DNA from: a virus
Lineage: Duplodnaviria > Heunggongvirae > Uroviricota > Caudoviricetes
Reading direction: 5' to 3' (one strand)
IMG/VR virus record: IMGVR_UViG_2547132281_000006
Coordinates: 1-25,188 of that record
DNA: 25,188 bases
Part shown: positions 1 through 25,188 of the stretch, one piece after another
Layout: each line of letters starts with the position of its first letter
How positions within the stretch are numbered: position 1 is the first letter of the stretch
Program-made: the position numbers and the translations under genes
Notes under the pieces: generated by a model
The model's input: the letters and a program-made list of their open reading frames with translations, nothing else
Told to the model about the DNA's origin: nothing
The model's database searches: none

Positions 1-267
1 TTACTCTGCAGGTGAAGTCGGCCACTCAATATCAGGTGCAGTTGATGTATCAACACGATTCAACAATACCCGATATTTATTCCATGCCTCCAGCAACGAT
101 CTTTCTTCCTCCGTTGCGATTTCCAGATCTACAGCATCCTGCAGTGGCGCAATATACTCACTGAATTCCTGGATGTAGAACTGTGTGGTGACGGTCTTCC
201 AGCCATTCGGCTCCTGCTGTATCGAAGCATACCAGGCTATTTCAATATCGCTATGCTGCGGCAGCAT
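1..267 (-). pseudogene. Tail-fibre assembly (Tfa) C-terminal remnant
   Basis: 88-aa ORF; last ~50 aa ([17 protein letters not shown]...[14 protein letters not shown]) closely match the C-terminus of the intact tfa at 1047-1631; first ~35 aa unrelated. DNA 19-163 is ~85% identical to 1061-1205. Confidence 0.6.
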
Positions 268-323
268 TTAACCCCTTGTAATTCATCGCCATAATTGATT
301 TAATTCACAAATAAAACTATAAC

Positions 324-992
324 ATGGTGAAATCAATGAAAAAAAACACAGATGATGGGGCTAAAATTTACACACCACTTACCCTAAAGCTTTATGACTG
401 GTGGGTTTTGGGAGTATCAAATCGGCTTGCATGGGGATGTCCTACAAAGGAACACCTTCTTCCACACTTTCTGGAACATGTAGGTAACAACCATCTGGAT
501 ATTGGTGTTGGAACTGGGTTTTACCTTACTCACGTACCTGAGAGTAGTCTGATATCTTTAATGGATTTGAACGAAGCTAGCCTGAACGCGGCATCTACAA
601 GGGCTGGGGAATCAAAAATTAAACATAAAATTAGCCATGATGTTTTTGAACCTTATCCCGCGGCGTTACATGGTCAATTTGATTCCATTTCCATGTTTTA
701 CCTTCTTCACTGCCTGCCTGGAAATATATCTACAAAAAGCTGTGTAATACGCAATGCGGCGCAGGCCTTAACTGACGATGGAACTCTATACGGAGCCACA
801 ATTCTTGGCGATGGAGTTGTGCACAATAGCTTCGGTCAAAAACTGATGCGCATTTACAATCAGAAAGGCATCTTTTCAAACACAAAAGATTCCGAAGAAG
901 GCTTAACACATATACTCTCAGAGCATTTCGAGAATGTTAAAACCAAGGTTCAAGGTACTGTAGTAATGTTTTCCGCTTCAGGGAAAAAATAG
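324..992 (+). CDS. Class I SAM-dependent methyltransferase (YbcY-like), plus-strand moron between tfa copies
   Basis: 222-aa ORF with glycine-rich SAM-binding motif LDIGVGTGFY near residue 58; alternative start ATG at 336 preceded by GGTGA. Strand opposite to the late operon. Confidence 0.7.
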   Translation: MVKSMKKNTDDGAKIYTPLTLKLYDWWVLGVSNRLAWGCPTKEHLLPHFLEHVGNNHLDIGVGTGFYLTHVPESSLISLMDLNEASLNAASTRAGESKIKHKISHDVFEPYPAALHGQFDSISMFYLLHCLPGNISTKSCVIRNAAQALTDDGTLYGATILGDGVVHNSFGQKLMRIYNQKGIFSNTKDSEEGLTHILSEHFENVKTKVQGTVVMFSASGKK

Positions 993-999
993 CATCCAA

Positions 1000-1032
1000 C
1001 CGCAGCACGTTCTTGCTTAAGACGTGCTGCGG
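1000..1032. terminator. Stable stem-loop between convergent MTase and tfa genes (candidate bidirectional terminator)
   Basis: Perfect 11-bp stem CCGCAGCACGT / ACGTGCTGCGG with 11-nt loop; T-run follows on the minus strand (complement of GGGAAAAAATAG). Confidence 0.4.
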
Positions 1033-1046
1033 CATAATCCCAATGA

Positions 1047-1631
1047 TTACTCCCTGACAGGGTTCGTAGGCCACTCAATATCAGGTGCAGTTGATGTATC
1101 AACACGGTTCAGCAACACCCGATACTTTTTCCAGGCTTCCAGCAATGAGGTTTCTTCCTCCGTTGCAATTTCCAGATCTGCAGCATCCTGAAGCGGCGCA
1201 ATATGCTCACTGGCTACCTGCATCAGGTTGTTTTTTGTTTCTTCCGCCTCCCGGATCCGGAACAGTTTTTCTGCTTCTGCATCTTTCACCCAGGTTGTGC
1301 CGTTCCACTTCTGAAACTCCCCTTCCGGCGATAACCAGGTAACATTTTCCGGTAATAAGCCGAGTTCAGAAATAAATAACGCGTCGCCGGAAGCTACGTC
1401 ATAAACCGTTTTACCCCGATGATCTTCAACGAGATGCCACGATGCCTCATCACTGTTGAAAACAGCCACAAAGCCAGCCGGAATATCTGGCGGTGCAATA
1501 TCGGTACTGTTTGCTGGCAGACCTGTATGAGGCGGAATATATGCGTCACCTTCACCAATAAATTCATTAGTTCCGGCCAGCAGATTATAAATTTTTATGG
1601 TCCGTGCTTGTTCACTCATTCTGAATGCCAT
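1047..1631 (-). CDS. tfa: Tail fibre assembly protein (lambda Tfa family)
   Basis: 194-aa ORF with typical Tfa N-terminus ([36 protein letters not shown]) and conserved C-terminal block. Confidence 0.85.
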
Positions 1632-1641
1632 TATGCAAGCC

Positions 1642-1881
1642 TCACAATATAGTTAAATGCGATGTTTTTGACGGTGTTTTCCGCGTTACCAGCAGCGTTA
1701 ACGGTGATGGTGTGTCCATGTGAACCAATCGCACCGGCGTTTTTCCGGTAATTTTGTCCAGCATCACCTCTTCGGTGTGGAAATTCACCGTACGGCGGAA
1801 AAACAGCTCCAGAAACAGCGCACGGAATTTAACTTTTTGTTCGGTATAACCGAGTAACTGGCGGGTCGTAAACAATCCCAT
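1642..1881 (-). pseudogene. Major capsid protein (lambda E-like), N-terminal ~55 codons only; deletion junction
   Basis: [41 protein letters not shown] resembles the recalled lambda E N-terminus; similarity stops after ~55 aa and the ORF ends 11 bp before tfa. Confidence 0.7.
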
Positions 1882-1938
1882 AAATCAGTTCCTTTCATTA
1901 AGAAATCAGTCAGGCCAACGCGGTGGCCTGATAACGTG

Positions 1939-2286
1939 TTACGGCAGCGCCGCGTGACTCAGGGCACTGCCGGTAAAGGCGTTGGCCTTTTTGTGTTCAT
2001 CCACACTTTCAGGCCAGCGGATTGCCTCCGTCGCAAAGGTCCCCGACTTGTAATAGGTCAGCACCGCCTCTGTGCCTTCAAGCGGCAGTACCAGTATGCC
2101 AACCGCACTACCGGCTTTCTGTCCGTCCCAGACCACCAGTTTCCCGGTGGCCCCATCCAGCATCAGGGGTGTCAGTGCCGGTGTTGCCGAGGAAATCCCG
2201 CTGCTGCCTGTGGCGGTGTGAGCCGGATCATTACCGGCAAAAATACGTACTTCCGCACGCTGTTCAGTGATGGTTTTCGTCACCAT
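1939..2286 (-). CDS. D: Head decoration protein (lambda D-like)
   Basis: 115 aa; NDPAHTATG...TPLMLD...KLVVWDG...AVGIL...YKSGTF matches recalled lambda gpD motifs; sits between protease C and the capsid-gene remnant. Confidence 0.85.
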   Translation of the reverse strand: MVTKTITEQRAEVRIFAGNDPAHTATGSSGISSATPALTPLMLDGATGKLVVWDGQKAGSAVGILVLPLEGTEAVLTYYKSGTFATEAIRWPESVDEHKKANAFTGSALSHAALP

Positions 2287-2322
2287 ATTGTTAAAACCTC
2301 GTATTGATGTTCAGCACTGACT

Positions 2323-3828
2323 TCATGGCATGGCCATGAGCATTTTCACGTCCGCATCACCGTCTTCTGACGCCTGTGACACGCCCCCCTGGACCGCAGC
2401 CGGTGAATGGTTCGCCATGAAATGTTCAAACAGGGCGGTTGTGGATGCAGAGACCGGTTCTGCCTTACCTGATCCCGCAGCCAGCACAGCCCGGGCGCTC
2501 TCCACGGTCATTCCCGGGCAGGCAGCCAGCTGTTCAGCCTGCGCCTCAGCCCCTTTTGCCTCATCCAGGGCCATGATCTGATCACGGAGTGATGGTCCGG
2601 CATTCGCCTGCGGTGAAGCAGCCAGGATCGGGCGGGCTTTTTCCACCGTCATCTCCGGCATCGCCGCCAGCGTTACTGCCAGTTGTTCACGACCGTTCGC
2701 TTCTTCACACGCCATAATGCGATCGGCTTCACTCTGCGCGGATGCCACCGGCTGCTGCGGTGCCGCCGCGGCCAGAATCGCCCGGGCCTGTTCAACGCTC
2801 ATGCCCTGTTGCCCTGCCAGCATCGTGGCAAGCTGTTCACGTCCTTTCGCTTCCTGGCATGTCAGGATCCCCATCACTCGCTGGTTCTCCTGCACGGCGG
2901 CTTCCGTTGCAGTTAATTGCGGCATAGTGCCTCCTCTGACATTACTGTTCAGCGCCGTGGCCATCACACTGATGGCATCCGACGCATTGATTAATTCATC
3001 CGCCAGCCCGGCCTCAATGCCGGACTGACCTTCAAAAACGGCGGCCTCTGTTCCCGTGACCGCATCCACAGACAACCCGGTATACATCGCCACTTTTTCG
3101 GCAAACATCCGGTGCGCCGCATCAATCCGCTGCTGCATATCCTGGCGAACCTCTGCCGGCAACGCTTCAAACTGATTGCCATCCACCTTGTGCGCCCCGG
3201 CATAAATCAGCGTGATATCCACACCGGCCTGCGCCAGATGACCGGCATAGCTGACATGGCTCATCATCACGCCAATGGAGCCGATACGGGATGTCTGGGT
3301 AACCAGCCGTCGGGAGCAGGCCGACGCCAGCAGCATGGCTGCAGAACAGGCCGTGTCATTGCACAGTGCCCAGACCGGCTTCTGCTGACGGAGGCGGTAA
3401 ATCATGTCAGCGCAGTCAAACGCGCCGGCGGCCTGCCCGCCCGGACTGTCAATGTCCAGCAGTATGCCCCGCACCTGGCTATCTGCCATTGCCTGCTGAA
3501 GACAGGCGACAATGCCGTCATAGCCAGTCATTCCGGAAAATGGCCGCATCCCCCCCAGCCGGTGCACCAGCGTGCCGCTCACCGGCAGTACCGCAATACC
3601 GTTCACCACCCGGTAAACACGGGCCGGTCGTTTACCTCCGGCCATGTACTCGTCCGTTTCAGCCAGCATTCCGGGAGCATCAAGCTGTACCTGCTGTTGT
3701 GGTACCGAAAGACTTGCTGCCCCCATCTCGCGCCCGAGCGCGCAAAAGAAAACCCGCGCATAGGCGGGCTCCAGAAGCAGCGGTTCATTGAATGCTGCGG
3801 CAATAATGTGTGAAAGATTACGTCTCAC
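2323..3828 (-). CDS. C: Prohead protease / scaffold (lambda C/Nu3-like, S49 peptidase family) with tandem C-terminal repeats
   Basis: 501 aa; N-terminal S49/ClpP-like region (ILLDIDSPGG...); C-terminal part has three ~33-aa tandem repeats (EAKGREQLA...GMSVEQARAILAA). Confidence 0.85.
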   Translation of the reverse strand: MRRNLSHIIAAAFNEPLLLEPAYARVFFCALGREMGAASLSVPQQQVQLDAPGMLAETDEYMAGGKRPARVYRVVNGIAVLPVSGTLVHRLGGMRPFSGMTGYDGIVACLQQAMADSQVRGILLDIDSPGGQAAGAFDCADMIYRLRQQKPVWALCNDTACSAAMLLASACSRRLVTQTSRIGSIGVMMSHVSYAGHLAQAGVDITLIYAGAHKVDGNQFEALPAEVRQDMQQRIDAAHRMFAEKVAMYTGLSVDAVTGTEAAVFEGQSGIEAGLADELINASDAISVMATALNSNVRGGTMPQLTATEAAVQENQRVMGILTCQEAKGREQLATMLAGQQGMSVEQARAILAAAAPQQPVASAQSEADRIMACEEANGREQLAVTLAAMPEMTVEKARPILAASPQANAGPSLRDQIMALDEAKGAEAQAEQLAACPGMTVESARAVLAAGSGKAEPVSASTTALFEHFMANHSPAAVQGGVSQASEDGDADVKMLMAMP

Positions 3829-5410
3829 GTGGTGTTGTCTCCTCTTCCGGCCTGCGACTCTCCGCTATCTGCTGCTGATACGCCTGCGCTATCCACACCG
3901 GACGTGAGAGTCCGGCTTTTTCCCGCTCTGCAGATTCCCTGACCTGCTGGCGGAAAATGTCCTGATAATCCTCGCCCATCAGCGCCAGCTCTTTCTCATA
4001 CGTGCTCAGTCCGGCCTCAATGCGCATCACTGATTCCTGAACCTCCTTGAGCCCGTCAATGGCCATTCTTCCGGCTCCAATCCACTCAGCCCGTGACCAG
4101 GCTGATCGCGCCTGATAAAAATCAAAACGTGCCCGTGGCGGACGAATAATCCCCCGAAGAAGTGCCTCTTCCAGCCAGCAGGAAAACATCTGCGTGGCCA
4201 GCCGGGACGCAATAAATTTTCGCCGCCCCATAAAATAGCGCCACGACTCATTGGCGGAGGCGCGGGCACTTGAATAACTGACCTTCGAGTAATCACGGGA
4301 CAACTGTTCGTAGGAAACGCCAAGACCGGCGGCGATATACCGCAGCAGCGCCTGTTCAAGCGCCGAAAATCCATTGTCTGAATCCTGCGCGGTCTGAAGT
4401 TTCAGATCATCACCGGGGAAAAGGTGCGGAATTTTGACACCGCCCAGCGTCACGTGATTCGTGTCATACCAGGTGGAGAACTTATCCAGAATATTAATAA
4501 GCGGATTATCCTTCTGCCCCTGCGGCGCACCGGCGATATATTCAAAGGCCTTTTCGGTATCAAGTTCACTTTCAATCGTCGCTGCATACATCGCCTTCAC
4601 TATGGCCGACTGAAGCTGTGTTGCCTGCAGGGAATCGAGCATCTTCAGCCGTTCCATGACGCTGTAAAACTGATTAGCCCCACGGGTCTGCCCGTCCTCC
4701 ACCGGCTCGAAAATATGCAGCATGGCCGGACGCCCGGTGGGAAGTTCACGCGGGATCCGTTCCCATCGTCCACTACCAGAGAACGGAAAATCGTCCTCAC
4801 AGATATGGTACGCGACGGCACGGCCATATCGATCGACCTCCACACCGGCCCGCAGAAAACGGTTCCCCATACCGTGTCCAGGCGTGTCCACCCGTTTCGG
4901 ACTCACGGCTTTAAAACGCGTACGGAATAACTGCGTGGTTTCCGTATCCCAGACCGGCTGCACAAAGATTTCGCCGTTAAACGCATGAACGCCCACACCT
5001 TCACGGATAAATTCCGTGAACGTGCGTTTTACTTCCACGTCGATCTCACCAAACATCCCTTCGGCGTATTCCGACCAGGCCGCCTCCACCTCATCGACAA
5101 AGCTTTTTGCTGCGGTCTCCCGCATCCCCAGCCAGCGCCAGTTCGGACGGTAGCTGATCAGAAACATATGCCCGACAATGTGATCCTTATGCAGAGCCAC
5201 CGCATTAGCCGCTATTCCGTTATTGCGCACCAGATCATCTGCCCGGGCATTCCCCAGACGCAACGCGGGTAGCAGGGCCGCATCGGCACTCTGCGCCGGT
5301 GGCAACCACTCCGCCATTTGCCCGCCAAATCCTGCGCCGCCCCCGTTGTAGCTGAGACTCTCACGAAGCGGAACGCCGTTCACATCAATCAGGACAGGCG
5401 TTCGTTTCAT
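3818..5410 (-). CDS. B: Portal protein (lambda B-like)
   Basis: 530 aa; co-linear with recalled lambda gpB (YNGGGAGFGGQ, GNARADDLVRNNG, FEPVEDGQTRGAN, LRYIAAGLGVSYEQLSR). Confidence 0.9.
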   Translation of the reverse strand: MKRTPVLIDVNGVPLRESLSYNGGGAGFGGQMAEWLPPAQSADAALLPALRLGNARADDLVRNNGIAANAVALHKDHIVGHMFLISYRPNWRWLGMRETAAKSFVDEVEAAWSEYAEGMFGEIDVEVKRTFTEFIREGVGVHAFNGEIFVQPVWDTETTQLFRTRFKAVSPKRVDTPGHGMGNRFLRAGVEVDRYGRAVAYHICEDDFPFSGSGRWERIPRELPTGRPAMLHIFEPVEDGQTRGANQFYSVMERLKMLDSLQATQLQSAIVKAMYAATIESELDTEKAFEYIAGAPQGQKDNPLINILDKFSTWYDTNHVTLGGVKIPHLFPGDDLKLQTAQDSDNGFSALEQALLRYIAAGLGVSYEQLSRDYSKVSYSSARASANESWRYFMGRRKFIASRLATQMFSCWLEEALLRGIIRPPRARFDFYQARSAWSRAEWIGAGRMAIDGLKEVQESVMRIEAGLSTYEKELALMGEDYQDIFRQQVRESAEREKAGLSRPVWIAQAYQQQIAESRRPEEETTPRET

Positions 5411-5613
5411 AACCTCACTCCCAGCGGACGACGGCGACGTCGGGTTGTCCCCAGTACCGACTCCGCATCATTGATCGCCCGGTTAAGCTCATCCAGAGAA
5501 GCCGCCGTATATTCAATTCTGCGACCATCTTTCTGGACAGACACCACCCGTTTACCGGTTAATAAATCAAGGCGCGCCTGACGCAGCGCCTGTAGTTCAG
5601 CGACTGTAACCAT
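5407..5613 (-). CDS. W: Head-tail joining protein W (lambda gpW-like)
   Basis: 68 aa, same length as lambda W; LTGKRVVSVQKDGRRIEYTAASL matches the recalled lambda block; overlaps the portal start by 4 nt. Confidence 0.85.
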   Translation of the reverse strand: MVTVAELQALRQARLDLLTGKRVVSVQKDGRRIEYTAASLDELNRAINDAESVLGTTRRRRRPLGVRL

Positions 5614-7525
5614 TCACTCCTCCGGACAGCTTCGCTGCCAGTTCTTTAAGGGTTGGCCGGGTCGTCTCTTCTTCCCGGGATTTTGCCAGTACAGCCAGAT
5701 CAAGCTGCCAGCGTTGCACGGACACACGTAATGCCGCATAGGCATACACCAGGCAGTCCAGCGCTTCGTTACGCCGCTTTTTGTTATCCCACAGCAGACG
5801 CATCTTTCCTTTTTCCCACTTCTCCACAAGCTCTTCCGCGACCAGTTGCTGCGCCTCTGTCTGCGAAAAAATCTCCGGATCATCAGGAAAACGGATGGCA
5901 TACGACGTGGCTTCATCCGCAGGCGTGGGATCGGCTTTCATACGGGCATAGAGAATTTCTTTTGCGGTGTCCGTCCCCACTTCACACAGATACACGCCCC
6001 GCTGATTGCGGGTTTTCGGCATGGTGATCACCGGCTTGCCATAGACAGATGCGCCTTTTACCGGCAGCACCCGGAAAACACCGTGTTTTTTTGACCTCTG
6101 ATAGACAATTTCACCATCGATCCCCCCGGTGTCCCAGCAGACACGGGAAATGGTCATTTCGGTTCCGTCTGCATGGCAGTATTTTTTGTTGATCGCCGCA
6201 TCCACACGTAACAGCGTCTCTTCCTCATCGGGACGGCCCATAATGATGATTTTATCCACCAGAAAAGCTTCCTCTCCCGGTGCCCATCCCCAGACATACA
6301 TCTCAAAACGGTTTCGCTGCGAGTCAATGCCCGCCGTCAGATAAACCACCCGGGCTGGCACCGCCGCCGTGTAATGCACGACCTTATCCATCAGTACCTG
6401 GTGATCGAGTTTTTCGCCCACGGCCTCTTCCCAGGTCTCGCCCAGCGTGGTGTTCACAAAGGTTTTCAGGCCGTTGGGATCTTTCAGTGCATCCAGCCAG
6501 TCATAGACTATCTGTACCCAGGTGGTGAACGGACTGTACGCCGTCCAGATATGGAACGTGATGGAGCGCGGCGGCGGAATTTCATTATCCGCGGCGCTGA
6601 AAAACGTCAGACCGTCACGGGTCCACATCCCCGTGTTTTCACAGATCCACCGCCCGTTGCTCTGGTCAAGCTCAGACTGATGGATCACGCAGCCATGATG
6701 TTCACAGAGGTAGAAAACGCTTTCGGGGCTGTCCTTCTCCCATTTAAGGCCAAAAGGCGTGGATTCATCGCCAAATTTCAGATACTGCTCCTCCCCACAG
6801 TGTGGGCAGGGCACATAAAAACGCATGAAATGCGCCGACTCGTTGGCCGCTTTTTCGATCTGGCAGGTGCCTTTGATTTTAGGCGTCGAGCCGCGAATGG
6901 ATTTGGGCCATACAGAGCCCTCAATACGTTTATCCCCAAGCAGGGTTGGCGAACCCTCTTTTTCGACATCCGGTTCGAACGAGGAAAGTTCGTCATAGCA
7001 GACCACGTCCACGGATTTTTCACGGTAGTTTTTAGCGGCAGCCCCGCCCAGGCACCAGAAGCCCACGCCCGATGAAAAACGTTTCAGCGTGAGGGTATTA
7101 TCACGATGTTTACGCCCAAACCACGGTGCAAGATCGAGTAAAACCGGCACATCCCTGATCGTGGGTTCCACATGAGATTTCATAAAATCTTCAGCAGCAG
7201 AATCCGTGGGCTGGAAAAGAAGGCTGTTGCGTGATTTATGCTCAATAAAATAAGCCTCCACTCCCAGCAACATCTTTGTATAACCAACACGGGCAGATTT
7301 AATCAGATTAACAGTGCGGATCCGGTCATTCCCCATGCTGTTCATGATGGCAACCTGAAACGGCAGTGTTTCCCACCGCCCCGGGGTGTAAGATGACTCT
7401 TTCGGAAGGTAATAATGTCGATCTGCCCACTGAACTGTCGTCAGAGGGACAGGAATTTTTAGCGCAAGGAGGCCGGTTGCTATCGCTCCTGCAGAATTAG
7501 CCGCCCTCAGTTCGTCTGAAATCAT
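5597..7525 (-). CDS. A: Terminase large subunit (lambda A-like)
   Basis: Start chosen at ATG 7525 so that 42 residues precede YYLPK as in lambda A; the longest ORF extends to 7567. Strong similarity throughout. Confidence 0.9.
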
Positions 7526-8045
7526 CAATCCACCTGCGCACATTCTCACCGGCTTCAGAAGCCACATCGGATGCTTTCGCGATTTCAGTTTTCACAGCAT
7601 CAAGATGTACGGGTGATATATCAGGGTATTTACGCTGCAGTGTCTGAGGGACACGGACAAGGATCCCTGATATATTCTGTGCCACTCGCTGAAAGATGTA
7701 GGTAAATAACTCCGTCTCGAGGACAAGGCCTTCCTCACGAGCATTTTTCAGCTCCTGTGCATCGGCCTGTGCCTTCGTCAGTCGGTAACGTTCGTAATCA
7801 ATGGTGCCGGGCTGAAGGTCTGATTCGCTGGCAGCCCTCAAATCCTCGATCTCTTTACGGAGTTTTTCGTTTTCAATATCAGCTTCCCTCTGCGCATACC
7901 ACTGAATGGCAGCAGTTGTATCAAAAACTGATTCAGTCCCTTTCCCTCCACCAGAAACTAGTGGTAACCCCTGACTCTGCCAGGCGGTGATGGTCCTGAC
8001 ATCAACGCCAAAAATATCGGCCAGTTTTTTCTTATTGACGTTCAT
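7497..8045 (-). CDS. Nu1: Terminase small subunit (lambda Nu1-like)
   Basis: 182 aa; [36 protein letters not shown] closely matches the recalled lambda Nu1 N-terminus; lies directly downstream of cos. Confidence 0.9.
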
Positions 8046-8059
8046 ACACTCCCCCGGGA

Positions 8060-8240
8060 ACCAGAAAGGATCTGAAAATGGCGTTTTCTAACAAAAACAG
8101 CCTTTGTCAGATCCTTTTATATTTTTAAAATTCTATTGATAATCAATCAGTTAAAAAGAAGAAGAACGGATCTGATTTTTCCCTAAAAATTTTCATAAAT
8201 AGCGAAAACCCGCGAGGTCGCCGCCCCGTAACCGGTCGGA
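8060..8240 (-). other. cos: cos site: cosN (~8215-8226) plus cosB with three GGATCTGA repeats and an AT-rich palindrome
   Basis: Reverse complement of 8191-8237 reads GGGGCGGCGACCTCGCGGGTTTTCGCTATTTATGAAA, matching the recalled lambda left end. Repeat GGATCTGA at 8068-8075, inverted at 8107-8114, direct at 8168-8175; palindrome ATTGATAATCAAT at 8136-8148. Confidence 0.75.
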
Positions 8241-8432
8241 TCGCCGGAAAGGACCCACGAAATGATAATGATTATCATCTATATAAGGTTTATCACAACA
8301 TGTGTGTACGCCATCAAACCACGAGAAATAATCAATTATGACGCAGGTATCGTATTAATTGATCTGCGTCAAATTAACGTAAAAGCAACTTCAGATAATA
8401 CAAATCAGCAACACTGAATATGGGGAAACATT

Positions 8433-8618
8433 ATGTCATCAAAGAACAGAACCCGCAGAACAACAACCCGCAACATCCGATTTCCAAACCAGATGATTGA
8501 ACAAATTAACATCGCTCTTGATCTGAAAGGTTCAGGAAACTTTTCAGCGTGGGTTATTGAAGCCTGCAGAAGAAGGCTGTCAACAGAGAGTTCGGGTATG
8601 AATTACATAATTAAGTAA
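8433..8618 (+). CDS. Small ribbon-helix-helix-like protein (YlcI/YnfO-like)
   Basis: 61 aa; basic N-terminus followed by RNIRFPNQMIEQINIAL...NFSAWVIEACRRRL; GGGGA SD 6 nt upstream; inverted repeat GACGCAG-N17-CTGCGTC at 8341-8371 upstream. Confidence 0.5.
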   Translation: MSSKNRTRRTTTRNIRFPNQMIEQINIALDLKGSGNFSAWVIEACRRRLSTESSGMNYIIK

Positions 8619-9241
8619 CATGGTGTTCACAGAACACGCAGTTACCGGACACATCAGTTTTCCATTCGCTCCCCGGCAGTACAGGCTTCCCCTCTGACGG
8701 GATAGCCTGAAAAAATAACACAGAAAATTATTTGTTATAATTAATATAACTTACTCAAAAAAAAGCGACGAGAAAATCAGCATCAACGAACAATAAGCGC
8801 CAATACGTGATAACAAATGGCAGCCATATTTATCTGCAGTATAAGCAATGGACAGGATAACCACACCAGAAACCGTCAGCATAAAATCCATTTGAACTTC
8901 CCCGGACAAAATCGACTCATCTAAAGATTTACAGCTCTTTTTATTATCAATATGTTAAAAGTAAAATAAACAGATGTTCAATAACACGAATACAAAAACG
9001 TGCTGAAATTCAATGAATCCATTTCTGTGTCATCAATTAATAGTGATAAACATCCGGCTTCTTCCACCATCGCACCGGACAGGCGACTATGAGGGGACAA
9101 CGCCGCGCTCCGTTAACGCGGTAAACCCCGGTGTGTATCGTTTTTGATTATCCCCGCACACTCGCGCAGAGGAGTCTCCCTGTCGGGCTGCGGTCTCTGT
9201 TAATGAGGGAATACAGCGACGATACGGCGCATCAACAAAAC

Positions 9242-9700
9242 TTATTTCAGGCACTGAGTGCGGATATAGTCCTGTGCCCCTTCCAGTTGCTTGTGCATCG
9301 TCATCAGCCGCTCTCTGAGGGTGAAATAATCCCGTGTAACGGTGTCTGCCAGTTGGGGGCCGGTTGCATTATCCACGCCGGAGGTGGTGGGGGCTTCATG
9401 CACGGAGCCTGGACAGGTGGCGTTGATCCGCAGGCGCTTACGACCAGCGGCAACATCAGCGCGCAGAGTTTCATTTTCAGCTCTCGCATCGGATAATTCC
9501 CTCGAGTATTTTGCATCGAGCGCAGCAACATCGCGCTGGCGCACCTGCATATCAGTAATGGTTGCGTTCGCCAGCTTCAGTTCACTGGCTTTGTTATCGC
9601 GCTGCGCTTTGTAGGTAATCGCGTTATCACGGTAATGGTCTGTTGCCATCCACAGCGCACCACAGGCCACCAGCAGAATAACGATAAACGCGGAAAGCAT
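9242..9700 (-). CDS. Rz: Rz i-spanin
   Basis: Start at internal ATG 9700 (the longest ORF extends to 9865). [14 protein letters not shown]...[10 protein letters not shown]...DYFTLRERL...KQLEG closely matches recalled lambda Rz. Confidence 0.9.
9304..9489 (-). CDS. Rz1: Rz1 o-spanin lipoprotein, embedded in Rz in another frame
   Basis: [20 protein letters not shown] lipoprotein signal with lipobox, then [30 protein letters not shown] matching recalled lambda Rz1. Confidence 0.85.
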
Positions 9701-10012
9701 TCGGTTTATGTTCACCCCAGCAGCCCCGACGAAGACAACATCACCCAGGCGAAGGACAGAAAAAGAGCAACCAGCATTAGTGAAAATGAAATACCGACAA
9801 TCACACACAGGACCTTTGCCGGCGTTATGAGTTTGTCTGACATAGCTACCCCTTAATTGCCACAATTAACTGGGATACTACCCATAAAAAAGGGATGCTC
9901 CAGACCAGCAAAAATTTCCAGTTTGGTAATTGACTAATCATGAGTCGCAACTCCCTAATCAGTTTGCTAAAATCAATCAAGGCAGCCTCCCATAGCTTAC
10001 TGCCATAAAAAC

Positions 10013-10045
10013 AAAACCCCGCTTGCTGCCAACAAACGGGGTTTT
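10013..10045. terminator. Hairpin with flanking A/T runs between lysozyme and Rz (candidate bidirectional terminator)
   Basis: AAAACCCCG - 15-nt loop - CGGGGTTTT, followed by T-rich sequence on both strands. Confidence 0.4.
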
Positions 10046-10135
10046 TACTTTTATTCACTTACATTTTGCCAGTTCGCAGGATTTCGTGTTATCCATCCGC
10101 CTTGGCCAACGTCATTTATTAGCAAAATATTCTGC

Positions 10136-10669
10136 TTATCTGTCGATTCCCCAGCACGCCAGCGCGCTCTCCTGGTCACGACGGGATACCTGACCGTAAC
10201 AGTTATTTGAGCGAATACGGCAGTCCCTGCCACCGTCCTTAATCCACCAGCGAATCGCCTCACACGCTCCCCTGCGATCACCTGCATTAATTCGTTTATA
10301 AAACGTCGACGGAAAACACTTACCGGGGCCAATGTTGTACGGACAGAATGACGCGATCCCCGCTTTCTGGGGTTCACTCAATGGCACTCTGATGTTTTTC
10401 TCCACCCATGCCAGCGCCTTATCACGCTCAATGGCGTTAACCCGGTCGCATTTTTCCTTCGACAACTTCATGCCCGGAACGACAGGTTTGCCATCCACCA
10501 GGATGGCACCGCGGCAGATGGTCCAGATACCCGCGCCATCACGGTATGCCGTGGTGTGGTTACCTTCCTTTTCATCCAGAAACTGGTCGAGAATGTCAGG
10601 CGCAGGCGCACCAGCGGCAATCAGCGCCAGAACGGCAGCCGACAGGCCGTATCTGATTTTTGTGTTCAT
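10136..10669 (-). CDS. Phage lysozyme R (GH24 endolysin, probably SAR-type)
   Basis: 177 aa; Gly/Ala-rich hydrophobic N-terminus (YGLSAAVLALIAAGAPA), then EKEGNHTTAYRDGAGIWTICRG consistent with a GH24 catalytic region. Confidence 0.85.
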   Translation of the reverse strand: MNTKIRYGLSAAVLALIAAGAPAPDILDQFLDEKEGNHTTAYRDGAGIWTICRGAILVDGKPVVPGMKLSKEKCDRVNAIERDKALAWVEKNIRVPLSEPQKAGIASFCPYNIGPGKCFPSTFYKRINAGDRRGACEAIRWWIKDGGRDCRIRSNNCYGQVSRRDQESALACWGIDR

Positions 10670-10774
10670 GGATATTTATCAGGATTTATCGGTTTCTGAG
10701 CCCTGGATATGTTTATCAGTTCCAGCCTGTTGCCTCAGGCTGCTAACAGGTCAATACAATCATGAGGATTATTT

Positions 10775-11047
10775 ATGGACAATAACACCATTTCTCTACA
10801 GGAGTTGCTCGACAGCATTTCCAGGCTTCGGGAAGACGTGAATACCCTTACCGTCGCCTTCTCATATCTGGCATTCTCAATTCCAAGGGAACAGATGCAA
10901 TCAACGCTGGCATCAATCCAGTTTGAATCATGCAATCCCAAATGGTCTCAGGAACAACAAGACTCTTTCAGGCGGCTTGCTGTATTACTGGATGAAAAAT
11001 ATGCTGGTGAAATTACCATTTCGGCGGACTCTTCAGAGAACCCGTAA
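10775..11047 (+). CDS. Hypothetical 90-aa protein, antisense insert inside the lysis cassette
   Basis: GAGGA SD 9 nt upstream; helical-looking protein; no minus-strand coding alternative in this 343-bp gap; rare AGG codons. Confidence 0.45.
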   Translation: MDNNTISLQELLDSISRLREDVNTLTVAFSYLAFSIPREQMQSTLASIQFESCNPKWSQEQQDSFRRLAVLLDEKYAGEITISADSSENP

Positions 11048-11357
11048 TTATTCCCGGTAGTTTTCCTCTGTAGGTTATCAACACATCCTGCGCCTCTAAA
11101 ATTACGGGGCGCTTTTCCGGCGACTGCTCATCCCCTTCACATAACCCGGCAGCAACATCCAGGAAGACCTGTCTGATGCTCCTTCTGGCTGCTGCCTCAT
11201 AAAACTCCAGCGCGGCACCTTCAACACGGTCCAGCGAGATGTCCAGGTCAAAAATTTCACCGTCAAAGCGTTTTTTGTCCCGTAACGCTAAAGTTACCGT
11301 AACTTTATTCTCAAAATTGCGGATCCCTTTCACAATCAGTTTATAGTTTTGAGTCAT
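11013..11357 (-). CDS. YdfR-like protein located between holin and endolysin
   Basis: 114 aa; start 4 nt after the holin stop; same position as ydfR in Qin as recalled; C-terminal ~11 aa overlap the plus-strand ORF. Confidence 0.55.
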   Translation of the reverse strand: MTQNYKLIVKGIRNFENKVTVTLALRDKKRFDGEIFDLDISLDRVEGAALEFYEAAARRSIRQVFLDVAAGLCEGDEQSPEKRPVILEAQDVLITYRGKLPGIITGSLKSPPKW

Positions 11358-11361
11358 TGAA

Positions 11362-11577
11362 TTACTCTCCCCGTGCAGCCTTACGACGGTCCTCTCTGAT
11401 TTTGAAATACAGGTTAGTCAGATATGTCAGCAGCCCAAACAGCAGACTCCCCAGCACGCCTATTGCCGCCCACTGAGACGGGGAAACCCTGTCCAGCAAC
11501 TGCAGGAACCAGTAGCCCGTTCCCACCGCTGACGTGGTGTATGACACACCTGTTGTGATTTTTTCCATCTGGTACAT
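11362..11577 (-). CDS. Holin, phage 21 S-like (pinholin class), dual-start motif MYQM
   Basis: From M27 of the longest ORF: [51 protein letters not shown] is near-identical to recalled S21; two in-frame starts 3 codons apart (11577 and 11568). Confidence 0.85.
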
Positions 11578-11727
11578 ACCCCGTCTCCCGTTATCCGGAA
11601 GCTGACAACAATAAAAAAAGCCACCAGTTAAGTACTGATGGCTCTGATAACTCATGCAGGCATCTCAGACGACCCACTGACACTACCGGTGAGTTTAACG
11701 ATACCTTCCATTTGGCTGGCTCACTTT

Positions 11728-13584
11728 TTATGATGATGCCGGTGCATTTATCTCCAGCACCAGACTTTCTATCTCAACGCCATACGCTGCATTTTTGGTA
11801 ATATCCGTCAGCGTCAGCGCATTCAGCCCCAGTGTCAGACTGTCTTTTATGACCTGGAATGCCGGGCCAGCCACTCCATTCAGTTTCGGAGTAACCGTGG
11901 CACTGCCGGCGGTGAACACCAGCTCCAGCGTCTGCCAGTCGTTACTGTAATTCCCGAACTCGCCCAACTTTGTGTTTCCTGCTTTCTTGTGATGCATCAG
12001 ATTCAGTTTGCCGTCTGTGGTCTGGGTGAAGAACGACATCAGGAACGGGTTACCAGTCCCGGTCATCGCCACGACGTCAGGTAACGCTACATCGGTATAC
12101 AGATAAATTCCCAGACCGAACTGGTTGTTGGTCAGTGCGCCTGACAGTCGAAACTTACAGCTCAGTCTGCCACCCCGTGTCAGCAGGGAGACTGCGTCAT
12201 CCACCGGATGCATCAGGGACCAGGTTTTATTGCTCTGCTTGGTAACCTTAAACACACCATCTTCCAGCGCAACACTGCCGCCGGTGATGGTCCAGCCCTG
12301 CGCAGCAGCCTCTCCGGCTGTCGGCAGCAGGGAGACTGTACGAACGGATGTGTCACCATCAGACGGCCCCGATGGAGTGTCGCCGCCGGGCGAGGGTTTG
12401 ATTTCCGGTGCCTTACCACTAATGAAGGCTAAGGTGCGACCGGCTACGTTCAGAATAGCAGTTGCCATACGATCGGGAATAATGCCACGACGCGCCCATG
12501 AGCTGAAATGCGTCGGGCGATTTGATGATACCCAATTACCATTACTACGGGATTGCGCGCCGTAATAACCTGCATCAGCAATATCCGGGTCTTCTGCCGG
12601 TAAGTTGGTGGGCGTGTTGTTGCCGTTACCGTCGGTCATGAACGGCACAAAGAAAACGTTGTCGCTCTCCCTGTTTTTGTACGCGCCGTAGACGGAGTCA
12701 TACTGTGTGCCGTATGTGTTTTTCCAGTAATACGTCGTGTCGCCACAAATCCACGGTACAACTGCAGCACTGCCGCCATGGCACTGCGCGTTAAATCCGG
12801 AAAGGTCAGTACGGAACTGCTTCAGCATGGCCGTGAACAGGTCCGGTTGCTGTGCGTAGGTGGCAGCGCTCATGTCAAATTCGCCCTGCATCCAGCACAC
12901 CGCCAGCAACACATTTTTCGGGTTCCTCTGTAATGCCGCTTTGGTGCGTGCGATCAGGTCCTGATATAACGGTTTACCCACACCCCAGCGTGCCGAATCC
13001 TGGCTGGCCCCCGTGTCCGCACTGAATGTCCCCTCCGCGCCCTGGGTGAATGCCGAACCACCACGACAGCATGGTACCAGCAGGATCCCCGCGTTATTCG
13101 GGATATACGGAAGCAGTTTTTTGGCAATATGTAAGCCCTGGCCGACACAGCCGTACTGCCCTTTGCTCAGGTCTGCCTTCGGATGATTCAGTGCGCTCAT
13201 ATCCTGAACATCATGCAGGCAGTGGTCTGCCGGAATGATGTCGTTAAATGCGCATGCTTTACCACCGGGAGTCACTGTGTTGCGACGGGCCAGTTGCTTA
13301 ATGCGTGGGTGGGGCGCATCGTAAGAATCCGGAAGCGGAAGCCCTTCACCGTAAGCCATGGCATTGGATTGCCCGGCCAGTACGATGACGTAGTACCACT
13401 CCGGCTCAGTTGCACCACTGACGACCACATCACCTTCTGCTGCAATCGCCTGCATCAGGGTATAAGGGGTTATGGCCACCGGACTACCAAACGGCTGCCA
13501 GCCCTCTTTCAGTTTATGTGTCAGCTTTTCCGCAAGATCTGACGGCGACGCCGCCCTGACAACATCATAGTGTTTAAATGCCAT
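11728..13584 (-). CDS. Prophage sialate O-acetylesterase (NanS-p type: N-terminal DUF1737-like domain plus SASA/SGNH esterase)
   Basis: Start at ATG 13584 (MAFKHYDVV, GGTGGA SD); LAGQSNAMAYGEG esterase motif; ~620 aa; sits between the stx-equivalent locus and the holin as in Stx phages. Confidence 0.8.
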   Translation of the reverse strand: MAFKHYDVVRAASPSDLAEKLTHKLKEGWQPFGSPVAITPYTLMQAIAAEGDVVVSGATEPEWYYVIVLAGQSNAMAYGEGLPLPDSYDAPHPRIKQLARRNTVTPGGKACAFNDIIPADHCLHDVQDMSALNHPKADLSKGQYGCVGQGLHIAKKLLPYIPNNAGILLVPCCRGGSAFTQGAEGTFSADTGASQDSARWGVGKPLYQDLIARTKAALQRNPKNVLLAVCWMQGEFDMSAATYAQQPDLFTAMLKQFRTDLSGFNAQCHGGSAAVVPWICGDTTYYWKNTYGTQYDSVYGAYKNRESDNVFFVPFMTDGNGNNTPTNLPAEDPDIADAGYYGAQSRSNGNWVSSNRPTHFSSWARRGIIPDRMATAILNVAGRTLAFISGKAPEIKPSPGGDTPSGPSDGDTSVRTVSLLPTAGEAAAQGWTITGGSVALEDGVFKVTKQSNKTWSLMHPVDDAVSLLTRGGRLSCKFRLSGALTNNQFGLGIYLYTDVALPDVVAMTGTGNPFLMSFFTQTTDGKLNLMHHKKAGNTKLGEFGNYSNDWQTLELVFTAGSATVTPKLNGVAGPAFQVIKDSLTLGLNALTLTDITKNAAYGVEIESLVLEINAPASS

Positions 13585-13844
13585 GGTTCTTTCCACCATC
13601 TGAAAAATGATTCTTTAAAATACCTGACATGTAATACAGAAAAAACACAAAACCATACCTTAAATAAAAACCTCATCATCAAGCAGATATGCATGGATAA
13701 ACTACAAGACGAGATATAAACCACCCTGCATTTAAATAAACAATAAACAACATCAGAAAAATAATTCTGCTCTATGGTTTACAATCAAAAATATCATTTA
13801 TACTTTTCAGAACATCACCAGCAAGGCATAAACAAGGAAACTAA

Positions 13845-14180
13845 ATGAAGTGGATTGTGATTGATACAGTTATCCAGCCATCATGCGGAATATCTTTTTC
13901 AGTCATATGGAGTAAAATAAAATTAATAATCTGGTATCAATCGGATGCTTTCTTACCTCCTGAAAGTATATTTACACTGACTCACACAGGCATCATGCTC
14001 AATAACAAAGTGCTACCTGTAACCATTTACAACGTAGTACCATTCAATAAAACATTCTGGAATTTAATCAAAAACAGCCAGGAATGCCCTACAAATACAG
14101 ATAACGTATTGAATGAATGCTTTAATAACCGTTGCACTCTGCAAATATGTCCTTATGGGCTAAAACAACAAAGTCCATAA
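13845..14180 (+). CDS. Hypothetical 111-aa protein in AT-rich stx-equivalent locus (uncertain)
   Basis: AAGGA SD 8 nt upstream; AT-rich; four Cys in the C-terminal 25 aa; antisense to the late transcript. Confidence 0.3.
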
Positions 14181-14214
14181 GGAGTTTACTCACATCTGAC
14201 AAAATCAATATAAA

Positions 14215-14236
14215 CAGCCCCTCCGGAGAGGGGCTG
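14215..14236 (-). terminator. GC-rich hairpin downstream of the tRNA cluster
   Basis: 9-bp stem CAGCCCCTC / GAGGGGCTG with 4-nt loop; on the minus strand followed by TTTATATTGATTTTG. Confidence 0.4.
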
Positions 14237-14471
14237 GAGAGTGGCGCTATGTGCCATTGCATGGTGCCGGGTGCCTCCCGGTGAATTCAGTACCAGCACC
14301 TGAATCCGCGATTATCCCATATACCTACTCGCTGATTGCCCCTCCGCACAGGGGGATTCACCATGCCAGTTTCTTTTAACAAACTCCCCGCAAACCAGAC
14401 AACAGTCAACCGCCTAAATTGTGAGACATTTAAAAAAAAGGCCCACAAAAGCGAGCCAGGGAAAATAAGTG

Positions 14472-14548
14472 TGGCGCGTTGTACTGGATTCGAACCAGTG
14501 ACCGATTGCTTAGAAGGCAATTGCTCTGTCCGGCTGAGCTAACAACGC
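14472..14548 (-). tRNA. tRNA-Arg (anticodon TCT)
   Basis: Reverse complement folds as a cloverleaf: acceptor GCGTTGT/ACAACGC, D-arm GCTC..GAGC, anticodon loop CTTCTAA, T-arm ACTGG-TTCGAAT-CCAGT, encoded CCA. Confidence 0.85.
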
Positions 14549-14561
14549 ATGATGCAGATAA

Positions 14562-14638
14562 TGGACCGCCATCGGGGACTTGAACCCCGCGCAACCAGCT
14601 TCGAAGGCTGGCGCTCTTTCCTGATGAGCTAATGGCGG
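14562..14638 (-). tRNA. tRNA-Arg (anticodon TCG)
   Basis: Acceptor CCGCCAT/ATGGCGG, D-arm GCTC..GAGC, anticodon stem CCAGC/GCTGG with loop CTTCGAA, T-arm CGGGG-TTCAAGT-CCCCG, encoded CCA. Confidence 0.8.
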
Positions 14639-14645
14639 TATGTGA

Positions 14646-14721
14646 TGGTGGCCCTTGCTGGATTTGAACCAGCGACCTGGCGATTATGAGTCGCTCGCTC
14701 TCACCACTGAGCTAAAGGGCC
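14646..14721 (-). tRNA. tRNA with CAT anticodon (Ile2/lysidine type, ileX/ileZ-like, or Met)
   Basis: Sequence GGCCCTTTAGCTCAGTGGTGAGAGCGAGCGACTCATAATCGCCAGGTCGCTGGTTCAAATCCAGCAAGGGCCACCA closely resembles recalled E. coli ileX. Confidence 0.8.
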
Positions 14722-14770
14722 GGGAGCAGAATAATAATGGTGCGTAATTAATTCTGCAATCTCATCCGTT

Positions 14771-15820
14771 TCAAACGATTAAATCCTGAACTTCCCTGAC
14801 TGTCTGCTCAAAACGTCCGGTCTCCAGTTCAACGCCAATCGCACGACGCCCGAGCGCCAGTGCAGCTTTTACCGTTGAACCTGAGCCCATAAAAAAATCT
14901 GCAACCAGGTCTCCCGGACGACTGCTTGCGCTGATTATCTGCTGCAGCATTTCTGCCGGTTTTTCGCACGGATGTTTCCCGGGATAGAACTGCACCGGTT
15001 TATGTGTCCACACATCCGTGTACGGCACCTGCGCCGTCACACCAAAATACCGCCGCAGATGCTTATATTCACTCTGCAGCTCCACATACTGCCGGTTCAG
15101 TGACGTATACGTATCCACCAGCTGGTGGTGGGGCTTTTCCAGTTCACCGCGCTGATGTTTCTCTTCTGCCACCCGGGCAAACAGCGACTGTAATTTCAGA
15201 TAATCGCTTTCGTTCGGTAGCTGCCACTGACTGGCACTGAACCAGTGCGACACCATGTTTTTCTTTCCTGTGGCATCTGCAATCTGTTTTGCCGTTATCC
15301 CCAGGGCCGCGCGCGCATCACGAAAGTAAGAAATCAGCGGGGCCATCACATGCTGTTTCAGTGCACTGCCCTTCGCCGCATACCCGGCATCTTTCGGACG
15401 ATACGGCCCCTGATAATGTTCCGCGAACAGAATGCGCTCTGTGGCGGGGAAATACGCCCGCAGGCTTTCCTTGTTGCATCCGTTCCAGCGTCCGGACGGC
15501 TTCGCCCAGATAATATGGTTCAGCACACTGAAGCGTTCACGCATCATGATTTCGATATCAGATGCCAGGCGATGACCACAGAACAGGTAAAGACTTCCGG
15601 CAGGTTTCAGCACCCGCCAGAACTGCGCCAGACACTGGTCCAGCCACTTCAGGTAATCATCGTCGCCCTTCCACTGGTTATCCCAGCCCTCAGGCTTCAC
15701 TTTAAAGTACGGCGGGTCCGTAACTATCAGGTCAACAGAATTTTCGGGTAACGACCGGATAAATTCCAGGCAGTCGGCGTTGATTAACTCACAACTGGAT
15801 ATTTTTACAGTATTAAGCAT
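14771..15820 (-). CDS. Orphan DNA methyltransferase, beta-class (N6-adenine or N4-cytosine)
   Basis: 349 aa; DPPY motif near the N-terminus (LIVTDPPYF) and FxGxG SAM motif near the C-terminus (DFFMGSGST); no adjacent restriction endonuclease candidate. Confidence 0.8.
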   Translation of the reverse strand: MLNTVKISSCELINADCLEFIRSLPENSVDLIVTDPPYFKVKPEGWDNQWKGDDDYLKWLDQCLAQFWRVLKPAGSLYLFCGHRLASDIEIMMRERFSVLNHIIWAKPSGRWNGCNKESLRAYFPATERILFAEHYQGPYRPKDAGYAAKGSALKQHVMAPLISYFRDARAALGITAKQIADATGKKNMVSHWFSASQWQLPNESDYLKLQSLFARVAEEKHQRGELEKPHHQLVDTYTSLNRQYVELQSEYKHLRRYFGVTAQVPYTDVWTHKPVQFYPGKHPCEKPAEMLQQIISASSRPGDLVADFFMGSGSTVKAALALGRRAIGVELETGRFEQTVREVQDLIV

Positions 15821-15950
15821 GGATCATTAAGCCTGTCTCTGATAGGCTCATTCTGCTTTTGCGCAAAGCAGTGGGCCTGAGGTTTGCTTGTGAACCCAAC
15901 GCATGAGCAGATGGCTGGTGGGTGCCCCTAACACCCACCAGCCGCCCATT

Positions 15951-15984
15951 TACCACAAATAAAAAAGCCTTCACTGCGGAAGGC
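15951..15984 (-). terminator. Intrinsic terminator at the end of the small ORF
   Basis: Stem GCCTTC / GAAGGC (loop CGCAGT) followed by TTTTTTATTT on the minus strand. Confidence 0.5.
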
Positions 15985-16168
15985 GTCTGTAACAACCGAA
16001 CTGATAGTCTGCCAGACCCGCCATAACCAGCTGGGTCAGTATTAACTGGCAGCGTTCGCGTGAAAGGTAAGTATTCTGCGCTATCTCCCCGACTGTCGCC
16101 GGTTCGGTAACGCTTAATTCATTAAACACCACTCTGGCGGTTTCTGTCATATCCTGCTGTTTTAGCAT
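15971..16168 (-). CDS. Hypothetical 65-aa protein, first ORF of the late transcript
   Basis: ATG at 16168 with AAGGGA SD; the longer 94-aa version starts with GTG and is less likely. Confidence 0.4.
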   Translation of the reverse strand: MLKQQDMTETARVVFNELSVTEPATVGEIAQNTYLSRERCQLILTQLVMAGLADYQFGCYRRLPQ

Positions 16169-16288
16169 GTCTTTTTCCCTTTTCCGGTTAACGTGACACA
16201 CCAATAACTCTTGTCGAAAAAGCCAGCAAGCTGAAAGACAGGTATTCACCGCCACCAGCGCGTTTACTGTACTGACGCGATTTCAGTC

Positions 16289-16313
16289 ATAAAAAACCCG
16301 CCAGGCGGCGGGG
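16289..16313 (-). terminator. tR'-like intrinsic terminator downstream of the late promoter
   Basis: Minus strand: CCCGCC-GCCT-GGCGGG followed by TTTTTTATG, about 50 nt downstream of the predicted pR' -10. Confidence 0.55.
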
Positions 16314-16361
16314 TGTAAAAAATCTTCTAACGTCAGGCATAAAACGCCCATCGTTAGAGCA

Positions 16362-16389
16362 AATTTACCACAGATTCGGGAAAAATCAA
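16362..16389 (-). promoter_or_regulatory. pR'-like late promoter (-35 TTGATT, 16-bp spacer, -10 TAAATT)
   Basis: Minus-strand sequence GGTAAATTTGCTCTAACGATGGGCG resembles the recalled lambda pR' start region; located immediately after the Q stop. Confidence 0.55.
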
Positions 16390-16394
16390 CAACA

Positions 16395-17216
16395 CTATCG
16401 CGTTACCCTCTTTAACTGCCGCTCCGCCCATGCCTCTTCAATGTCAAACCGAACCACCAACGTATCGTAAAAGCGTTTCACTGATTTTTTCCACGTATCA
16501 AGCGTGATAGCACTCGTCACTTTGCATATGGCATTAAATGCCTCCGTTGATGGCAGCCTTTCACAGCCACGACCACCACAACGCTGGCAGTCTCTGATAA
16601 CAGGCATACCACGTTTTACCGACTCTTCACGATGAATGGCGACACCACGCCCACGGCAATCCTTACAGGCGGTGGAAACCTCACCCTTTCCGCCACACTC
16701 CGGACAGGCAACTTTTACCACCTCCCTGACTTTTTTCCATTCTTCCCAGTAAGACGAATACACACCTTTCGTACACTTTGCCCATACCGGCGGCTTACCA
16801 TCCGGATACTGGACCTTGTTTGTAAAAACCTCGCTTTCAATAAATTTTTTTCCGTGACAGCAGGGGCACTGTTTTTTGCTCGCCGCGCTACGGGCATAAT
16901 CTTCAAACGCATACGAAGCCATAATACGCATCACTGCCGGTTTTATTTCTGCCGGGAGTTTTCTTAACGCCGCCACGCGATCACACCGACTGAGTGCATA
17001 TTCTGTCAGCAATTCTGTTGCCCGCTCTCTGTCATTCATACTAATGCCCATTTTACCAAGGAACGCAGAAAACCCCATCTCAGCCCGATTCTGTGTCATG
17101 CCCTGCGCGGCCATCACATCAGTGATACTCAGCGCATCTTTCGACGTTGAGGCCGATGCATCAGTCAGGCCGGGGGATTTTGGGGAGTAGTATTTCGGTA
17201 AATCTTCCAGTTTCAT
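16395..17216 (-). CDS. Q: Late-gene antiterminator Q (lambda-type, enlarged zinc-binding region)
   Basis: 273 aa; N-terminus (YYSPKSP...TDVMAAQGM), middle (ASYAFEDYARSAA) and C-terminus (RFYDTLVV...KRVTR) parallel recalled lambda Q; four CxxC motifs; start overlaps the rusA stop (ATGA). Confidence 0.8.
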   Translation of the reverse strand: MKLEDLPKYYSPKSPGLTDASASTSKDALSITDVMAAQGMTQNRAEMGFSAFLGKMGISMNDRERATELLTEYALSRCDRVAALRKLPAEIKPAVMRIMASYAFEDYARSAASKKQCPCCHGKKFIESEVFTNKVQYPDGKPPVWAKCTKGVYSSYWEEWKKVREVVKVACPECGGKGEVSTACKDCRGRGVAIHREESVKRGMPVIRDCQRCGGRGCERLPSTEAFNAICKVTSAITLDTWKKSVKRFYDTLVVRFDIEEAWAERQLKRVTR

Positions 17217-17587
17217 TTTTTGACCTGCCCTTCAAGCATTATGGGGTAAATCTTCACCCCCAGACGTCCACCAGATACTGGCTGACCACGAACGATATTG
17301 ATTTCATCAAACTGCTCATCGTCCATTAACACTCCCGCATGCGTCAGCGCATCCAGCGGTGCTTTCAGGATATTGTCCAGGTCGCGACGACGCTTATCCG
17401 GTGGCTCTGCAATCACCTTTATCGCCAGCCTTCCGGACAGGCTTAATTTCAGCCGCTGCTGGCGAACAATAAGCGCCACTGCCCGGCGATAACGCTCCCC
17501 GGCTTTTGATACAAAATATGTGCTGCCACGGCGTCGCCAGTAAGTGTTCACCGTCGGCGGGTAAGGTAAAACCAAATCTATGAGCAT
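17213..17587 (-). CDS. rusA: Holliday junction resolvase RusA
   Basis: 124 aa; LPYPPTVNTYW N-terminus and DKRRRDLDNILKAPLDALTHAGVLMDDEQF catalytic block typical of RusA. Confidence 0.85.
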   Translation of the reverse strand: MLIDLVLPYPPTVNTYWRRRGSTYFVSKAGERYRRAVALIVRQQRLKLSLSGRLAIKVIAEPPDKRRRDLDNILKAPLDALTHAGVLMDDEQFDEINIVRGQPVSGGRLGVKIYPIMLEGQVKK

Positions 17588-17831
17588 CAGTCACCTCTTT
17601 TAACAGAGCCTGCATTTTTTCAACAGCATCAGGGGTGTCTTTATCCAGCCAACGGAAAATTTTCTGGGTATTACGGGCCAGGGCTTCCGGATGGCTGTCG
17701 TCATACAGTTCCGGGAACGTCATTCCCAGCTCGAAATACGCTTTGGTAATTTTCGCAGCCGGTACTTTTTCGCCGTCCGGATGCGCCCAGGCATTCATTG
17801 CCATGCGGATGTGTTCATGCTTGATTTTCAT
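17394..17831 (-). CDS. Hypothetical protein downstream of the Cro-like gene (position analogous to ydaT of Rac); 3' end overlaps rusA
   Basis: 145-aa ORF; first ~100 aa look protein-like; last ~45 aa overlap rusA in another frame (possible lost stop or frameshift). Confidence 0.4.
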   Translation of the reverse strand: MKIKHEHIRMAMNAWAHPDGEKVPAAKITKAYFELGMTFPELYDDSHPEALARNTQKIFRWLDKDTPDAVEKMQALLKEVTDAHRFGFTLPADGEHLLATPWQHIFCIKSRGALSPGSGAYCSPAAAEIKPVRKAGDKGDCRATG

Positions 17832-18090
17832 GAATCACCCCCGCCTCTGGTTGTGTGTTAGCCTGATACTCGACAGGTAAGCCGTCGGTTGGGTTGGGAT
17901 AAGTACTGCCATCAATCTCGTGCGGAGTTACTATCCAGCCTGTTGCTTCGCACCAGCGTAAAATTTTTTTCCCCGTAAGTTTCGCCCGTCCGGTAATGAC
18001 ATGGCTTACCATCCCTTGGGTTACCCCAACAATTTCAGCAAAATGCTTCTGAGTTATACCGGAATGATGCAAATATTCTCCAAGATTCAT
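17815..18090 (-). CDS. Cro/YdaS/DicC-like HTH regulator, divergent from the repressor
   Basis: 91 aa; helix-turn-helix region GITQKHFAEIVGVTQGMVSHVITG; divergent from the repressor gene across an operator-containing intergenic region. Confidence 0.65.
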   Translation of the reverse strand: MNLGEYLHHSGITQKHFAEIVGVTQGMVSHVITGRAKLTGKKILRWCEATGWIVTPHEIDGSTYPNPTDGLPVEYQANTQPEAGVIHENQA

Positions 18091-18122
18091 TGTTCACCTC
18101 ATGTGATGTCATCACGATCATT

Positions 18123-18162
18123 AATAGCATTGTTATTTTTAAAAGTAAATAGCATCACTATT
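18123..18162. promoter_or_regulatory. Operator pair OR-like: two 15-bp palindromic sites (AATAG-N5-CTATT type), 25 bp apart
   Basis: AATAGCATTGTTATT (18123-18137) and AATAGCATCACTATT (18148-18162) in the divergent cro-like/repressor intergenic region; also palindrome TGATGTCATCA at 18104-18114. Confidence 0.5.
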
Positions 18163-18197
18163 TCAAAGAGATTAATAATCTTATTAGAATTGAAGGT

Positions 18198-18698
18198 ATG
18201 AAAAGAAAATCCCTGTCAGAGATCGACCTGCAAGCCGCCCAGAGACTGAAAGAAATCTGGACGGCGAAAAAAAATCAACTAGGGTTAACCCAAGAGCGTG
18301 CGGCAGAAATTCTGGGATTTTCGACACAGGGAGCTGTAAGCCATTATCTAAATGGTCAGACACCTTTAAATCTTGAGGCTGTTATCAAGTTCGCAGGGTT
18401 GCTGCAAGTTCCTCCCGAGTCAATCAGACCAGATATGGCCGAGTTGTTACAAATTGTAAGGATGTATCCCCAAGAATCTGGGGAGGACAATGTTGTCACT
18501 ATATCTGCAGATATGGAACAATCGGAAAACGAACTTCCGTTTAATATAGACCCCATGGAGCGGGATTTGCTCCAGACGTTCAGGGCTTTCCCCAAAGAAG
18601 ATAAAGAGAAAATGCTTAAGGAAATGAAGGAGAAAAAAGAATCAATTGAAGAAATCGTTGCGCGATGGCTAGCTGCGCAAAAGGGTCGTCGCGCCTAA
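18198..18698 (+). CDS. DicA-like prophage repressor (HTH, no LexA-type peptidase domain)
   Basis: 166 aa; HTH LGLTQERAAEILGFSTQGAVSHYLNG; C-terminal region resembles recalled DicA; no S24 peptidase motifs. Confidence 0.75.
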   Translation: MKRKSLSEIDLQAAQRLKEIWTAKKNQLGLTQERAAEILGFSTQGAVSHYLNGQTPLNLEAVIKFAGLLQVPPESIRPDMAELLQIVRMYPQESGEDNVVTISADMEQSENELPFNIDPMERDLLQTFRAFPKEDKEKMLKEMKEKKESIEEIVARWLAAQKGRRA

Positions 18699-18715
18699 TC
18701 TGAGGAGGTAAAAAC

Positions 18716-18907
18716 ATGAGTACAGCCCTTTCCCCGATAATTTCTGAATTTGAAACAGTCGAACAAGAAAACAGCTATAACGAATGGTTGCGAACCAAAG
18801 TGGCAGCAAGCCTCTCAGATCCCCGTCCTGCAATTCCACATGACGAAGTAATGGCTGAAATGGAAAACCTTATTGCTCAATTAGCTGCAACGAACAGGAG
18901 TGAGTAA
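18716..18907 (+). CDS. Type II antitoxin (ParD-like) paired with the downstream ParE/RelE toxin
   Basis: 63 aa; GAGGAGG SD; stop overlaps the toxin start (TAATG); acidic C-terminus. Confidence 0.65.
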   Translation: MSTALSPIISEFETVEQENSYNEWLRTKVAASLSDPRPAIPHDEVMAEMENLIAQLAATNRSE

Positions 18908-19197
18908 TGCTGCCCATTTTATGGCTACCTTCTGCACGTGATGATTTACGTCAGATCGTAGCCTATATTGCTAAGGAAAACCCTCCCGCTGCACGTAGAC
19001 TAAAAATACGCATTGAAACATCAGTTTTGTCACTTACTGAACACCCTTATCTGTACCCACCGAGCGAAAGAGTTCCAAGTCTTCGTGAGATAGTGACTCA
19101 TCCTAACTACATAATACTTTACCGAGTAACAGCATCTAACATCGAGATCGTAAATGTAGTTCACTCACGAAGACAGTATCCAAACAAAACCTGTTAA
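18907..19197 (+). CDS. ParE/RelE-family type II toxin
   Basis: 96 aa; LPSARDDL...YIILYRV...IEIVNVVHSRRQY pattern typical of ParE/RelE toxins. Confidence 0.8.
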   Translation: MLPILWLPSARDDLRQIVAYIAKENPPAARRLKIRIETSVLSLTEHPYLYPPSERVPSLREIVTHPNYIILYRVTASNIEIVNVVHSRRQYPNKTC

Positions 19198-19210
19198 TCC
19201 TTCCTGTCAA

Positions 19211-19235
19211 CAACCACCTTCGGGTGGTTTTTTTC
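19211..19235 (+). terminator. Intrinsic terminator ending the repressor/toxin-antitoxin operon
   Basis: AACCACC-TTCG-GGTGGTT followed by TTTTTTT. Confidence 0.7.
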
Positions 19236-19245
19236 TTGCCACGAT

Positions 19246-19285
19246 AATAGCACTGCTATTTACATAATTAAATAGTAGTGGTATT
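19246..19285. promoter_or_regulatory. Second operator pair with the same motif and spacing (OL-like), upstream of the ydfA-dicF-dicB operon
   Basis: AATAGCACTGCTATT (19246-19260, perfect palindrome) and AATAGTAGTGGTATT (19271-19285), again 25 bp apart. Confidence 0.5.
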
Positions 19286-19466
19286 GTTCATTCATCAACC
19301 CACCCCGCCCCACAGAACGCCAGGCAATACTTCGAGTTACCCGGCAGTGGTCAGGGGTTAAGTAGCCAGCCCGAGGCGTAAGAACATGACGGCAGGGTTC
19401 AACTTTAATAACTATGCAGCAGGTTTTTGTTCCGCTACCCCGGCGTTAAGGGGAAATGAGGTCAGC

Positions 19467-19619
19467 ATGGATACTATCGAGCTTGGCAACAACGAATCTC
19501 TGGTATGCGGCGTGTTTCCCAACCAGGACGGCACGTTTACCGCGATGACATATACCAGAAGCAAAACGTTTAAAACTGAAGCTGGCGCGCGTCGCTGGTT
19601 AACCAGAAACACTGACTGA
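19467..19619 (+). CDS. YdfA-like small protein
   Basis: 50 aa from internal ATG 19467 (GAGG SD); MDTIELGNNESLVCGVFPNQDGTFTAMTYTRSKTFKTE resembles recalled Qin YdfA. Confidence 0.6.
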   Translation: MDTIELGNNESLVCGVFPNQDGTFTAMTYTRSKTFKTEAGARRWLTRNTD

Positions 19620-19630
19620 TGAGGTTGACG

Positions 19631-20032
19631 ATGGAATTTAAAGATTTACCAGTACCATTCCAGGAAATGGCATCGAATGTGGTTCGCTCTCAACTGGCGA
19701 CTCTTGACCTGAGTACTGTAGAAAAGGAAACCATCGATACTATATCCGGTAACGTGCGTCGTGCCTTTATAGGTCTGTATGAAGAGAAGCGCCTATTCGG
19801 CGGACAGAATTCGCCTGAAAACAAGAATCAAGCAAATGATGAGAAGCTGAAACACATTATCGCCTTACTTTTGGAAGACGCAAAACGTCTACAGCAACTG
19901 GAACCAAATGCAGGCACAGAGGCCCGCATTTGGATTGCCATGAAATCACTCAAATGTGAAAGCAGTGATTATTTCAAAACAACAATTAAAACTACTCAAC
20001 TTTCGGGAGAGCTACTGAAGAAATTGCCATAA
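19631..20032 (+). CDS. Hypothetical ~133-aa protein (unknown family)
   Basis: ORF with GAGG SD before ATG 19631 (alternative ATG 19619 overlaps the ydfA-like stop as TGATG); helical-looking; 3' end overlaps the convergent minus-strand ORF by 41 bp. Confidence 0.5.
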   Translation: MEFKDLPVPFQEMASNVVRSQLATLDLSTVEKETIDTISGNVRRAFIGLYEEKRLFGGQNSPENKNQANDEKLKHIIALLLEDAKRLQQLEPNAGTEARIWIAMKSLKCESSDYFKTTIKTTQLSGELLKKLP

Positions 20033-20273
20033 GAGCATGGTCTTTCTCTTGTTCTGCAAGATGAGCATTAATACCTGGTATGGTTTTTTCAAATTTATCT
20101 ATCTGTTGAATAACAACTTCGCGGTATACGTTTGTTTTTGTACCACCAAGCGCAGCCGTTAATGCAGAAAGCATATTTAGTATCATATCAGTGCGATATG
20201 AAAGAATCCTGATAGCTTCATCTTGTTTTTCAATAATAGATTGCAGGGCCTCAATTTGCTTTTTATCCATTTC
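19992..20273 (-). CDS. Hypothetical 93-aa coiled-coil-like protein, antisense within the early-left operon
   Basis: ATG at 20273 preceded by strong SD GGAGGG; AT-rich; sequence MDKKQIEALQSIIEKQDEAIRILSYRTDMILNMLSALTAAL. Confidence 0.45.
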   Translation of the reverse strand, partial: EMDKKQIEALQSIIEKQDEAIRILSYRTDMILNMLSALTAALGGTKTNVYREVVIQQIDKFEKTIPGINAHLAEQEKDHALMAISSVALPKVE

Positions 20274-20602
20274 ACCCTCCTGAGGGTTGGTAATTAAGGA
20301 GTTCTCCACGGGTCAGGTGGAGTGCGTGCGCCGGACACGGGTGAACATCCGGCACTGACAGTTTACTGAAAGGATATGTCCCTGAAAAGTCAGGGCATAA
20401 AGCGAAAGCGCACGGCGAAATTGGTCTCTCTGTACGGTGTCGTTAAATTTAGTTCGACCGTGCGCTTCCGGTTGTGGCACTCCGCGAAATGGCGCGGCGG
20501 TAAGTATGGCGGGGTTATTCCTTCCCCCGTTGAGGACACCGGGTTGTCAGGTTGACCATACGCTTAAGTGACAACTCCGCTGCAACGCCCTCTGTTATCA
20601 AT

Positions 20603-20655
20603 TTTCTGGTGACTTTTGGCGGTATCAGTTTTACTCCGTGACTGCTCTGCCGCCC
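20603..20655 (+). ncRNA. dicF: DicF small RNA (ftsZ-targeting sRNA of Qin-type prophages)
   Basis: TTTCTGGTGACTTTTGGCGGTATCAGTTTTACTCCGTGACTGCTCTGCCGCCC followed by TTTTT matches recalled K-12 DicF with ~2 substitutions; lies immediately upstream of the dicB-like gene. Confidence 0.8.
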
Positions 20656-20829
20656 TTTTTAAAGTGAATTTTGTGATGTGGTGAATGCGGCTGAGCGCAC
20701 GCGGAACAGTTAAAACCAAAAACAGTGTTATGGGTGGATTCTCTGTATCCGGCGTTAATTGTTAACTGGTTAACGTCACCTGGAGGCACCAGGCACCGCA
20801 TCACAAAATTCATTGTTGAGGACGCGATA

Positions 20830-21018
20830 ATGGAAACGTTATTACCAAACGTTAATACGTCTGAAGGTTGTTTTGATATTGGTGTTCTGCTCAGTAACCG
20901 GGAGTTTACGGAAGATGCCATTAAGATGAGAAAATATGAACCTTATCTTCTCAATGATAATTCCATACTTTCCAGAATTGCCCTTCTTGAACTTGGTATT
21001 ATCGGAGAACAGCAGTGA
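20830..21018 (+). CDS. dicB: DicB-like cell-division inhibitor
   Basis: 62 aa from ATG 20830 (GAGGA SD); METLLPNVNTSEGCFDIGV...FTEDAI matches the recalled K-12 DicB N-terminal half. Confidence 0.75.
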   Translation: METLLPNVNTSEGCFDIGVLLSNREFTEDAIKMRKYEPYLLNDNSILSRIALLELGIIGEQQ

Positions 21019-21203
21019 CTTCAGCATTTGCACTGGTGATGACCGTTTTTCTTATAACGGGTGAGCCACAAAATGTGATTACCGGAATTTATGACAGTAA
21101 GTCATCCTGCATTCAGGTAAGGGACGAACAAAAAATCCCCGGTGAATGCCTCCCGTTAAAAAAAGTATCGCTGAACCTGAATAACGAAATACCGGCTGGA
21201 TAA
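21015..21203 (+). CDS. Small membrane protein in the ydfD position
   Basis: 62 aa from a GTG start overlapping the dicB stop (alternative ATG at 21039); N-terminal hydrophobic segment SAFALVMTVFLITG. Confidence 0.45.
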   Translation: MTSAFALVMTVFLITGEPQNVITGIYDSKSSCIQVRDEQKIPGECLPLKKVSLNLNNEIPAG

Positions 21204-21298
21204 CCCGCCAGCCATATTAACGCCATACCAACGGATTAAAAATGCCAGCAATGGCAGGGATTCGTTCACCCTGAAATCTGTAATGAGGTTAAAACAAA

Positions 21299-23770
21299 AT
21301 GAGTAAAGTCTTTATTTGCGCCGCCATTCCGGACGAACAGGCAATAAAGGAAGAAGGTGCCGTCGCTGTAGCCACTGCCATTGAAGCCGGTGATGAACGT
21401 CGCGCCCGCGCAAAATTTCACTGGCAATTCCTGGAACATTATCCGGCTGCTCAGGACTGCGCTTATAAATTTCTTGTCTGCGAGGATAAACCCGGTATAC
21501 CCCGCCCTGCCCTCGATTCCTGGGATGCTGAATATATGCAGGAAAACCGCTGGGATGAGGAATCCGCTTCCTTTATTCCGGTCGAATCAGAATCCGATCC
21601 GATGAACGTCAATTTTGACAAGCTGTCCCTTGAAGTACAGAACGCGGTCCTGGTTAAGTTCGACACATGTGAAAACATCACCGTTGATATGGTTATTAGC
21701 GCACAGGAATTGTTGCAGGAAGACATGGCAACATTCGACGGACATATCGTTGAAGCGTTGATGAAAATGCCAGAAGTTAACGCCATGTATCCGGAGCTTA
21801 AGCTGCATGCCATCGGGTGGGTTAAGCATAAATGTAAGCCTGGTGCCAAATGGCCCGAAATTCAGGCAGAGATGCGCATCTGGAAAAAACGTCGCGAAGG
21901 TGAACGCAAGGAAACCGGAAAATACACGTCTGTTGTTGATCTCGCCCGCGCCAGAACCAATCAACAGCACAGTGAAAATTCAACAGGAAAAATCAGCCCG
22001 GTCATTGCTGCCATTCATCGCGAATACAAGCAGACATGGAAAACACTGGATGACGAACTGGCCTACGCTCTCTGGCCTGGTGATGTGGATGCCGGAAACA
22101 TTGACGGCAGCATCCATCGCTGGGCAAAAAATGAAGTTATCGACAACGACCGCGAAGACTGGAAGCGTATCTCGGCATCAATGCGCAAACAGCCTGATGC
22201 CCTTCGCTACGACCGCCAGACTATTTTTGGCCTTGTCCGTGAACGTCCGATCGACATTCACAAAGACCCTGTGGCACTGAACAAATACATTACTGAATAC
22301 CTGACTACAAAGGGCGTGTTTGAAGATGAAGGAAGAAATCAGAGCGCAACTGATACTCTCTCGTCGCCAGTACCAGAAACTGATGCAGTGGAAACGGCAA
22401 TTCCGGACAACGAAAAAACCGAATGCAAAGTGGAAGTCGAACCATCTGTAGAGCGTGAGGGGCCGTTCTACTTCCTCTTCACCGACAAGGATGGCGAAAA
22501 ATACGGTCGCGCAAACAAACTTTCTGGTCTGGATAAGGCGCTGGCTGCCGGGGCTACTGAAATCACGAAAGAAGAATATTTCGCCCGCAAAAACAGTACA
22601 TACTCAGGTTCACAACAAAATACTGGTGTATCTGACACGATCGCACAACCAGAGCCGGTAAAAGTTACCGCTGACGAAGTAAACAAAATTATGCAGGCAG
22701 CCAATATCAGCCAGCCTGACGCCAATAAGTTGCTTGCTGTATCACGTGGTGAATTTGTTGCAGGGATTAGCGACCCGAATGATCCGAAATGGGTGAAGGG
22801 GATTGAAACCCGCGATTCAGTGAATCAGAACCAGCAAGAAACGGAAAAGAACGGCCAGAAAGCGGAACAAAACAGCCCAAATGCGTTACAAAACGAGCCA
22901 GAAACGAAACAACCTGAACCAGTAGCGCAACAGGAACCGGAAAAAGTCTGCACCGCCTGCGGTCAGACCGGCGGCGGCAACTGCCCTGATTGTGGCGCGG
23001 TGATGGGCGACGCAACATACCAGGAAACATTCGATGAAGAGTATCAGGTTGAAGTTCAGGAAGATGATCCGGAGAAAATGGAAGGCGCTGAACATCCACA
23101 CAAGGAGAATGCTGGCAGCGCTCAGGACCACGCCAGCGATAGTGAAACTGGCGAGACGGCAGATCCCTTAATTACGGTGAACGGTCATCACGTTATCACA
23201 TCCACCAGCAGGACGTGTGACCATCTAATGATCGACCTTGAAACCATGGGAAAAAATCCTGATGCCCCGATCATCTCAATAGGTGCAATATTTTTCGATC
23301 CGCAAACCGGAGATATGGGACCGGAATTTAGTAAGACTATCGATCTGGAAACTGCTGGCGGAGTCATTGATCGGGACACCATTAAATGGTGGCTTAAGCA
23401 ATCACGCGAAGCGCAATCTGCCATTATGACCGATGAAATCCCGTTAGATGATGCACTGTTACAATTGCGGGAATTTATCGACGAAAACTCCGGTGAATTT
23501 TTTGTTCAGGTCTGGGGAAATGGAGCCAACTTCGACAACACGATTTTGCGCCGTTCATACGAACGGCAGGGGATCCCCTGCCCGTGGCGTTACTACAACG
23601 ATCGCGATGTACGCACAATCGTTGGGCTGGGGAAAGCCATAGACTTCGATGCCAGAACGGCTATTCCATTCGAAGGTGAGCGCCATAATGCACTTGATGA
23701 CGCCCGTTACCAGGCAAAATACGTTTCAGCTATCTGGCAAAAACTGATCCCGAGTCAGGCTGATTTTTAA
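21299..23770 (+). CDS. Large early protein with C-terminal DnaQ-like DEDDh 3'-5' exonuclease domain
   Basis: 823 aa; C-terminal motifs MIDLETMG (Exo I), VWGNGANFDNTIL (Exo II), HNALDDARYQAKY (Exo III); CxxC-N7-CxxC (CTACGQTGGGNCPDCG); acidic Q/E/P-rich linker. Confidence 0.75.
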   Translation: MSKVFICAAIPDEQAIKEEGAVAVATAIEAGDERRARAKFHWQFLEHYPAAQDCAYKFLVCEDKPGIPRPALDSWDAEYMQENRWDEESASFIPVESESDPMNVNFDKLSLEVQNAVLVKFDTCENITVDMVISAQELLQEDMATFDGHIVEALMKMPEVNAMYPELKLHAIGWVKHKCKPGAKWPEIQAEMRIWKKRREGERKETGKYTSVVDLARARTNQQHSENSTGKISPVIAAIHREYKQTWKTLDDELAYALWPGDVDAGNIDGSIHRWAKNEVIDNDREDWKRISASMRKQPDALRYDRQTIFGLVRERPIDIHKDPVALNKYITEYLTTKGVFEDEGRNQSATDTLSSPVPETDAVETAIPDNEKTECKVEVEPSVEREGPFYFLFTDKDGEKYGRANKLSGLDKALAAGATEITKEEYFARKNSTYSGSQQNTGVSDTIAQPEPVKVTADEVNKIMQAANISQPDANKLLAVSRGEFVAGISDPNDPKWVKGIETRDSVNQNQQETEKNGQKAEQNSPNALQNEPETKQPEPVAQQEPEKVCTACGQTGGGNCPDCGAVMGDATYQETFDEEYQVEVQEDDPEKMEGAEHPHKENAGSAQDHASDSETGETADPLITVNGHHVITSTSRTCDHLMIDLETMGKNPDAPIISIGAIFFDPQTGDMGPEFSKTIDLETAGGVIDRDTIKWWLKQSREAQSAIMTDEIPLDDALLQLREFIDENSGEFFVQVWGNGANFDNTILRRSYERQGIPCPWRYYNDRDVRTIVGLGKAIDFDARTAIPFEGERHNALDDARYQAKYVSAIWQKLIPSQADF

Positions 23771-23831
23771 TGTTCAACCGTCGCCAGTTGTCGTTGATAT
23801 TCTGCAACTGGCGCGTTCCGGAGTGATAGCC

Positions 23832-24101
23832 ATGAGCGAACAGTACCTGATAACGCTCGACGAGTGGAAACCAAAACGGTTCAGTCTCCCAATAACAAAC
23901 ACTACCCTGGTGAAATACGGAAAACTAGGATACATCGTTCCAAGACCACAAAAAATTCGTGGGCGTTGGCTGATAGATCGCCGAGCAGTATTTGTTGGGC
24001 CTGGTGAAACGGGAATTGCGCCGGAAATTCATACTGGCGATGATGATGCACTGAAGGAGATTTTAACTCATGTCACCGAGGCCACGAAAAAACAGCACTG
24101 A
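23832..24101 (+). CDS. xis: Excisionase (lambda Xis-like)
   Basis: 89 aa from ATG 23832 (GGAG SD); YLITLDEWKPKR...PRPQKIRGRWL resembles recalled lambda Xis; 3' end overlaps the int start by 32 nt. Confidence 0.7.
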   Translation: MSEQYLITLDEWKPKRFSLPITNTTLVKYGKLGYIVPRPQKIRGRWLIDRRAVFVGPGETGIAPEIHTGDDDALKEILTHVTEATKKQH

Positions 24102-25188
24102 CGTAGCCGGTCTTTACGAAAAGTTTGATCGCAGAACTGGCAGAGTTTACTACCAGTATAAAAATCCTGTGACTGGAAAATTTCACGGACTCGGAACAGA
24201 CAAAGGTAAGGCAGAAAAAATCGCTTCCACAGCCAATCAGCGAATAGCTGCAGCAGAAGCTGAATATTTCATGCGCAAAATTGATGAAAGTCCGTCAGCA
24301 ACAAAACGTCGGGGTATCAGATTAAAGGCATGGGTTGATCGATATCTGAAAATACAGGACACGCGACTGAAAAATGGAGATATTGCAGCTACAACTCACA
24401 AAGAAAAAACTCGAATGGCTGCATACCTGGTTTCCCGTCTGGGAAACCACCCATTGAAAGAACTGGAAGTAAGAGACTTTGCATTAATACTGGATGAGTG
24501 GCTGGATAAAGACATGGTCAGCACAGCGAGAGTAAATCGTGGATTATGGGTTGATATTTATAAAGAAGCACAGCATGCAGGGGAAGTTCCTCCTGGATGG
24601 AATCCTCCGGAGGCTACCCGTAAACCGATCCCTAAAGTAACCAGAGCCAGGCTCACCATGGAAGACTGGCAAAAAATTTACAATGCAACGCCTGAAAAAC
24701 ACTTTATCCGTAACGCAATGCTTCTTGCGATTGTTACTGGTCAGCGCCGTGATGACATTTGCCACATGCGTTTTTCAGATGTGTGGAACGAACACTTGCA
24801 TATCACCCAGGGAAAAACCGGAATGCGTCTGGCGTTACCGCTTACACTACGCTGTGATGCCATTGGGATAACGTTAAAAGAAGTTATTGATGGGTGCCGA
24901 GACAGAATATTAAGTCCATATCTAATCCATAGTCGGCACCAGAAACAACCGAAGCCGATGAGTAAAGACAACCTGAGCGACTACTTTGCCAAAGCACGGG
25001 ATCTGGCTGGGATAATTCCACCAGCAGGAAAAACTCCGCCAACATTTCATGAACAACGCTCTCTATCAGAACGGCTGTACCGTGCACAGGGTATCGATAC
25101 AAAAACATTACTAGGACATAAAGTCCAGGCAACCACCGATCGCTATAACGATACTCGAGGTCAGGAATGGGTTAAGCTGGTTATTTGA
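24070..25188 (+). CDS. int: Tyrosine integrase (lambda Int family)
   Basis: 372 aa; arm-binding N-terminus (GRVYYQYKNPVTGKFHGLG), catalytic-core blocks (LLAIVTGQRRDDIC, HEQRSLSERLY, LLGHK...TTDRY) co-linear with recalled lambda Int. Confidence 0.9.
   Translation: MSPRPRKNSTDVAGLYEKFDRRTGRVYYQYKNPVTGKFHGLGTDKGKAEKIASTANQRIAAAEAEYFMRKIDESPSATKRRGIRLKAWVDRYLKIQDTRLKNGDIAATTHKEKTRMAAYLVSRLGNHPLKELEVRDFALILDEWLDKDMVSTARVNRGLWVDIYKEAQHAGEVPPGWNPPEATRKPIPKVTRARLTMEDWQKIYNATPEKHFIRNAMLLAIVTGQRRDDICHMRFSDVWNEHLHITQGKTGMRLALPLTLRCDAIGITLKEVIDGCRDRILSPYLIHSRHQKQPKPMSKDNLSDYFAKARDLAGIIPPAGKTPPTFHEQRSLSERLYRAQGIDTKTLLGHKVQATTDRYNDTRGQEWVKLVI

Follow-up and report, generated by a model that had tools for sequence, protein, structure and literature searches.

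Two kinds of system, together with one well-annotated locus, are close enough to serve as references for the sequence described here. The closest is the DLP12 prophage of Escherichia coli K-12, in which tfaD, the ybcY pseudogene, tfaX, appY and ompT follow one another. The locus type is already known: tfaD, ybcY and tfaX are annotated in K-12, and PGAP annotates the locus in thousands of other genomes. Our search of the literature on ybcY, on tfaX/tfaD and on DLP12 with methyltransferase returned incidental mentions only, including an RpoD SELEX table and a remark on the ompT context. More broadly, the concept of the phage moron, of which lambda bor and lom are examples, reportedly goes back to Juhala, Hendrix and colleagues in 2000, and exchangeable effector loci downstream of the tail-fibre genes of EHEC lambdoid prophages are said to have been described by Tobe and colleagues in 2006. 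Here we analyzed a window of 25,188 nt (IMG/VR record IMGVR_UViG_2547132281_000006, the whole stretch of DNA under study), at one end of which a methyltransferase gene lies between two direct repeats of the 3′ end of the tail fibre assembly gene tfa.

Results

A DLP12-type methyltransferase locus at the end of a defective prophage

The anatomy of the locus, as read directly from the window, is given in Table 1. A first-pass annotation of the same DNA had pointed to the tfa/ybcY/tfa loci of the DLP12 type. When this comparison was made by blastn, window positions 21–1485 proved collinear with the tfaX-ybcY-tfaD locus of K-12 (L006, 7122–5660) in a single piece at 96.8% identity, placing the locus within that type. 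The two share their genes, gene order, orientation and the promoter hexamers of ybcY. They differ in four respects: the methyltransferase is intact here, whereas K-12 ybcY is frameshifted by a 2-nt deletion; the ORF carrying the upstream tfa copy (tfa′) is longer here (88 aa) than in K-12 (61 aa); the downstream side is a potB-type end, judged by positions 1–19 and by the relatives L001 and L002, where K-12 has appY-ompT; and upstream, tfa is joined to a fragment of a capsid gene instead of a terminase fragment.

Table 1 Features at the methyltransferase end of the window.
Feature	Position	Strand	Basis and remarks
88-aa chimeric ORF (TfaX-like)	1..267	−	~34 geneX codons (267..~164) plus last ~54 tfa codons (~163..1)
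Direct repeat copy 1, tfa 3′ end	17..174	strandless	perfect 38-bp core at 20–57
AT-rich divergent spacer with promoter-like sites for the methyltransferase	268..323	strandless	56 nt, 26.8% GC; promoter scan
Class I SAM-dependent methyltransferase, intact orthologue of K-12 pseudogene ybcY	324..992	+	222 aa from ATG324
14-bp interrupted stem-loop between convergent methyltransferase and tfa	1000..1032	strandless	fold energies and z-scores
Tail fibre assembly gene tfa, lambda Tfa type, intact	1047..1631	−	194 aa; Caudo_TAP E 4.8e-44, phrog_105
Direct repeat copy 2, within intact tfa	1066..1223	strandless	perfect 38-bp core at 1069–1106
stf 3′ remnant, last ~35 codons	1632..1737	−	E. coli stf-tfa matches end at 1737/1740
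Major capsid gene, N-terminal fragment	1881..~1738	−	capsid matches begin at 1732; weak Phage_cap_E, residues 5–49

The intact Tfa spans positions 1–130 of the Caudo_TAP profile, is thus full length by this profile, and lies downstream of the stf remnant; the 3′ end of its gene is ~90% identical in nucleotides to that of lambda tfa. The stf remnant meets the capsid fragment at 1732–1737, a junction that was found in one piece in none of the complete RefSeq E. coli genomes. This is a defective lambdoid prophage that is without any tail genes, all of them having been lost.

The unique core of the locus (175–1046), scored as present at ≥ 80% coverage, was found in 3797 of 5426 complete E. coli genomes (~70%), in 1–4 copies that were all ≥ 95% identical, and the locus is therefore an ordinary one. 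It also occurs in the viable lambdoid phages 2G7b, ev243, PhiR26_1, PhiR29_1, Kati and Turner, and the phage record CP025907.1 is 100% identical for positions 20–1240 only.

The methyltransferase is bracketed by two copies of the tfa 3′ end

A repeat search returned one direct-repeat family, with copies of 158 nt that are 87% identical at a spacing of 1049. Ungapped comparison at this offset gave 87.3% identity over 17–174 and 89.0% over 19–163. Both copies match Pfam Caudo_TAP (PF02413). Direct repeats of the tfa 3′ end had been described in the first-pass annotation, at 19–163 and 1061–1205 and with ~85% identity; the repeats and the first interval stand, the second interval is ~7 nt off (the actual partner is 1068–1212), and the identity is higher, at 87–89%. 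The perfect 38-bp core noted there was borne out as well: the sequence GGCCACTCAATATCAGGTGCAGTTGATGTATCAACACG has exactly two occurrences in the window, where by our own calculation the chance expectation of such a repeat is ~1e-14. The repeated segment encodes the conserved C-terminal Tfa domain, and it is thus common to otherwise dissimilar tfa genes.

We considered two other origins for the repeats. One is that they are copies of a small RNA gene, Rfam IS009, the RNA being what is conserved and duplicated. RF02111 matches 1288..1090 at 225.7 bits (E 1e-56), well past its gathering threshold of 117, and IS009 is named among phage-associated RNAs in a 2026 preprint. However, the match to copy 1 (244..41) reaches 112.5 bits and so falls below the threshold, its geneX-derived 5′ third aligns poorly with several non-canonical pairs, both matches lie wholly within the tfa reading frame on the coding strand, and the promoter and terminator scan gave no independent promoter or terminator. 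The conservation of the IS009 sequence is explained by the Caudo_TAP C-terminal domain, and we regard an RNA origin as very improbable. The other is that the two tfa copies are left over from an invertible tail-fibre segment like those of Mu (G), P1 (C) or e14 (P). In PhiR68_2, Turner and Kati a Pin-type serine invertase and ynaE lie between methyltransferase and tfa, and in HK225 an invertase adjoins the homologue of geneX, the gene that makes up the rest of the upstream ORF (see below). Against this, Gin/Cin/Pin inversion segments contain convergent tfa genes, the part of the window that was checked (1–5400) is without an invertase, and the non-tfa portion of the upstream ORF comes from geneX and not from a tail-fibre gene. 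Above all, the tfa copies are direct and not inverted repeats, on which ground we rejected an inversion-segment origin; its probability appears close to negligible. We therefore treat the repeats as duplicated tfa coding sequence.

The upstream copy lies in a geneX-tfa fusion

The ORF that contains copy 1 is an in-frame fusion of an unrelated small phage gene of the phrog_3893 family, here termed geneX, to the tfa 3′ end, which is a new point. The ORF matches phrog_2341 end to end (E 5e-61); its residues 3–37 match phrog_3893 and its residues 31–87 match Caudo_TAP positions 75–131 of 131, which is short of the full two-domain Tfa architecture. In a DNA alignment with the Citrobacter locus L027, 76 of the 87 nt in codons 1–29 were identical, and the tfa-like portion gave 135 identical nt out of 159. 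The geneX/tfa junction maps to ~163–167, at a shared CAGG.A microhomology. In the Citrobacter loci L025 and L027 an intact 80-aa geneX is divergent from a 90%-identical methyltransferase, with the same spacer between them. Compared with its Klebsiella phage homologue, geneX has a pN/pS of 0.35 and no internal stops, as would be expected of a real gene, which we take it to be. PGAP calls a “DinI family” pseudogene on the plus strand at ~169–248; this call was rejected in favour of geneX because only the minus-strand geneX frame is open, with the pN/pS value given above.

In the first-pass annotation the upstream repeat had been taken for a tfa remnant as opposed to part of a different intact gene. 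Both descriptions apply in part: the repeat does lie in an intact 88-aa ORF, yet the repeated part is genuine tfa 3′ sequence, so that the upstream copy can still be called a tfa remnant.

Such an ORF might encode a functional small protein that uses the Tfa C-terminal domain, for example a truncated chaperone or a superinfection decoy for tail-fibre assembly. It is intact, it has inherited from geneX a start codon and an AAGGGG Shine-Dalgarno-like sequence, it belongs to a PHROG of its own with 88-aa members (phrog_2341), and TfaX is annotated as a protein in K-12. The conserved C-terminal domain of Tfa has also reportedly been proposed to mediate multimerisation (by North and colleagues in 2019). 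Its C-terminus, however, varies from locus to locus: tfa′ has 61 aa in K-12 and PhiR68_2, 88 aa here, 89 aa in phage 204576 and 101 aa with an unrelated tail in PhiR26_1, and it is split in 2G7b and absent at one further locus (L037). Moreover, the variable N-terminal, fibre-binding half of Caudo_TAP is missing, PGAP treats the ORF as a pseudogene, and the predicted −10 element of tfaX (PMC3946193) overlaps the ATG. We consider a function for the 88-aa product highly improbable and regard the ORF as a remnant.

Alleles without the methyltransferase are joined within the 38-bp core

Alleles with a single tfa and no methyltransferase (solo tfa) adjoin the same potB spacer, with at least 22 such records among the best 60 at the potB site; the potB-type end itself is found in 363 genomes. 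The potB-spacer-tfa-stf arrangement thus occurs with and without the 1049-bp cassette, which is the presence/absence polymorphism of a moron. All eight solo alleles examined carry the copy-1 allele at 11/11 diagnostic sites in positions 1–19. From position 58 on they carry mainly copy-2 alleles, two of the eight at every site and the others with few exceptions. The joint of the solo alleles therefore lies inside the 38-bp perfect core. This switch, seen in all eight, fits homologous recombination at the core by which the cassette would have been gained or lost, in either direction. The first-pass annotation had suggested acquisition, shuffling or loss by recombination between the tfa copies, and the alleles agree with it; the methyltransferase-free alleles at this site and the position of their joint in the core are new.

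Loci that carry the cassette gave a similar picture. Between loci, 0–7 sites differ across the geneX part of the chimera, the spacer, the methyltransferase and the hairpin, and the flanks diverge at 20, 43 or 1032. Joints between cassette and locus-specific sequence were located at position 20 (phage 204576), 43 (PhiR26_1 type) and 1069 (PhiR68_2, Turner). Since joints in or at the edge of the core recur in several independent contexts in addition to the eight solo alleles, the core has been used repeatedly for crossover.

The repeats could instead be the mere scar of one ancient fusion with no ongoing role, the potB solo tfa being ancestral and the cassette a passenger of larger homologous exchanges that is removed only by unrelated deletions. 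The solo alleles are mutually diverse, which suggests age, and L021, L022 and L033–35 have extra substitutions. Decay by non-homologous deletion is also documented: phage Ayreon retains only 957–1178 (a 3′ stub of the methyltransferase, the hairpin and the tfa 3′ end), and the locus L037 is the one without any tfa′ copy. These observations are countered by the recurrent joints and by the position of all eight solo joints. In addition, a perfectly identical stretch of 38 bp is longer than the minimal processing segment for RecA and Red recombination, so that deletion between the copies is mechanistically expected. We consider a scar without further role unlikely, although it is the most serious of the alternatives, and favour repeated exchange at the core. 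The solo alleles may nevertheless be the ancestral state of the potB prophage.

A candidate promoter and a hairpin delimit the methyltransferase gene

The divergent spacer contains two sigma-70-like sites, TTAACC-16-CATAAT at 268–295 and TTGATT-17-TATAAC at 295–323; over the whole region, promoter-like sites are no more frequent than in shuffled sequence. Transcription is predicted to start near 302 or near 330. The Citrobacter geneX/methyltransferase locus has an almost identical spacer. In a published genomic SELEX study done in vitro, TTGATT-17-TATAAC is listed for K-12 ybcY as its constitutive RpoD promoter, together with an H-NS site (PMC3946193). That assignment was made in K-12, where ybcY is a pseudogene.

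The strong hairpin recorded in the first-pass annotation was recovered by folding, with −23.9 kcal/mol (z −5.6) for the plus-strand RNA and −28.5 kcal/mol (z −4.3) for the minus-strand RNA. It starts 8 nt past the methyltransferase stop codon. Neither strand has a U-tract adjacent to it, and the terminator scan made no intrinsic-terminator call there. A variant of the hairpin follows the tfa′ copy in phage 204576, and homology to phages PhiR68_2, Turner and Kati stops exactly at its end, at 1032. The hairpin is absent after the Citrobacter methyltransferase and thus appears to belong to the tfa unit. It is probably the 3′-end or terminator structure of the late tfa transcript, shared with the methyltransferase gene.

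The enzyme resembles small-molecule and lipid methyltransferases

An intact 222-aa class I SAM-methyltransferase on the strand opposite to tfa had been read between the repeats, and this holds: the ORF is open and scores above the gathering thresholds of Methyltransf_12, _23, _25 and _11 (37.5 bits against 30 for Methyltransf_12). The true start is probably ATG336, which gives 218 aa. Motif I (D59-I-G61-V-G63-T-G65) and the acidic D81 at the end of beta-2 are invariant across 31 homologues. Together with the Pfam domain and a Rossmann-like alpha/beta fold, these place the protein directly in class I.

The fold comparison proposed at first pass was carried out, and its top neighbours are small-molecule and lipid methyltransferases. 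By sequence, the nearest PDB relatives are juvenile-hormone acid (JHAMT) and UbiG O-methyltransferases, the only ones reached by single-sequence and profile searches (E 1e-3 to 6.5e-6), and the best Foldseek match is a phosphatidylethanolamine N-methyltransferase. The protein shares with PmtA (8ys9), JHAMT (7ec0), UbiG (4kdr) and MM_2633 (3dtn) a Rossmann-like seven-stranded fold, the DxGxGxG motif I, the acidic residue after beta-2 and a single domain of ~200–250 aa, but it is only 15–21% identical to them, with a profile E of 6.5e-6 at best. NCBIfam matches to CpaM, RquA and PmtA (E 0.0015–0.01) were far under the cut-offs, and PADLOC returned nothing meaningful on the locus. None of the fold neighbours is prominent enough for its substrate to be carried over. 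In the lysogen, the most likely substrate of the enzyme is a small molecule or a lipid, and not DNA.

A macromolecular substrate, that is phage or host DNA (in anti-restriction or epigenetic roles), rRNA, tRNA or a protein (the tail fibre, for instance), is unlikely. Pfam searches found no match to the DNA-methyltransferase families PF01555, PF02384, PF00145 and PF02086, and the sequence contains neither a (D/N/S)PP(Y/F/W) motif, including DPPY/NPPY, nor a PCQ-type one. The protein is a single domain of 218–222 aa without a target-recognition domain, and no DNA methyltransferase is among its top fold matches, in line with the earlier remark that it is not an obvious DNA methyltransferase. In Salmonella, Enterobacter and Yersinia its homologues (56–65% identity) stand alone on the chromosome without phage genes beside them, and homologues in fungi are probably stand-alone chromosomal genes too; no conserved operon was found around those in Salmonella, Enterobacter, Yersinia, a probable fungal genome and metagenomic contigs. 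The prophage also already has a true N6_N4 DNA methyltransferase, encoded separately at 15820..14771 in another part of the window.

When E. coli copies of the methyltransferase are compared with phage copies, 0–4 sites differ, mostly non-synonymously, which is too few for dN/dS. The gene stays intact even in fully decayed prophage remnants beside ompT. A more specific proposal is that the YbcY family is a selected lysogenic-conversion enzyme whose target is a lipid of the host envelope, a small metabolite or a toxin; it might, for example, N-methylate phosphatidylethanolamine as PmtA does, or detoxify a heterocycle by methylating it. The lysogen would then have altered membrane properties or an altered resistance to chemicals. 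We rate this proposal as quite improbable.

Discussion

We propose that the locus forms the cargo-bearing end of a defective lambdoid prophage, in which a divergent gene pair arrived, geneX was fused to tfa, the 38-bp core mediated shuffling and the cargo enzyme acts on a small molecule or lipid. We consider this explanation as a whole likely. In the order of events that we infer, a host-derived methyltransferase of the YbcY family would have arrived as one half of a divergent geneX-methyltransferase pair, which is still intact in Citrobacter, and would have come to lie just downstream of tfa, the last late gene, convergent with it and with the hairpin between them. Its transcription, which for conditions in vivo we likewise infer, would start from its own AT-rich sigma-70 promoter, predicted here and H-NS-bound in K-12. 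An illegitimate join at the level of microhomology would have fused geneX codon ~34 to codon ~141 of a second tfa copy. The 88-aa chimera would have resulted, with the 3′ end of tfa incidentally duplicated as a direct repeat. As a joint for homologous recombination, the core could then set the cassette beside the potB attR spacer, alpha/beta-hydrolase-ompT-int or appY-ompT, and the cassette could be gained, or lost with a single hybrid tfa left behind. Nothing found at the locus suggests an unusual mechanism.

The locus offers a clean worked example of how a cargo gene comes to lie between two copies of part of a structural gene: the repeat would be made by an illegitimate fusion in frame, and a 38-bp tract in the Tfa C-terminal domain would then serve as a repeated crossover point. 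The methyltransferase is carried by most E. coli strains, and a phenotype, if one exists, would be relevant to very many of them.

The first-pass annotation had called the gene a moron, and the term suits it. Like lambda bor and lom, it is an extra gene dispensable for the lytic cycle, with deviant composition (41.1% GC, compared with 47.7% for tfa and 58.3% for the head genes), a candidate promoter of its own with a sigma-70 site, a flanking stem-loop and variable presence among otherwise syntenic phages. Unlike them, it is antisense to the late operon, entered, on our reading, in a two-gene divergent unit and is flanked by a duplicated piece of a neighbouring gene. We know of no lysogenic-conversion phenotype for this methyltransferase, in which it also departs from bor and lom. 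As in the EHEC effector loci, the space from the tail-fibre genes to the end of the prophage serves as a cargo slot shuffled between prophages. In contrast to those loci, what is carried here is a class I methyltransferase of cytoplasmic type with housekeeping-like chromosomal homologues and not a type III secretion effector, and it is not confined to pathogens, given its presence in 70% of complete E. coli genomes.

A tfa-derived direct repeat brackets a methyltransferase gene

A repeat search of the window returned one long direct repeat only, with copy 1 (tfa') at 17-174 and copy 2, inside intact tfa, at 1066-1223 (158 nt, 87% identity, spacing 1049). A 38-nt core is perfectly matched between the copies at this offset and occurs at just two sites window-wide, 20-57 and 1069-1106. 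Beyond the repeat, comparison at offset 1049 gave identity at random level (31% over 175-267 and 37% over 1-16). The first-pass annotation had described these repeats and their perfect 38-nt string, and only its second interval, 1061-1205, was misplaced, by about 7 nt; its first, 19-163, is exactly the tfa-derived portion of the 88-aa ORF, whose junction was mapped to ~163-167. The direct orientation of the repeats rules out an invertible segment. By its Caudo_TAP match (profile 1-130, E 5e-44), the 194-aa protein is a lambda-type tail fibre assembly protein of full length, and the Pfam match of the 88-aa protein is confined to the final 57 profile positions.

Against a gathering threshold of 117 bits, two minus-strand matches to Rfam RF02111 'IS009' scored 225.7 bits at 1090-1288, which passes, and 112.5 bits at 41-244, which falls just short. 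They coincide with conserved tfa coding sequence, the C-terminal part of which this family appears to model, and need no separate explanation. A 45-aa 'hypothetical protein' called by PGAP in relatives (WP_001309429.1; window 937-1074, minus strand) runs antisense to the methyltransferase 3' end and, past the hairpin, reaches into the 3' end of tfa; it is probably a spurious call.

Coordinates of the features discussed (window positions unless a locus is named)
Feature	Position	Strand	Details
88-aa ORF	267..1	minus	first ORF of the window
222-aa ORF, methyltransferase	324-992	plus	ORF call, Pfam
194-aa ORF, tfa	1631..1047	minus	ORF call, Pfam
stf, last ~35 codons, with capsid N-terminal fragment	1632-1881 region		upstream of tfa; joined at 1732-1737 to capsid N-terminal fragment
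623-aa protein	11728-13599	minus	DUF1737 + SASA (sialate O-acetylesterase-type) + DUF6645
N6_N4 DNA methyltransferase, bona fide	14771-15820	minus	PF01555, E 2e-44
823-aa protein	21299-23770	plus	C-terminal Rv2179c-like 3'-5' exoribonuclease domain
Breakpoint 1	20; 43		core of tfa' copy, distal edge or interior; 20 in phage 204576, 43 in PhiR26_1, 2G7b, Turner type
Breakpoint 2	1032		hairpin end; PhiR68_2, Turner, Kati (ynaE + Pin invertase between methyltransferase and tfa)
Breakpoint 3	1069		proximal core edge; PhiR68_2, Turner, Kati
Citrobacter freundii loci	L025 3300-5000; L027		geneX 80 aa, divergent methyltransferase, then dinI, then CdiI-type immunity gene
Phage Ayreon locus	L016 3253-3600		in order: stf, tfa 3' stub, hairpin, last 36 nt of methyltransferase, 32-codon geneX-like stub

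The upstream copy as a geneX-tfa fusion

Residues 1 to ~35 of the 88-aa ORF are foreign to Tfa and match phrog_3893, a 79-aa family with no known function (here geneX). In tblastn the same residues matched an ORF of 79 aa in Klebsiella phage Kp4882-3, located upstream of a possibly UmuD-like ORF (itself without a Pfam match), as well as a remnant in phage Ayreon and, weakly, HK225 gp28. Window 267-181 is identical to geneX codons 1-29 at 76/87 nt, positions up to 163 agree with tfa at 135/159 nt, and the switch at ~163-167 falls within a CAGG.A string common to both parents. The 88-aa ORF is thus an in-frame illegitimate fusion, geneX(1-34)::Tfa(~141-194).

Decisive for this chimeric reading was the Citrobacter freundii arrangement, in which a 90%-identical methyltransferase is preceded by an intact divergent geneX across a spacer of ~59 nt that is nearly identical to the window's. 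These loci are without tfa and without the hairpin, remnants that we read as UmuD-like precede geneX, and the unfused arrangement is ancestral in appearance. When the Citrobacter and Klebsiella phage sequences were compared, the sense frame of geneX was the only one without internal stops and its pN/pS was 0.35, so geneX is a real gene; on the same grounds we rejected a frameshifted 'DinI family' pseudogene that PGAP places on the strand opposite the geneX part at locus L036 (3495-3574, equal to window ~169-248, plus strand). The fusion ORF ends differently from locus to locus, with 61, 88, 89 or 101 aa, and is split or missing in others, which argues that it is a remnant and not a selected protein.

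The 38-bp core as a recombination joint

The predicted excision product (potB spacer, copy 1 to position 110 and copy 2 from 1160 on) was searched against complete E. coli genomes, and single-piece matches spanning exactly 882 nt were found. With a solo allele as the query, a solo tfa without the methyltransferase was present in at least 22 of the 60 top-ranking records, O104:H4 among them; the potB-type end occurs in 363 genomes in total. All eight solo alleles examined have the copy-1 allele at all 11 diagnostic sites in 1-19 and mainly copy-2 alleles from position 58 on (every site in two, while each of the other six departs from this at one to three sites of the repeat), so that the switch falls inside the core in each of them. 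In the downstream spacer, 7/8 differ from cassette-bearing genomes by no more than 5 mismatches; the other allele, L032, was left out of this comparison since a 1-nt indel shifts its register.

This structure is expected from cassette deletion by homologous recombination at the core and equally from cassette installation into a solo-type prophage by a crossover there. Because the module-type SNPs at 58-174 accompany the methyltransferase in other contexts and positions 1-19 are specific to the potB context, we infer that at least installation went by core crossover. The earlier proposal that the cassette was acquired or shuffled through tfa copies agrees with these alleles, and on mechanistic grounds the cassette would be expected to be lost in this way too. 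Non-homologous decay also occurs, as seen in the decayed module of Ayreon and in L037, an argU-linked DLP12 remnant.

Differences across eight loci were few (geneX' 0-2/93 sites, spacer 0-1/56, methyltransferase 0-7/669, hairpin nearly invariant), and homology to the window ends at three recurrent places. In PhiR68_2 (L023 4400-5600) and Turner (L024 5400-6700), the stretch from the methyltransferase hairpin to tfa holds a gene of the ynaE family and a serine invertase of PinQ/PinR type, and the two tfa 3' copies are therefore ~2.8 kb apart.

The hairpin at 1000-1032 is strong in the RNA of both strands, as first noted (plus, -23.9 kcal/mol, z -5.6; minus, -28.5 kcal/mol, z -4.3). It has no adjacent U-run and was not called by the terminator scan. 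In phage 204576 (L005 4929-5000, CP025907.1), tfa' ends with the copy-2 type C-terminus (…PANPVRE) and is followed by a second, slightly different hairpin copy and then the int region; in Citrobacter, dinI follows the methyltransferase with no hairpin. From this distribution, the hairpin appears to be the closing element of the tfa (late) transcription unit. The sole terminator-like call in 1-1700, at 1216-1238 (plus strand; ACCTGCATCAGGT then TGTTTTTTGT), is within the tfa gene but antisense to it, where copy 2 has its inner edge.

A captured methyltransferase gene with a predicted promoter

The 222-aa protein scored above threshold for Methyltransf_12, _23, _25 and _11 in Pfam and belongs to phrog_2132 (no assigned function), whose 218-aa profile begins at residue 5. 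GC content is 27% in the 56-nt spacer, 41% in the methyltransferase gene, 48% in tfa and 58% in the head genes. For K-12 ybcY, Shimada et al. give TTGATT-17-TATAAC as a constitutive RpoD promoter, together with an H-NS site (PMC3946193); the hexamers lie at 295-300 and 318-323 in the window, and a promoter scan gave a second promoter-like site at 268-295. The -10 hexamer directly adjoins ATG324, residue M5 is invariant, the usual length of the homologues is 218 aa, and GGTGA stands 5 nt upstream of ATG336; the true start is therefore probably ATG336.

Homologues of 56-68% identity occur across Enterobacterales, and those of Salmonella, Enterobacter and Yersinia stand alone on the chromosome, away from any phage context, which marks the phage copy as a gene of host type that was captured. 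At E<=1e-3 the wider family comprises 1326 clusters of 50% identity, and it probably extends to fungi. AlphaFold confidently predicted a class I fold (pLDDT 90.7), Foldseek ranked phosphatidylethanolamine N-methyltransferase, JHAMT and phosphoethanolamine methyltransferases at the top, and a profile-to-PDB search reached JHAMT alone (E 6.5e-6). We consider a small-molecule or lipid methyltransferase, predicted to be made in the lysogen from a promoter of its own, somewhat favoured; an RNA or protein substrate is rather unlikely. Action on DNA is very improbable: Pfam matched no DNA-methyltransferase family and no such motif or domain was found, in agreement with the first-pass annotation, and the prophage carries a separate, bona fide DNA methyltransferase.

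The surrounding prophage and the DLP12-type module

The N-terminal piece of a lambda E-type major capsid gene is fused directly to the stf end, a junction found in one piece in no complete RefSeq E. coli genome. The window is therefore a lambdoid prophage from which every tail gene and the remainder of the capsid gene have disappeared. Beyond the junction lie gpD, gpC, portal, terminase, lysis genes, Q and RusA, with a lambda-type integrase at the far end. The 623-aa and 823-aa proteins are prophage accessory genes.

Better-preserved prophages read J-lom-stf-tfa-(methyltransferase)-tfa', then 232 bp and potB, with PGAP labels of 'class I SAM-dependent methyltransferase' and, for tfa', N-terminally truncated pseudogene. 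The unique core of the module, 175-1046, was present at >=80% coverage in 3797/5426 complete E. coli genomes (1-4 copies, always >=95% identical) and in the viable temperate phages 2G7b, ev243, PhiR26_1, PhiR29_1/2, PhiR30_1, PhiR49_1, PhiR68_2, Kati and Turner. In L037, a UPEC-type remnant in E. coli CT30, the distance from ompT to an intact 218-aa methyltransferase is 243 nt; on the other side are only decayed tfa and int beside argU (tRNA-Arg), and a tfa' copy is absent. The methyltransferase here outlives every phage function, and its ompT context is also remarked on in the literature.

The region is an ordinary moron that occupies the cargo slot between tail fibre genes and attR in lambdoid prophages, and the original observation was confirmed and its interpretation supported overall. 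The locus was already known; what is added is the chimeric upstream copy, population evidence for the core as recombination joint, and prevalence. The methyltransferase is present in most E. coli strains. In the comparison that the first-pass annotation suggested, this proved to be a DLP12-type tfa-ybcY-tfa' module: window 21-1485 is collinear with K-12 tfaX-ybcY-tfaD at 96.8% identity, whereas K-12 ybcY has a 2-nt deletion and K-12 TfaX is cut to 61 aa.

What the first reader, a model, noticed from the sequence alone, without database searches (positions are those of the whole stretch)
1632..1881. Capsid/tail module deleted: major capsid gene cut after ~55 codons and joined beside tfa
Seen: the packaging and head genes run in lambda order (Nu1, A, W, B, C, D), but the next ORF matches only the N-terminus of lambda E and is followed 11 bp later by tfa. 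Everything lambda encodes between E and the tail fibre (capsid, head-tail connectors, tail shaft, tape measure, tip genes) is absent, roughly 15-20 kb. Inference: the element cannot make its own virions, yet keeps an intact-looking cos, terminase, portal, protease, lysis and integration functions, so it might still be packaged or mobilised by a helper.
Basis: partly seen in the sequence, partly recalled or inferred. Interest (0 to 1): 0.5.

Follow-up and report, generated by a model that had tools for sequence, protein, structure and literature searches.

The report
Cryptic prophage missing capsid and tail
A phage-21-like prophage in the diarrhoeal E. coli strain TW14425 has lost its capsid, tail and replication genes through two clean deletions; this is an ordinary, recent case of prophage decay, not a new kind of element.

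Summary
The ORF at 1642-1881 (- strand) consists of the first 50 codons of a phage-21/lambda-type major capsid gene (E). These are fused seamlessly, at a 2-bp microhomology (1732-1733), to the last 103 nt of the side tail-fibre gene stf. The stf part is read out of frame, and tfa follows 10 nt later. About 16.7 kb is missing (E codon 51 through FI, FII, Z, U, V, G, T, H, M, L, K, I, J, lom and most of stf), and no trace of it lies elsewhere in the window. The window is essentially the whole prophage, which sits between potB and potC in ETEC strain TW14425. Two assemblies of that strain carry the junction, so it is not an artefact. No other searched genome has it.

It removes about 8 kb, including the replication region, and truncates the ydaT/cII-like gene.

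The retained cos, Nu1, A, W, B, C and D differ at only 4 of 6,661 nt from an intact-looking prophage. Their intact appearance therefore reflects a young deletion, not selection.

Mobilisation by a helper has precedent for defective lambdoid prophages. Here it is untested, and it is handicapped by the missing replication genes and by the 25.6-kb size. Interest is low.

The parts
1642..1881 (-). Chimeric 79-codon ORF: E codons 1-50 followed by 29 out-of-frame codons from the 3' end of stf, with stop TGA at 1644-1642
   Evidence: (Phage_cap_E, 19.8 bits, profile positions 1-45). The exact protein is found only in E. coli TW14425.
1732..1881 (-). Retained 5' 150 nt (50 codons) of the phage-21-type major capsid gene E/gene 7
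   Evidence: 100% nt identity to L003 20001-20150; 50/50 aa identity to phage 21 and THO-003 E.
1732..1733 (.). Deletion junction 1: 2-bp microhomology 'CA' shared by both parents (6 of 7 matches over CA[A/C]CGG); no inserted bases
   Evidence: Three-way alignment of the window with the E side (L003) and the stf side (L001, L002, L003).
1631..1733 (-). Remnant of the 3' end of the side tail-fibre gene stf (last 33 codons plus TAA, which overlaps the tfa ATG)
   Evidence: 33/33 aa identical to the C-terminus of THO-003 stf.
1047..1631 (-). Full-length tail-fibre assembly gene tfa (194 aa)
   Evidence: Pfam Caudo_TAP 4.8e-44; 92.8% aa identity to THO-003 tfa.
1..992 (.). Left end of the prophage: C-terminal tfa fragment (1-267, -) and class I SAM methyltransferase moron (324-992, +); potB ends 231 bp beyond the window start
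1939..8045 (-). Retained head and packaging genes: D 1939-2286, C/protease-scaffold 2323-3828, B portal 3818-5410, W 5407-5613, A 5597-7525, Nu1 7497-8045
   Evidence: Pfam; lengths and sequences equal those of the intact-looking THO-003 prophage; 95% nt identity to phage 21.
8215..8226 (-). cosN cohesive-end sequence GGGCGGCGACCT, with flanking cosQ/cosB in about 8046-8260
   Evidence: region 8046-8300 is 255/255 identical to L003.
9242..11577 (-). Lysis cassette: Rz 9242-9715 with embedded Rz1, endolysin 10136-10669, ydfR 11013-11357, phage-21-type holin 11362-11577
   Evidence: Pfam; called genes in L006.
16395..17587 (-). Late antiterminator Q (16395-17216) and rusA (17213-17587)
   Evidence: Pfam.
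17601..17602 (.). Deletion junction 2: 2-bp microhomology 'TA'; about 8.2 kb missing relative to the O104:H4 potC prophage (L005 24480-32721), including the DUF968 gene, hokD, ea22-like genes, the DUF977 gene, the HTH O-like replication gene and the 3' part of ydaT
17394..17831 (-). Chimeric ORF: N-terminal ~77 codons (17831-17601) of the ydaT/cII-like gene, running out of frame into the rusA region
   Evidence: Pfam YdaT_toxin 48-80; PHROG cII-like 1-82; exact protein found only in TW14425.
17815..19197 (.). Immunity region: cro/ydaS-like HTH 17815-18090 (-), cI-like HTH repressor 18198-18698 (+), PaaA2/ParE toxin-antitoxin 18716-19197 (+)
23823..25188 (+). Excisionase (23823-24101) and lambda-type tyrosine integrase (24070-25188); potC starts 167 bp beyond the window end
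   Evidence: Pfam.

Best explanation
The window is a complete, defective lambdoid prophage with a phage-21-type head module, integrated between potB and potC of ETEC strain TW14425. Two RecA-independent (illegitimate) deletions shaped it, each joined at a 2-bp microhomology.

Deletion 1 joined E codon 50 to the last 103 nt of stf and removed about 16.7 kb: the rest of E, FI, FII, Z, U, V, G, T, H, M, L, K, I, J, lom and most of stf. It left a functionless 79-codon fusion ORF directly upstream of tfa.

Deletion 2 joined codon ~77 of the ydaT/cII-like gene to a point 14 bp upstream of rusA and removed about 8 kb, including the replication region.

The element can therefore neither replicate nor build capsids or tails. 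The remaining cos, terminase, portal, protease, decoration, lysis, Q, int and xis genes look intact because the deletions are evolutionarily very recent.

Shown here: the anatomy, the two junctions, the absence of the structural and replication genes, the strain specificity and the near-identity to intact relatives. Inferred: the deletion mechanism, the neutrality of the retained genes and the loss of autonomous mobility.
For: - E-side homology (100% to L003) starts at 1732. stf-side homology (L001, L002, L003) ends at 1733. There are no filler bases.
- E residues 1-50 and the last 33 residues of stf are the only remnants of the capsid-to-tail-fibre interval.
- Junction 2 is at 17601/17602 with a TA overlap.
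- No replication, capsid or tail family appears in any ORF.
- The prophage is flanked by potB and potC on a 643-kb contig. Both fusion proteins are also recorded for a 4.94-Mb TW14425 contig from a second assembly.
- Junction 1 is absent from 5,426 complete E. coli genomes, the GTDB representatives, JGI metagenomes and IMG/VR. Junction 2 is absent from the 5,426 complete genomes.
- Window 1732-8392 differs at 4 of 6,661 nt from the intact-looking THO-003 prophage. Nu1, A, W, C and D proteins are identical to it.
- Other lineages carry different E-truncating deletions: strain 11A20CPO008 has E nt 774 joined to stf -126, and O157:H7 Rafaela_II has E nt 264 joined to V. This kind of decay is therefore recurrent.
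Against: - No single intact sibling prophage matching all segments at >99% was found. The deleted lengths are therefore estimated from mosaic relatives.
- The stf endpoint of the independent deletion in strain 11A20CPO008 lies only 23 nt away. This could hint at a hotspot or a shared history.
- Nothing here tests expression or function, so selection on the retained genes cannot be excluded.
- The att sites lie outside the window and were not resolved.
Confidence: 0.9

Rival explanations
1. The element is a functional helper-dependent mobile element (satellite-like). After induction it excises and uses its own terminase, cos, portal and protease, and is packaged into capsids and tails supplied by a co-resident or superinfecting phage-21-type phage.
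For: - cos, Nu1, A, W, B, C, D, int and xis are intact.
- Phage-21-type D/E sequences occur in most E. coli genomes (4,549 of 5,426 match window 1300-2300), so potential helpers are common.
- In O157 Sakai, defective lambdoid prophages lacking head, tail or packaging functions are packaged and some are transferred through complementation by other prophages (PMC2669165).
Against: - There is no replication module, so no amplification and no concatemers, which lambda-type terminases need as two-cos substrates (established knowledge).
- At 25.6 kb it is about half a lambdoid genome, below the cos packaging minimum (established knowledge).
- Junction 1 was found only in TW14425 and junction 2 in none of the 5,426 complete genomes, so there is no sign of spread.
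- It has no satellite hallmarks such as AlpA, a primase or capsid-size redirection.
- The fusion ORF is an out-of-frame scar.
Confidence: 0.06
2. The junction is an assembly artefact: a mis-join of two prophage fragments in a draft genome.
For: E. coli genomes carry several near-identical lambdoid prophages, which often confound short-read assemblies. The junction is unique to this strain.
Against: - The junction lies inside a 643-kb contig with syntenic potB and potC flanks.
- The same fusion proteins are annotated on a 4,943,650-bp contig from a separate TW14425 assembly.
- The join is between non-homologous sequences at a 2-bp overlap. Repeat-driven mis-assembly would instead join within a shared repeat.
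Confidence: 0.02
3. The junction is not one large deletion from an intact phage. It is a secondary 643-bp deletion in an ancestor that already carried the 11A20CPO008-type junction (E nt 774 joined to stf -126) at the same potB/potC site.
For: The two stf endpoints are only 23 nt apart. Both prophages sit at potB and share the left arm at 98.85% identity.
Against: - The D/E' allele of 11A20CPO008 is only 95% identical to the window, whereas the THO-003 allele is 100% identical.
- That prophage also has a separate portal/protease deletion that the window lacks.
- The search could only detect nearby junctions, because pieces are joined only when less than about 1 kb apart. This inflates the apparent coincidence.
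Confidence: 0.07
4. The remnant has been domesticated. For example, the E' N-terminal peptide, or the retained portal, protease and terminase, might interfere with assembly of superinfecting phage-21-type phages; or the lysis cassette and Q might serve the host.
For: The retained genes have no inactivating mutations. Domestication of defective prophages is a documented phenomenon in enterobacteria (general knowledge).
Against: - Near-identity to intact phages (4 of 6,661 nt) leaves no time for selection to be visible.
- The element is found in one strain only.
- The 29 C-terminal residues of E' are frame-shifted stf sequence with no family match.
Confidence: 0.03

Closest known systems
Escherichia phage 21 (OL657228.1 / M81255.1), lambdoid phage with lambda-homologous head genes 1-7
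   Same: Same order and type of cos, Nu1(1), A(2), W(3), B(4), C/Nu3(5/6), D(shp) and E(7). Window 1732-7942 is 95% identical at the nt level. A, W, B, C and D are 95-98% identical at the aa level. E residues 1-50 are identical.
   Different: Phage 21 has the full 342-aa capsid gene and all connector and tail genes. The window has none. Nu1 is only 82% identical and the cosB/Nu1 N-terminal region diverges. The early regions are unrelated.
Intact-looking potB/potC prophage of E. coli O104:H4 2009EL-2071 (NC_018661.1) and the prophage of strain THO-003 (AP022525.1)
   Same: The O104:H4 prophage has the same integration site, int, xis, exonuclease, dicB region, cI/ydaS/ydaT immunity region with the ParE toxin-antitoxin pair, Q, rusA and lysis genes (98-99% in the int and immunity regions). 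The THO-003 prophage has a head module and cos that are 99.94% identical.
   Different: Both relatives retain E through the tail genes, and THO-003 also retains stf. The O104:H4 prophage retains 8.2 kb between ydaT and rusA that the window lacks. No single relative matches every segment, because these prophages are mosaic.
Defective lambdoid prophage pool of E. coli O157:H7 Sakai (Sp4, Sp6, Sp7, Sp9 and others; Asadulghani et al. 2009, PMC2669165), and the K-12 cryptic prophages DLP12, Rac and Qin (own knowledge)
   Same: These are lambdoid prophages crippled by internal deletions in morphogenesis and/or replication genes while keeping int, lysis genes and cos/terminase fragments. The idea that such remnants can be rescued by co-resident prophages comes from this work. 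An O157:H7 genome sampled here has its own E' truncation (E nt 264 joined to V).
   Different: For the Sakai prophages, excision, packaging and transfer were measured. Nothing has been measured for this element. Its junctions differ from all of theirs.
Capsid-forming PICIs (cf-PICIs) and cos-type PICIs (phage satellites)
   Same: They are integrated elements with int and cos or packaging genes that depend on a helper for part of the virion.
   Different: cf-PICIs encode their own major capsid protein and head-tail connectors and lack only tails. PICIs carry their own replication module and regulator and are about 10-19 kb. This element lacks the capsid gene and any replication module, is 25.6 kb, and is collinear with ordinary lambdoid prophages (family features from own knowledge and the abstracts listed).

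Membership tests
Lambdoid prophage (phage 21 / lambda type) | Lambda gene order: int-xis ... repressor/cro ... Q - lysis - cos - Nu1-A-W-B-C-D-E | tested here: met
   Pfam annotation of all major ORFs; cosN; 95% nt identity to phage 21 head genes.
Lambdoid prophage (phage 21 / lambda type) | Site-specific integration with host genes on both sides | tested here: met
   potB is 231 bp left of the window and potC is 167 bp right of int on contig AELE01000002.1. This is the same site as in the O104:H4 and NCCP 13717 prophages. The att core itself was not resolved.
Defective (cryptic) prophage | Loss of at least one function essential for virion production or replication | tested here: met
   E is truncated at codon 50. 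FI through J and stf are absent. The replication region is absent.
Capsid-forming PICI (cf-PICI) | Encodes its own complete major capsid protein and head-tail connector proteins | tested here: not met
   Only 50 of 342 capsid residues remain. There are no FI, FII, Z or U homologues.
PICI / phage satellite in general | Own replication module (primase/replicase plus ori) and satellite-type regulator (e.g. AlpA), size about 10-19 kb | tested here: not met
   No such Pfam or PHROG hits in any ORF. The element is 25.6 kb.
PICI / phage satellite in general | Induced and packaged by a helper phage | not testable with these tools
   This requires induction and transduction experiments.
Cosmid-like cos-packageable DNA | Functional cos site | tested here: met
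   The cosN 12-mer matches the lambda cohesive-end sequence as I recall it. The cos region is 255/255 identical to an intact-looking prophage. This is a sequence-level test only.
Cosmid-like cos-packageable DNA | Two cos sites about 37-52 kb apart on one molecule (concatemer of suitable unit length) | tested here: not met
   There is a single cos, a 25.6-kb unit and no replication genes to form concatemers. The size limits are from established lambda biology (own knowledge).

The most novel reading that the evidence does not exclude
The element may be an incipient capsid-less satellite. It would keep a matched phage-21-type cos/terminase/portal/protease set, and would be packaged (for example as a dimer of about 51 kb, or after recombination) into capsids and tails made by a co-resident phage-21-type phage. 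This would make it the mirror image of cf-PICIs, which bring the capsid and borrow only the tail.
Probability: 0.04. Interest if true: 0.45.

Novelty: new member of a known kind. Interest (0 to 1): 0.1.

Why it matters
The finding matters little beyond annotation. It gives a cleanly mapped example of how lambdoid prophages decay, with two seamless deletions at 2-bp microhomologies. One removed the whole capsid-to-tail-fibre block and the other removed the replication block. It also shows that 'intact-looking' neighbouring genes can simply reflect a very recent deletion. Such remnants remain reservoirs of near-perfect head and packaging genes that incoming phage-21-type phages can recombine with (the 'defective prophage pool' idea). 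For automated prophage callers, it is a case where terminase, portal, protease, lysis genes and integrase are all present although the element is doubly dead.

Tried and rejected
- **Exact junction-1 scans.** I scanned the GTDB species representatives, JGI metagenome contigs and IMG/VR for the exact junction-1 sequence. All returned zero, so there is no sign of spread. Strain identity came instead from an exact-protein look-up.
- **Intact sibling prophage.** I looked for one matching all segments at >99% to measure the deletions exactly. None exists in the 5,426 complete genomes, because relatives are mosaic. Sizes were therefore taken from THO-003 (deletion 1) and O104:H4 (deletion 2).
- **Nested-deletion scenario from the 11A20CPO008 junction.** I considered it and judged it less likely, because the D/E' alleles differ by 5%.
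- **att core.** I searched for direct repeats between the potB-side and potC-side flanks. The best repeat was only a 12-nt match, which is inconclusive. The att sites lie outside the window.
- **Satellite, PICI or cf-PICI membership.** Rejected, because the capsid, connector and replication hallmarks are absent.
- **IS-mediated deletion.** Rejected, because there is no IS sequence or filler at either junction.
- **Promoter and terminator scan around the junction.** It showed nothing beyond chance that bears on the finding.
- **Literature search for TW14425.** It found no description of this prophage.

Full report
**What is in the window.** All major ORFs were annotated with Pfam and PHROGs. 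Apart from a few morons and the leftward early genes, the genes read on the - strand in lambdoid order.
- Left end: a C-terminal tfa fragment (1-267), a class I SAM methyltransferase on the + strand (324-992), a full tfa (1047-1631) and the ORF in question (1642-1881).
- Head and packaging: D (1939-2286), the S49 protease/scaffold C (2323-3828), portal B (3818-5410), W (5407-5613), terminase A (5597-7525) and Nu1 (7497-8045).
- cosN, GGGCGGCGACCT, at 8215-8226.
- Lysis cassette: Rz/Rz1, endolysin, ydfR and a phage-21-type holin (9242-11577).
- A NanS-p-like esterase, an IraM/PmrD-like gene, three tRNAs and a DNA methyltransferase.
- Q (16395-17216) and rusA (17213-17587).
- A ydaT'/ydaS/cI-like immunity region with a PaaA2-ParE toxin-antitoxin pair.
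- DicF and dicB, an 823-aa exonuclease, xis and int (24070-25188).

The head module is of the phage 21 type. Window 1732-7942 is 95% identical to phage 21 at the nt level.

**Checking the observation.** The 79-codon ORF begins with 50 residues identical to residues 1-50 of the 342-residue major capsid protein of phage 21 and of an intact-looking prophage in strain THO-003. At the DNA level, window 1732-2400 is 100% identical to that prophage, and the match stops abruptly at 1732.

On the other side, window 1630-1736 matches the last ~107 nt of the side tail-fibre gene stf of three different prophages. That match stops at 1733.

The two homologies overlap by two bases (CA, 1732-1733; 6 of 7 over CA[A/C]CGG), and there is no inserted DNA. 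In its native frame the stf remnant encodes the authentic stf C-terminus, whose TAA overlaps the tfa ATG. The fusion ORF reads the remnant out of frame for 29 codons and stops 10 nt before tfa.

The corrections are 50 codons rather than about 55, a junction at 1732/1733 rather than 1700-1720, and a join to the 3' end of stf rather than directly beside tfa.

tblastn with phage 21 FI, FII, Z, U, V, G, H, M, L, K, I, J, stf and THO-003 T and lom finds nothing else in the window. Relative to THO-003 the missing stretch is 16.7 kb.

**Is it real, and where is it from?** An exact-protein look-up places the fusion ORF on contig AELE01000002.1 (643 kb) of assembly GCA_000166615.2. It is also recorded as WNT86161.1 (QMY53_00003) on a 4.94-Mb contig of E. 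coli TW14425. AELE00000000 is ETEC strain TW14425, isolated in Guinea-Bissau in 1996 (PMC4309559).

Two assemblies of the strain therefore agree. The join is between unrelated sequences rather than within a repeat. An assembly artefact is very unlikely.

The contig shows potB 231 bp to the left of the window and potC 167 bp to the right of int. The window is therefore the whole prophage, and no capsid or tail module is hidden elsewhere in it.

Junction 1 was not found in 5,426 complete RefSeq E. coli genomes, the GTDB species representatives, JGI metagenomes or IMG/VR.

Alignment with the potC prophage of O104:H4 2009EL-2071 and with a prophage of strain H3 shows another clean junction at 17601/17602, with a 2-bp TA overlap. 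It joins codon ~77 of the ydaT/cII-like gene to a point 14 bp upstream of rusA.

About 8.2 kb is missing relative to O104:H4. The missing stretch holds the DUF968 gene, hokD, ea22-like genes, the DUF977 gene and the HTH O-like replication gene. In strain H3 the equivalent stretch holds DnaT-like and P-like replication genes.

No ORF in the window hits any replication family. This junction is also absent from all 5,426 complete genomes. Its fusion protein is likewise recorded only for TW14425.

**Age and meaning of the 'intact' genes.** Window 1732-8392 differs from the THO-003 prophage at 4 of 6,661 positions. The cos region 8046-8300 is 255/255 identical. Nu1, A, W, C and D proteins are identical and B is 528/530 identical.

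The retained packaging and head genes therefore look perfect because the deletion, or the acquisition of this module, is very recent. This gives no evidence that they are maintained by selection.

Different E-truncating deletions exist in other lineages. In strain 11A20CPO008, E nt 774 is joined to stf -126, also with a 2-bp overlap and also at potB. In O157:H7 Rafaela_II, E nt 264 is joined to V. Loss of the morphogenesis block is thus a recurrent mode of decay.

The 11A20CPO008 stf endpoint lies only 23 nt from the one here. Its D/E' allele is only 95% identical to the window, against 100% for THO-003. I therefore regard the events as independent, and I record the proximity as unexplained.

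**Most likely mechanism.** Two RecA-independent illegitimate recombination events at 2-bp microhomologies deleted the capsid-to-tail-fibre block and the replication block of a phage-21-type lambdoid prophage at potB/potC. This mechanism is inferred. The anatomy is shown directly.

The consequences are also inferred:
- No capsid, connectors, tail or tail fibre can be made.
- No replication occurs after excision.
- The pR-proximal transcript now runs ydaS - ydaT' - rusA - Q.
- The E' fusion peptide is a scar.

**Could a helper mobilise it?** Precedent exists. In O157 Sakai, defective lambdoid prophages lacking head, tail or packaging functions were packaged, and some were transferred, through complementation by other prophages (PMC2669165). 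Here, however, three points weigh against it.
- The element cannot replicate.
- It carries a single cos.
- At 25.6 kb it is about half a lambdoid genome.

Lambda-type terminases need two cos sites spaced at roughly 75-105% of genome length (established knowledge, not tested here). Rescue of its genes by homologous recombination with an incoming phage-21-type phage is more plausible than transfer of the element as such.

It fails the defining features of cf-PICIs (own capsid and connectors) and of PICIs in general (own replication module and regulator, and a size of about 10-19 kb).

**Verdict.** This is an ordinary, strain-specific member of the well-known class of defective lambdoid prophages, and its interest is low.

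Noticed in passing
window 17394-17831, junction at 17601/17602: A second clean deletion with a 2-bp TA microhomology fuses the N-terminal ~77 codons of the ydaT/cII-like gene to the region just upstream of rusA. It removes about 8 kb, including the replication genes, and is unique to TW14425.
   Followed up: yes
window 1-1631: The prophage left end has a full tfa and a second C-terminal tfa fragment (same orientation, about 77% aa identity). They flank an opposite-strand class I SAM methyltransferase moron. At least 80% of this arm (1-1731) is covered in 1,494 of 5,426 E. coli genomes. In the four flanking regions inspected it lay at potB twice, with an unrelated head module in one, and beside other prophages twice.
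   Followed up: partly
L002 (NZ_CM151390.1) 12332-13230; L001 (O157:H7 Rafaela_II) 14887-15150: Other lineages carry different E-truncating deletions: E nt 774 joined to stf -126, and E nt 264 joined to V. The first has its stf endpoint only 23 nt from the one in this window, at the same potB site. Whether this reflects a hotspot, shared history or coincidence is unresolved.
   Followed up: partly
window 1090-1288 (-): A full-length Rfam IS009 match (225.7 bits) lies entirely inside the tfa coding sequence.
   Followed up: no
window 14206-14721 (-): An STnc100 sRNA match (14206-14395) lies next to a three-tRNA cluster downstream of Q: Arg-TCT, Arg-TCG, and a CAT-anticodon tRNA that ARAGORN calls Met but RefSeq annotates as Ile in relatives.
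   Followed up: no
window 20604-21203 (+): DicF antisense RNA (75.8 bits) is followed by dicB and a DUF1482 (ydfD-like) gene, giving a Qin-like cell-division-inhibition operon in the leftward early region.
   Followed up: no
window 18716-19197 (+): A PaaA2-type antitoxin and ParE toxin pair lies immediately downstream of the cI-like repressor gene. It is conserved in the O104:H4 potC prophage.
   Followed up: no
window 13845-14180 (+): A 111-aa ORF lies between the esterase and the tRNA cluster. It has no hit in the Pfam scan run here, but its product is recorded as PmrD-family in the source contig annotation and as anti-adapter IraM in a related prophage.
   Followed up: partly
window 7497-8260: Nu1 is only 82% identical to phage 21 gp1, whereas A, W, B, C and D are 95-98% identical. 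The cosB/Nu1 N-terminal DNA also falls out of the megablast match to phage 21. This suggests a different cosB/Nu1 specificity module on a phage-21-type head backbone.
   Followed up: partly
window ~9200-9680: There is a sharp mosaic boundary. Identity to the THO-003 prophage drops from 4 differences in 6.66 kb (1732-8392) to about 50 differences within the roughly 450 bp of the Rz/Rz1 region.
   Followed up: no

Follow-up and report, generated by a model that had tools for sequence, protein, structure and literature searches.

A hairpin and two very probable membrane-peptide genes inserted between the endolysin and spanin genes of an Escherichia coli prophage

Introduction

Late transcription in lambdoid phages is Q-antiterminated, and the lysis cassettes of lambdoid and Stx phages are treated as consisting of a holin, an endolysin and spanins. 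Dual-start holin/antiholin pairs are found in lambda (S107/S105) and in phage 21 (S71/S68). Small hydrophobic peptides (under ~60 aa) that damage the membrane upon expression are also known from type I toxin-antitoxin systems, such as Hok/Sok, Ldr/Rdl and Ibs/Sib, in which a cis-antisense RNA lies over the ribosome-binding site of the toxin gene. In the symE/SymR geometry the antisense promoter is located in the 5' coding region and transcription starts near the start codon, and in phage P22 the sar RNA masks the ribosome-binding site of ant.

In addition, two lysis factors of a size similar to that of the peptides described here, overlooked before, have recently been found. Releasin gp25 of phage Mu is a 99-aa protein with DUF2730, and its family is characterised by an N-terminal transmembrane domain (TMD; N-out) followed by a cytoplasmic domain of about 70 aa (PMC9239132). 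Lcc6 of the Shewanella phage LambdaSo, which uses a SAR endolysin, consists of 65 aa (bioRxiv 10.1101/2024.01.23.576932). Taken together, releasin and Lcc6 indicate that cassettes with a pinholin and a SAR endolysin can need extra membrane factors. Lambdoid late operons may also carry morons (Juhala et al., 2000, as cited in PMC4104026), which in their classical form comprise a promoter, a gene and a terminator and are expressed from the prophage.

Here we describe a segment of a lambdoid lysis operon whose peptide families are already catalogued in PHROG but uncharacterised, and whose architecture is newly recognised. It may represent an accessory module of late-expressed, tightly gated inner-membrane peptides acting at lysis, a reading that we favour tentatively and would stop short of calling probable.

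The insertion between the endolysin and spanin genes

The window, i.e., the whole stretch of 25,188 nt analysed, contains the lambdoid lysis operon of an E. coli prophage, in which 435 nt (9701-10135) separate the stop of R from the start of Rz. The left anchor of this gap, R, is a SAR-type GH24 endolysin (10136-10669, minus strand, stop included; Pfam Phage_lysozyme 1.3e-23, phrog_7 endolysin 2.4e-61), the N-terminus of which, MNTKIRYGLSAAVLALIAAGAPAP, reads as hydrophobic. The right anchor is the i-spanin Rz (9242-9700, minus strand, ATG at 9698-9700; Pfam Phage_lysis 9.4e-47, phrog_13), in which the o-spanin Rz1 is embedded as a +1-frame ORF (9304-9489) with a lipobox read as LVVSAC. An S21-type pinholin (11362-11577, PF04971) belongs to the same cassette. 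The gap holds one strong hairpin and two minus-strand mini-ORFs, termed ORF-A and ORF-B, and its order in the late direction is a 90-nt trailer, the hairpin, ORF-A, ORF-B and Rz. The packing is head-to-tail, with 2 nt between ORF-A and ORF-B and 11 nt between ORF-B and Rz.

Among prophages of other Enterobacterales carrying the same endolysin family, the spanin start was located at most 30 nt from the R stop in 63 out of 76. The two codons overlap in E. albertii, E. ruysiae, Mangrovibacter and others, and rrrQ and rzpQ overlap in the Qin prophage of K-12. The 435 bp are a derived insertion, the common state being that R and Rz are adjacent or overlap. An earlier note on this DNA had already described a 435-bp insertion between the endolysin and Rz. 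Its coordinates for the gap proved exact, the 63 relatives lack the gap, and the alignment with related lysis cassettes that it had proposed places the insertion precisely from the R stop to the Rz start.

The segment, whole or in part, was found in 2043 of the 5426 complete E. coli genomes, and comparison across E. coli genomes revealed that the edges of the mosaic modules match ORF edges. The gap is a cargo site, occupied by ant in Stx phages and elsewhere by small genes in varying combinations. Four small-ORF families (A, B, C and D) occur in it, each encoding a hydrophobic helix of membrane-spanning length, and Rz follows the last small ORF after 1-11 nt in all insertion variants. ORF-A, B, C and D had no match in Pfam or NCBIfam (E <= 0.01-0.1) or among the PADLOC defence families (E <= 0.1), and the Pfam and NCBIfam searches gave no homology to described toxin families (Hok, Ldr, TisB, Ibs, ShoB, Zor, DinQ and others). 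Overall, none of the searches revealed a homologue among holins, antiholins, releasin, known toxins or defence proteins.

The conserved 3' trailer of R (10046-10135, minus strand) was delimited in alignments of the insertion variants. As far as AAGTGAATAAA (10050-10060) it is common to all of them, including the ant-carrying Stx phages, and a hypervariable stretch lies between its invariant blocks. RNAalifold detected no compensatory pairs or covariation indicative of a structured RNA in 24 E. coli versions of the trailer. A 24-codon TTG ORF in the trailer was rejected, being probably non-coding because stop codons truncate its frame in many loci. Furthermore, Rfam returned no family match within 8500-12000, and in a promoter and terminator consensus scan the region as a whole did not rise above its own shuffles.

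The hairpin

The intrinsic-terminator-type hairpin is located at 10013-10045 of the minus strand, with a U-tail at 10003-10012. Its stem of 15 pairs includes 6 G-C pairs and is capped by a 3-nt loop, with an A-rich run 5' and GTTTTTATGG 3'; on the transcribed strand this is a stem-loop followed by a U-run, as in Rho-independent terminators. Given the A-rich 5' flank, the hairpin is bidirectional in form, with T-rich tails on both sides. The minus (late-sense) strand folds at -25 kcal/mol (z = -4.8, 0 of 200 shuffles as good) and the plus strand at -15.3 kcal/mol. In 24 distinct versions compensatory changes were found at 6 of 13 pairs, with 97.4% paired and none of 500 shuffles matching. Folding and covariation thus agree with the earlier note, which had reported a stable hairpin with A/T runs on both sides at these positions. 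Additionally, 11 G.U pairs occur in the sense strand versus 0 in the antisense strand, which indicates selection on the hairpin in the sense transcript, and its distance to ORF-A is fixed at 28-36 nt in about 37 distinct versions from all genomic contexts. Judging by these patterns of change, the hairpin is under selection as a sense-strand RNA structure; its terminator activity is putative. It would not uncouple Rz from R in lytic growth if Q antiterminates there, and translation would be chained from ORF-A through ORF-B to Rz.

A second small stem-loop, GGCAG(N14)CUGCC, was predicted by folding at 9981-10004 (minus strand), with the Shine-Dalgarno sequence (SD) of ORF-A, GGGAGG (9986-9991), in its loop. 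When the alignment was read by eye, a small stem of another kind was seen at its place in other variants.

ORF-A

ORF-A (9846-9980, minus strand) probably starts at a TTG (9978-9980) preceded by the SD GGGAGG and is predicted to encode a 44-aa single-pass membrane peptide. It belongs to phrog_6632, matched at 1.3e-12 (residues 28-69 of a 70-aa reading) and, by the A8 variant, at 1.2e-29. The gene had been read earlier as a 31-aa ORF at 9846-9941, which is exact from ATG to stop, but this ATG is the internal Met14. The 45-aa homologues in Enterobacter, Citrobacter and Klebsiella have ATG or GTG where the window has TTG, and these starts give a peptide that is probably 44 aa long, from TTG 9980, rather than 31 aa. 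ORF-A is kept as a protein in at least five genera, and its conservation extends to sites without a downstream spanin. Compared with the transmembrane part of L006, pS was 0.39 and pN 0.13. Both ORF-A and ORF-B have a single hydrophobic helix (KD values of 2.19 and 2.87 over 19 aa), which in ORF-A has its best 19-aa window at residues 24-42, and their C-termini are KG and SSSGLLG. A widespread STEC lineage has an ORF-A truncated by 7 aa, and at another locus a stop falls in the N-terminal extension.

Within ORF-A, GGAG (in AGGGAG, 9951-9956) precedes ATG14 (9939-9941) by 9 nt, and neither element varies in any of the 29 sequences. The 31-aa form could thus be a second product, made from this internal SD and start. 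There are also natural short-only variants, which lack both the 13-codon extension and the hairpin. As in dual-start holins, there would be two in-frame starts with their own SDs, the long form would add charged N-terminal residues, and the predicted membrane peptides are encoded in the lysis operon. Unlike those holins, ORF-A has one TMD, an extension of 13 residues instead of 2-3, and no charged C-terminal tail. Neither ORF-A nor ORF-B has a Pfam holin match or a TMD combined with a charged hydrophilic C-terminal domain, and the cassette already has its S21-type pinholin.

A plus-strand ORF of 22 aa had also been noted in this part of the gap. It does exist, at 9940-10008, one base off the position first given, but it is not conserved in related loci, and its ATG is lost in the A8 variant; it was rejected as a gene.

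A candidate antisense RNA and the mobility of the unit

A candidate antisense promoter was located on the plus strand at 9945-9973, consisting of a -35 TCGCAA (9945-9950), a 17-nt spacer and an extended -10 TGCTAAAAT (9965-9973). The standard scan missed it because its -35 matches at only 3 of 6 positions, and TGNTAAAAT is rare, with two occurrences in the 25-kb window. The candidate is found at the same position in 7 of 7 contexts examined. In the 29 unique sequences of ORF-A, the sense codons GAT TTT AGC AAA ... GAG ... CGA exhibit no synonymous variation and codons 22-26 vary freely at synonymous sites; the frozen synonymous sites of codons 3-12 lie under the antisense TGCTAAAAT and TCG. 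Nucleotide-level constraint on codons 3-12 is shown by this alignment of coding sequences. The position of the promoter and the hairpin predict an antisense RNA of about 77 nt (9980-10056, plus strand; -21.9 kcal/mol), which would comprise a 5' stem-loop exposing the anti-SD CCUCCC, the reverse-read hairpin and UUUUUACUUUUAUU. This predicted RNA had no match to an Rfam family or to an antitoxin RNA.

Other candidates were not retained. A plus-strand promoter-like site at 9837-9866 was rejected, since its -35 is the complement of the first ORF-B codons and its -10 is not conserved in other contexts. The Pas sRNAs are located between the sialate esterase and holin genes, elsewhere than the R-Rz gap. 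In the main text of the Hfq study by Tree et al. (2014), the only prophage sRNAs described lie at the moron site downstream of PR', and the lysis genes are not mentioned. On the minus strand, the standard scan found no promoter-like site in 9200-11800.

The hairpin and ORF-A form a unit. It follows the endolysin gene, hairpin first, and precedes the spanin gene in lysis cassettes whose endolysins are of five unrelated types (GH24-SAR, GH19, M15, phrog_873 and CHAP-like). Three spanin types follow downstream, and behind the M15 endolysin the hairpin, ORF-A and ORF-B occur as a block. The unit is also present in tail and baseplate operons far from lysis genes, including a site before gpJ, and the DNA upstream of it is unrelated between contexts. 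This comparison of contexts shows a mobile unit that has moved among unrelated lysis cassettes of many different gut-bacterial phages; its occurrence in tail and baseplate operons is as compatible with a mobile "moron" of a generic kind as with a lysis factor.

These observations bear on a first alternative, namely that the segment is selfish cargo resembling a type I toxin-antitoxin system. In that case ORF-A would be a depolarising toxin and the ~77-nt RNA its antitoxin, serving maintenance or abortive infection, and ORF-B would be an unrelated neighbour. The hairpin would be the terminator of the antitoxin, and the module would move from one intergenic site of late operons to another, a corollary as doubtful as the alternative itself, which we consider unlikely though deserving attention. 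The product is small and hydrophobic, and the hairpin and ORF-A move together into lysis, tail and baseplate operons with the modularity of type I systems. The extended -10 lies in the first codons, with a predicted transcription start near the start codon, as in symE/SymR. The predicted RNA covers the SD and the start, has the anti-SD in a loop and ends in a Rho-independent terminator, and the short variants lose the extension and the hairpin together. The suggestion of an antisense-RNA-like module made in the earlier note gains in-silico support from a conserved candidate promoter aimed at the hairpin, but neither a sense promoter nor toxin homology was found. Contrary to what is known of type I systems, no promoter serves the presumed toxin: the hairpin is only 28-36 nt from the start, and the DNA upstream of it differs in every context. 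The G.U pairs, moreover, place selection on the hairpin in the sense transcript, no known toxin family matches, and the strong preference for the endolysin-spanin junction in five cassette types is unexpected for a purely selfish element. We retain the accessory lysis module as the preferred reading.

ORF-B and its link to Rz

ORF-B (9712-9843, minus strand; SD AAGGGG at 9849-9854) is predicted to encode a 43-aa single-pass membrane peptide, and the coordinates first given for it needed no change. It matched phrog_4906 at 5.3e-21 over residues 1-43; this is a narrow family of the E. coli group and, like phrog_6632, a PHROG family of unknown function. ORF-B is found directly upstream of Rz in 276 phage records, 933W included. 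The original phage records do not annotate these membrane-peptide genes, which RefSeq lists as "hypothetical" (for ORF-B by PGAP, e.g., WP_001280933.1). A profile search for distant relatives in 1.84 billion representative proteins yielded 29 matches only, which, judged by their length and query span, seem to be members or fragments of this narrow family, and the profile had no match among PDB sequences. A likeness to the MS2 lysis protein L (ORF-B core VAIFLS versus the LS motif) was rejected, as BLASTP gave no alignment even at E <= 100. The literature search did not find the peptide sequences in main texts.

In 59 of 61 loci ORF-B is intact and free of indels, at 63-100% amino acid identity, and in the other two it is frameshifted. 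Pairwise dN/dS was 0.48 in frame versus 0.8-1.15 off frame, and the site-level synonymous excess (p = 0.09) points to modest codon-level selection. At hydrophobic positions 18 of 25 changes leave the residue hydrophobic. Three start contexts look functional, one being a TGATG overlap with the ant stop, and starts and SDs are conserved. An ORF-B homologue, XECs191, had a translatome RPKM of 12.6, an RCV of 0.43 and a coverage of 0.55 in LB, and was classed as "real" and inner-membrane by its authors (PMC5597208). These low transcript and ribosome signals came from uninduced cultures and constitute weak Ribo-seq support for the homologue; the strings of ORF-A, ORF-C and ORF-D are absent from the Sakai Ribo-seq supplements. 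Considering their conservation, ORF-A and ORF-B very likely are genuine genes, each encoding a single-pass membrane peptide. The two membrane mini-ORFs of the earlier note have thus gained PHROG families, conserved frames and starts and, for the ORF-B homologue, a weak Ribo-seq match. The frameshifts of ORF-B and the truncations of ORF-A indicate that neither peptide is essential.

The position of ORF-B raises the question whether the small ORFs only carry ribosomes to the Rz start by termination-reinitiation after the insertion, with peptides lacking a function of their own. We regard this as improbable. It would account for the overlap of the Rz start with the R stop in relatives without the insertion, for the 1-11 nt between the last small ORF and Rz in all insertion variants, for the SD-like GGGGTGA of Rz within the end of ORF-B, and for the only moderate selection on the ORF-B peptide. 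However, a relay requires neither 43-44 codons nor the conserved G17xxxS21 core of the peptide, nor would it explain why all four gap families encode a hydrophobic helix of membrane length, why most changes at hydrophobic positions of ORF-B are conservative, or why ORF-A is conserved across genera even where no spanin lies downstream.

Another improbable explanation is that the peptides are made in the lysogen, where they would aid the host or exclude phages in a manner unrelated to lysis, as products of a lysogenic-conversion moron. Like morons, the segment is extra DNA between two late genes that are adjacent in relatives; it has a mosaic, variable content and is dispensable. The use of the gap for ant and other cargo, the presence of ORF-A modules before gpJ and in baseplate operons, which are known moron sites as well, and the signal of XECs191 in uninduced cultures are all compatible with this view, although spontaneous induction could explain the last. 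Unlike in morons, the terminator precedes the genes instead of following them, no sense promoter was seen between R and ORF-A, translation is chained into Rz, and no PADLOC family matches.

Finally, it is very hard to credit that the segment is a non-coding spacer, in which the hairpin terminates the endolysin transcript and chance frames are kept by hitch-hiking: both ORFs are dispensable in some lineages, the synonymous excess of ORF-B is not significant and the scan finds terminator- and promoter-like sites no more often than in shuffles, but ORF-B keeps its frame and length over 37% amino acid divergence without indels, the starts and their SDs are preserved in three contexts, ORF-A persists as a protein in at least five genera, module edges coincide with ORF edges, and a Ribo-seq candidate exists in XECs191.

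A possible accessory lysis module

According to the accessory-module reading, Q-modified RNA polymerase would read through the hairpin in lytic growth, and ribosomes would pass from ORF-A to ORF-B and Rz. The ORF-A peptide, of a tail-anchored type, and the ORF-B peptide would insert N-in into the inner membrane, where they may modulate the step at which pinholin, SAR endolysin and spanins act, perhaps altering when or how robustly depolarisation and lysis occur. In the lysogen, the hairpin would stop stray read-through, and a constitutive antisense RNA of about 77 nt from the extended -10 promoter would probably mask the ribosome-binding site of ORF-A. A double lock of terminator and antisense RNA would imply that the product is harmful if made early.

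Lcc6 and gp25 are among the closest known parallels in that they, like ORF-A and ORF-B as predicted, are small single-pass inner-membrane proteins that are neither holin, endolysin nor spanin. Sequence similarity to them is absent, and ORF-A and ORF-B, at 43-44 aa, lack DUF2730. In Lcc6 and gp25 the TMD is N-terminal and the C-terminal domain cytoplasmic, whereas ORF-A is predicted to have its TMD at the C-terminus, after a cytoplasmic N-terminal helix, and ORF-B consists almost entirely of TMD. Furthermore, lcc6 is encoded far from the lysis genes, whereas ORF-A and ORF-B sit in the lysis operon, and ORF-A, unlike Lcc6 and gp25, also occurs with non-SAR endolysins and outside lysis cassettes. 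A bolder version, in which a mobile, doubly locked, dual-start component together with ORF-B tunes inner-membrane collapse and represents a fourth lysis class beside holin, endolysin and spanin, seems unlikely to us at present.

Significance

Conserved membrane-peptide genes sit inside lysis cassettes that are usually taken to consist of a holin, an endolysin and spanins. Stx phages, among them 933W, carry ORF-B, and roughly 2,000 of the 5,426 complete E. coli genomes contain parts of the segment. Should ORF-A prove to be a toxin gated by an antisense RNA, a type-I-like module would be living inside phage late operons. Given that toxin release by STEC depends on the lysis step, peptides that influence the timing of lysis would, if that role is true, bear on burst size and on the release of Stx.

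Lysis region of the prophage

The late region of the window is that of an E. coli lambdoid prophage and is read on the minus strand. In transcriptional order, its lysis cassette comprises an S21-type pinholin gene (11362-11577), a YdfR/DUF1327 gene (11013-11357; PF07041, 4.5e-42), the SAR-type GH24 endolysin gene R (10136-10669), a gap of 435 nt (9701-10135) and the spanin genes Rz (9242-9700) and Rz1 (9304-9489), the latter embedded in Rz. The gap and its hairpin (10013-10045) lie exactly where the earlier note had placed them. The same is true of two minus-strand mini-ORFs, here ORF-A and ORF-B, although the start of ORF-A is better set at a TTG (9978-9980). A 22-aa plus-strand ORF is also present, at 9940-10008, one base away from its first description.

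Other features were observed around the gap. A second insertion (10775-11357), which holds the YdfR/DUF1327 gene, separates holin from endolysin, unlike in 933W, where S and R are adjacent; on the opposite strand, a 90-aa ORF (10775-11047, +; phrog_2411, 1.5e-58) overlaps the 3' end of ydfR. A terminator-like hairpin (11617-11645, -) of 12 pairs followed by TTTTATTGTT precedes the pinholin start by about 40 nt; an Rfam search gave no match for it. Because the PasA/C/D sRNA genes have been placed between the sialate esterase and holin genes (2026 preprint), it possibly forms the 3' terminus of a Pas-type sRNA. Downstream of Rz, on the opposite strand, lies a 61-aa YlcI/YnfO (DUF3950)-like gene (8433-8618, +), named by position alone, from the matching place of a PGAP-annotated gene in related loci.

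A mosaic insertion between R and Rz

With R as probe, one genome per species was scanned for the i-spanin, defined as a membrane-anchored ORF no shorter than 110 aa; in 63 of the 76 prophages it started no more than 30 nt from the R stop. The R stop and the Rz start share nucleotides (GTGA or TGATG) in E. albertii, E. ruysiae, Mangrovibacter and others, and in K-12 Qin rrrQ overlaps rzpQ. The 435 nt of the window occupy exactly the interval between this stop and this start, and their earlier interpretation as an insertion holds. Parts of the insertion are found in 2043 of 5426 complete E. coli genomes, and at least 80% of it in 702 of them. It is mosaic, with the first ~85 nt after R common to all variants and the remainder in few arrangements: A-B (435 nt, the window), A-B-C'-D (651 nt), C-B (496 nt), the ORF-A variant A8 alone (307 nt) and, in Stx phages, ant-B or ant-A'-B (about 1.0-1.2 kb), ant being a gene of their R-Rz gap. 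ORFs A to D are each tiny, with one hydrophobic helix, and belong to PHROGs that are all of unknown function (A, phrog_6632; B, phrog_4906; C and D, which are mutually related, phrog_1115/4493/3246).

ORF-C (60 aa, ...ISRALAFAIKWVAVGVAVSPMLYGLAKLVIALKS) and ORF-D (28 aa, MSAELIRAMAFAIRIVAIAVLVWAIRWW) are further single-helix families that occupy the space between R and Rz elsewhere among E. coli prophages, represented by comparison loci L002-L005 and by many loci of IMG/VR (e.g., L004 1888-2141, L005 1657-1839). ORF-D and A8 share a C-terminal IRWW, which abuts one Rz type. In addition, the conserved trailer behind R contains a ~20-nt hypervariable stretch (~10089-10108 and 10061-10065, -) in at least seven distinct versions, flanked in all insertion variants by the invariant blocks GCAGAATATTTTGC, GGATAACACGAAATCCTGCGAACTGGC and AAGTGAATAAA; neither covariation nor a stable ORF was found in this stretch.

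The hairpin and ORF-A

The hairpin (10013-10045, -) consists of 15 pairs followed by GTTTTTATGG; its folding energy is -25 kcal/mol (z = -4.8) when read on the minus strand and -15.3 kcal/mol when read on the plus strand. In all genomic contexts, a hairpin with a G+C stem and U-rich flanks stands 28-36 nt upstream of the start of every full-length ORF-A homologue (about 37 distinct versions seen). Among 24 distinct versions, pairing is kept in 97.4% of cells, with changes on both sides in 6 of 13 pairs, values approached by 0 of 500 shuffles or slid controls. There are 11 G.U pairs in the sense orientation versus no A.C, the equivalent of G.U in an antisense RNA; selection on the hairpin therefore acts on its structure in the late-sense transcript.

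Across cassettes with unrelated partners, the endolysin is repeatedly followed by hairpin, ORF-A and spanin, the partners being GH24-SAR, GH19, M15 peptidase, phrog_873 (138 aa) and CHAP-like (161 aa) endolysins, and PF03245 Rz, phrog_1026/1275 and DUF2514 spanins. In one assembly, hairpin, A and B together follow an M15 endolysin as one block. Hairpin and ORF-A also precede the sheath initiator in baseplate operons and gpJ in a tail operon. They are thus a mobile unit that strongly, though not exclusively, favours the endolysin-spanin junction. In the ant-carrying variants of Stx phages (L010-L013, L015), a different terminator-like hairpin, GGCACCGTAATGGTGCC then TTTGTCATTT, occupies the same place, ~95-140 nt after the R stop; a post-trailer hairpin is therefore kept in both versions.

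Concerning ORF-A itself (44 aa; 9846-9980, -), the PHROG profile match reaches upstream of the ATG proposed earlier, and homologues carry ATG or GTG, behind GGGAGG, exactly at the window's TTG, as checked on DNA of Enterobacter, Citrobacter, Klebsiella and two assemblies of undetermined species. Homologues of 45 aa occur in these three genera, and relatives of other lengths in Providencia and Salmonella. The earlier ATG is Met14. Since all 29 unique sequences keep Met14 and the GGAG 9 nt before it, and short-form-only variants occur naturally, a dual start with products of 44 and 31 aa is plausible. The transmembrane part differs from the ant-phage version with pS 0.39 and pN 0.13. ORF-A is not essential: it has a stop 7 codons early in a widespread STEC lineage, and its N-terminal extension is interrupted by a stop in one locus. 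Three IMG/VR loci (L277-L279) hold a variant with a scrambled extension (LFIVYKLLVEIR...) and no upstream hairpin, plus an overlapping 68-aa ORF in another frame with a second ORF-A-like sequence (...LIKELREMGERLPNWKFLLIW...), suggesting a duplication or rearrangement of the module.

ORF-B

With tblastn, ORF-B (43 aa; 9712-9843, -) was recovered over its full length and without gaps from 276 phage records at 63-98% identity, among them 933W, Min27, phi24B and O104:H4 phages. It is without annotation in the original records and a hypothetical protein in RefSeq PGAP. In all of the ~60 loci inspected, Rz or another small ORF lies directly downstream. Its start is found in three distinct contexts, all of which offer an SD or a stop/start overlap; that of 933W-type phages lies five codons earlier and overlaps the ant stop. 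The frame has no indel or stop in 59 of 61 loci and is frameshifted in two. Pairwise dN/dS is 0.48 in frame versus 0.8-1.15 in other frames; a more conservative count by site does not reach significance (19 synonymous vs 35 non-synonymous, p = 0.09). Conserved features are the N-terminal SDKLI, a core with a G17xxxS21 motif and W33. The family is narrow, with only 29 representative clusters among 1.84 billion proteins; at the 90% cluster level, all 101 matches with a source name are from E. coli. The 933W-type homologue is the novel gene XECs191 of O157:H7 Sakai, predicted to be an inner-membrane protein and classed as "real" with a low Ribo-seq signal in LB (transcript RPKM 30.0, translatome RPKM 12.6, RCV 0.43, coverage 0.55) (Hücker et al., 2017; PMC5597208).

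A candidate antisense promoter

Codons 3-6 (GAT TTT AGC AAA), 10 (GAG) and 12 (CGA, a rare Arg codon in E. coli) of ORF-A show zero synonymous variation among the 29 unique sequences; synonymous diversity is 0.5-0.75 at codons 22-26, and the frozen island is flanked on either side by highly diverged DNA. Read on the plus strand, the island holds a candidate extended -10 promoter, TCGCAA-N17-TGCTAAAAT (9945-9973, +). The frozen synonymous sites fall on the TG and on -10 positions 2 and 5, and the sole amino-acid changes, F4 to I or L, alter -10 position 4. TGNTAAAAT occurs twice in the whole window versus 1.03 expected. The -35 is poor, a standard promoter scan did not call the site, and GGAG-N9-ATG14 accounts for part of the constraint, at codons 9-10. 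Transcription would begin close to the ORF-A start codon and continue into the hairpin. The product would be a predicted ~77-nt antisense RNA (9980-10056, +), with CCUCCC, complementary to the ORF-A SD, exposed in a 5' stem-loop. Rfam gave no family match for it, and no corresponding transcript was found in the prophage-sRNA literature. We offer this RNA as a tentative prediction, somewhat short of an even chance. Both natural kinds of short-only ORF-A are without the 13-codon extension and without the hairpin, a joint absence that fits the two being one functional unit.

Proposed role

Q-dependent read-through from pR' is established lambdoid biology, and Q-modified late transcription would pass through the hairpin. 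Translation could then be chained from ORF-A to ORF-B to Rz across gaps of 2 and 11 nt, and peptides A and B would insert N-in into the inner membrane while pinholin, SAR endolysin and spanins act, possibly modulating this step. In the lysogen the terminator would keep ORF-A silent, probably with the antisense RNA, and such silencing suggests that its product is harmful. A lysis-modulating role of the module remains doubtful in our judgement.

Alternatively, the module may be a selfish or abortive one of the type I toxin-antitoxin kind: the antisense layout predicted here resembles symE/SymR-geometry loci and the P22 sar RNA, but ORF-A does not have the toxin promoter of its own that is a feature of such systems. 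The small ORFs might also be mere translational relays, or cargo expressed in the lysogen; with morons the module shares the cargo character but not the promoter-gene-terminator order. Lastly, though improbably, the gap could be a non-coding spacer.

Besides type I loci and morons, two further known kinds are nearest in function. Mu releasin and LambdaSo Lcc6 are extra small membrane factors of SAR-endolysin systems, but differ from ORF-A and ORF-B in size, topology and location; with dual-start holin/antiholin pairs ORF-A shares only its candidate pair of starts. Pfam, NCBIfam and PADLOC profiles returned no characterised homologue for ORFs A to D, nor did a PDB sequence search for ORF-B or a BLASTP comparison of ORF-B with the MS2 lysis protein L. 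The finding is real and no artefact. The genes were already catalogued as hypothetical proteins or PHROGs, one with a Ribo-seq mention, and therefore their existence is not new. Three aspects appear to be new: the revised start of ORF-A, the candidate promoter for an antisense RNA, and the recognition that unrelated lysis cassettes share, between endolysin and spanin, a conserved unit of hairpin and candidate dual-start peptide.

What the first reader, a model, noticed from the sequence alone, without database searches (positions are those of the whole stretch)
10670..11050. Antisense 90-aa gene with its own repeat-rich upstream region inserted between ydfR-like gene and endolysin
Seen: the 343-bp gap between the YdfR-like stop and the lysozyme start has no minus-strand ORF but holds a plus-strand 90-aa ORF (10775-11047, GAGGA SD). 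Its upstream region carries a direct repeat GGATAT(G)TTTATCAG (10670-10683, 10706-10720) and an inverted repeat CCTGTT...AACAGG. The ORF runs against the late operon and overlaps the YdfR-like 3' end by 35 bp. Inference: a moron with its own promoter, likely expressed in the lysogen; function unknown.
Basis: partly seen in the sequence, partly recalled or inferred. Interest (0 to 1): 0.5.

Follow-up and report, generated by a model that had tools for sequence, protein, structure and literature searches.

The report
Antisense accessory gene in prophage lysis cassette
The 90-codon reading frame that runs backwards between two lysis genes of this E. coli prophage is a real, conserved gene with its own start and stop signals, an ordinary kind of prophage passenger gene ("moron") whose job is still unknown.

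Summary
The ORF at 10775-11047 (+) is real, has a GAGGA ribosome-binding site, lies in the 343-bp ydfR-R gap and overlaps the ydfR-like gene by 35 bp.

It is a true protein-coding gene. dN/dS is 0.2-0.4, and the frame stays at 90 codons down to 72% nucleotide identity. It matches PHROG 2411 over its full length and is annotated 'hypothetical protein' in about 1200 of 5426 complete E. coli genomes, including BL21, REL606 and CFT073. An equally common variant of the same cassette (1221 genomes) lacks it.

Relatives sit at four other positions in prophage late operons of other genera, always antisense. Others lie on plasmids and islands. In Serratia, Sodalis and Winslowiella the gene is chromosomal, between dinI and bssS.

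The unit carries promoter-like sites (a -10 hexamer conserved in five genera), a 5' hairpin and a terminator-like hairpin. This fits the moron definition, but expression was not shown.

The predicted product is an acidic three-helix cytoplasmic protein with no informative relative.

One amendment: the gene is not a simple insertion. It travels with a small convergent partner ORF, which in E. coli is fused to YdfR as a new C-terminal tail.

Verdict: new member of a known kind, moderate interest.

The parts
10775..11047 (+). Coding sequence of the 90-aa protein. It belongs to PHROG 2411 and is 1 aa from RefSeq WP_000369850.1. The predicted product is an acidic three-helix cytoplasmic protein.
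   Evidence: dN/dS is 0.18-0.41 in all informative pairs. AF2 gives pLDDT 81.8 with helices 8-35, 38-52 and 59-76. pI is 4.3.
10764..10768 (+). Shine-Dalgarno GAGGA, 6 nt upstream of the ATG.
   Evidence: Read directly from the sequence. It is kept in all E. coli alleles.
10685..10713 (+). Candidate promoter P1: TTTATC, 17-nt spacer, TATGTT. The -10-like hexamer at 10708-10713 is part of the second direct-repeat copy.
   Evidence: Rough PWM score is 8.5 bits. T1, A2, T3 and T6 of the hexamer are invariant in 9 sequences from 5 genera: TATGTT, TATGAT, TATGGT and TATTGT.
10730..10760 (+). Candidate promoter P2: TTGCCT, 19-nt spacer, TACAAT. It is found in E. coli only and would give a very short leader.
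   Evidence: PWM score is 11.2 bits, among the 5 best in the 25-kb window on both strands. The hexamer is TATAAT in the iha-island copy and GACAAT in L021 and L022. The tool's consensus scan missed it because its spacer limit is 16-18 nt.
10723..10742 (+). Hairpin CAGCCTG-TTGCCT-CAGGCTG. It would sit at the 5' end of a P1 transcript. Its loop is the -35 hexamer of P2.
   Evidence: A 4-8-bp hairpin lies at the same place relative to the TATGNT hexamer in 7 of 8 copies. One pair changes on both sides between Citrobacter (T-A) and Atlantibacter/L111 (C-G).
10670..10719 (+). Repeat region with GGATATTTATCAG, GGATTTATCGG and GGATATGTTTATCAG. On the minus strand it is also the SD-less leader of the R lysozyme gene.
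   Evidence: In this comparison it is one of the two most conserved stretches among the 29 unique E. coli variants plus the window (30 aligned sequences); only the terminator hairpin scores higher (mean identity 0.949). It is partly kept upstream of the gene in Atlantibacter, where R is not the neighbour. It is also kept in gene-less cassettes.
11090..11116 (+). Terminator-like hairpin GCGCCUC-N9-GGGGCGC followed by UUUU, 43 nt after the stop codon. It lies inside the ydfR-like coding region on the other strand.
   Evidence: Free energy is -12.3 kcal/mol. It is kept, with better pairing, in the iha-island copy where ydfR is gone. A similar hairpin with a U run lies downstream in Citrobacter. 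The tool's scan missed it because the loop is 9 nt and the run is 4 U.
11013..11135 (-). C-terminal tail (residues 75-114) of the 114-aa YdfR-like protein. It is homologous to the small convergent partner ORFs that accompany the gene in other genera. Its last 35 nt overlap the 3' end of the 90-aa gene.
   Evidence: Homology to K-12 YdfR ends at residue 74. The motif I-x-G-x-L-x-x-P and an N-terminal (T/S)LExRVExLE are shared with the Citrobacter 63-aa, Atlantibacter 71-aa, L111 46-aa and Yersinia 71-aa ORFs.
11136..11357 (-). N-terminal DUF1327 domain of the YdfR-like protein. This is a neighbour, not part of the unit.
   Evidence: The N-terminal 72 residues of K-12 YdfR bind the catalytic half of RNase E (PMC13232886).
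10136..10669 (-). R endolysin (Phage_lysozyme). This is a neighbour, downstream in the late operon.

Best explanation
The segment from about 10670 to 11116 is a self-contained accessory transcription unit, a moron, set against the direction of the late operon of a lambdoid prophage.

Inferred mechanism. In the lysogen the Q-dependent late operon is silent. Host sigma-70 RNA polymerase starts at a promoter just upstream. The candidates are P1 (TTTATC-17-TATGTT, 10685-10713, conserved across genera) and/or P2 (TTGCCT-19-TACAAT, 10730-10760, E. coli only). It transcribes a short leader with a 5' hairpin and the 273-nt gene, then stops at the hairpin and U run at 11090-11116. The result would be a monocistronic mRNA of about 350-400 nt.

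The product is a 10-kDa, acidic (pI 4.3), soluble three-helix protein with a disordered tail. Most likely it acts by binding a host protein or nucleic-acid-binding factor, as a small modulator. It is not an enzyme or a membrane protein, and it is not needed for lysis.

It is a phage- and plasmid-borne copy of a gene that is chromosomal in other Enterobacterales, where it lies between dinI and bssS.

Shown: the coding status, the mobility, the presence/absence polymorphism and the signal-like sequences. Inferred: promoter use, expression in the lysogen and the binding-modulator function.
For: Coding.
- dN/dS is 0.18-0.41 in every informative pair, including the copy at 72% nucleotide identity.
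- Exactly 90 codons are intact in at least 81 of 87 sampled copies.
- The PHROG 2411 match is full length, E 1.5e-58.
- Relatives down to 25-40% identity keep AFSYLAFS and FES-N motifs.

Accessory and mobile.
- The gene is in about 1206 of 5426 complete E. coli genomes.
- A scar-like cassette without it is in 1221 genomes.
- K-12 Qin has ydfR abutting R with no gap, while the same prophage in another strain carries the gene.
- In other prophages the gene sits upstream of the holin (Citrobacter), between gpM and gpL (Atlantibacter), between the tape measure and gpM (L111, L112), or after gpI (Yersinia). It is antisense to the late genes in all five contexts.
- Copies lie beside iha on an island and beside an AIDA-type autotransporter on 75 plasmids.
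- Chromosomal synteny pyrC-dinI-X-bssS-solA holds in three families.

Signals.
- Promoter-like sites.
- A -10 hexamer invariant at T1, A2, T3 and T6 in five genera.
- A 5' hairpin.
- A terminator-like hairpin kept where ydfR is lost.
- GC is 45% against 55% for R.

Protein. The AF2 model has pLDDT 81.8 and is all-helical. No signal peptide or membrane span is visible by inspection of the sequence; no predictor was run. It is acidic.
Against: - No transcript, start-site or protein data were found for any strain with the gene.
- The -35 of P1 is weak (3 of 6). P2 has a 19-nt spacer and would cut into the ribosome-binding site.
- The tool's own consensus scan found no promoter or terminator here.
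- The terminator has only 4 U and a 9-nt loop. Its conservation in E. coli could be due to the YdfR tail encoded on the other strand.
- The function rests on size, charge and fold only. No sequence or fold relative of known function exists.
- The constant company of a convergent partner ORF in prophages hints that the gene may not act alone.
Confidence: 0.6

Rival explanations
1. The gene works only as half of a convergent two-gene cassette. Its product, or its mRNA through the 3' overlap, counteracts or is controlled by the small partner protein. In E. coli that partner is the tail fused to YdfR. The relation would resemble an antagonist/antidote pair or a lysogeny-versus-lytic switch on the partner.
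For: In all five prophage contexts the gene is accompanied by a minus-strand ORF that overlaps its 3' end. Those ORFs share the C-terminal motif I-x-G-x-L-x-x-P and an N-terminal coiled-coil-like stretch. They are conserved at the protein level while the DNA diverges, for example Leu encoded by TTA versus CTG.
Against: The gene is alone and monocistronic in Serratia, Sodalis and Winslowiella chromosomes and on E. coli plasmids. The YdfR tail persists without the gene in 1221 genomes. The linkage may exist simply because the partner's coding sequence overlaps the gene's 3' end and 3' flank, so any recombination that keeps one keeps the other.
Confidence: 0.2
2. The gene belongs to the lytic programme and is not lysogen-expressed. 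It would be made after induction, from its own promoter or by processing, and would help phage development, for example against a host defence or in lysis timing.
For: It lies in late operons in all five prophage contexts examined. Small acidic helical proteins are typical of phage inhibitors of host factors (general knowledge). No lysogen expression data exist.
Against: It is antisense to the late operon in all five contexts, so late transcription cannot express it and would collide with it. Close homologues are chromosomal housekeeping-region genes and plasmid genes with no phage around them. The gene is dispensable in many Stx phages.
Confidence: 0.1
3. The important product is RNA, not protein. 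Transcription from this unit runs against the late operon. It would act in cis by transcriptional interference, or as an antisense RNA against the ydfR-R part of the late mRNA, damping accidental lysis-gene expression.
For: The transcript would be fully complementary to the 343-nt untranslated spacer and to the ydfR 3' end. R has no Shine-Dalgarno sequence and its leader overlaps the promoter region.
Against: Purifying selection acts on the amino-acid sequence. The protein family is conserved where there is nothing to be antisense to. An RNA effect could exist only as a side effect.
Confidence: 0.07
4. It is a decaying relic or chance ORF with no present function.
For: A minority of copies are frameshifted or truncated (clusters P0039, P0043 and P0062). 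The gene has been deleted in many cassettes.
Against: dN/dS is well below 1 and the length is conserved. Motifs are conserved to 25% identity across several families of Enterobacterales.
Confidence: 0.03

Closest known systems
Classical lambdoid morons (lambda bor and lom; HK97 gp15), as defined by Hendrix and co-workers. This is from my own knowledge. PMC7067206 and PMC9928086 turned up in the search; only PMC9928086 was read, and it uses the term moron in this sense.
   Same: It is an extra gene present in some and absent from other otherwise homologous phage genomes. It is set into a late operon, has promoter-like and terminator-like flanks of its own, has lower G+C than its neighbours and is dispensable for lytic growth.
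   Different: Those morons have known products (outer-membrane proteins or an exclusion protein) and demonstrated expression in the lysogen. Here the product is a soluble helical protein of unknown role and expression is untested. Unlike the textbook picture, this gene comes with a convergent partner ORF and has rewritten the end of the resident ydfR gene.
IraM-like anti-adaptor gene of the same prophage (window 13845-14180, +).
   Same: It is a second small gene oriented against the late operon in this window. It is low in G+C (35%). Its named family is a small cytoplasmic protein that acts by binding a host protein. It shows that such antisense passengers are normal in this phage type.
   Different: There is no sequence relationship: hhalign probability is 0.1%. 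IraM has a known target (RssB; my own knowledge), while the 90-aa protein has none.
PHROG 2411, RefSeq 'hypothetical protein' WP_000369850.1 / WP_000370546.1, and UniProt 'Ybl58'.
   Same: It is the same family. The profile match is full length, E 1.5e-58. The window protein differs by one residue (E78 instead of K78) from the commonest allele in the sampled viral-contig and genome copies.
   Different: No function, structure or publication is attached to these names.
Chromosomal gene between dinI and bssS in Serratia, Sodalis, Winslowiella and relatives.
   Same: It is a homologue with 25-36% identity and the same length and motifs. It is monocistronic with its own terminator.
   Different: It is a core-like chromosomal gene in conserved synteny. 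It has no convergent partner ORF and a different upstream region. E. coli K-12 has no copy or relic at that locus.
Mip (LUZ24 gp4), the anti-silencing protein that binds MvaT.
   Same: It is a small phage protein. There is a weak local similarity over 15 residues (54-68).
   Different: The score is 13.7 bits against a family cut-off of 50, and E is 1.3 against the solved structure 6yse. This is not a member.

Membership tests
Moron (independently transcribed accessory gene of a prophage) | The gene is present in some and absent from other otherwise homologous phage genomes at the same junction. | tested here: met
Moron (independently transcribed accessory gene of a prophage) | It has its own promoter upstream. 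| tested here: inconclusive
   There are two sigma-70-like candidates (8.5 and 11.2 bits by a rough PWM), and the -10 hexamer is conserved in five genera. The standard consensus scan found none, and no activity data exist.
Moron (independently transcribed accessory gene of a prophage) | It has its own factor-independent terminator downstream. | tested here: inconclusive
   A hairpin of -12.3 kcal/mol with 4 U lies at 11090-11116. It is kept in the island copy without ydfR. It is weaker than the tool's criteria.
Moron (independently transcribed accessory gene of a prophage) | It is expressed from the repressed prophage and is not required for lytic growth. | not testable with these tools
   Dispensability is implied by phages that lack it. 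Expression is unknown. The LF82 transcriptome was not usable because its Qin-like prophage has the K-12 type junction.
Moron (independently transcribed accessory gene of a prophage) | Its base composition differs from that of its neighbours. | tested here: met
   GC is 45% for the gene and 41% for the upstream region, against 55% for R and Rz. The difference is mild, because the YdfR N-domain is also 46%.
PHROG 2411 | A full-length, significant match to the family profile. | tested here: met
   Residues 1-90 match profile positions 1-90 of 90, E 1.5e-58. The Citrobacter, Atlantibacter and Serratia relatives also match.
Mip anti-silencing protein (NF041858) | A score at or above the curated cut-off of 50 bits. 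| tested here: not met
   The score is 13.7 bits over 15 residues.
LexA-controlled SOS gene (considered because of the CTGT...ACAG inverted repeat and the dinI neighbourhood) | A LexA box CTGT-N8-ACAG in the promoter region. | tested here: not met
   In the window CTGT (10727-10730) and ACAG (10746-10749) are 15 nt apart, not 8. No CTG-N10-CAG lies upstream of the Serratia, Winslowiella or Sodalis copies.
Known anti-phage defence proteins (PADLOC) | A match to any defence-system profile. | tested here: not met
   There were no hits for the protein, three relatives or the YdfR-like neighbour.
DUF1327 / YdfR (the neighbour, not the gene itself) | A match over the whole Pfam profile, including the C-terminal helix. 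| tested here: inconclusive
   The window protein passes the threshold (142.6 bits). Pairwise homology to K-12 YdfR stops at residue 74, while K-12 YdfR matches profile positions 1-93 of 93. The tail here is of different origin.

The most novel reading that the evidence does not exclude
The 90-aa gene and the small convergent ORF that overlaps its 3' end form a functional, mobile two-gene cassette, for example an antagonist pair or a lysogeny/lytic toggle. The cassette hops between late-operon junctions of enterobacterial prophages and, as it lands, fuses its partner ORF onto resident genes. In E. coli this gave the RNase E-binding YdfR domain a new tail, and in one metagenomic phage it fused the partner to an upstream reading frame whose identity is unknown because the contig ends. 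The 90-aa component itself was captured from a core chromosomal gene of the dinI-bssS stress/biofilm neighbourhood.
Probability: 0.2. Interest if true: 0.55.

Novelty: new member of a known kind. Interest (0 to 1): 0.35.

Why it matters
About one complete E. coli genome in five carries this gene, including the workhorse B strains (BL21(DE3), REL606), E. coli C and the uropathogen CFT073. Nothing is known about what it does.

If it is expressed from the silent prophage, it is one more way prophages change host physiology. Its chromosomal relatives next to dinI and bssS point to stress or biofilm regulation as the place to look.

The locus also gives a clean natural example of how a passenger gene is gained, lost (a scar in 1221 genomes) and fused into a resident phage gene.

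It is not a new kind of system, and on present evidence it does not open a long-standing question.

Tried and rejected
Searches for a function that gave nothing.
- Sequence searches: Pfam and NCBIfam gave no hit beyond a sub-threshold Mip match. PADLOC gave none. PDB sequence searches with the single sequence and with the profile gave E of at least 0.36.
- Fold searches, first model (pLDDT 67.5): Foldseek against PDB gave nothing below E = 1.
- Profile-profile comparison with IraM, BssS and DinI gave probabilities of at most 0.3%.

Other negative results.
- Rfam found no RNA family in 10500-11300.
- Literature searches for ybl58 and six RefSeq accessions found no papers.
- Expression data, LF82: the prophage transcriptome was checked, but its Qin-like prophage Tritos has the K-12 type ydfR/R junction without the gene.
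- Expression data, LTEE: the supplements held no usable table.
- The partner ORF (Citrobacter 63 aa) had no tblastn match in the phage collection.

Readings considered and dropped.
- An upstream peptide starting at ATG 10709 (18 codons). It has no SD. Its length and sequence are not conserved: 4 codons in Citrobacter and 20 in Atlantibacter.
- Sigma-54, sigma-E and LexA sites in the repeat region. The spacings do not fit.
- The repeats as a target-site duplication. Both copies lie on the same side of the gene.
- The minus-strand 68-aa ORF. It is interrupted in 3 of 8 alleles.

Full report
**1. What is there**

The window is a lambdoid prophage whose late genes read on the minus strand. In order they are:
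- the Q antiterminator (16395-17216)
- a sialate-esterase-like gene (11728-13599)
- a phage-21-type holin (11362-11577)
- a 114-aa YdfR-like protein (11013-11357)
- a 343-bp gap
- the R lysozyme (10136-10669)
- Rz and the terminase genes

The gap holds the plus-strand ORF 10775-11047. It is 90 aa, starts with ATG, and has GAGGA 6 nt upstream. It overlaps the ydfR-like gene by 35 bp.

The direct repeat is real: 10670-10682 and 10705-10719, with a third partial copy at 10682-10692. It is reached by 1.8% of shuffles. The inverted repeat is reached by 19% of shuffles. A 68-aa minus-strand ORF in the gap is interrupted in 3 of 8 alleles, so it is not a gene.

**2. It is a real gene**

The protein matches PHROG 2411 from end to end, E 1.5e-58. 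RefSeq annotates it as 'hypothetical protein'.

Nine copies were compared, spanning 99% to 72% nucleotide identity. Eight keep exactly 90 codons and the plasmid paralogue keeps 89. dN/dS is 0.18-0.41 in every informative pair. At least 81 of 87 sampled copies are intact.

An exhaustive profile search of 1.84 billion representative proteins found only 19 matches. Word-indexed profile searches extended the family to 256 clusters at E <= 0.05. Of the 120 that were listed, those carrying an organism name are almost all Enterobacterales (a few are labelled Pseudomonas), and none has a Pfam domain or a name other than 'hypothetical' or 'Ybl58'. Relatives at 25-40% identity keep the motifs ELL..I..L...N.L..AFSYLAFS and FES.N...Q..F..LA.

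**3. It is accessory and mobile**

Distribution in E. coli:
- The gene occurs in about 1206 of 5426 complete genomes. These include BL21(DE3), REL606, E. coli C, CFT073 and ATCC 8739.
- The flanking lysis genes occur in about 4200 genomes.
- A gene-less version of the same junction occurs in 1221 genomes, often several times per genome in O157:H7. It keeps 10670-10713 and the last roughly 30 nt of the gene.
- In that version the YdfR reading frame is preserved to its end, so it looks like a deletion scar.
- K-12 Qin has a third arrangement, with a 103-aa YdfR whose stop overlaps the R start. Qin of another strain carries the gene.
- In phage phiSTEC1575-Stx2k the gene keeps its 105-bp upstream region and the ydfR side, but the R side is replaced by a different lysis cassette.

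Positions in prophages of other genera:
- upstream of the holin in Citrobacter
- between gpM and gpL in Atlantibacter
- between the tape measure and gpM in two metagenomic contigs
- after gpI in Yersinia

In all five contexts, counting E. coli, the gene is antisense to the late genes.

Copies outside prophages:
- A diverged copy lies beside iha on an island. It still carries relics of the R start and the ydfR end.
- A paralogue lies downstream of an AIDA-type autotransporter on 75 E. coli plasmids, 70 of them conjugative.

In Serratia, Winslowiella and Sodalis the gene is chromosomal and monocistronic. It sits in the conserved order pyrC-dinI-X-bssS-solA. K-12 has only 286 bp between dinI and bssS and no relic of the gene. 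In the strains examined, the E. coli copies (and the Citrobacter and Atlantibacter ones) lie on mobile elements, while the chromosomal copies were found in other families of the order.

**4. Signals**

*Promoters.* A rough sigma-70 weight matrix, built from consensus frequencies recalled from memory, gives two candidates:
- P2, TTGCCT-19-TACAAT (10730-10760), scores 11.2 bits. That is among the five best in the whole window on both strands.
- P1, TTTATC-17-TATGTT (10685-10713), scores 8.5 bits.

The tool's stricter scan found neither.

P2 is specific to E. coli. Its hexamer is TATAAT in the island copy and GACAAT in two alleles. It would start transcription inside the ribosome-binding site.

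The -10 hexamer of P1 is the most conserved non-coding element. T1, A2, T3 and T6 are invariant in nine sequences from five genera. It is followed at a fixed distance by a short hairpin in 7 of 8 copies. One pair of that hairpin changes on both sides between Citrobacter and Atlantibacter/L111.

*Terminator.* A hairpin at 11090-11112 followed by UUUU has a free energy of -12.3 kcal/mol. It is better paired in the island copy, where ydfR is gone. A comparable hairpin with a U run lies downstream in Citrobacter, and a strong terminator follows the Winslowiella chromosomal gene.

*Composition.* G+C is 45% for the gene and 41% upstream, against 55% for R.

Together these are the sequence hallmarks of a moron. 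None is a demonstration of activity.

**5. The partner ORF**

Homology between the window's YdfR and K-12 YdfR ends at residue 74. K-12 YdfR fits the whole DUF1327 profile. A recent study places RNase E binding in its first 72 residues and describes the rest as a separate helix (PMC13232886).

Residues 75-114 of the window's protein are encoded opposite the 3' end and 3' flank of the 90-aa gene. This tail aligns with small minus-strand ORFs that overlap the 3' end of the gene in the other genera:
- Citrobacter, 63 aa
- Atlantibacter, 71 aa
- contig L111, 46 aa
- Yersinia, 71 aa

All share (T/S)LExRVExLE near the start and I-x-G-x-L-x-x-P near the end. The conservation is at the protein level. 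For example, ITGSL is spelled ATT ACC GGT TCG TTA in Citrobacter and ATT ACG GGT TCT CTG in E. coli.

In contig L112 the partner's start is replaced by an upstream reading frame.

So the gene moves as a convergent pair, and in E. coli the partner has been fused to the YdfR N-domain. Whether the pairing is functional or only a consequence of the overlap is open. The gene is alone in chromosomes and plasmids, and the tail survives without the gene in the scar variant.

**6. The protein**

With a 45-sequence alignment AlphaFold2 gives pLDDT 81.8. The model has helices at 8-35, 38-52 and 59-76 and a disordered tail at 81-90. The protein is 10.2 kDa, has pI 4.3, and shows no signal peptide or membrane span by inspection; no predictor was run.

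No solved or predicted viral structure matches meaningfully. No sequence family of known function matches. It is unrelated to IraM, BssS and DinI.

**7. Most likely mechanism**

The steps below are inferred unless marked as shown in sections 2 to 4.
- In the lysogen, host RNA polymerase transcribes this unit on its own while the late operon is off.
- The product is a small acidic helical protein that acts by binding a host factor.
- During lytic growth, Q-modified polymerase reads through it from the other side.

I put 0.6 on this whole chain. I put about 0.95 on 'real gene, mobile accessory unit'.

The rivals are:
- an obligate pair with the partner ORF (0.2)
- a lytic-cycle role (0.1)
- a mainly RNA-level antisense role (0.07)
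- a relic (0.03)

**8. Verdict**

The gene is an ordinary kind of thing, a prophage moron of unknown function, already catalogued as a hypothetical protein family.

Three additions go beyond that reading: its origin in a chromosomal dinI-bssS neighbourhood gene, its travel with a convergent partner that remodelled YdfR, and the scar variant. These make it a tidy case study rather than a surprise.

Noticed in passing
window 11013-11357 (-): The 114-aa YdfR-like protein is a chimera. Residues 1-74 are the DUF1327 domain, reported to bind RNase E in K-12 (PMC13232886). Residues 75-114 replace the K-12 tail with a sequence homologous to small ORFs that accompany the 90-aa gene in Citrobacter, Atlantibacter, Yersinia and a metagenomic phage.
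   Followed up: partly
window 10670-11012 (-) and R start at 10669: On the late transcript R is preceded by a 343-nt untranslated spacer and has no Shine-Dalgarno sequence in the 20 nt before its ATG (CCGATAAATCCTGATAAATATCC-ATG). In K-12 Qin the R start overlaps the ydfR stop (ATGA), which would allow translational coupling. How R is translated here is unclear.
   Followed up: no
L007 2570-2660 (Stx2a_1447) and 1221 E. coli genomes: The gene-less 'scar' junction keeps the P1-like element (TTTATC-17-TATGTT) pointing into the 3' end of ydfR. It also contains a short duplication (AGTCTTCAG twice) at the deletion point.
   Followed up: partly
window 13845-14180 (+): This is another small gene antisense to the late operon. 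It is 111 aa with G+C of 35%, and the same gene is annotated as anti-adapter protein IraM in a near-identical prophage (L001). It had no Pfam hit here.
   Followed up: partly
window 11362-11655 (-) and 11617-11645 (-): The holin ORF is listed as 97 aa, but the Pfam match starts at residue 31 and RefSeq aa (start 11577, MYQMEK...). That gives two Met codons three apart, like the dual-start pinholin of phage 21. R begins with a hydrophobic stretch (MNTKIRYGLSAAVLALIAAGAPA), like a signal-anchor-release endolysin. Both comparisons are from my own knowledge. A terminator-like hairpin with a T run lies just upstream of the holin on the minus strand. It may be the late-operon terminator that Q overrides.
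   Followed up: no
window 1090-1288 (-), 14206-14395 (-), 14475-14721 (-), 20604-20655 (+): Rfam matches at gathering score: IS009 RNA, the sRNA STnc100, three tRNA genes between Q and the esterase gene, and DicF.
   Followed up: no
L010 6001-6285, L119 4001-4276, L121 4001-4270: The chromosomal homologue sits between dinI and bssS in Serratia, Winslowiella and Sodalis, with conserved synteny pyrC-dinI-X-bssS-solA. DinI-like genes are also common prophage passengers; one lies 5 kb away in the Citrobacter prophage L014. A shared capture event is conceivable but was not examined.
   Followed up: partly
L004 4995-5264; L114-L116: A paralogue with 62% protein identity lies about 300 bp downstream of an AIDA-type autotransporter (with its heptosyltransferase) and upstream of an AraC/GyrI-like regulator. 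It is on 75 E. coli plasmids, and its upstream region is different from the prophage copy's.
   Followed up: partly

Follow-up and report, generated by a model that had tools for sequence, protein, structure and literature searches.

What does a lambdoid prophage of the Stx-phage type carry at its moron site when the Shiga toxin genes are missing? The question is raised by a 25,188-nt stretch of DNA from a tailed phage (hereafter the window), in which a cluster of tRNA genes and a nanS-p-type esterase gene are separated by a short, AT-rich gap. A sequence-only reading of this stretch had proposed that the locus lacks stx, that the phage is an stx-free relative of Stx-converting phages, and that a small open reading frame (ORF) antisense to the late genes fills the slot in which stx would otherwise reside. 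By combining homology searches, covariance-model scans and an alignment of the locus with those of known Stx phages and other prophages, we find that the first two proposals hold and that the third has to be revised: the ORF is, with high confidence, iraL, a known lysogenic-conversion gene, and it lies beside the stx insertion point, not in it.

The gap measures 887 bp (13585-14471), as the last tRNA ends at 14472 and nanS-p starts at 13584 (the start being taken from the annotation of a homologous locus); the bracketing genes are thus those named in the sequence-only reading, which had estimated about 870 bp. Late transcription of the phage runs along the minus strand of the window. The late region has the order typical of lambdoid phages of the Stx type (Q, Ile/Arg/Arg tRNAs, STnc100, nanS-p, and holin/lysis genes) and is collinear with that of phage 933W, in agreement with the proposed relationship to Stx phages; the assignments of tRNA-Ile, holin and lysozyme come from PGAP annotation of a homologous locus in which the late region (window 11354-17602) is 99% identical. 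Read in the orientation of the phage, the gap contains the tRNA terminator, a closed stx site, the gene for an STnc100-family sRNA with its terminator, and the convergent gene iraL, followed by nanS-p (Table 1). Elsewhere in the prophage, Rfam models identified a DicF sRNA (20604-20655, plus strand; 75.8 bits) and an IS009 RNA (1090-1288, minus strand; 225.7 bits).

Table 1. Features of the tRNA-nanS-p region and its surroundings; positions are those of the window, except for the CFT073 region, which is given in the coordinates of its own locus.
Feature	Position	Strand	Basis or remark
Q-type antiterminator	17216-16395	-	Pfam Antiterm, PF03589
DNA methylase	15820-14771	-	Pfam scan
Phage tRNA, CAT anticodon	14646-14721	-	Met by ARAGORN; tRNA-Ile by PGAP for an identical gene; ileZ type of Stx phages
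Phage tRNA-Arg (TCG)	14562-14638	-	ARAGORN
Phage tRNA-Arg (TCT), last of the tRNA cluster	14472-14548	-	ARAGORN
Terminator-like hairpin (14457-14440) and T8 run, directly after the last tRNA	14432-14457	-	Intrinsic type
Closed stx site	14428-14431		Flanks of the 933W stx2 cassette abut
STnc100-family sRNA (Rfam RF02076), in the sense of late transcription	14206-14395	-	Rfam covariance model
GC hairpin of 9 pairs, terminator stem of STnc100	14215-14236	-	Followed on the minus strand by TTTATATTGATTTTG
iraL cassette, 630 bp, GC 0.33	13586-14215	+	Without homology to Stx phages
iraL promoter (sigma-70): -35 TTTACA 13778-13783, 15-nt spacer, -10 TATACT 13799-13804	13778-13804	+	Hexamers identical to CFT073
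iraL 5' UTR, transcription start at 13812	13812-13844	+	31/32 nt match to the 5'-RACE mRNA end of CFT073
iraL coding sequence, 111 aa, RssB anti-adaptor	13845-14180	+	100% identical to CFT073 IraL (WP_000871291.1)
Cys-tail region, IraL residues 81-107	14085-14165		
nanS-p-type esterase gene, first late gene past the gap	11728-13584	-	DUF1737, SASA and DUF6645 (Pfam)
CFT073 iraL-prophage region compared	L003 21701-24247		

The ORF described earlier is present and intact, and it is AT-rich as stated (GC of 0.35 in the ORF and 0.33 in the cassette around it, against 0.50 for the whole window). Its product matches IraL of the uropathogenic E. coli strain CFT073 at every position (111/111), and both records carry the same RefSeq accession, WP_000871291.1, which in CFT073 denotes IraL (c1429, formerly ycgW; PMC12890032). 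A Pfam scan of the ORF matched no family; its placement came from NCBIfam, where family NF007393 ("anti-adapter protein IraM") is hit at 162 bits (cutoff 121), with residues 1-110 covering profile positions 1-113 of 114. RefSeq uses the same label, "anti-adapter protein IraM", for the ORF in all of the best 30 matching E. coli genomes. Identity to the IraM protein of K-12 is 62% (66/107), the published figure for IraL and IraM being 58.9% (PMC4045071), and the crystallised PmrD-like core of IraM (PDB 8TWD, chain A) matches IraL residues 1-78 (E = 9e-32). At the predicted RssB interface, judged by alignment with the contact residues reported for IraM (clusters I-III), 11 of 14 positions are identical in IraL, and the changes are T13S, H63N and I64V.

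The region upstream of iraL can be compared directly with published data for CFT073. The mRNA start reported from 5'-RACE, ACATCACCAGCAAGGCATAAACAAGGAAACCA, aligns at 13812-13843 with 31 of 32 nucleotides identical, and TATACT sits 7 nt upstream of this mapped start. The promoter suspected by the sequence-only reading, TTTACA...TATACT, lies just upstream of this start; it had been placed slightly too far downstream, near 13787-13815; the AAGGA Shine-Dalgarno sequence was correctly recognized and is found at 13834-13838, 6 nt before the ATG. The spacer of this promoter, only 15 nt long, kept it out of the list produced by a consensus scan. Across promoter and 5' UTR there are three differences from CFT073, at 13784, 13811 (position -1) and 13842. 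On the plus strand downstream of iraL no canonical terminator was found, and the sole downstream hairpin is not followed by a T-run.

The agreement with CFT073 extends over the whole cassette, which in the phi-potB prophage of that strain is about 99% identical to that of the window, hexamers and transcript start included, and occupies the same position in the same orientation, from STnc100 to the nanS-p start and downstream of Q and three tRNAs. The two prophages differ around it: in CFT073, unlike in the window, Q is followed by an IS200C element, adjacent to an STnc490 RNA, ahead of the tRNAs; the stx site, closed in the window, holds an insert of about 620 bp with a DUF3927 ORF; and nanS-p, intact in the window, has been cut down to a DUF1737 fragment.

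As the family is named after IraM, the gene could also be the functional equivalent of K-12 iraM, activated by PhoP/PhoQ under Mg2+ starvation and not of the constitutive log-phase type. Besides the shared family NF007393, this reading can call upon a direct repeat similar to a PhoP box, TGTTTAttgttTATTTA (minus strand, 13733-13749), which precedes the start site by 63-79 nt. We consider it improbable. Complete identity to IraL contrasts with 62% identity to IraM; no homology emerged when the sequences upstream of the two genes were aligned; IraL has been shown to be active in unstressed log phase (PMC4045071); and the repeat, which lies in an AT-rich stretch, is unique in the window at a limit of one mismatch, yet 36 of 100 shuffled sequences contain a match that good. 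Control by PhoP through this box was rejected accordingly: matches with at most one mismatch are at chance level, and those with at most two number 10 where 6.3 are expected. K-12 IraM (YcgW, b1160) remains a close relative of IraL, with which it shares the PmrD-like core, most RssB-contact residues and the C-terminal C-x10-C-x4-C-x4-C/CPYGL motif, but its gene stands in another context, beside the e14 attachment remnant. Published work likewise separates the two proteins: IraM responds to Mg2+ starvation via PhoP and IraL acts in log phase, and their interactions with RssB are somewhat different (PMC4045071; bioRxiv 10.1101/2023.01.07.523045). On these grounds we keep to the identification of the gene as iraL.

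That the locus is stx-negative is borne out by blastn searches with stx2AB of 933W and stx1AB of a Stx1 phage, neither of which matched in the gap or elsewhere in the window, and by the place at which stx2 would be found. The window aligns with the 933W locus (L006) in two blocks: positions 14431-14872 correspond to L006 3412-2970 (the tRNAs and the terminator), and positions 14258-14428 correspond to L006 4926-4745, a sequence that starts 42 nt after stx2B. The 1.3-kb stx2AB cassette would therefore sit at 14428-14431, where its flanks abut in the window, and the hairpin directly after the last tRNA is the homologue of the 933W element annotated as "terminator upstream of the stx genes". The junctions of the 933W cassette (L006 3405-3420 and 4740-4760) have a similar motif on either side, ATCTGCG and ATCTGTG, and the window reads AATGTCTC at the closed site; these motifs may stem from the recombination event by which the cassette was moved.

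A second gene in the gap, absent from the sequence-only reading, is that of the STnc100-family sRNA (14395-14206, minus strand), which scores 132.4 bits against a gathering threshold of 47, covers model positions 1-206 and ends in a terminator hairpin. The GC hairpin noted earlier at 14215-14236 is this terminator, as the T-rich tail follows it on the minus strand and there is no T-run on the plus strand; the hairpin with its nine pairs is thus real, but it belongs primarily to STnc100, and for iraL it is at best an imperfect stop. In 933W, 75 nt separate stx2B from the STnc100 homologue downstream of it, which overlaps with EcOnc27, an sRNA bound by Hfq (PMC12711010; PMC4104026). RefSeq has a partial "hypothetical protein" pseudogene, at the equivalent of 14251-14376 on the plus strand, in a locus that matches the window exactly throughout the gap; it lies antisense inside the sRNA gene and is probably an annotation artefact.

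The stx and iraL modules occupy the same neighbourhood, downstream of Q and the tRNAs, yet they differ in both orientation and position: stxAB (in 933W and the Stx1 phage) runs in the direction of late transcription and lies between the tRNA terminator and STnc100, whereas iraL is antisense and lies on the opposite side of STnc100. The claim that the cargo fills the stx moron slot consequently fails. The boundaries of the iraL cassette point to what it replaces instead. It is bounded on the left by the start codon of nanS-p and on the right by the STnc100 hairpin; homology to 933W, to the Stx1 phage and to the stx-negative phage PPwrbA_EH2201 ends at 14216 and returns at 13585, and in the window the iraL cassette stands in place of an antisense anti-sRNA module of about 220 bp that these three carry. 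In 933W the order is stx2B, STnc100, AsxR on the opposite strand, and nanS-p, and many lambdoid prophages are known to have a convergent sRNA pair at their moron site (Tree et al. 2014, PMC4104026). Since the anti-sRNA module coexists with stx, iraL is an alternative to the anti-sRNA and not to stx. There are thus two variable slots: one for stx, bounded by the tRNA terminator and STnc100 and empty in the window, and an antisense one, bounded by STnc100 and nanS-p and occupied in the window by iraL. The earlier description of a different small cargo was correct in that a cargo gene antisense to the late genes, apparently self-contained, is present; it was not a cargo of no known identity, as the homology search returned iraL.

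The anti-sRNA genes AsxR and AgvB resemble iraL in more than their place. They have the same slot and orientation, are convergent with an sRNA of the STnc100/EcOnc27 type and lie immediately upstream of nanS-p; they are expressed in the lysogen and, likewise, rewire a global regulator of the host. They differ in kind: their products are RNAs, about 51-60 nt long, which act as sponges for FnrS and GcvB, two sRNAs of the host, where iraL encodes a protein directed against RssB. No sequence homology was found between the iraL cassette and the AsxR/AgvB genes, the slot sequences of 933W and PPwrbA have no homology in the slot of the window, and an Rfam scan of 13500-14800 gave no match to an AsxR/AgvB-type sRNA at E <= 1. 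The module of about 220 bp in PPwrbA_EH2201 and the Stx1 phage (L005 and L007, 5777-5996 in both) has a GC hairpin and T-run of its own on the antisense strand; it matched no Rfam family at E <= 1, AsxR and AgvB included.

The C-terminal part of the protein had drawn attention for its cysteines, four of which were said to lie within the last 25 residues. Three do; the four (C81, C92, C97 and C102) span the last 31. All four, together with a CPYGL motif, recur without change in IraL, in the IraM proteins of K-12 and Shigella and in a Citrobacter homologue of 54% identity, as checked on seven loci from a search of genome contigs with an alignment of IraL and IraM, which did not recover Salmonella RssC. 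Published work nevertheless calls this tail flexible and less conserved, and it was truncated in the structure of IraM crystallised with RssB (8TWD); a metal-binding or redox role is conceivable. In E. coli ECGI0523 (L094 4001-4321) an iraM-like gene is broken by a frameshift or stop codons, with 52 aa still open.

Four cysteines in the C-terminal 31 residues and a location near the stx site might suggest another kind of moron product, such as a small Cys-rich secreted or toxin-like peptide in place of Shiga toxin. This is hardly credible: the N-terminus reads without features of a signal peptide, residues 1-78 correspond to the PmrD-like core of IraM, which is cytoplasmic, the known partner RssB is itself cytoplasmic, and iraL is not at the stx insertion point.

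To place the locus among its relatives, we surveyed 80 IMG/VR loci whose NanS-p N-terminus (200-aa query) is at least 94% identical to that of the window. iraL is found at an identical offset from nanS-p in 44 of them, and an anti-sRNA-type module takes its place in about 26; stx1AB is present in a single locus (1/80), alongside an anti-sRNA-type module, and none of the 80 has stx and iraL together. Between the tRNAs and STnc100, nine of the 44 iraL loci are contiguous as in the window, about 22 have an insert of about 620 bp, and the rest are arranged otherwise. A second STnc100-like copy was seen upstream in 10 loci. All 44 copies of iraL are intact and encode four protein variants, and a transcript start has been mapped for the identical gene of CFT073; the ORF is thus neither absent nor non-coding in close relatives, nor is it silent in CFT073, and the combination that would have spoken against the sequence-only reading (absent or non-coding in relatives, and no expression) was not observed. 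The same evidence disposes of the notion that the ORF is a chance frame in a spacer where only the RNAs (tRNAs and sRNAs) are functional, which the AT-rich character of this sRNA-rich moron site and the lack of a Pfam match might invite, but which was already refuted by identity to an experimentally characterised protein (PMC4045071) and is scarcely worth entertaining given a score above the curated NCBIfam cutoff, a crystal structure for a homologue, 44/44 intact copies and a Citrobacter homologue that at 54% identity keeps both the frame and the Cys motif.

In sequenced bacteria the region is common: of the 5426 E. coli genomes that are complete, 1427 (about 26%) have at least 80% of the 887 bp, and IraL is common in uropathogenic E. 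coli and Shigella. Among phages it is scarce. The iraL part is covered in four of the 107 matching records of a phage collection, none of the four being a Stx phage. As the region is present in about 26% of complete E. coli genomes but in only four out of 50,697 phage records on deposit, iraL prophages seem to be isolated as free phages only rarely.

The function of the gene has been worked out by others on the identical protein, and it is from that literature that RssB binding and RpoS stabilisation are taken, while identity, family, correspondence of promoter and start, and the anatomy of the locus come from the present comparison. In CFT073, deletion of iraL lowers the log-phase level of RpoS and halves its half-life (PMC4045071, Hryckowian et al. 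2014); RpoS rises in K-12 when iraL is supplied together with 100 bp of native upstream DNA, and RssB co-purifies with IraL (both PMC4045071). IraL is increased in a fur mutant (PMC7157518) and after a shift to 37 degrees C (PMC12890032).

Transferred to the prophage studied here, these results would give the following picture. iraL would be transcribed from its own sigma-70 promoter, with a start at 13812, against the direction of the phage late operon; having its own promoter opposed to that operon, it should be expressible in the lysogen without phage induction, and expression in this particular strain is what its sequence would predict. The product would bind RssB, a response-regulator-like adaptor, and block the hand-over of RpoS, the general stress sigma factor, to the ClpXP protease, as experiments on the identical protein show. 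RpoS would then be stabilised even in exponential growth, and the stress resistance of the host would be raised. As iraL runs against the Q-dependent late transcript and converges with STnc100, its expression should be disturbed by induction, so that the gene would probably be silenced by antisense late transcription once the prophage is induced.

More speculatively, the interval from the STnc100 terminator to nanS-p might be an exchange slot for mutually exclusive, lysogen-expressed antisense modules (an AsxR/AgvB anti-sRNA or IraL) that rewire global regulation of the host, with iraL shut off by Q-dependent late transcription and with iraL and stx modules tending to exclude each other. We put this forward tentatively, as a proposal more likely to need revision than to stand as worded. 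In the searchable literature we found no paper that describes iraL in terms of an exchange slot or places it in the convergent-sRNA/stx moron region.

The gene iraL and the function of IraL were already known, and the finding is real but ordinary; the position of iraL in the convergent-sRNA moron site is a small addition and not a discovery, and beyond correct annotation it matters little. It does suggest a simple test, namely whether induction of the prophage silences iraL, and it offers a concrete picture of lambdoid prophages that swap cargo aimed at host regulators at fixed junctions.

Follow-up and report, generated by a model that had tools for sequence, protein, structure and literature searches.

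The locus considered here raises the question of why a DNA methyltransferase gene should lie in a late phage transcript behind a spacer of stable hairpins, and what the enzyme and the hairpins might do there. It was addressed in the window, the whole stretch of 25,188 nucleotides that was analysed (positions 1 to 25,188 of IMG/VR record IMGVR_UViG_2547132281_000006), in which the following features were identified:

16395..17216, minus strand: late-gene antiterminator Q; lambda Q family, carrying a Zn-finger-rich insertion (PF03589, E 1.6e-49)
16350..16389, minus strand: putative lambda-like late promoter pR' (alignment to the lambda Q-stop/pR' region)
16290..16312, minus strand: tR'-like intrinsic terminator, CCCGCC-GCCT-GGCGGG and then T6 (terminator scan)
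15971..16168, minus strand: 65-aa winged-helix protein, phrog_331, annotated as 'TrmB family' (PHROG assignment and AlphaFold2)
15961..15984, minus strand: hairpin P1 over the stop codon of the small ORF, followed by T6, terminator-like (terminator scan, folding)
15818..15958, minus strand: structured leader of the methylase mRNA, 140 nt, through the AUG (covariance model, identity)
14771..15820, minus strand: M.EcoGII-family N6-adenine methyltransferase, 349 aa (PF01555 and identity to M.EcoGII)
14472..14721, minus strand: three tRNA genes, CAT (annotated Ile2, ileZ), Arg-TCG and Arg-TCT, directly downstream of the methylase as in Stx phages

The Q homologue shares 31% identity with lambda Q (E 8e-39). 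The candidate promoter pR' is composed of a -35 element TTGATT (16389-16384), a -10 element TAAATT (16367-16362) and the pause element AACGAT (16355-16350), and transcription would start near position 16355. Its alignment with lambda pR' contains the identical block GGTAAATTTG.CTC.AACGATGGG, the -10 element and AACGAT being identical as well, and by analogy with lambda it would function as a promoter. The stem of the tR'-like terminator (16312-16297) has a folding energy of -12.6 kcal/mol. With the Q homologue, the pause-element promoter and the terminator all present, this region probably functions as a lambda-type Q-dependent late unit. The order of genes, with lambda-type Q followed by pR', tR', the small winged-helix ORF, the methylase and three tRNAs, is that of the standard late-operon slot, and the methylase is the first large late-operon gene of an stx-negative lambdoid prophage. 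An earlier note on this DNA had placed the methylase in the late operon, and the lambda-family Q, the lambda-like pR' and the tR' hairpin found upstream bear this out. No stx genes are present in the window, the slot being held by the STnc100 sRNA and an iraM-like gene. In many Stx2a, 2c, 2d and 2e phages the same module lies directly between Q and the stx genes, so that the Shiga toxin transcript there would include both the P1 stem and the leader.

The product of the methylase gene matched PF01555 (N6_N4_Mtase) over residues 29-340 with an E value of 2.3e-44. The motifs DPPY (residues 35-38) and FMGSG (F-x-G-x-G; residues 310-314) were read from the sequence, and since DPPY precedes FxGxG the enzyme belongs to the beta class; the 349-aa beta-class methyltransferase reported in the earlier note is confirmed by the domain match and the motif positions. 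Also as noted there, no restriction endonuclease partner was found next to the methylase, whose neighbours, the 65-aa winged-helix ORF and the three tRNA genes, contain no nuclease domain. The methylase is an orphan and not part of a Type II restriction-modification system. Comparison with M.EcoGII revealed 331 of 350 identical positions with 2 gaps (~95%) over the full length, including the central target-recognition domain; the M.EcoGII reference was taken from a machine-read PDF of Suppl. Table S1 of PMC11551740, and some of the mismatches are probably reading errors. Judged by this identity, the product of the window ORF belongs with the beta-class adenine methyltransferases of the M.EcoGII family, which prophages encode, and context-free adenine methylation by the window allele is assumed from its 95% identity.

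M.EcoGII methylates adenine in any sequence context, in DNA, ssDNA and RNA, is harmful to the cell if expressed, and has the presumed role of a blanket shield of progeny DNA against restriction (M.EcoGII literature). It was described as transcriptionally silent in lysogens in a paper that makes no mention of a leader RNA (Murray et al. 2018, PMC5778455). For the enzyme family, an anti-restriction role limited to lytic growth has been proposed (PMC5778455, PMC12707154), and the same role as put forward in the earlier note agrees with this proposal. Phage 1720a-02, which was named as the carrier of a very similar enzyme in the M.EcoGII paper (PMC5778455), was found to contain the same module. 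The enzyme has been described before, and what appears new is the leader.

The whole 186-nt spacer upstream of the methylase folds with a z score of -3.55. The three hairpins which the earlier note had listed are present at 15984-15967, 15943-15913 and 15871-15853. Hairpin 1, with the stem GCCTTC/GAAGGC followed by T6, was classed as terminator-like by the scan; its folding energy of -8.7 kcal/mol was matched by 10 of 200 shuffles, while simple shuffling of 50-nt segments (-12.3 vs -9.4 kcal/mol) was uninformative for P1. Hairpin 2 is a GC stem of 12-14 bp (-26.5 kcal/mol, z -4.9), and none of 200 shuffles was as stable. Hairpin 3 has a stem of 7 bp and -7.3 kcal/mol, matched by 8 of 200 shuffles. 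Taken alone, hairpins 1 and 3 are only marginally better than chance; it is their conservation and covariation in relatives that make them credible. The combination of GC stem and U-tract that defines an intrinsic terminator occurs in hairpin 1 only; the terminator scan listed neither hairpin 2 nor hairpin 3, behind which the letters are AUCUGCUC and AAUGAGCC, respectively. The earlier proposal that the hairpins act as processing or attenuation signals thus survives in part. They do look regulatory, but terminator anatomy is confined to the first and they are not three independent signals: hairpins 2 and 3, without U-tracts, belong to one conserved multi-helix leader, for which hiding the translation start is a better-supported role than attenuating transcription. 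A fourth small stem, absent from that list, was seen at 15850-15828.

The leader shows a mean pairwise identity of 82% across enterobacterial genera, compared with 46% at codon position 3. With Escherichia sequences left out of its construction, a covariance model recovered the window leader with 116.4 bits (E 7e-27), and in 108 of the 110 metagenome loci bearing the leader motif the methylase AUG was located 128-132 nt downstream. Conservation of the leader extends across genera, its occurrence is linked physically to the methylase family, and its sequence carries compensatory base changes. The winged-helix ORF was found just upstream of it in 103/112 metagenome loci and 62/80 genome loci, and is missing in about 8-20% of leader-bearing loci. 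The scan of viral contigs for leader diversity returned only relatives of at least 95% identity. The covariance model gave no match to the Xenorhabdus and Photorhabdus loci, in which only the GGUGAAAUG box and a GC hairpin are shared, and two enteric loci (L022, L035) carry other leaders.

Protein coding as the cause of leader conservation was ruled out: every frame has stops in some copies, leader lengths differ by non-multiples of 3, and no frame is open throughout all copies. A conserved leader peptide starting from the invariant AUG was ruled out as well: of 42 leaders, 22 have 7 codons there and the remainder anywhere from 3 to 38, and the Providencia peptide also differs in sequence. Initiation by a ribosome at this upstream AUG is possible. 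No family in Rfam 15, riboswitch classes included, matched the leader at the gathering score, and searches of Rfam at E up to 10 with the window leader, L011 and L074 gave only generic hairpin matches well below threshold. A full-text literature search for the leader sequence, or for natural regulation or induction of M.EcoGII, found the leader in no paper.

Based on covariation and folding, four helices were recognized in the leader:

15903..15949, minus strand: long hairpin P2, made up of hairpin 2 (15943-15913) and an extension, with a 4-nt asymmetric internal loop
15883..15911, minus strand: alternative helix P3, UCUGCUCAUG (15911-15902) : CACAAGCAAA (15892-15883), from covariation
15845..15877, minus strand: hairpin P4, of which hairpin 3 (15871-15853) is the apical part
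15822..15895, minus strand: long-range helix P5 around P4, from covariation and folding

P2 has the same fold in 30 of 30 distinct versions (mean z -5.1), with 97-99% of its cells paired and compensatory changes in 6 pairs. Its extension, AUGGGC (15949-15944) : GCUCAU (15908-15903), is 99% paired and has no true compensatory pairs because the variation is on one side only; an alternative register, GUGRA:UYNGC, is likewise 91% paired. P4 is paired in 94.8% of cells and has 3 pairs with compensatory changes. The arms of P5 are GUUCACAAGCA (15895-15885) on the 5' side and GGCUUAAUGAUC (15833-15822) on the 3' side, the latter stopping 1 nt short of the AUG in the window, or 2-3 nt short in the consensus sequence. 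P5 is paired in 92% of cells with 4 compensatory pairs, a percentage reached by 0/500 shuffles and by none of the slid controls (maximum 41%). In the window itself 8 of its 10 pairs form and two are mismatched, and the unconstrained minimum-free-energy structure uses the local stem 15850-15828 rather than P5 (-60.6 vs -58.3 kcal/mol). A local stem ATCAG/CTGAT before the AUG was rejected, its substitutions being uncompensated as read from the alignment.

Overall, the ground-state fold, which contains P5, is 95.3% paired (slid controls, maximum 44%). It has 13 pairs with compensatory change compared with 4.3 +/- 1.4 after shuffling (0/500), the significance from shuffle controls being overstated because the sequences are related. 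Unconstrained folding of 42 leaders gave it as the minimum-free-energy structure in 24, and in 32 it was more stable than the P3 state, the mean difference being -3.0 kcal/mol. Its G.U pairs (for example GU:44 at one pair of the P2 extension) are workable only on the sense strand of the methylase. P3 is mutually exclusive with both the P2 extension and P5. At its pair in alignment columns 110-136 the counts are CG22/AU10/UA3/UG3, and, although the alignment was fitted to the rival fold, its covariation score was 0.132 vs 0.045 shuffled (0/500); by the robust measure, pairs with compensatory change, the shuffle test gave only 17/500. Both the ground-state fold, which pairs the 12 nt before the AUG, and the mutually exclusive alternative helix are supported by compensatory changes.

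The best joint explanation of these observations, to which we assign a probability of roughly 0.55, is a late-operon enzyme of the M.EcoGII family whose conserved leader serves as a translational lock or switch. We infer the translational control from the geometry of the leader. In the ground state the box AUGGGC would pair with GCUCAU and lengthen P2. Once the P2 extension has formed, GGUCACAAGCG would pair with CGCUUACUGAUC to give P5, which would bury the 12 nt ahead of the methylase AUG, a start codon that has no Shine-Dalgarno sequence. With the start region buried in this way, rare read-through transcripts in the lysogen would therefore give no enzyme. Formation of P3 (UUCGCUCAUG:CACAAGCGAA), being incompatible with the P2 extension and P5, would free the start region. 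Ahead of the leader, P1 may represent a second, leaky terminator-like stem behind tR', through which Q-modified polymerase would read. The change might be triggered by the co-encoded winged-helix protein in a role like that of Mu Com, by a ribosome positioned on the upstream AUG, which is invariant, or by an RNase III cut in the roughly 20-bp P2.

The AlphaFold2 model of the 65-aa protein has a pLDDT of 92 and an H-H-H-beta-hairpin fold. A structure search with it gave only generic winged-helix matches with E > 1e-3, and thus no function could be assigned to it in this way. It is a tentative and rather doubtful suggestion that the leaders make up a new class of cis-regulatory RNA switch for M.EcoGII-family methylases, with phrog_331 as a putative RNA-binding translational activator that would open the P2 extension, allow P3 and unmask the AUG. 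If true, phrog_331 would be the functional counterpart of Mu Com, though made of unrelated components, and the arrangement would provide a threshold and a delay, restricting a methylase that acts on adenines throughout the genome to cells committed to lytic growth.

Could the hairpins act on transcription only, as intrinsic terminators or attenuators placed after pR' and ahead of the methylase, which Q-modified polymerase overrides, with no role in translation? The GC stem and T6 of P1, scanned as terminator-like, are located 300 nt behind the tR'-like terminator, and in the annotation of phage SfV terminators are placed ahead of the small ORF and behind the methylase. We consider this unlikely, however, in that P2 and P4 have no U-tracts, a run of 5 or more T follows P1 in only 23 of 79 distinct versions, and the hairpin at the P1 position, which Providencia and Morganella lack, differs in sequence between loci; nor would this view explain a long-range helix ending at the AUG or the covarying alternative helix. 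A similarly low probability is given to the leader being a putative processing site for RNase III or another nuclease, which would be constitutive and would set the stability or translation of the methylase mRNA, a cut in P2 parting it from the upstream transcript. Known RNase III substrates of about the length of P2 are found in the lambda N leader and the T7 early mRNAs; in each of the 30 distinct versions P2 with its extension amounts to 17-20 bp and has a single asymmetric internal loop, and loss of its 5' arm would free GCUCAU for P3. Processing alone leaves the conservation of P4, P5 and the single-stranded boxes unexplained. As a possible trigger it could operate within the switch model, and the two do not exclude each other.

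It is more improbable still that the conserved block is a small RNA gene in its own right or carries its own promoter, with the box TGTGRAAAT as an extended -10, and lies upstream of the methylase by chance. While the window box TGTGGTAAAT is identical in letters to the -10 region of pR', and about half of the leaders read TGTGAAAAT like an extended -10, the other half have G at the essential -11 A position and a promoter scan found none on the methylase strand; on these two grounds a sigma-70 promoter in the 5' box of the leader was ruled out. In addition, no terminator closes the element ahead of the methylase AUG, which follows at a constant distance of 128-132 nt and adjoins the 3' arm of P5. 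A start in the box would, moreover, remove the 5' arm of the 99%-paired P2 extension. The least probable alternative, and a very remote one, concerns the enzyme, which might be an ordinary site-specific orphan, as NCBI cluster names ('site-specific DNA-methyltransferase') and the 18-19 differences from the M.EcoGII copy, several of them in the central target-recognition region, would suggest. Against this stand the 95% full-length identity to a characterised non-specific enzyme, the classification as promiscuous of M.EcoGI, which is identical to M.EcoGII at 333/349 positions, and the reconstructed ancestors of the clade, which are far more diverged and remain non-site-specific (PMC11551740). 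The genes of that cluster are probably misnamed. The earlier note had expected a site-specific enzyme with a motif that could be found, an expectation at odds with the identity to M.EcoGII. Since the enzyme is M.EcoGII-type and presumably non-specific, global m6A without a discrete target motif is to be expected, and both the motif search suggested there and the absence of a motif as a refutation were mis-aimed.

M.EcoGII, in wide use as a reagent in the footprinting of chromatin and RNA, is, to our knowledge, among very few truly sequence-independent DNA methylases. Its control by the phage in lysogens has, as far as we know, been described so far only as "transcriptionally silent". If the translational switch is real, the leader with its mutually exclusive helices would be a second, post-transcriptional safety catch.

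Like M.EcoGII and M.EcoGI from the prophages of E. coli O104:H4 C227-11 (PMC5778455), the window methylase is a 349-aa, beta-class orphan of a lambdoid prophage; it differs in being another allele, with 18-19 substitutions relative to the machine-read copy, and its activity is predicted from identity. With the lambda late operon the window shares the Q homologue, the identical -10 and AACGAT elements and a predicted short terminated transcript, whereas its Q has the Zn-finger insertion and the transcript predicted to end at tR' measures only some 65 nt. The tRNA trio and nanS-p downstream are as in Stx2 phages, from which the window differs in being stx-free, with STnc100 and the iraM-like gene in the slot. 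Com of phage Mu is a small zinc-finger protein encoded just upstream of mom, which binds a hairpin of the mom mRNA and opens a translation-inhibiting stem. The com-mom system resembles the window in having a promiscuous, host-toxic adenine-modifying enzyme expressed only late (in the window, as predicted from the genes and the literature), a small ORF directly upstream and a stem, predicted in the window, over the start region. The two are unrelated in sequence and fold: Com is a zinc finger and the upstream protein of the window a winged helix without similarity to it, present at some loci and missing from others, whose role as an activator is purely hypothetical, and the window leader is larger, with a three-way chain of exclusive helices. 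The leader has no homology to lambda cIII mRNA or to erm/cat-type leaders and, unlike them, no conserved peptide, but it shares with them a 1:2 / 2:3 / 3:4 logic in which the last segment lies over the ribosome-binding region.

The open reading frame at 14771-15820 on the minus strand encodes a protein of 349 aa with a Pfam N6_N4_Mtase match (E 2.3e-44), in which DPPY (residues 35-38) precedes FMGSG (310-314), the beta-class order. No nuclease gene was found among its neighbours, and the earlier note's description of an orphan beta-class methyltransferase was borne out. The protein is identical at 331 of 350 positions to M.EcoGII, the reference sequence being taken from a machine-read PDF with obvious reading errors (Supplementary Table S1, PMC11551740). 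M.EcoGII is a 349-aa enzyme from a prophage of E. coli O104:H4 which modifies adenine regardless of context, be the substrate dsDNA, ssDNA or RNA, is not expressed in the lysogen and slows growth when expressed (PMC5778455). Phage 1720a-02, in which the same authors noted a highly similar enzyme (PMC5778455), was match H2 of the nucleotide search, with 94.7% identity over the module. Reconstructed ancestors of the clade are likewise non-site-specific (PMC11551740). Judged by its sequence, the methylase is thus a kind of enzyme already known, and there should be no target motif; its m6A is expected to be global and context-free, and the proposal to seek a target motif by methylome sequencing was therefore mis-aimed.

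The window represents a stx-negative lambdoid prophage whose late genes lie on the minus strand; 5' of the methylase it encodes RusA and a Q protein of 273 aa. The following features were located, the lysis and head genes and a gene for a NanS-p esterase lying farther downstream:

16395-17216, minus strand: Q; PF03589 match; 31% identity with lambda Q (E 8e-39); carries a zinc-finger insertion
16290-16389 region, minus strand: lambda-like pR', with -10 (TAAATT) and pause element (AACGAT) the same as lambda's
16312-16297, minus strand: strong hairpin then T6, from the terminator scan
15971-16168, minus strand: 65-aa ORF, followed by the hairpin region and the methylase
3' of the methylase: three tRNA genes (CAT/Ile2, Arg-TCG, Arg-TCT)
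14440-14457, minus strand: terminator-like hairpin then T8, directly 3' of the last tRNA gene
14206-14395, minus strand: STnc100 sRNA (Rfam RF02076, 132 bits)
13845-14180, plus strand: iraM-like anti-adapter gene
20604-20655, plus strand: DicF sRNA (75.8 bits), in a Qin-like immunity/dicB region
1090-1288, minus strand: IS009 RNA family match (225.7 bits), near the head-gene end

The Q protein exceeds that of lambda by 66 aa, a CxxC-rich insertion with a weak DnaJ CXXCXGXG match (E 2.3e-6). Directly 3' of the Q stop codon is a block shared with lambda pR', GGTAAATTTG.CTC.AACGATGGG; both the sigma-dependent pause element and the -10 hexamer fall inside it. The hairpin at 16312-16297 would, like tR', terminate a transcript of about 65 nt, and with a terminator so close to pR' a very short constitutive RNA is predicted, comparable to the StxS situation of Stx phages (PMC7547250). 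The hairpin 3' of the tRNA genes would terminate or attenuate that part of the methylase-tRNA transcript which does not depend on Q. The module of Q, small ORF, methylase and tRNAs is also carried by many Stx2a, 2c, 2d and 2e phages, in which stx is an insertion 3' of its tRNAs, and 3518 of 5426 complete E. coli genomes had at least part of it. STnc100 and the iraM-like gene lie between the tRNA trio and nanS-p, the place that stx2AB takes in Stx2 phages (cf. locus L001); in SfV, cdtI, mEp460 and Eeyore, the holin, endolysin and Rz genes are directly 3' of the methylase. Given Q, pR', tR' and the module order, the suggested placement of the methylase in the Q-dependent late transcript is well supported by anatomy.

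The 65-aa protein is confidently predicted to be a winged helix (pLDDT 92; phrog_331) of a single domain, the phrog_331 annotations being "TrmB family" or "DprA-like winged helix". Its structural matches were generic only, including SelB RNA-binding winged helices (E ~1e-2). It travels with the methylase across genera, whatever the Q type, and of 112 metagenome loci with the leader, 103 had its ORF alongside; some leader loci were without it.

In 80 genome loci with methylase relatives at 62-100% protein identity, the approximately 140 nt before the AUG showed striking nucleotide conservation across genera (Escherichia, Kosakonia, Mixta, Trabulsiella, Klebsiella, Enterobacter, Citrobacter, Salmonella, Buttiauxella, Rosenbergiella, Providencia and Morganella), even at loci with a wholly different upstream gene. 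Mean pairwise identity was 82% for this leader, against 71% for the methylase coding sequence overall and 46% at its third codon positions. Coding was excluded as the cause, because each reading frame is interrupted in at least one copy and the length varies from 135 to 141 nt. Metagenome contigs were scanned with a 21-nt leader word, and in 108 of the 110 loci with sufficient downstream sequence the methylase AUG was 128-132 nt past it; the exceptions were one truncated leader copy and one interrupted methylase gene. A covariance model trained on non-Escherichia leaders only matched the window at 15818-15958 (minus strand; 116 bits, E 7e-27) with no comparable match elsewhere in it, and the leader model gave one match per locus in enteric, Providencia and Morganella loci. 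The hairpin cluster is, on these comparisons, a conserved, gene-specific structured leader to which hairpins 2 and 3 belong.

A Trabulsiella locus (L008) has a weak second match at 2026-2098 (27.4 bits, E 7e-4), about 800 nt 5' of the real leader. In metagenome locus L252 (~4590-4760), P1 and P2 are intact, the sequence diverges after P2 and there is no methylase, which suggests a decayed copy or the scar of a recombination event. Different leaders precede the Xenorhabdus and Photorhabdus relatives and those of two enteric loci. The Xenorhabdus and Photorhabdus loci (L047-L073, ~2880-3000; methylases at 65-67% protein identity) were not matched by R1, a covariance model of the leader; their shorter leader, with a GGUGAAAUG box, a GC hairpin (GGCUGGUG...CACCAGCC) and UUCACC pairing with the box, may be a second variant. 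Two words, TGTGGTAAAT and ATGGGCG, are found on the minus strand both in the pR' region (16362-16371, 16345-16351) and at the leader 5' end (15943-15956), and the lambda pR'-proximal transcript ATGGG..ATTCGCTCG resembles leader ATGGGCG...ATTCGCTCA. These similarities may be fortuitous, or they may point to an origin of the leader by duplication of the pR' region.

The elements of the hairpin region, all on the minus strand, are:

15984-15967: hairpin 1 (P1), terminator-like by scan, then T6, -8.7 kcal/mol; overlaps the small-ORF stop codon
leader core 5' end: single-stranded box UGUGRAAAUG
15943-15913: hairpin 2, the GC stem of P2, -26.5 kcal/mol, z -4.9
15949-44 with 15908-03: P2 extension (AUGGGC:GCUCAU), separated from the GC stem by a 4-nt asymmetric loop
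15877-15845: P4, whose tip is the 7-bp hairpin 3 (15871-15853, -7.3 kcal/mol)
15895-85 with 15833-22: P5, a long-range helix around P4
15911-02 with 15892-83: P3, an alternative helix (UUCGCUCAUG with CACAAGCGAA)

The three hairpins of the earlier note were confirmed at the positions it gave. The fold of the whole spacer beat 200/200 shuffles (z -3.55); hairpins 1 and 3 on their own were just marginally unusual. Of the three hairpins, proposed as processing or attenuation signals, P1 is terminator-like with its T6; hairpins 2 and 3 are parts of one leader. In most enteric loci a hairpin, of many and varied sequences, occupies the P1 position; only 23 of the 79 distinct versions have a U-tract behind it, and the Providencia and Morganella loci lack the hairpin.

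The P2 fold was the same in 30 of 30 distinct versions (mean z -5.1), its extension showing changes on one side only, and the 5' box pairs equally well in a second register. In P5, GGUCACAAGCG pairs with CGCUUACUGAUC in the consensus, the 3' arm stopping 1-3 nt short of the AUG, before which no Shine-Dalgarno sequence is visible. On a MAFFT alignment P5 was 92% paired with four compensatory pairs, a percentage reached by 0/500 shuffles (slid controls <= 41%), such shuffle statistics being inflated by the kinship of the leaders. The whole fold was 95.3% paired, with 13 compensatory pairs versus 4.3 +/- 1.4 in shuffles (0/500), on a model-fitted alignment which is biased towards the structure used for fitting. 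G.U pairs at several positions are sensible only on the methylase sense strand. In the window allele P5 has two mismatched pairs and a rival in a local stem (15850-15828).

Because P3 uses nucleotides of the P2 extension and also of P5's 5' arm, it can coexist with neither. One of its pairs had the counts CG 22, AU 10, UA 3 and UG 3. Covariation in P3 was 0.132 versus 0.045 +/- 0.007 (0/500), on an alignment fitted to the competing fold; by a stricter measure, five pairs had compensatory changes where shuffles averaged 3.7 (17/500). When 42 leaders were folded under constraint, the state with P2 extension and P5 was the unconstrained minimum in 24; in 32 it was favoured over the P3 state, by a mean of 3.0 kcal/mol. 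Comparative support for a switch is good, the alignments and foldings showing two selected, mutually exclusive conformations, one of which is predicted to bury the start region.

We infer that the leader is plausibly a translational lock, or safety catch, for the methylase. During co-transcriptional folding P2 and its extension would be the first to close, and the middle segment, then free, would pair with the start region, giving the off state; were the extension prevented or removed, P3 would form and expose the AUG. Candidate triggers are the upstream winged-helix protein, a ribosome on the invariant upstream AUG (which has GUGA/GGUGA just before it) and RNase III cutting P2. Together, tR', P1 and the lock would make a genome-wide methylase doubly leak-proof in lysogens. 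No family in Rfam 15 matched the leader and full-text searches found no description of it in the literature; the hairpin cluster is the more interesting part. The closest functional parallel known for such a lock is com-mom of phage Mu, to which it has no homology.

What the first reader, a model, noticed from the sequence alone, without database searches (positions are those of the whole stretch)
18123..19285. One operator motif used at two promoters with identical 25-bp spacing
Seen: four 15-bp sites of the form AATAG-N5-CTATT occur as two pairs. Pair 1 (18123-18137, 18148-18162) is in the divergent cro-like/repressor intergenic region; pair 2 (19246-19260, 19271-19285) is just after the toxin-antitoxin terminator, upstream of the ydfA/dicF/dicB operon. 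Within each pair the sites are 25 bp apart. Established knowledge: DicA represses both dicC and the dicB operon. Inference: the repressor probably binds both pairs cooperatively, OR/OL style.
Basis: partly seen in the sequence, partly recalled or inferred. Interest (0 to 1): 0.5.

Follow-up and report, generated by a model that had tools for sequence, protein, structure and literature searches.

The report
Prophage repressor operators at PR and PL
The repeated AATAG-N5-CTATT sites are very probably the operators of a lambda-like prophage immunity switch; they sit on the two outward-facing early promoters that flank the repressor gene and its toxin-antitoxin cargo, a real but ordinary arrangement already described for phages lambda and HK620 and for the prophages Qin and CP-933P.

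Summary
The four sites are at the stated coordinates and 25 bp apart within each pair. Only two match AATAG-N5-CTATT exactly; the other two miss by one base. Four clustered sites are far beyond chance (5 hits at ≤1 mismatch against 0.54 expected).

The fuller consensus is a 7-1-7 palindrome, AATAGCAnTGCTATT. A weak third site (18171-18185) was missed.

The locus is not dicA/dicC. It is a lambdoid immunity region:
- a Cro/YdaS-like gene on the minus strand;
- a 166-aa repressor whose head is homologous to the lambda CI N-terminal domain and whose tail is of the PaaR/DicA type;
- paaA-parE toxin-antitoxin genes, a terminator, then the promoter of the ydfA-dicF-dicB operon.

Each pair overlaps the -35 and -10 elements of an outward promoter (PR, PL). 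A 17-bp promoter spacer forces the 25-bp site spacing.

In every relative of the repressor head examined, the same sites lie at -75/-50/-27 from the repressor ATG. A second pair lies beyond whatever cargo follows the repressor.

Phage HK620 carries annotated OR1-3/OL1-3 of nearly the same form and spacing.

The OR/OL reading is supported in principle, but binding, cooperativity and looping were not tested. This is a new member of a known kind, of low interest.

The parts
18123..18137 (.). OR1: operator AATAGCATTGTTATT (17-bp form 18122-18138). It overlaps the -10 element of the leftward PR-like promoter.
   Evidence: The site lies at -75 from the repressor ATG in 7 of 8 non-redundant relatives with a listed OR1.
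18148..18162 (.). OR2: operator AATAGCATCACTATT. It overlaps the -35 element of PR and abuts the -35 element of the PRM-like promoter. Its centre is about -42/-43 from the predicted PRM start.
18171..18185 (.). Candidate OR3: ATTAATAATCTTATT, three mismatches to the pattern. It lies over the spacer and -10 element of PRM. Relatives carry ATTAGTAAAACTATT or ATTAGCAATACTATT at the same position.
   Evidence: The site is at -27/-26 in 8 of 10 non-redundant loci.
19246..19260. OL2 in lambda/HK620 naming (labelled OL1 in the table): AATAGCACTGCTATT, a perfect 7-1-7 palindrome. It overlaps the -35 element of the PL-like promoter.
19271..19285 (.). OL1 in lambda/HK620 naming: AATAGTAGTGGTATT. It overlaps the -10 element of the PL-like promoter.
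18121..18149 (-). PR-like promoter for the cro-like/ydaT operon: -35 TTTACT (18149..18144), 17-bp spacer, -10 TATTAA (18126..18121).
   Evidence: Read by eye; the automatic scan rejects it because the last base of the -10 element is A. The geometry is the same as PL (28 of 42 bases identical between the two cassettes). Relatives carry TTGACT-17-TATTAA at this place.
18162..18190 (+). PRM-like promoter TTCAAA-17-TAGAAT. The -10 element ends 7 nt before the repressor ATG at 18198, which predicts a leaderless mRNA.
   Evidence: The -10-to-ATG distance is 6-7 nt in the relatives read, and no Shine-Dalgarno sequence is conserved in them. HK620 cI has the same layout. paaR2 was shown to be leaderless (PMC8630535).
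19259..19287 (+). PL-like promoter TTTACA-17-TATTGT for the ydfA-dicF-dicB operon.
   Evidence: It is conserved as TTGAC/TTTAC ... TATTGT in relatives.
18198..18698 (+). 166-aa repressor. Its head is homologous to the lambda CI N-terminal domain, with recognition helix TQGAVSHYLNG. Its tail is of the PaaR/DicA type. It has no S24 peptidase domain.
17815..18090 (-). Cro/YdaS-like 91-aa HTH protein, with recognition helix TQGMVSHVITG.
18716..19197 (+). paaA-like antitoxin gene (18716-18907) and parE-like toxin gene (18907-19197). They are probably co-transcribed with the repressor gene.
   Evidence: PaaA2 family E 1e-21, ParE_toxin family E 7e-18.
19212..19236 (+). Intrinsic terminator that ends the repressor-TA operon.
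   Evidence: A terminator is seen at this place in most of the relatives' OL flanks shown.
17601..17831 (-). Remnant of ydaT (CII-like). About the first 77 codons remain, and homology to an intact relative ends at 17600/17601.
19467..19619 (+). ydfA-like gene (DUF1391), the first gene downstream of PL.
20604..20655 (+). DicF sRNA, inside the PL-driven operon.
   Evidence: Rfam RF00039, 75.8 bits.

Best explanation
**What the sites are.** They are the operators of a lambdoid prophage immunity switch. The 166-aa repressor has a lambda-CI/HK620-CI-type DNA-binding head joined to a short PaaR/DicA-type tail. Dimers of it would bind the 15-17-bp dyad AATAGCAnTGCTATT.

**OR side.** OR1 (18123) and OR2 (18148) cover the -10 and -35 elements of the leftward promoter PR, shutting off the cro-like/ydaT operon. 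OR2 is centred about 42 bp upstream of the leaderless repressor transcript, so it is placed to activate PRM as in lambda. The weak OR3 (18171) lies over PRM and would give autorepression at high repressor levels.

**OL side.** OL2 (19246) and OL1 (19271) cover the -35 and -10 elements of the rightward promoter PL, shutting off ydfA-dicF-dicB and the genes beyond.

**Other players.** The repressor gene and the paaA-parE cargo lie between the two outward promoters, in the place of lambda cI-rexAB. The Cro-like protein has a near-identical recognition helix and probably binds the same sites with the opposite preference.

**Spacing.** The 25-bp spacing follows from promoter geometry. The -35 element starts at operator position 14 of one site and the -10 element at position 12 of the next, with a 17-bp spacer between them. 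The spacing is also close to lambda's 24/23 bp, which supports pairwise cooperativity.

**What is shown and what is inferred.**
- Shown: the sites, their significance, their overlap with promoter-like hexamers, their conservation with the repressor head, and the homologies.
- Inferred: binding, the order of site occupancy, cooperativity, OR-OL looping over 1.1 kb, and leaderless translation.
For: **Significance and symmetry.** establish significance. The consensus of 29 unique sites from 10 loci is AATAGCAATGCTATT, with A1, T3, A4 and T12, A13, T15 invariant.

**Conservation from protein to motif.**
- In relatives whose repressor head is 67-94% identical, sites sit at -75/-50/-27 from the repressor ATG. 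These relatives come from E. coli, E. albertii, Shigella, Salmonella, Citrobacter, Yersinia and Rouxiella.
- A second pair lies 0.5-3 kb downstream, beyond whichever cargo is present: PaaA/ParE, HigBA, HipA_2+DUF3037, or none.
- Almost no hits occur elsewhere in those loci.

**Reciprocal test, from motif to protein.** The exact double-site pattern finds 39 stretches in viral contigs. Twenty-six of them encode a lambda-CI-NTD-like protein in the DNA held, and in these the recognition helix mostly begins (T/S)QG.

**Promoters.** PL and PRM were found by scan. PR has the same cassette design as PL.

**Repressor and Cro.**
- The repressor head matches the lambda CI NTD in the PDB at E about 1e-9.
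- It is 46% identical to the head of HK620 cI.
- The recognition helices of the Cro-like protein and the repressor are alike.
- The N-terminal half of Cro changes together with the operator type.

**Described precedents.**
- HK620's GenBank annotation lists OR1-3/OL1-3 as AAATAC-N5-GTATTT, with 25/24/25-bp spacing and the same PRM and pL layout.
- For CP-933P, EMSA and footprints show PaaR2 and YdaS binding OR, reporter fusions show repression of PR, PRM and PL (the OL sites were identified by sequence), PaaR2 octamerises, and paaR2 is leaderless (PMC8630535).
- In Qin, DicA acts at dicCp and dicBp (PMC10448788).
Against: - There are no binding data for this protein or these sites.
- PR fails the automatic promoter scan because its -10 element is TATTAA.
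- OR3 in the window has three mismatches and may be non-functional.
- No OL3 was found.
- The C-terminal tail was compared with a PaaR paralogue from O157:H7 (47% identity) and with DicA (27%), not with PaaR2 itself. Its oligomeric state is unknown, and no solved structure matches it.
- A few archaeal and betaproteobacterial HTH proteins carry the same TQGAVSHYL helix but have no such sites nearby, so the helix alone does not predict the motif.
- The prophage is defective (ydaT truncated, replication genes lost), so parts of the switch may be relics.
Confidence: 0.85

Rival explanations
1. The sites are DicA operators, and the locus is a dicA/dicC immunity region as in K-12 Qin.
For: The downstream operon is ydfA-dicF-dicB, as in Qin. 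The repressor tail resembles the DicA tail weakly (27% identity over 51 aa, pairwise E 2e-5). DicA represses dicCp and dicBp through operators at both places (PMC10448788).
Against: The DNA-binding head does not align to DicA. The K-12 dicC-dicA and dicBp regions carry TGTTAG...CTAACA-type repeats and have no AATAG-N5-CTATT hits at one mismatch or fewer. The Cro-like protein is 21% identical to DicC. The repressor is followed by paaA-parE, which Qin lacks.
Confidence: 0.03
2. The repeats are only duplicated promoter sequence: PR and PL are copies of one promoter cassette, with AT-rich UP-like flanks. They are not protein-binding operators.
For: The PR and PL cassettes share 28 of 42 bases, and the promoter hexamers sit inside the repeats. 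The 25-bp spacing is fully explained by a 17-bp promoter spacer.
Against: Each site keeps dyad symmetry, and the arm that lies outside the hexamers is conserved too. A third site sits in a different promoter context, PRM. The site sequence changes when the repressor and Cro heads change: ACAGTTTTTTATTGT in the O157 paralogue locus, TGTTAG...CTAACA-type repeats in Qin, and AATAC-N5-GTATT in HK620. The promoter design stays the same in these loci.
Confidence: 0.04
3. The sites are bound mainly by the toxin-antitoxin complex (PaaA-ParE), as in classical type II TA autoregulation, or only by the Cro-like protein, and not by the 166-aa repressor.
For: In most type II TA operons the antitoxin-toxin complex binds palindromes at the operon's own promoter. 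The Cro-like protein has a matching recognition helix.
Against: The sites persist unchanged in relatives where paaA-parE is replaced by HigBA or HipA_2/DUF3037, or is absent. The PaaA match covers only the ParE-binding family PF21217, with no DNA-binding domain. In CP-933P the regulator is PaaR2 (PMC8630535). The second pair controls a promoter outside the TA operon. Binding by Cro is expected in addition to repressor binding, not in place of it.
Confidence: 0.05

Closest known systems
Phage HK620 immunity region (GenBank AF335538: cI, cro, OR1-3, OL1-3, pR, pL)
   Same: The operators are 17-bp dyads of almost the same sequence: AAATAC-N5-GTATTT in HK620 and AAATAG-N5-CTATTT here. Spacing is OR1-OR2 25 bp, OR2-OR3 24 bp (23 here) and OL2-OL1 25 bp. 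The operators are embedded in the -35 element (TTTACA) and the -10 element (TATTxT) of pL and pR. In both, the PRM -10 element TAGAAT lies 7 nt before the ATG. The cI head is 46% identical, with helix TQGAVGHYLNG against TQGAVSHYLNG here.
   Different: Positions 5 and 11 are C/G in HK620 and G/C here, so the two are probably heteroimmune. HK620 cI has a LexA-type S24 peptidase domain, whereas this repressor has a short PaaR/DicA-type tail. HK620 lists an OL3, and none is seen here. The cargo after cI differs (hkaS against paaA-parE).
CP-933P PaaR2-PaaA2-ParE2 / YdaS-YdaT immunity region of E. coli O157:H7 (Jurenas et al. 2021, PMC8630535)
   Same: The gene order is the same: cro-like/ydaT divergent from a repressor-paaA-parE operon, then a PL-type promoter with operators like those at OR. 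The repressor is CI-like, is translated from a leaderless mRNA, lacks a cleavable domain, and shares the conserved C-terminal tail. It represses PR, PRM and PL, and PaaR2 octamerises.
   Different: The DNA-binding head and the operators are different. Half-sites in CP-933P are GTTTAGTAA, and the O157 paralogue read here has ACAGTTTTTTATTGT. Four inverted repeats and three operators are reported at OR in CP-933P, against two strong sites and one weak site here.
Phage lambda CI / OR-OL
   Same: The N-terminal domain is homologous (38% identity; PDB match E about 1e-9). The operators are dyads of odd length, spaced 24/23 bp apart. OR2 lies about -42 from PRM, cI is leaderless, outward PR and PL flank cI plus its cargo, and the third site at OR is weak.
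   Different: The operator sequence differs. There is no S24 C-terminal domain, so RecA-mediated cleavage is not expected. There are two OL sites, not three. The OR-OL distance is 1.1 kb against 2.3-2.4 kb in lambda (from memory).
Qin prophage DicA/DicC with dicBp (E. coli K-12)
   Same: The same downstream operon (ydfA-dicF-dicB) is repressed from a PL-like promoter. The repressor is short and non-cleavable, with a similar C-terminal tail. Operators lie at both dicCp and dicBp.
   Different: The HTH head is unrelated and the operators differ. There are no TA genes between the repressor gene and PL.

Membership tests
Lambdoid OR/OL operator system (lambda/HK620 type) | Multiple dyad-symmetric sites of one consensus lie in the divergent repressor-cro gap, overlapping PR and PRM. 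| tested here: met
   There are two strong sites and one weak site at 18123, 18148 and 18171. They overlap predicted PR and PRM.
Lambdoid OR/OL operator system (lambda/HK620 type) | A second set of the same sites overlaps an outward promoter on the far side of the repressor gene (PL). | tested here: met
   The sites at 19246 and 19271 overlap TTTACA-17-TATTGT. The arrangement is conserved in relatives whatever the cargo.
Lambdoid OR/OL operator system (lambda/HK620 type) | Operator sequence co-varies with the repressor and Cro DNA-binding domains (immunity specificity). | tested here: met
   The motif is kept in all loci with this head, and it differs in loci with other heads: the O157 paralogue, Qin, LESphi2 and L020.
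Lambdoid OR/OL operator system (lambda/HK620 type) | The repressor binds the sites, cooperatively and with OR-OL looping. | not testable with these tools
   This needs EMSA or footprinting, determination of oligomeric state, and looping assays.
Lambda CI / LexA-like (S24) phage repressors | N-terminal HTH domain homologous to the lambda CI NTD. | tested here: met
   phmmer against the PDB aligns residues 2-90 to lambda CI 3-88, E 1.5e-9. tblastn to lambda cI gives 38% identity.
Lambda CI / LexA-like (S24) phage repressors | C-terminal S24 peptidase domain that allows RecA-stimulated self-cleavage. | tested here: not met
   Pfam finds only HTH_3 and HTH_31. The protein is 166 aa, and its tail aligns to the PaaR and DicA tails instead.
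PaaR-PaaA-ParE three-component TA / PaaR-type repressors | An HTH regulator gene lies directly upstream of paaA and parE on the same strand. | tested here: met
   PaaA2 (PF21217) E 1e-21 and ParE_toxin E 7e-18. The gaps between genes are 17 nt and an overlap of 1 nt.
PaaR-PaaA-ParE three-component TA / PaaR-type repressors | The regulator is homologous to PaaR2. | tested here: inconclusive
   Only the C-terminal 76 residues align (87 columns with an 11-column gap), at 47% identity, and the comparison was with a PaaR paralogue of O157:H7. The HTH head is unrelated. PaaR2 itself was not retrieved.
PaaR-PaaA-ParE three-component TA / PaaR-type repressors | Leaderless repressor mRNA and octamer formation. 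| not testable with these tools
   A leaderless start is predicted from the distance between the -10 element and the ATG. Oligomeric state is unknown.
DicA/DicC (Qin) immunity | The repressor DNA-binding domain and operators are of the DicA type. | tested here: not met

The most novel reading that the evidence does not exclude
This repressor may belong to a modular class of non-cleavable lambdoid repressors. In this class a short conserved PaaR/DicA-type oligomerisation tail carries interchangeable DNA-binding heads. The head here is of the lambda/HK620 type, and the O157 PaaR paralogue has an unrelated one. Proteins of 240-255 aa carry both heads in tandem, which could give dual immunity. In this reading the OR-OL loop encloses an exchangeable toxin-antitoxin or defence cargo slot (ParE, HigB, HipA-like) whose expression is set by the switch. 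None of this has been shown for this head-and-operator type.
Probability: 0.3. Interest if true: 0.45.

Novelty: new member of a known kind. Interest (0 to 1): 0.22.

Why it matters
It defines the operator code (AATAGCAnTGCTATT) and the promoter-operator layout of one immunity type. That type is present in about 1% of complete E. coli genomes (71 of 5426). It controls a ParE toxin-antitoxin pair and the DicF/DicB cell-division inhibitors, so the sites predict when these host-affecting genes switch on. The result also corrects the gene naming (PaaR-type, not DicA). It gives an easy test case for how a one-base-pair change in an operator (G5/C11 against C5/G11 in HK620) separates immunities. It does not change the general understanding of lambdoid switches.

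Tried and rejected
- **Protein search with the tail alone.** This was meant to map which heads are attached to the tail. It returned only fragments and was not informative.
- **PDB search with the tail.** No meaningful match.
- **Literature search for the motif strings.** It returned only primer-type hits. I found no paper describing this operator, but subscription journals are not covered.
- **Third OL site.** The sequence 25 bp upstream of 19246 is the terminator T-run, and nothing lies downstream.
- **Palindrome GTGATGTCATCAC (18103-18115) as an extra operator.** It is not conserved in close relatives, so I rejected it as part of the system.
- **Operators for the second head in tandem-HTH relatives.** No ACAGTTTTTTATTGT-type sites in L012, L014 or L017.
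- **A one-residue recognition code.** I considered Ser against Gly in the helix explaining G5 against C5. Viral loci with TQGAVGH helices still have AATAG sites, so I rejected this.
- **The 'terminator-like' hairpin at 19251-19280.** It is only the right arm of one operator pairing with the left arm of the next.
- **The actual PaaR2 sequence.** I did not retrieve it. The O157 locus fetched (L001) is a paralogue with other operators.
Full report
**Observation.**
- Two match AATAG-N5-CTATT exactly: 18148-18162 (AATAGCATCACTATT) and 19246-19260 (AATAGCACTGCTATT).
- Two miss by one base: 18123-18137 (AATAGCATTGTTATT) and 19271-19285 (AATAGTAGTGGTATT).
- Start-to-start spacing is 25 bp in both pairs.

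The sites are well beyond chance.
- Exact matches number 2 against 0.01 expected.
- Matches with at most one mismatch number 5 against 0.54 expected, and none of 100 shuffles reached 5.
- With two mismatches allowed the pattern falls to background.
- The fifth one-mismatch hit (23278) is a lone site inside the exonuclease ORF and is probably chance.

The fuller consensus is a 7-1-7 palindrome, AATAGCAnTGCTATT. The site at 19246 matches it perfectly.

**What the genes are.** Pfam results and the annotation of a nearly identical E. coli locus give the following layout.
- 17815-18090 (minus strand) encodes a 91-aa Cro/YdaS-like HTH protein.
- A YdaT (CII-like) remnant follows it.
- 18198-18698 encodes the 166-aa HTH repressor.
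- 18716-18907 encodes a PaaA2-family antitoxin and 18907-19197 a ParE toxin.
- A terminator lies at 19212-19229.
- The ydfA-like gene, DicF and dicB come next.

This is therefore a paaR-paaA-parE-type three-gene operon inside a lambdoid immunity region. That arrangement was characterised in prophage CP-933P (PMC8630535). It is not dicA/dicC.
- K-12 DicA shares only a weak match to the C-terminal tail (27% identity).
- The Qin operators are TGTTAG...CTAACA-type repeats.

**The repressor is a mosaic.**
- Residues 2-90 are homologous to the lambda CI N-terminal domain (PDB phmmer E about 1e-9).
- This head is 38% identical to lambda cI and 46% to HK620 cI. It is 52% identical to the LexA-type CI of some Stx2 phages.
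- The last 76 residues align at 47% identity (87 alignment columns including an 11-column gap) to the tail of a PaaR paralogue from O157:H7. That paralogue has an unrelated HTH head.
- There is no S24 peptidase domain, so RecA-mediated cleavage is not expected.

**Promoters and geometry.**
- The scan finds PL, TTTACA-17-TATTGT, at 19259-19287.
- It also finds a PRM-like promoter, TTCAAA-17-TAGAAT, at 18162-18190.
- The PRM -10 element ends 7 nt before the repressor ATG, and no Shine-Dalgarno sequence is conserved in relatives. This predicts a leaderless mRNA, as shown for paaR2 (PMC8630535) and known for lambda cI.
- On the minus strand, PR reads TTTACT (18149..18144)-17-TATTAA (18126..18121). 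The scan rejects it only because the -10 element ends in A.

PR and PL have identical geometry. The -35 element begins at operator position 14 of the promoter-distal site. The -10 element begins at position 12 of the proximal site. A 17-bp spacer therefore gives exactly 25 bp between site starts. This explains the identical spacing without invoking cooperativity.

The two cassettes share 28 of 42 bases. OR2 is centred at 18155, about -42/-43 from the predicted PRM start, which is the position of lambda OR2 (established knowledge).

A weak third site, ATTAATAATCTTATT (18171-18185), lies over PRM and corresponds to OR3.

**Comparative test, from protein to motif.** I fetched loci encoding relatives of the repressor. 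They come from E. coli, E. albertii, Shigella, Salmonella, Citrobacter, Yersinia, Rouxiella and metagenomes.
- Wherever the head is about 67% identical or more, sites of this form sit at -75, -50 and -27 from the true ATG.
- A second pair lies 0.5-3 kb downstream, immediately beyond whatever follows the repressor gene. That is PaaA/ParE in most loci, HigB/HigA in Salmonella, HipA_2+DUF3037 in L012, and nothing in L009 and L010.
- All hits with at most one mismatch in L003-L015 (4.4-5.8 kb each) fall in these two clusters. The few lone hits elsewhere are in the window and L002 (the exonuclease ORF), L018, L021 and L024.
- Twenty-nine unique sites give the consensus AATAGCAATGCTATT, with positions 1, 3, 4 and 12, 13, 15 invariant.
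- Spacing is 24-25 bp for OR1-OR2, 23-24 bp for OR2-OR3 and 24-27 bp for the OL pair.

The operator therefore follows the repressor and Cro heads, not the toxin-antitoxin genes.

The Cro-like proteins of these loci share the helix QGMVSHV, or QGY(V/I)SH in the two most distant. The O157 paralogue and DicC differ in that helix. The helices of the Cro-like protein and the repressor are alike, TQGMVSHVITG and TQGAVSHYLNG. That fits binding to shared operators.

**Reciprocal test, from motif to protein.** The exact 40-bp double-site pattern has 20 specified bases. By a rough estimate, fewer than one chance match is expected in the collection.
- It finds 39 stretches in IMG/VR.
- Twenty-six of them encode a lambda-CI-NTD-like protein within the DNA held.
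- Several stretches are from high-GC hosts.
- In nearly all of the 26 the recognition helix begins (T/S)QG, even at 25-44% overall identity.
- Relatives with other helices lack the motif: TQATVS in L020, QSTIS in L021 and SQTAIS in LESphi2.

One caveat applies. A few archaeal and betaproteobacterial HTH proteins with TQGAVSHYL have no such sites nearby.

**Comparison with what is known.**
- **HK620.** The GenBank record annotates OR1-3 and OL1-3 as 17-bp AAATAC-N5-GTATTT. Spacing is OR1-OR2 25 bp, OR2-OR3 24 bp and OL2-OL1 25 bp. It has the same TTTACA...TATTxT pL and the same TAGAAT + 7 nt + ATG at cI. The window differs mainly at positions 5 and 11 (G/C in place of C/G) and in the repressor's C-terminal part.
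- **CP-933P.** EMSA and footprints show PaaR2 and YdaS binding OR, and reporters show repression of PR, PRM and a PL whose operators resemble OR. PaaR2 forms octamers in solution.
- **The O157 paralogue (L001).** It shows the same cassette design with other half-sites, ACAGTTTTTTATTGT, at both OR and PL.
- **Qin.** Operators are reported at both dicCp and dicBp.

**Verdict.** The OR/OL interpretation is right in principle. The DicA label is wrong, one site was missed, and the 25-bp spacing is mostly promoter geometry. Binding, cooperativity and looping remain inferences. This is a new immunity specificity within a well-known kind of system, and it is of low general interest.

Noticed in passing
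L012 2501-3235, L014 2501-3268, L017 4471-5223 (relatives, not the window): Some relatives are 240-255-aa repressors with two HTH heads in tandem, followed by the shared tail. The first head is the window's lambda-like type and the second is the type found in the O157 PaaR paralogue. Their loci carry AATAG-type operators but no operators of the second head's type in the DNA held. They might confer dual immunity.
   Followed up: partly
Between the repressor gene and OL: window 18716-19197; L007 3112-3839; L012 3287-4860; L009 and L010 empty: The interval between the repressor gene and the OL/PL cassette is an exchangeable cargo slot. It holds PaaA/ParE, HigB/HigA, HipA_2+DUF3037 or nothing, and the OR-OL distance varies from 0.5 to 3 kb.
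   Followed up: partly
window 17394-17831 (junction at 17600/17601): The ydaT (CII-like) gene is cut after about 77 codons and runs on into the rusA region. Compared with an otherwise 99.5%-identical E. coli locus, the replication genes are missing. The prophage is therefore defective.
   Followed up: partly
window 18103-18115: A perfect 13-bp palindrome, GTGATGTCATCAC, lies at about the predicted start of the PR transcript. It is not conserved in close relatives, and its function is unknown.
   Followed up: partly
window 23278-23292: A lone one-mismatch copy of the motif (AATAGGTGCAATATT) lies inside the 823-aa exonuclease ORF. It is also present in the near-identical locus L002. It is probably chance, since 0.54 such hits are expected per window.
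   Followed up: no
window 19251-19280: The scan reports a 12-pair 'terminator-like' hairpin. It is an artefact of the right arm of one operator pairing with the left arm of the next.
   Followed up: yes
window 14475-14721 (minus strand), 14206-14395, 1090-1288: Rfam finds three tRNA genes and an STnc100 sRNA downstream of the Q antiterminator gene (16395-17216) on the minus strand, and an IS009 RNA match near the left end of the window.
   Followed up: no
L026 (phage Lyz12581Vzw) 3310-5267: In this Stx-type phage a SAM-dependent methyltransferase and a BsuBI-type restriction endonuclease occupy the slot just after cI. Its cI head is 52% identical to the window's, and one exact AATAG-N5-CTATT site lies at -53.
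   Followed up: no

What the first reader, a model, noticed from the sequence alone, without database searches (positions are those of the whole stretch)
18198..19235. ParD/ParE-type toxin-antitoxin pair transcriptionally fused to the prophage repressor
Seen in sequence: the repressor stop (18698) is followed 17 nt later by a 63-aa ORF with a GAGGAGG SD, whose stop overlaps the start of a 96-aa ParE/RelE-like ORF (TAATG), and the unit ends in a textbook intrinsic terminator (19211-19235). No terminator separates repressor and toxin-antitoxin genes, so the pair should be expressed whenever the lysogen expresses the repressor. Inference: it occupies the slot next to the repressor where lambda carries rexAB, so it could serve prophage maintenance or abortive-infection exclusion. 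The repressor lacks a LexA-like cleavage domain.
Basis: partly seen in the sequence, partly recalled or inferred. Interest (0 to 1): 0.65.

Follow-up and report, generated by a model that had tools for sequence, protein, structure and literature searches.

The report
Known PaaR-PaaA-ParE prophage toxin-antitoxin operon
The three genes are a real toxin-antitoxin pair sitting directly behind the repressor of a decayed lambda-like prophage in E. coli, but this three-gene arrangement (paaR-paaA-parE) was described in E. coli O157:H7 in 2010 and 2021, so this is a new allele of a known system.

Summary
A 166-aa HTH repressor (18198-18698) is followed after 17 nt by a 63-aa ORF with a GAGGAGG ribosome-binding site. 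That ORF's stop overlaps (TAATG) the start of a 96-aa ParE toxin gene, and a hairpin plus U-run terminator ends the unit.

The toxin is ParE-family: Pfam E=6.6e-18, and 65% identical to the solved ParE2 of O157:H7. The antitoxin is not ParD. It belongs to the PaaA2 family (Pfam PF21217, E=1e-21), which has no DNA-binding domain.

The trio is therefore a member of the published tripartite paaR-paaA-parE system (Hallez 2010, cited in PMC8630535; Jurenas 2021, PMC8630535). In that system the regulator is the prophage's CI analogue, YdaS/YdaT are the Cro/CII analogues, and the module is addictive.

What differs here is the repressor allele. Its N-terminal domain resembles the lambda CI N-terminal domain, with its own operators (AATAGCAnTGCTATT) at OR and OL. 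Only its C-terminal ~50 residues are shared with PaaR1/PaaR2/DicA. The homology block shared between immunity types runs from the repressor's 3' third through paaA and parE.

The window is E. coli TW14425. An 8.2-kb deletion in its prophage has cut ydaT and removed the replication genes. Verdict: real, ordinary, a new member of a known kind.

The parts
17602..17831 (-). Truncated ydaT (CII analogue). Only the first 76 of 141 codons remain, then the reading frame runs into rusA-proximal DNA.
   Evidence: The retained part is 99-100% identical to YdaT of CP-933P and O104:H4 over residues 1-76. The deletion junction was mapped by blastn at window 17601/17602. RefSeq annotates it as incomplete.
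17821..17838 (.). YdaT operator-like inverted repeat TTGATTTTCATGAATCAc at the ydaS end / ydaT start. This is the position of the PRE analogue.
   Evidence: It has 1 mismatch to the published YdaT site TTGATTN6AATCAA (PMC9986795). The count alone is at chance level; the position is the expected one.
17815..18090 (-). ydaS, the Cro analogue (91 aa, HTH_3), divergent from the repressor.
   Evidence: Pfam HTH_3 E=9.4e-6. phrog_35 transcriptional repressor E=3.6e-20. Same position as ydaS in CP-933P (PMC8630535).
18121..18149 (-). Candidate PR for ydaS-ydaT. On the minus strand: -35 TTTACT (18149-18144), 17-nt spacer, -10 TATTAA (18126-18121).
   Evidence: Read from the sequence. It has the same GCTATTTAC -35 context as the PL candidate. 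It was not reported by the consensus scan because the -10 ends in A. Inferred.
18123..18162 (.). OR operators: two 15-bp palindromes, AATAGCATTGTTATT (18123-18137) and AATAGCATCACTATT (18148-18162), 25 bp apart. A further palindrome TAATAAtcTTATTA at 18173-18186 may be a divergent third site.
   Evidence: The window holds 4 matches in all, against 1.14 expected. All four lie in the two regulatory regions, as two pairs with identical 25-bp spacing.
18162..18190 (+). Candidate PRM: TTCAAA, 17-nt spacer, TAGAAT. The -10 ends 7 nt before the ATG at 18198, so the transcript would be leaderless or nearly so.
   Evidence: Promoter scan. There is no usable Shine-Dalgarno: GAAGG lies 1 nt from the ATG. 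paaR2 and lambda cI are leaderless (PMC8630535). Inferred here.
18198..18698 (+). Prophage repressor (CI analogue, PaaR/DicA-type), 166 aa. It has a lambda-CI-like HTH N-terminal domain and a PaaR/DicA-type C-terminal ~50 residues, with no S24 peptidase domain.
   Evidence: Pfam HTH_3 E=9.9e-10. Lambda CI N-terminal domain structures E~1e-9. DicA model hit on residues 107-162. An HMM built from the PaaR C-terminal region, whose seed alignment included this window's own sequence, gives E=4.6e-35. Alignments.
18702..18708 (+). Shine-Dalgarno GAGGAGG for paaA, inside the 17-nt intergenic gap.
18716..18907 (+). paaA antitoxin, 63 aa, PaaA2 family, with no DNA-binding domain.
   Evidence: Pfam PF21217 E=1e-21. 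NCBIfam NF050103 E=1e-26. PDB 3zbe PaaA2 E=2e-22. 84% identical to the other O157:H7 paralogue and 62% to PaaA2.
18907..19197 (+). parE toxin, 96 aa. Its start overlaps the paaA stop (TAATG).
   Evidence: Pfam PF05016 E=6.6e-18. PDB 5cw7 ParE2 E=5e-36. 85% identical to the other O157:H7 paralogue and 65% to ParE2.
19212..19238 (+). Intrinsic terminator of the repressor-paaA-parE unit: 7-bp stem, UUCG loop, U-run.
   Evidence: -10.4 kcal/mol.
19246..19287 (+). OL operators (AATAGCACTGCTATT at 19246-19260; AATAGTAGTGGTATT at 19271-19285) overlapping a candidate PL (TTTACA, 17-nt spacer, TATTGT, 19259-19287). PL points towards ydfA, DicF, dicB, the exonuclease gene, xis and int.
   Evidence: This matches the PL/OL arrangement reported for CP-933P (PMC8630535).

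Best explanation
This is a tripartite paaR-paaA-parE toxin-antitoxin module built into the immunity region of a lambdoid (Qin/Rac/CP-933P-like) prophage of E. coli.

The 166-aa HTH protein is the prophage's CI analogue. It is predicted to bind 15-bp palindromes (AATAGCAnTGCTATT) at OR, between itself and the divergent cro analogue ydaS, and at OL/PL just beyond the terminator. It is predicted to be made from a PRM-like promoter as a leaderless or near-leaderless mRNA.

paaA and parE follow on the same transcript. The gap to paaA is 17 nt, and paaA and parE are translationally coupled. The antitoxin and toxin are therefore made whenever the lysogenic promoter is on.

PaaA has no DNA-binding domain, so transcriptional control is delegated to the phage repressor. 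PaaA neutralises ParE by direct binding.

By analogy with PaaA2-ParE2, PaaA is protease-labile. Losing or replacing this DNA segment would then free ParE, which damages the nucleoid and induces SOS, and would kill the segregant. The module thus acts as an addiction cassette that keeps the immunity region in place, even in a decaying prophage such as this one.

What is shown here: gene identities, architecture, operator repeats, purifying selection, and the mosaic boundaries. What is inferred from the O157:H7 homologues: co-transcription, leaderless start, PaaA lability, ParE toxicity, and addiction.
For: Synteny matches the characterised locus. L007 from O157:H7 SS17 encodes PaaR2 (MQKKE...), PaaA2 and ParE2 with divergent ydaS-ydaT. 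The same five-gene layout appears in four further E. coli loci and in phage Evi.

YdaT residues 1-76 are 99% identical to the YdaT of CP-933P that was studied experimentally.

Operator palindromes occur only at OR and OL, with the same 25-bp spacing, and they overlap promoter-like hexamers.

The unit is bounded by one terminator, and nothing separates the three genes.

dN/dS is 0.07-0.22 for paaA and about 0.03 for parE, the latter from the only comparison in which dS was not saturated.

This repressor type occurs in 72 of 5426 complete E. coli genomes. About 70 records hold the TA pair at 90% identity or more, consistent with tight linkage.

Published experiments on the homologue (PMC8630535; PMC4803016 summarising Hallez 2010) show: an operon; PaaR2 binding OR and PL; a leaderless paaR2 transcript; PaaA2 degraded by ClpAP/ClpXP; ParE2 inducing SOS; and the locus stabilising an unstable mini-F.
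Against: Nothing was measured for this allele.

The repressor is only 28-41% identical overall to PaaR-type regulators, and its N-terminal domain is of a different type. Operator assignment and promoter positions are therefore sequence inference. The pattern count on its own is modest: 4 matches against 1.14 expected, and 4 of 100 shuffles reach 4.

In the homologue no ParE2 activation was seen in either transcriptional state, and the toxin's molecular target is still unknown (PMC8630535).

ydaT is truncated here, so the YdaT/PRE arm of the published circuit is probably dead.

Outside E. coli the paaA-parE pair occurs without any PaaR-type gene. The pair can therefore be expressed without a phage repressor.
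Confidence: 0.8

Rival explanations
1. The toxin-antitoxin pair works as a Rex-like exclusion or abortive-infection system. A superinfecting phage that shuts off host or prophage transcription, or speeds up PaaA turnover, frees ParE and kills the infected cell before the phage yields progeny.
For: The pair sits exactly in the lambda rexAB slot, between the repressor gene and OL/PL, and is expressed from the lysogenic promoter. Labile-antitoxin type II systems are increasingly reported as phage defences (general literature, e.g. PMC10440598). A phage genome record (Evi) also carries the module.
Against: None of the three proteins hits a PADLOC defence model. No such phenotype was found in the papers read for PaaA-ParE. 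Those papers document addiction, not defence (PMC8630535).
Confidence: 0.15
2. paaA-parE is an autonomous two-gene cassette with its own promoter inside the 3' part of the repressor gene. Its position behind the repressor is only an insertion site, and its expression does not depend on PRM.
For: In 36 non-E. coli species loci the pair occurs without a PaaR-type gene and next to unrelated genes (Rep3, OmpA, ThiE, TIR). A promoter-like site lies at 18493-18522 (TTGTCA, 18-nt spacer, AACAAT with TG). In CP-933P the TA reporter was appreciably expressed in both switch states (PMC8630535).
Against: Promoter-like sites are at chance frequency: 4 found against 2.9 +/- 2.0 expected. The gap to the repressor stop is 17 nt and contains only a Shine-Dalgarno. 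The block conserved between immunity types includes the repressor's 3' third. The homologous genes were shown to form one operon regulated by PaaR (Hallez 2010, via PMC8630535 and PMC4803016).
Confidence: 0.15
3. The module is an inactive relic in a dead prophage and has no current function.
For: The prophage is clearly decaying. It has an 8.2-kb deletion that removes the replication genes and the ydaT 3' end, and its capsid and tail genes are truncated.
Against: All three ORFs are intact and 100% identical across many unrelated strains. dN/dS is well below 1. The Shine-Dalgarno, the translational coupling and the terminator are all preserved.
Confidence: 0.05

Closest known systems
paaR2-paaA2-parE2 of cryptic prophage CP-933P / Sp12, E. 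coli O157:H7 (Hallez et al. 2010; Jurenas et al. 2021, PMC8630535; PaaA2 and ParE2 structures 3zbe, 5cw7, 5cze, 5czf)
   Same: - Same gene order and spacing, with divergent ydaS-ydaT.
- The retained part of YdaT is 99% identical.
- A repressor without an S24 domain.
- The PaaR C-terminal ~50 residues are conserved.
- PaaA lacks a DNA-binding domain, and the paaA stop overlaps the parE start.
- Terminator followed by OL/PL, then the dicB region downstream.
   Different: - The repressor is 166 aa rather than 123 aa, and only 28% identical.
- Its N-terminal domain is a different type: it hits lambda CI N-terminal domain structures at E~1e-9 but did not retrieve the solved PaaR2 N-terminal domains (7nkv, 8c3k, 8c3l) at E<=0.001.
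- The operator sequence differs: AATAGCAnTGCTATT here, against the GTTTAGTAA-type repeats reported for CP-933P.
- PaaA is 62% and ParE 65% identical. The divergence is concentrated in the PaaA C-terminus and the ParE N-terminal helices.
- ydaT is truncated here.
Second O157:H7 paralogue (locus L003 in strain WS4202; presumably paaR1-paaA1-parE1 of CP-933M)
   Same: It is the closest TA relative: PaaA 84% and ParE 85% identical. The layout and the downstream ydfA/dicB region are the same. The repressor C-terminal domain is conserved.
   Different: The repressor N-terminal domain and the operators differ (37% overall identity). Equating L003 with 'paa1' is by elimination, since O157:H7 records hold two places. 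It was not checked against the original paper.
Lambda cI-rexA-rexB immunity operon
   Same: A repressor transcribed from PRM (leaderless in lambda), followed on the same transcript by accessory genes expressed in the lysogen. The operon lies between OR and OL/PL. The repressor N-terminal domain here is detectably homologous to the lambda CI N-terminal domain.
   Different: The window's paaA and parE products match TA families (PaaA2, ParE), not RexA/RexB; RexA and RexB themselves were not compared here. The repressor lacks the S24 autocleavage domain, so RecA-mediated induction is not expected.
DicA-DicC immunity region of the Qin prophage (E. coli K-12)
   Same: The repressor's C-terminal region matches the DicA model (NF007257, residues 107-162). 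The downstream genes are of the Qin type: ydfA (DUF1391), DicF sRNA, dicB, ydfD (DUF1482).
   Different: The DicA hit scores 31 bits against a curated cut-off of 101, so this protein is not DicA itself. From my own recollection, not checked here, Qin has no TA pair between dicA and ydfA.
Classical parDE (RK2, Caulobacter, Vibrio cholerae parDE2)
   Same: The toxin fold family is the same (Pfam ParE_toxin). The antitoxin gene comes first and the two genes overlap.
   Different: ParD is a ribbon-helix-helix DNA-binding autorepressor. The antitoxin here has no such domain and matches only the PaaA2 family. Regulation is outsourced to a third protein.

Membership tests
Tripartite paaR-paaA-parE toxin-antitoxin system | Toxin homologous to ParE1/ParE2 (RelE/ParE superfamily, ParE branch) | tested here: met
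   Pfam PF05016 65.5 bits against a cut-off of 23. ParE2 structure 5cw7 E=5e-36 over residues 1-92. 65% identical to ParE2 and 85% to the other O157:H7 paralogue.
Tripartite paaR-paaA-parE toxin-antitoxin system | Small PaaA-family antitoxin without a DNA-binding domain, encoded immediately upstream of the toxin | tested here: met
   PF21217 PaaA2 77.1 bits against a cut-off of 27, and the only Pfam hit. 3zbe E=2e-22. 63 aa. TAATG overlap with parE.
Tripartite paaR-paaA-parE toxin-antitoxin system | Third gene: a co-oriented HTH transcriptional regulator (PaaR) directly upstream of paaA | tested here: met
   An HTH_3 protein ends 17 nt before paaA. Its C-terminal ~50 residues are homologous to PaaR1-like and PaaR2; the C-terminal-domain HMM, whose seed alignment included this sequence, gives E=4.6e-35. 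Its N-terminal domain is not the PaaR2 type: 28% overall identity, and no hit to the solved PaaR2 N-terminal domains at E<=0.001.
Tripartite paaR-paaA-parE toxin-antitoxin system | Location in a lambdoid immunity region with divergent ydaS (Cro analogue) and ydaT (CII analogue) | tested here: met
   ydaS is intact. ydaT is present but cut after residue 76 by a deletion.
Tripartite paaR-paaA-parE toxin-antitoxin system | The three genes are transcribed as one operon repressed by PaaR | not testable with these tools
   The sequence is consistent: 17-nt gap, no terminator, and a single terminator after parE. No expression data are available.
Tripartite paaR-paaA-parE toxin-antitoxin system | ParE is toxic, is neutralised by its cognate PaaA, and the module causes post-segregational killing | not testable with these tools
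   Shown only for the O157:H7 homologues (PMC8630535, PMC4803016). Purifying selection here is indirect support.
ParD antitoxin (ribbon-helix-helix) of classical parDE | N-terminal RHH DNA-binding domain / match to ParD families | tested here: not met
   No ParD or RHH family appears among the Pfam or NCBIfam hits at E<=0.01. The only hits are PaaA2 and NF050103.
LexA/lambda-CI type self-cleaving repressors | C-terminal S24 peptidase domain | tested here: not met
   No Peptidase_S24 hit. Similarity to lambda CI is confined to the N-terminal domain: the domain-only entries align to query residues 2-90, and the best alignment extends weakly to residue 115. The remaining residues match the short PaaR/DicA C-terminal region.
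DicA (NCBIfam NF007257) | Score above the curated cut-off for the whole protein | tested here: not met
   31.2 bits against a cut-off of 101. Only the C-terminal 56 residues align.
Known anti-phage defence systems (PADLOC-DB v2) | Match of any component to a defence-system model | tested here: not met
   No hits for any of the three proteins at E<=0.01.

The most novel reading that the evidence does not exclude
The conserved block made of the repressor's C-terminal domain plus paaA and parE may behave as a portable cassette. It has been recombined onto at least three or four unrelated immunity specificities, each with its own N-terminal domain and its own OR and OL. Besides addiction, it might give lysogens a Rex-like abortive-infection defence triggered by superinfecting phages. 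That would make it a functional replacement for rexAB whose expression is hard-wired to the lysogenic promoter.
Probability: 0.12. Interest if true: 0.5.

Novelty: new member of a known kind. Interest (0 to 1): 0.2.

Why it matters
Very little is new. The locus is another allele of a tripartite toxin-antitoxin system that has been studied genetically, biochemically and structurally in E. coli O157:H7. RefSeq already annotates its parts, as a RelB-family antitoxin and a RelE/ParE toxin.

There are two modest points of value.
- The same paaA-parE cassette, together with the repressor's C-terminal domain, is attached to several different immunity specificities. Here that specificity is a lambda-CI-like N-terminal domain with its own operators. 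This fits the published idea that the module survives, and perhaps polices, recombination in immunity regions.
- The module is fully intact in a prophage that has lost its replication genes, half of ydaT, and most head and tail genes. That is what an addiction cassette predicts.

PHROGs still lists both proteins as 'unknown function', so annotation transfer would be useful.

Tried and rejected
- ParD identity for the antitoxin: rejected. There is no RHH or ParD hit, and the PaaA2 family matches instead.
- Defence-system membership: no PADLOC hits.
- DNA-level relatives among sequenced phages: none for the TA pair by megablast. tblastn with PaaA found only Escherichia phage Evi, which carries the PaaR2-type locus.
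- An internal terminator or promoter separating the repressor from the TA pair: only chance-level consensus hits, at 18523-18539 and 18493-18522.
- A third OR operator of the same 15-bp type: not found at up to 3 mismatches. Only a differently spaced palindrome, at 18173-18186.
- Structured RNAs in the unit: Rfam found none inside 18198-19235.
- A PaaR-like regulator upstream of paaA-parE in other phyla: absent. The neighbouring genes are unrelated.
- dS for parE and for the repressor's C-terminal domain is saturated in most comparisons, so only some dN/dS values could be given.
- Structure prediction was not run. The toxin and antitoxin are 62-65% identical to solved structures, and alignments containing non-window sequences are not accepted by that tool.
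- The large protein-database searches were not used because they would not change the verdict.
Full report
**Observation.**
- The repressor ORF runs 18198-18698.
- A 17-nt gap follows. It carries GAGGAGG at 18702-18708, 7 nt before the ATG at 18716.
- The 63-aa ORF ends at 18907.
- Its TAA overlaps the ATG of a 96-aa ORF (18907-19197) in a TAATG. An AGGAG lies 6 nt upstream of that ATG.
- A 7-bp GC-rich hairpin with a UUCG loop and a U-run follows at 19212-19238. It folds at -10.4 kcal/mol, z = -2.07.
- Nothing in the gap could terminate transcription. The other promoter- and terminator-like hits in the region are at the frequency expected from shuffled sequence.

**What the genes are.**
- The 96-aa protein matches Pfam ParE_toxin (E=6.6e-18). 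It aligns end to end with the crystallised ParE2 of E. coli O157:H7 (5cw7, E=5e-36).
- The 63-aa protein matches only Pfam PF21217 'PaaA2' (E=1e-21), NCBIfam NF050103 and the PaaA2 structures (3zbe, E=2e-22). It gives no ParD or ribbon-helix-helix hit, so 'ParD/ParE-type' is wrong for the antitoxin.
- The 166-aa protein has an HTH_3 domain at residues 26-74 and no S24 peptidase domain. Its N-terminal ~90 residues resemble the lambda CI N-terminal domain (E~1e-9). [quoted passage not shown]
- On the other strand lie an HTH Cro-like gene (ydaS, 17815-18090) and a YdaT-family gene.

**Source and context.** The window is E. coli TW14425, NZ_CP127265.1, bases 1-25167; window coordinate = record coordinate + 21. 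It covers a lambdoid prophage integrated next to potC. RefSeq already annotates the three genes as an HTH protein, a RelB-family antitoxin and a RelE/ParE toxin.

The 1.5 kb around the finding is 100% identical in O104:H4 and many other strains. Relative to the O104:H4 prophage, this one has lost 8,242 bp, with the junction at window 17601/17602. That deletion cuts ydaT after codon 76 of 141 and removes the replication genes. The capsid and tail region is also fragmentary. YdaT lacking its C-terminal helix (residues 1-96) is monomeric and does not bind DNA (PMC9986795), so the CII-analogue arm is very probably dead here.

**Comparison with what is known.** The architecture is that of the tripartite paaR-paaA-parE system of O157:H7.

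I fetched the O157:H7 SS17 locus whose regulator starts MQKKE, the N-terminus determined for PaaR2 (PMC8630535), and whose antitoxin matches the PaaA2 structure sequence wherever the two can be compared through the window alignments (L007). Against it, the window's antitoxin is 62% identical, the toxin 65% and the repressor 28%. Against the second O157:H7 paralogue (L003, presumably paa1), the values are 84%, 85% and 37%.

All six E. coli loci examined, and phage Evi, show the same order: ydaT, ydaS, then the divergent repressor, paaA and parE, followed by ydfA and the dicB region.

The published work (PMC8630535; PMC4803016 summarising Hallez 2010) shows the following for the homologue:
- The three genes form an operon controlled by PaaR2.
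- PaaR2 is the CI analogue. It binds OR and a PL/OL region, and is translated from a leaderless mRNA.
- YdaS and YdaT act like Cro and CII, and the switch is bistable.
- PaaA2 is degraded by ClpAP and ClpXP.
- ParE2 induces SOS, although its precise target is still unknown.
- The locus stabilises an unstable plasmid by post-segregational killing.
- PaaR2 lacks the autocleavage motif and does not respond to mitomycin C.

**What is particular to this allele.** A DNA alignment of four immunity types shows where they share homology.
- Shared: the 3' third of the repressor gene, paaA and parE (about 60-84% nucleotide identity), and again the DNA downstream of PL.
- Type-specific: ydaS, the OR region, the repressor's N-terminal coding part, and the OL/PL region.

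In this window the type-specific regulatory DNA carries four copies of a 15-bp palindrome, AATAGCAnTGCTATT. Two are at OR (18123, 18148) and two at OL (19246, 19271). Each pair is spaced 25 bp apart, and there are no other copies in 25 kb (1.14 expected).

These sites overlap three candidate promoters:
- PR (minus strand): TTTACT, 17-nt spacer, TATTAA.
- PL: TTTACA, 17-nt spacer, TATTGT.
- PRM: TTCAAA, 17-nt spacer, TAGAAT, abutting an operator. Its -10 ends 7 nt before the repressor ATG and there is no usable Shine-Dalgarno, so a leaderless or near-leaderless transcript is plausible.

These assignments are sequence inference. They reproduce the lambda and CP-933P logic with a different operator sequence.

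**Distribution.**
- This repressor type is in 72 of 5426 complete E. coli genomes.
- paaA-parE relatives are in 842 genomes. About 70 records hold the pair at 90% identity or more, which fits tight linkage of this TA allele with this repressor type.
- Both TA genes are under purifying selection (dN/dS 0.03-0.22 where dS was measurable).
- Outside E. coli, 36 species-representative genomes carry PaaA homologues, most of them with an adjacent ParE gene. They include Bartonella, Acetobacteraceae, Sphingomonadales and some Betaproteobacteria.
- None of these has a gene with the PaaR C-terminal domain. The upstream neighbours are unrelated: a Rep3 initiator, OmpA, ThiE, a TIR protein.
- Coupling to a phage repressor is therefore a feature of the enterobacterial lambdoid loci, not of the PaaA-ParE pair as such.

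**Mechanism and rivals.**
- Best explanation (confidence 0.8): an addiction-type TA cassette co-transcribed with, and transcriptionally governed by, the prophage's CI analogue. It stabilises the immunity region. Its intactness in a prophage that has lost replication and morphogenesis genes fits that reading.
- Rex-like abortive infection is not excluded. Only position supports it, and there are no PADLOC hits.
- An autonomous internal promoter is possible as a minor contributor. It rests on a chance-level consensus hit.
- A dead relic is unlikely, given the conservation and selection.

**Verdict.** The system is a new allele, with a new immunity type, of an already well-characterised kind. Interest is low.

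Noticed in passing
window 17601-17602 (junction); ydaT remnant 17602-17831: An 8,242-bp deletion relative to the otherwise near-identical O104:H4 prophage (L001 3560-11801). It fuses the first 76 codons of ydaT to DNA just upstream of rusA. It removes the O/P-like replication genes, hokD and several small ORFs.
   Followed up: yes
window 1-1900: The morphogenesis end of the prophage is decayed. RefSeq annotates a major-capsid fragment abutting a tail-protein fragment, plus partial tail-fibre-assembly and DinI genes. Rfam finds an IS009 RNA at 1090-1288.
   Followed up: partly
window 20604-20655 and about 20830-21018: A DicF antisense sRNA (Rfam 75.8 bits) and dicB lie in the PL-side operon downstream of the TA unit, as in the Qin prophage. 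ydfA (DUF1391) is at 19386-19619.
   Followed up: partly
window 14206-14721: STnc100 sRNA (132 bits) and three tRNA genes (Arg, Arg, Ile) lie downstream of the Q antiterminator gene on the minus strand, on the late-gene side (towards lower window coordinates). Further along that side are a SASA/NanS-type esterase gene and iraM. This resembles the late-region layout of Stx-type lambdoid phages (from memory), but no stx gene is annotated here.
   Followed up: no
window 17821-17838: The inverted repeat TTGATTTTCATGAATCAc has one mismatch to the published YdaT operator. It spans the ydaS end and the ydaT start and is conserved in the aligned E. coli loci. It is probably the PRE-analogue site, left without its activator here.
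   Followed up: partly
L008-L043 (GTDB species genomes): PaaA homologues, most with an adjacent ParE gene, are common in Bartonella, Acetobacteraceae, Sphingomonadales and some Betaproteobacteria. They have no PaaR-type regulator, and their upstream neighbours are unrelated (Rep3 initiator, OmpA, ThiE, TIR-domain protein). How an antitoxin with no DNA-binding domain is regulated there is unclear.
   Followed up: partly
L044 (Escherichia phage Evi, LR597642.1) about 3195-3472: This deposited phage genome carries a PaaR2-type repressor and PaaA2. It also has an intact ParE2-like ORF (HMM E=1.6e-54) that is not annotated in the record.
   Followed up: partly
window 18716-19197: PHROGs v4 classifies both proteins (phrog_3936 and phrog_2455) as 'unknown function'. 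NCBIfam names the PaaA-type antitoxin 'RelB family'. Both labels lag behind or differ from the experimental literature.
   Followed up: yes
window 19619-20032 (+) and 19992-20309 (-): Two ORFs of 137 aa and 105 aa, between ydfA and DicF, have no Pfam hit, and the 137-aa ORF also has no NCBIfam hit. RefSeq annotates them as hypothetical proteins.
   Followed up: no
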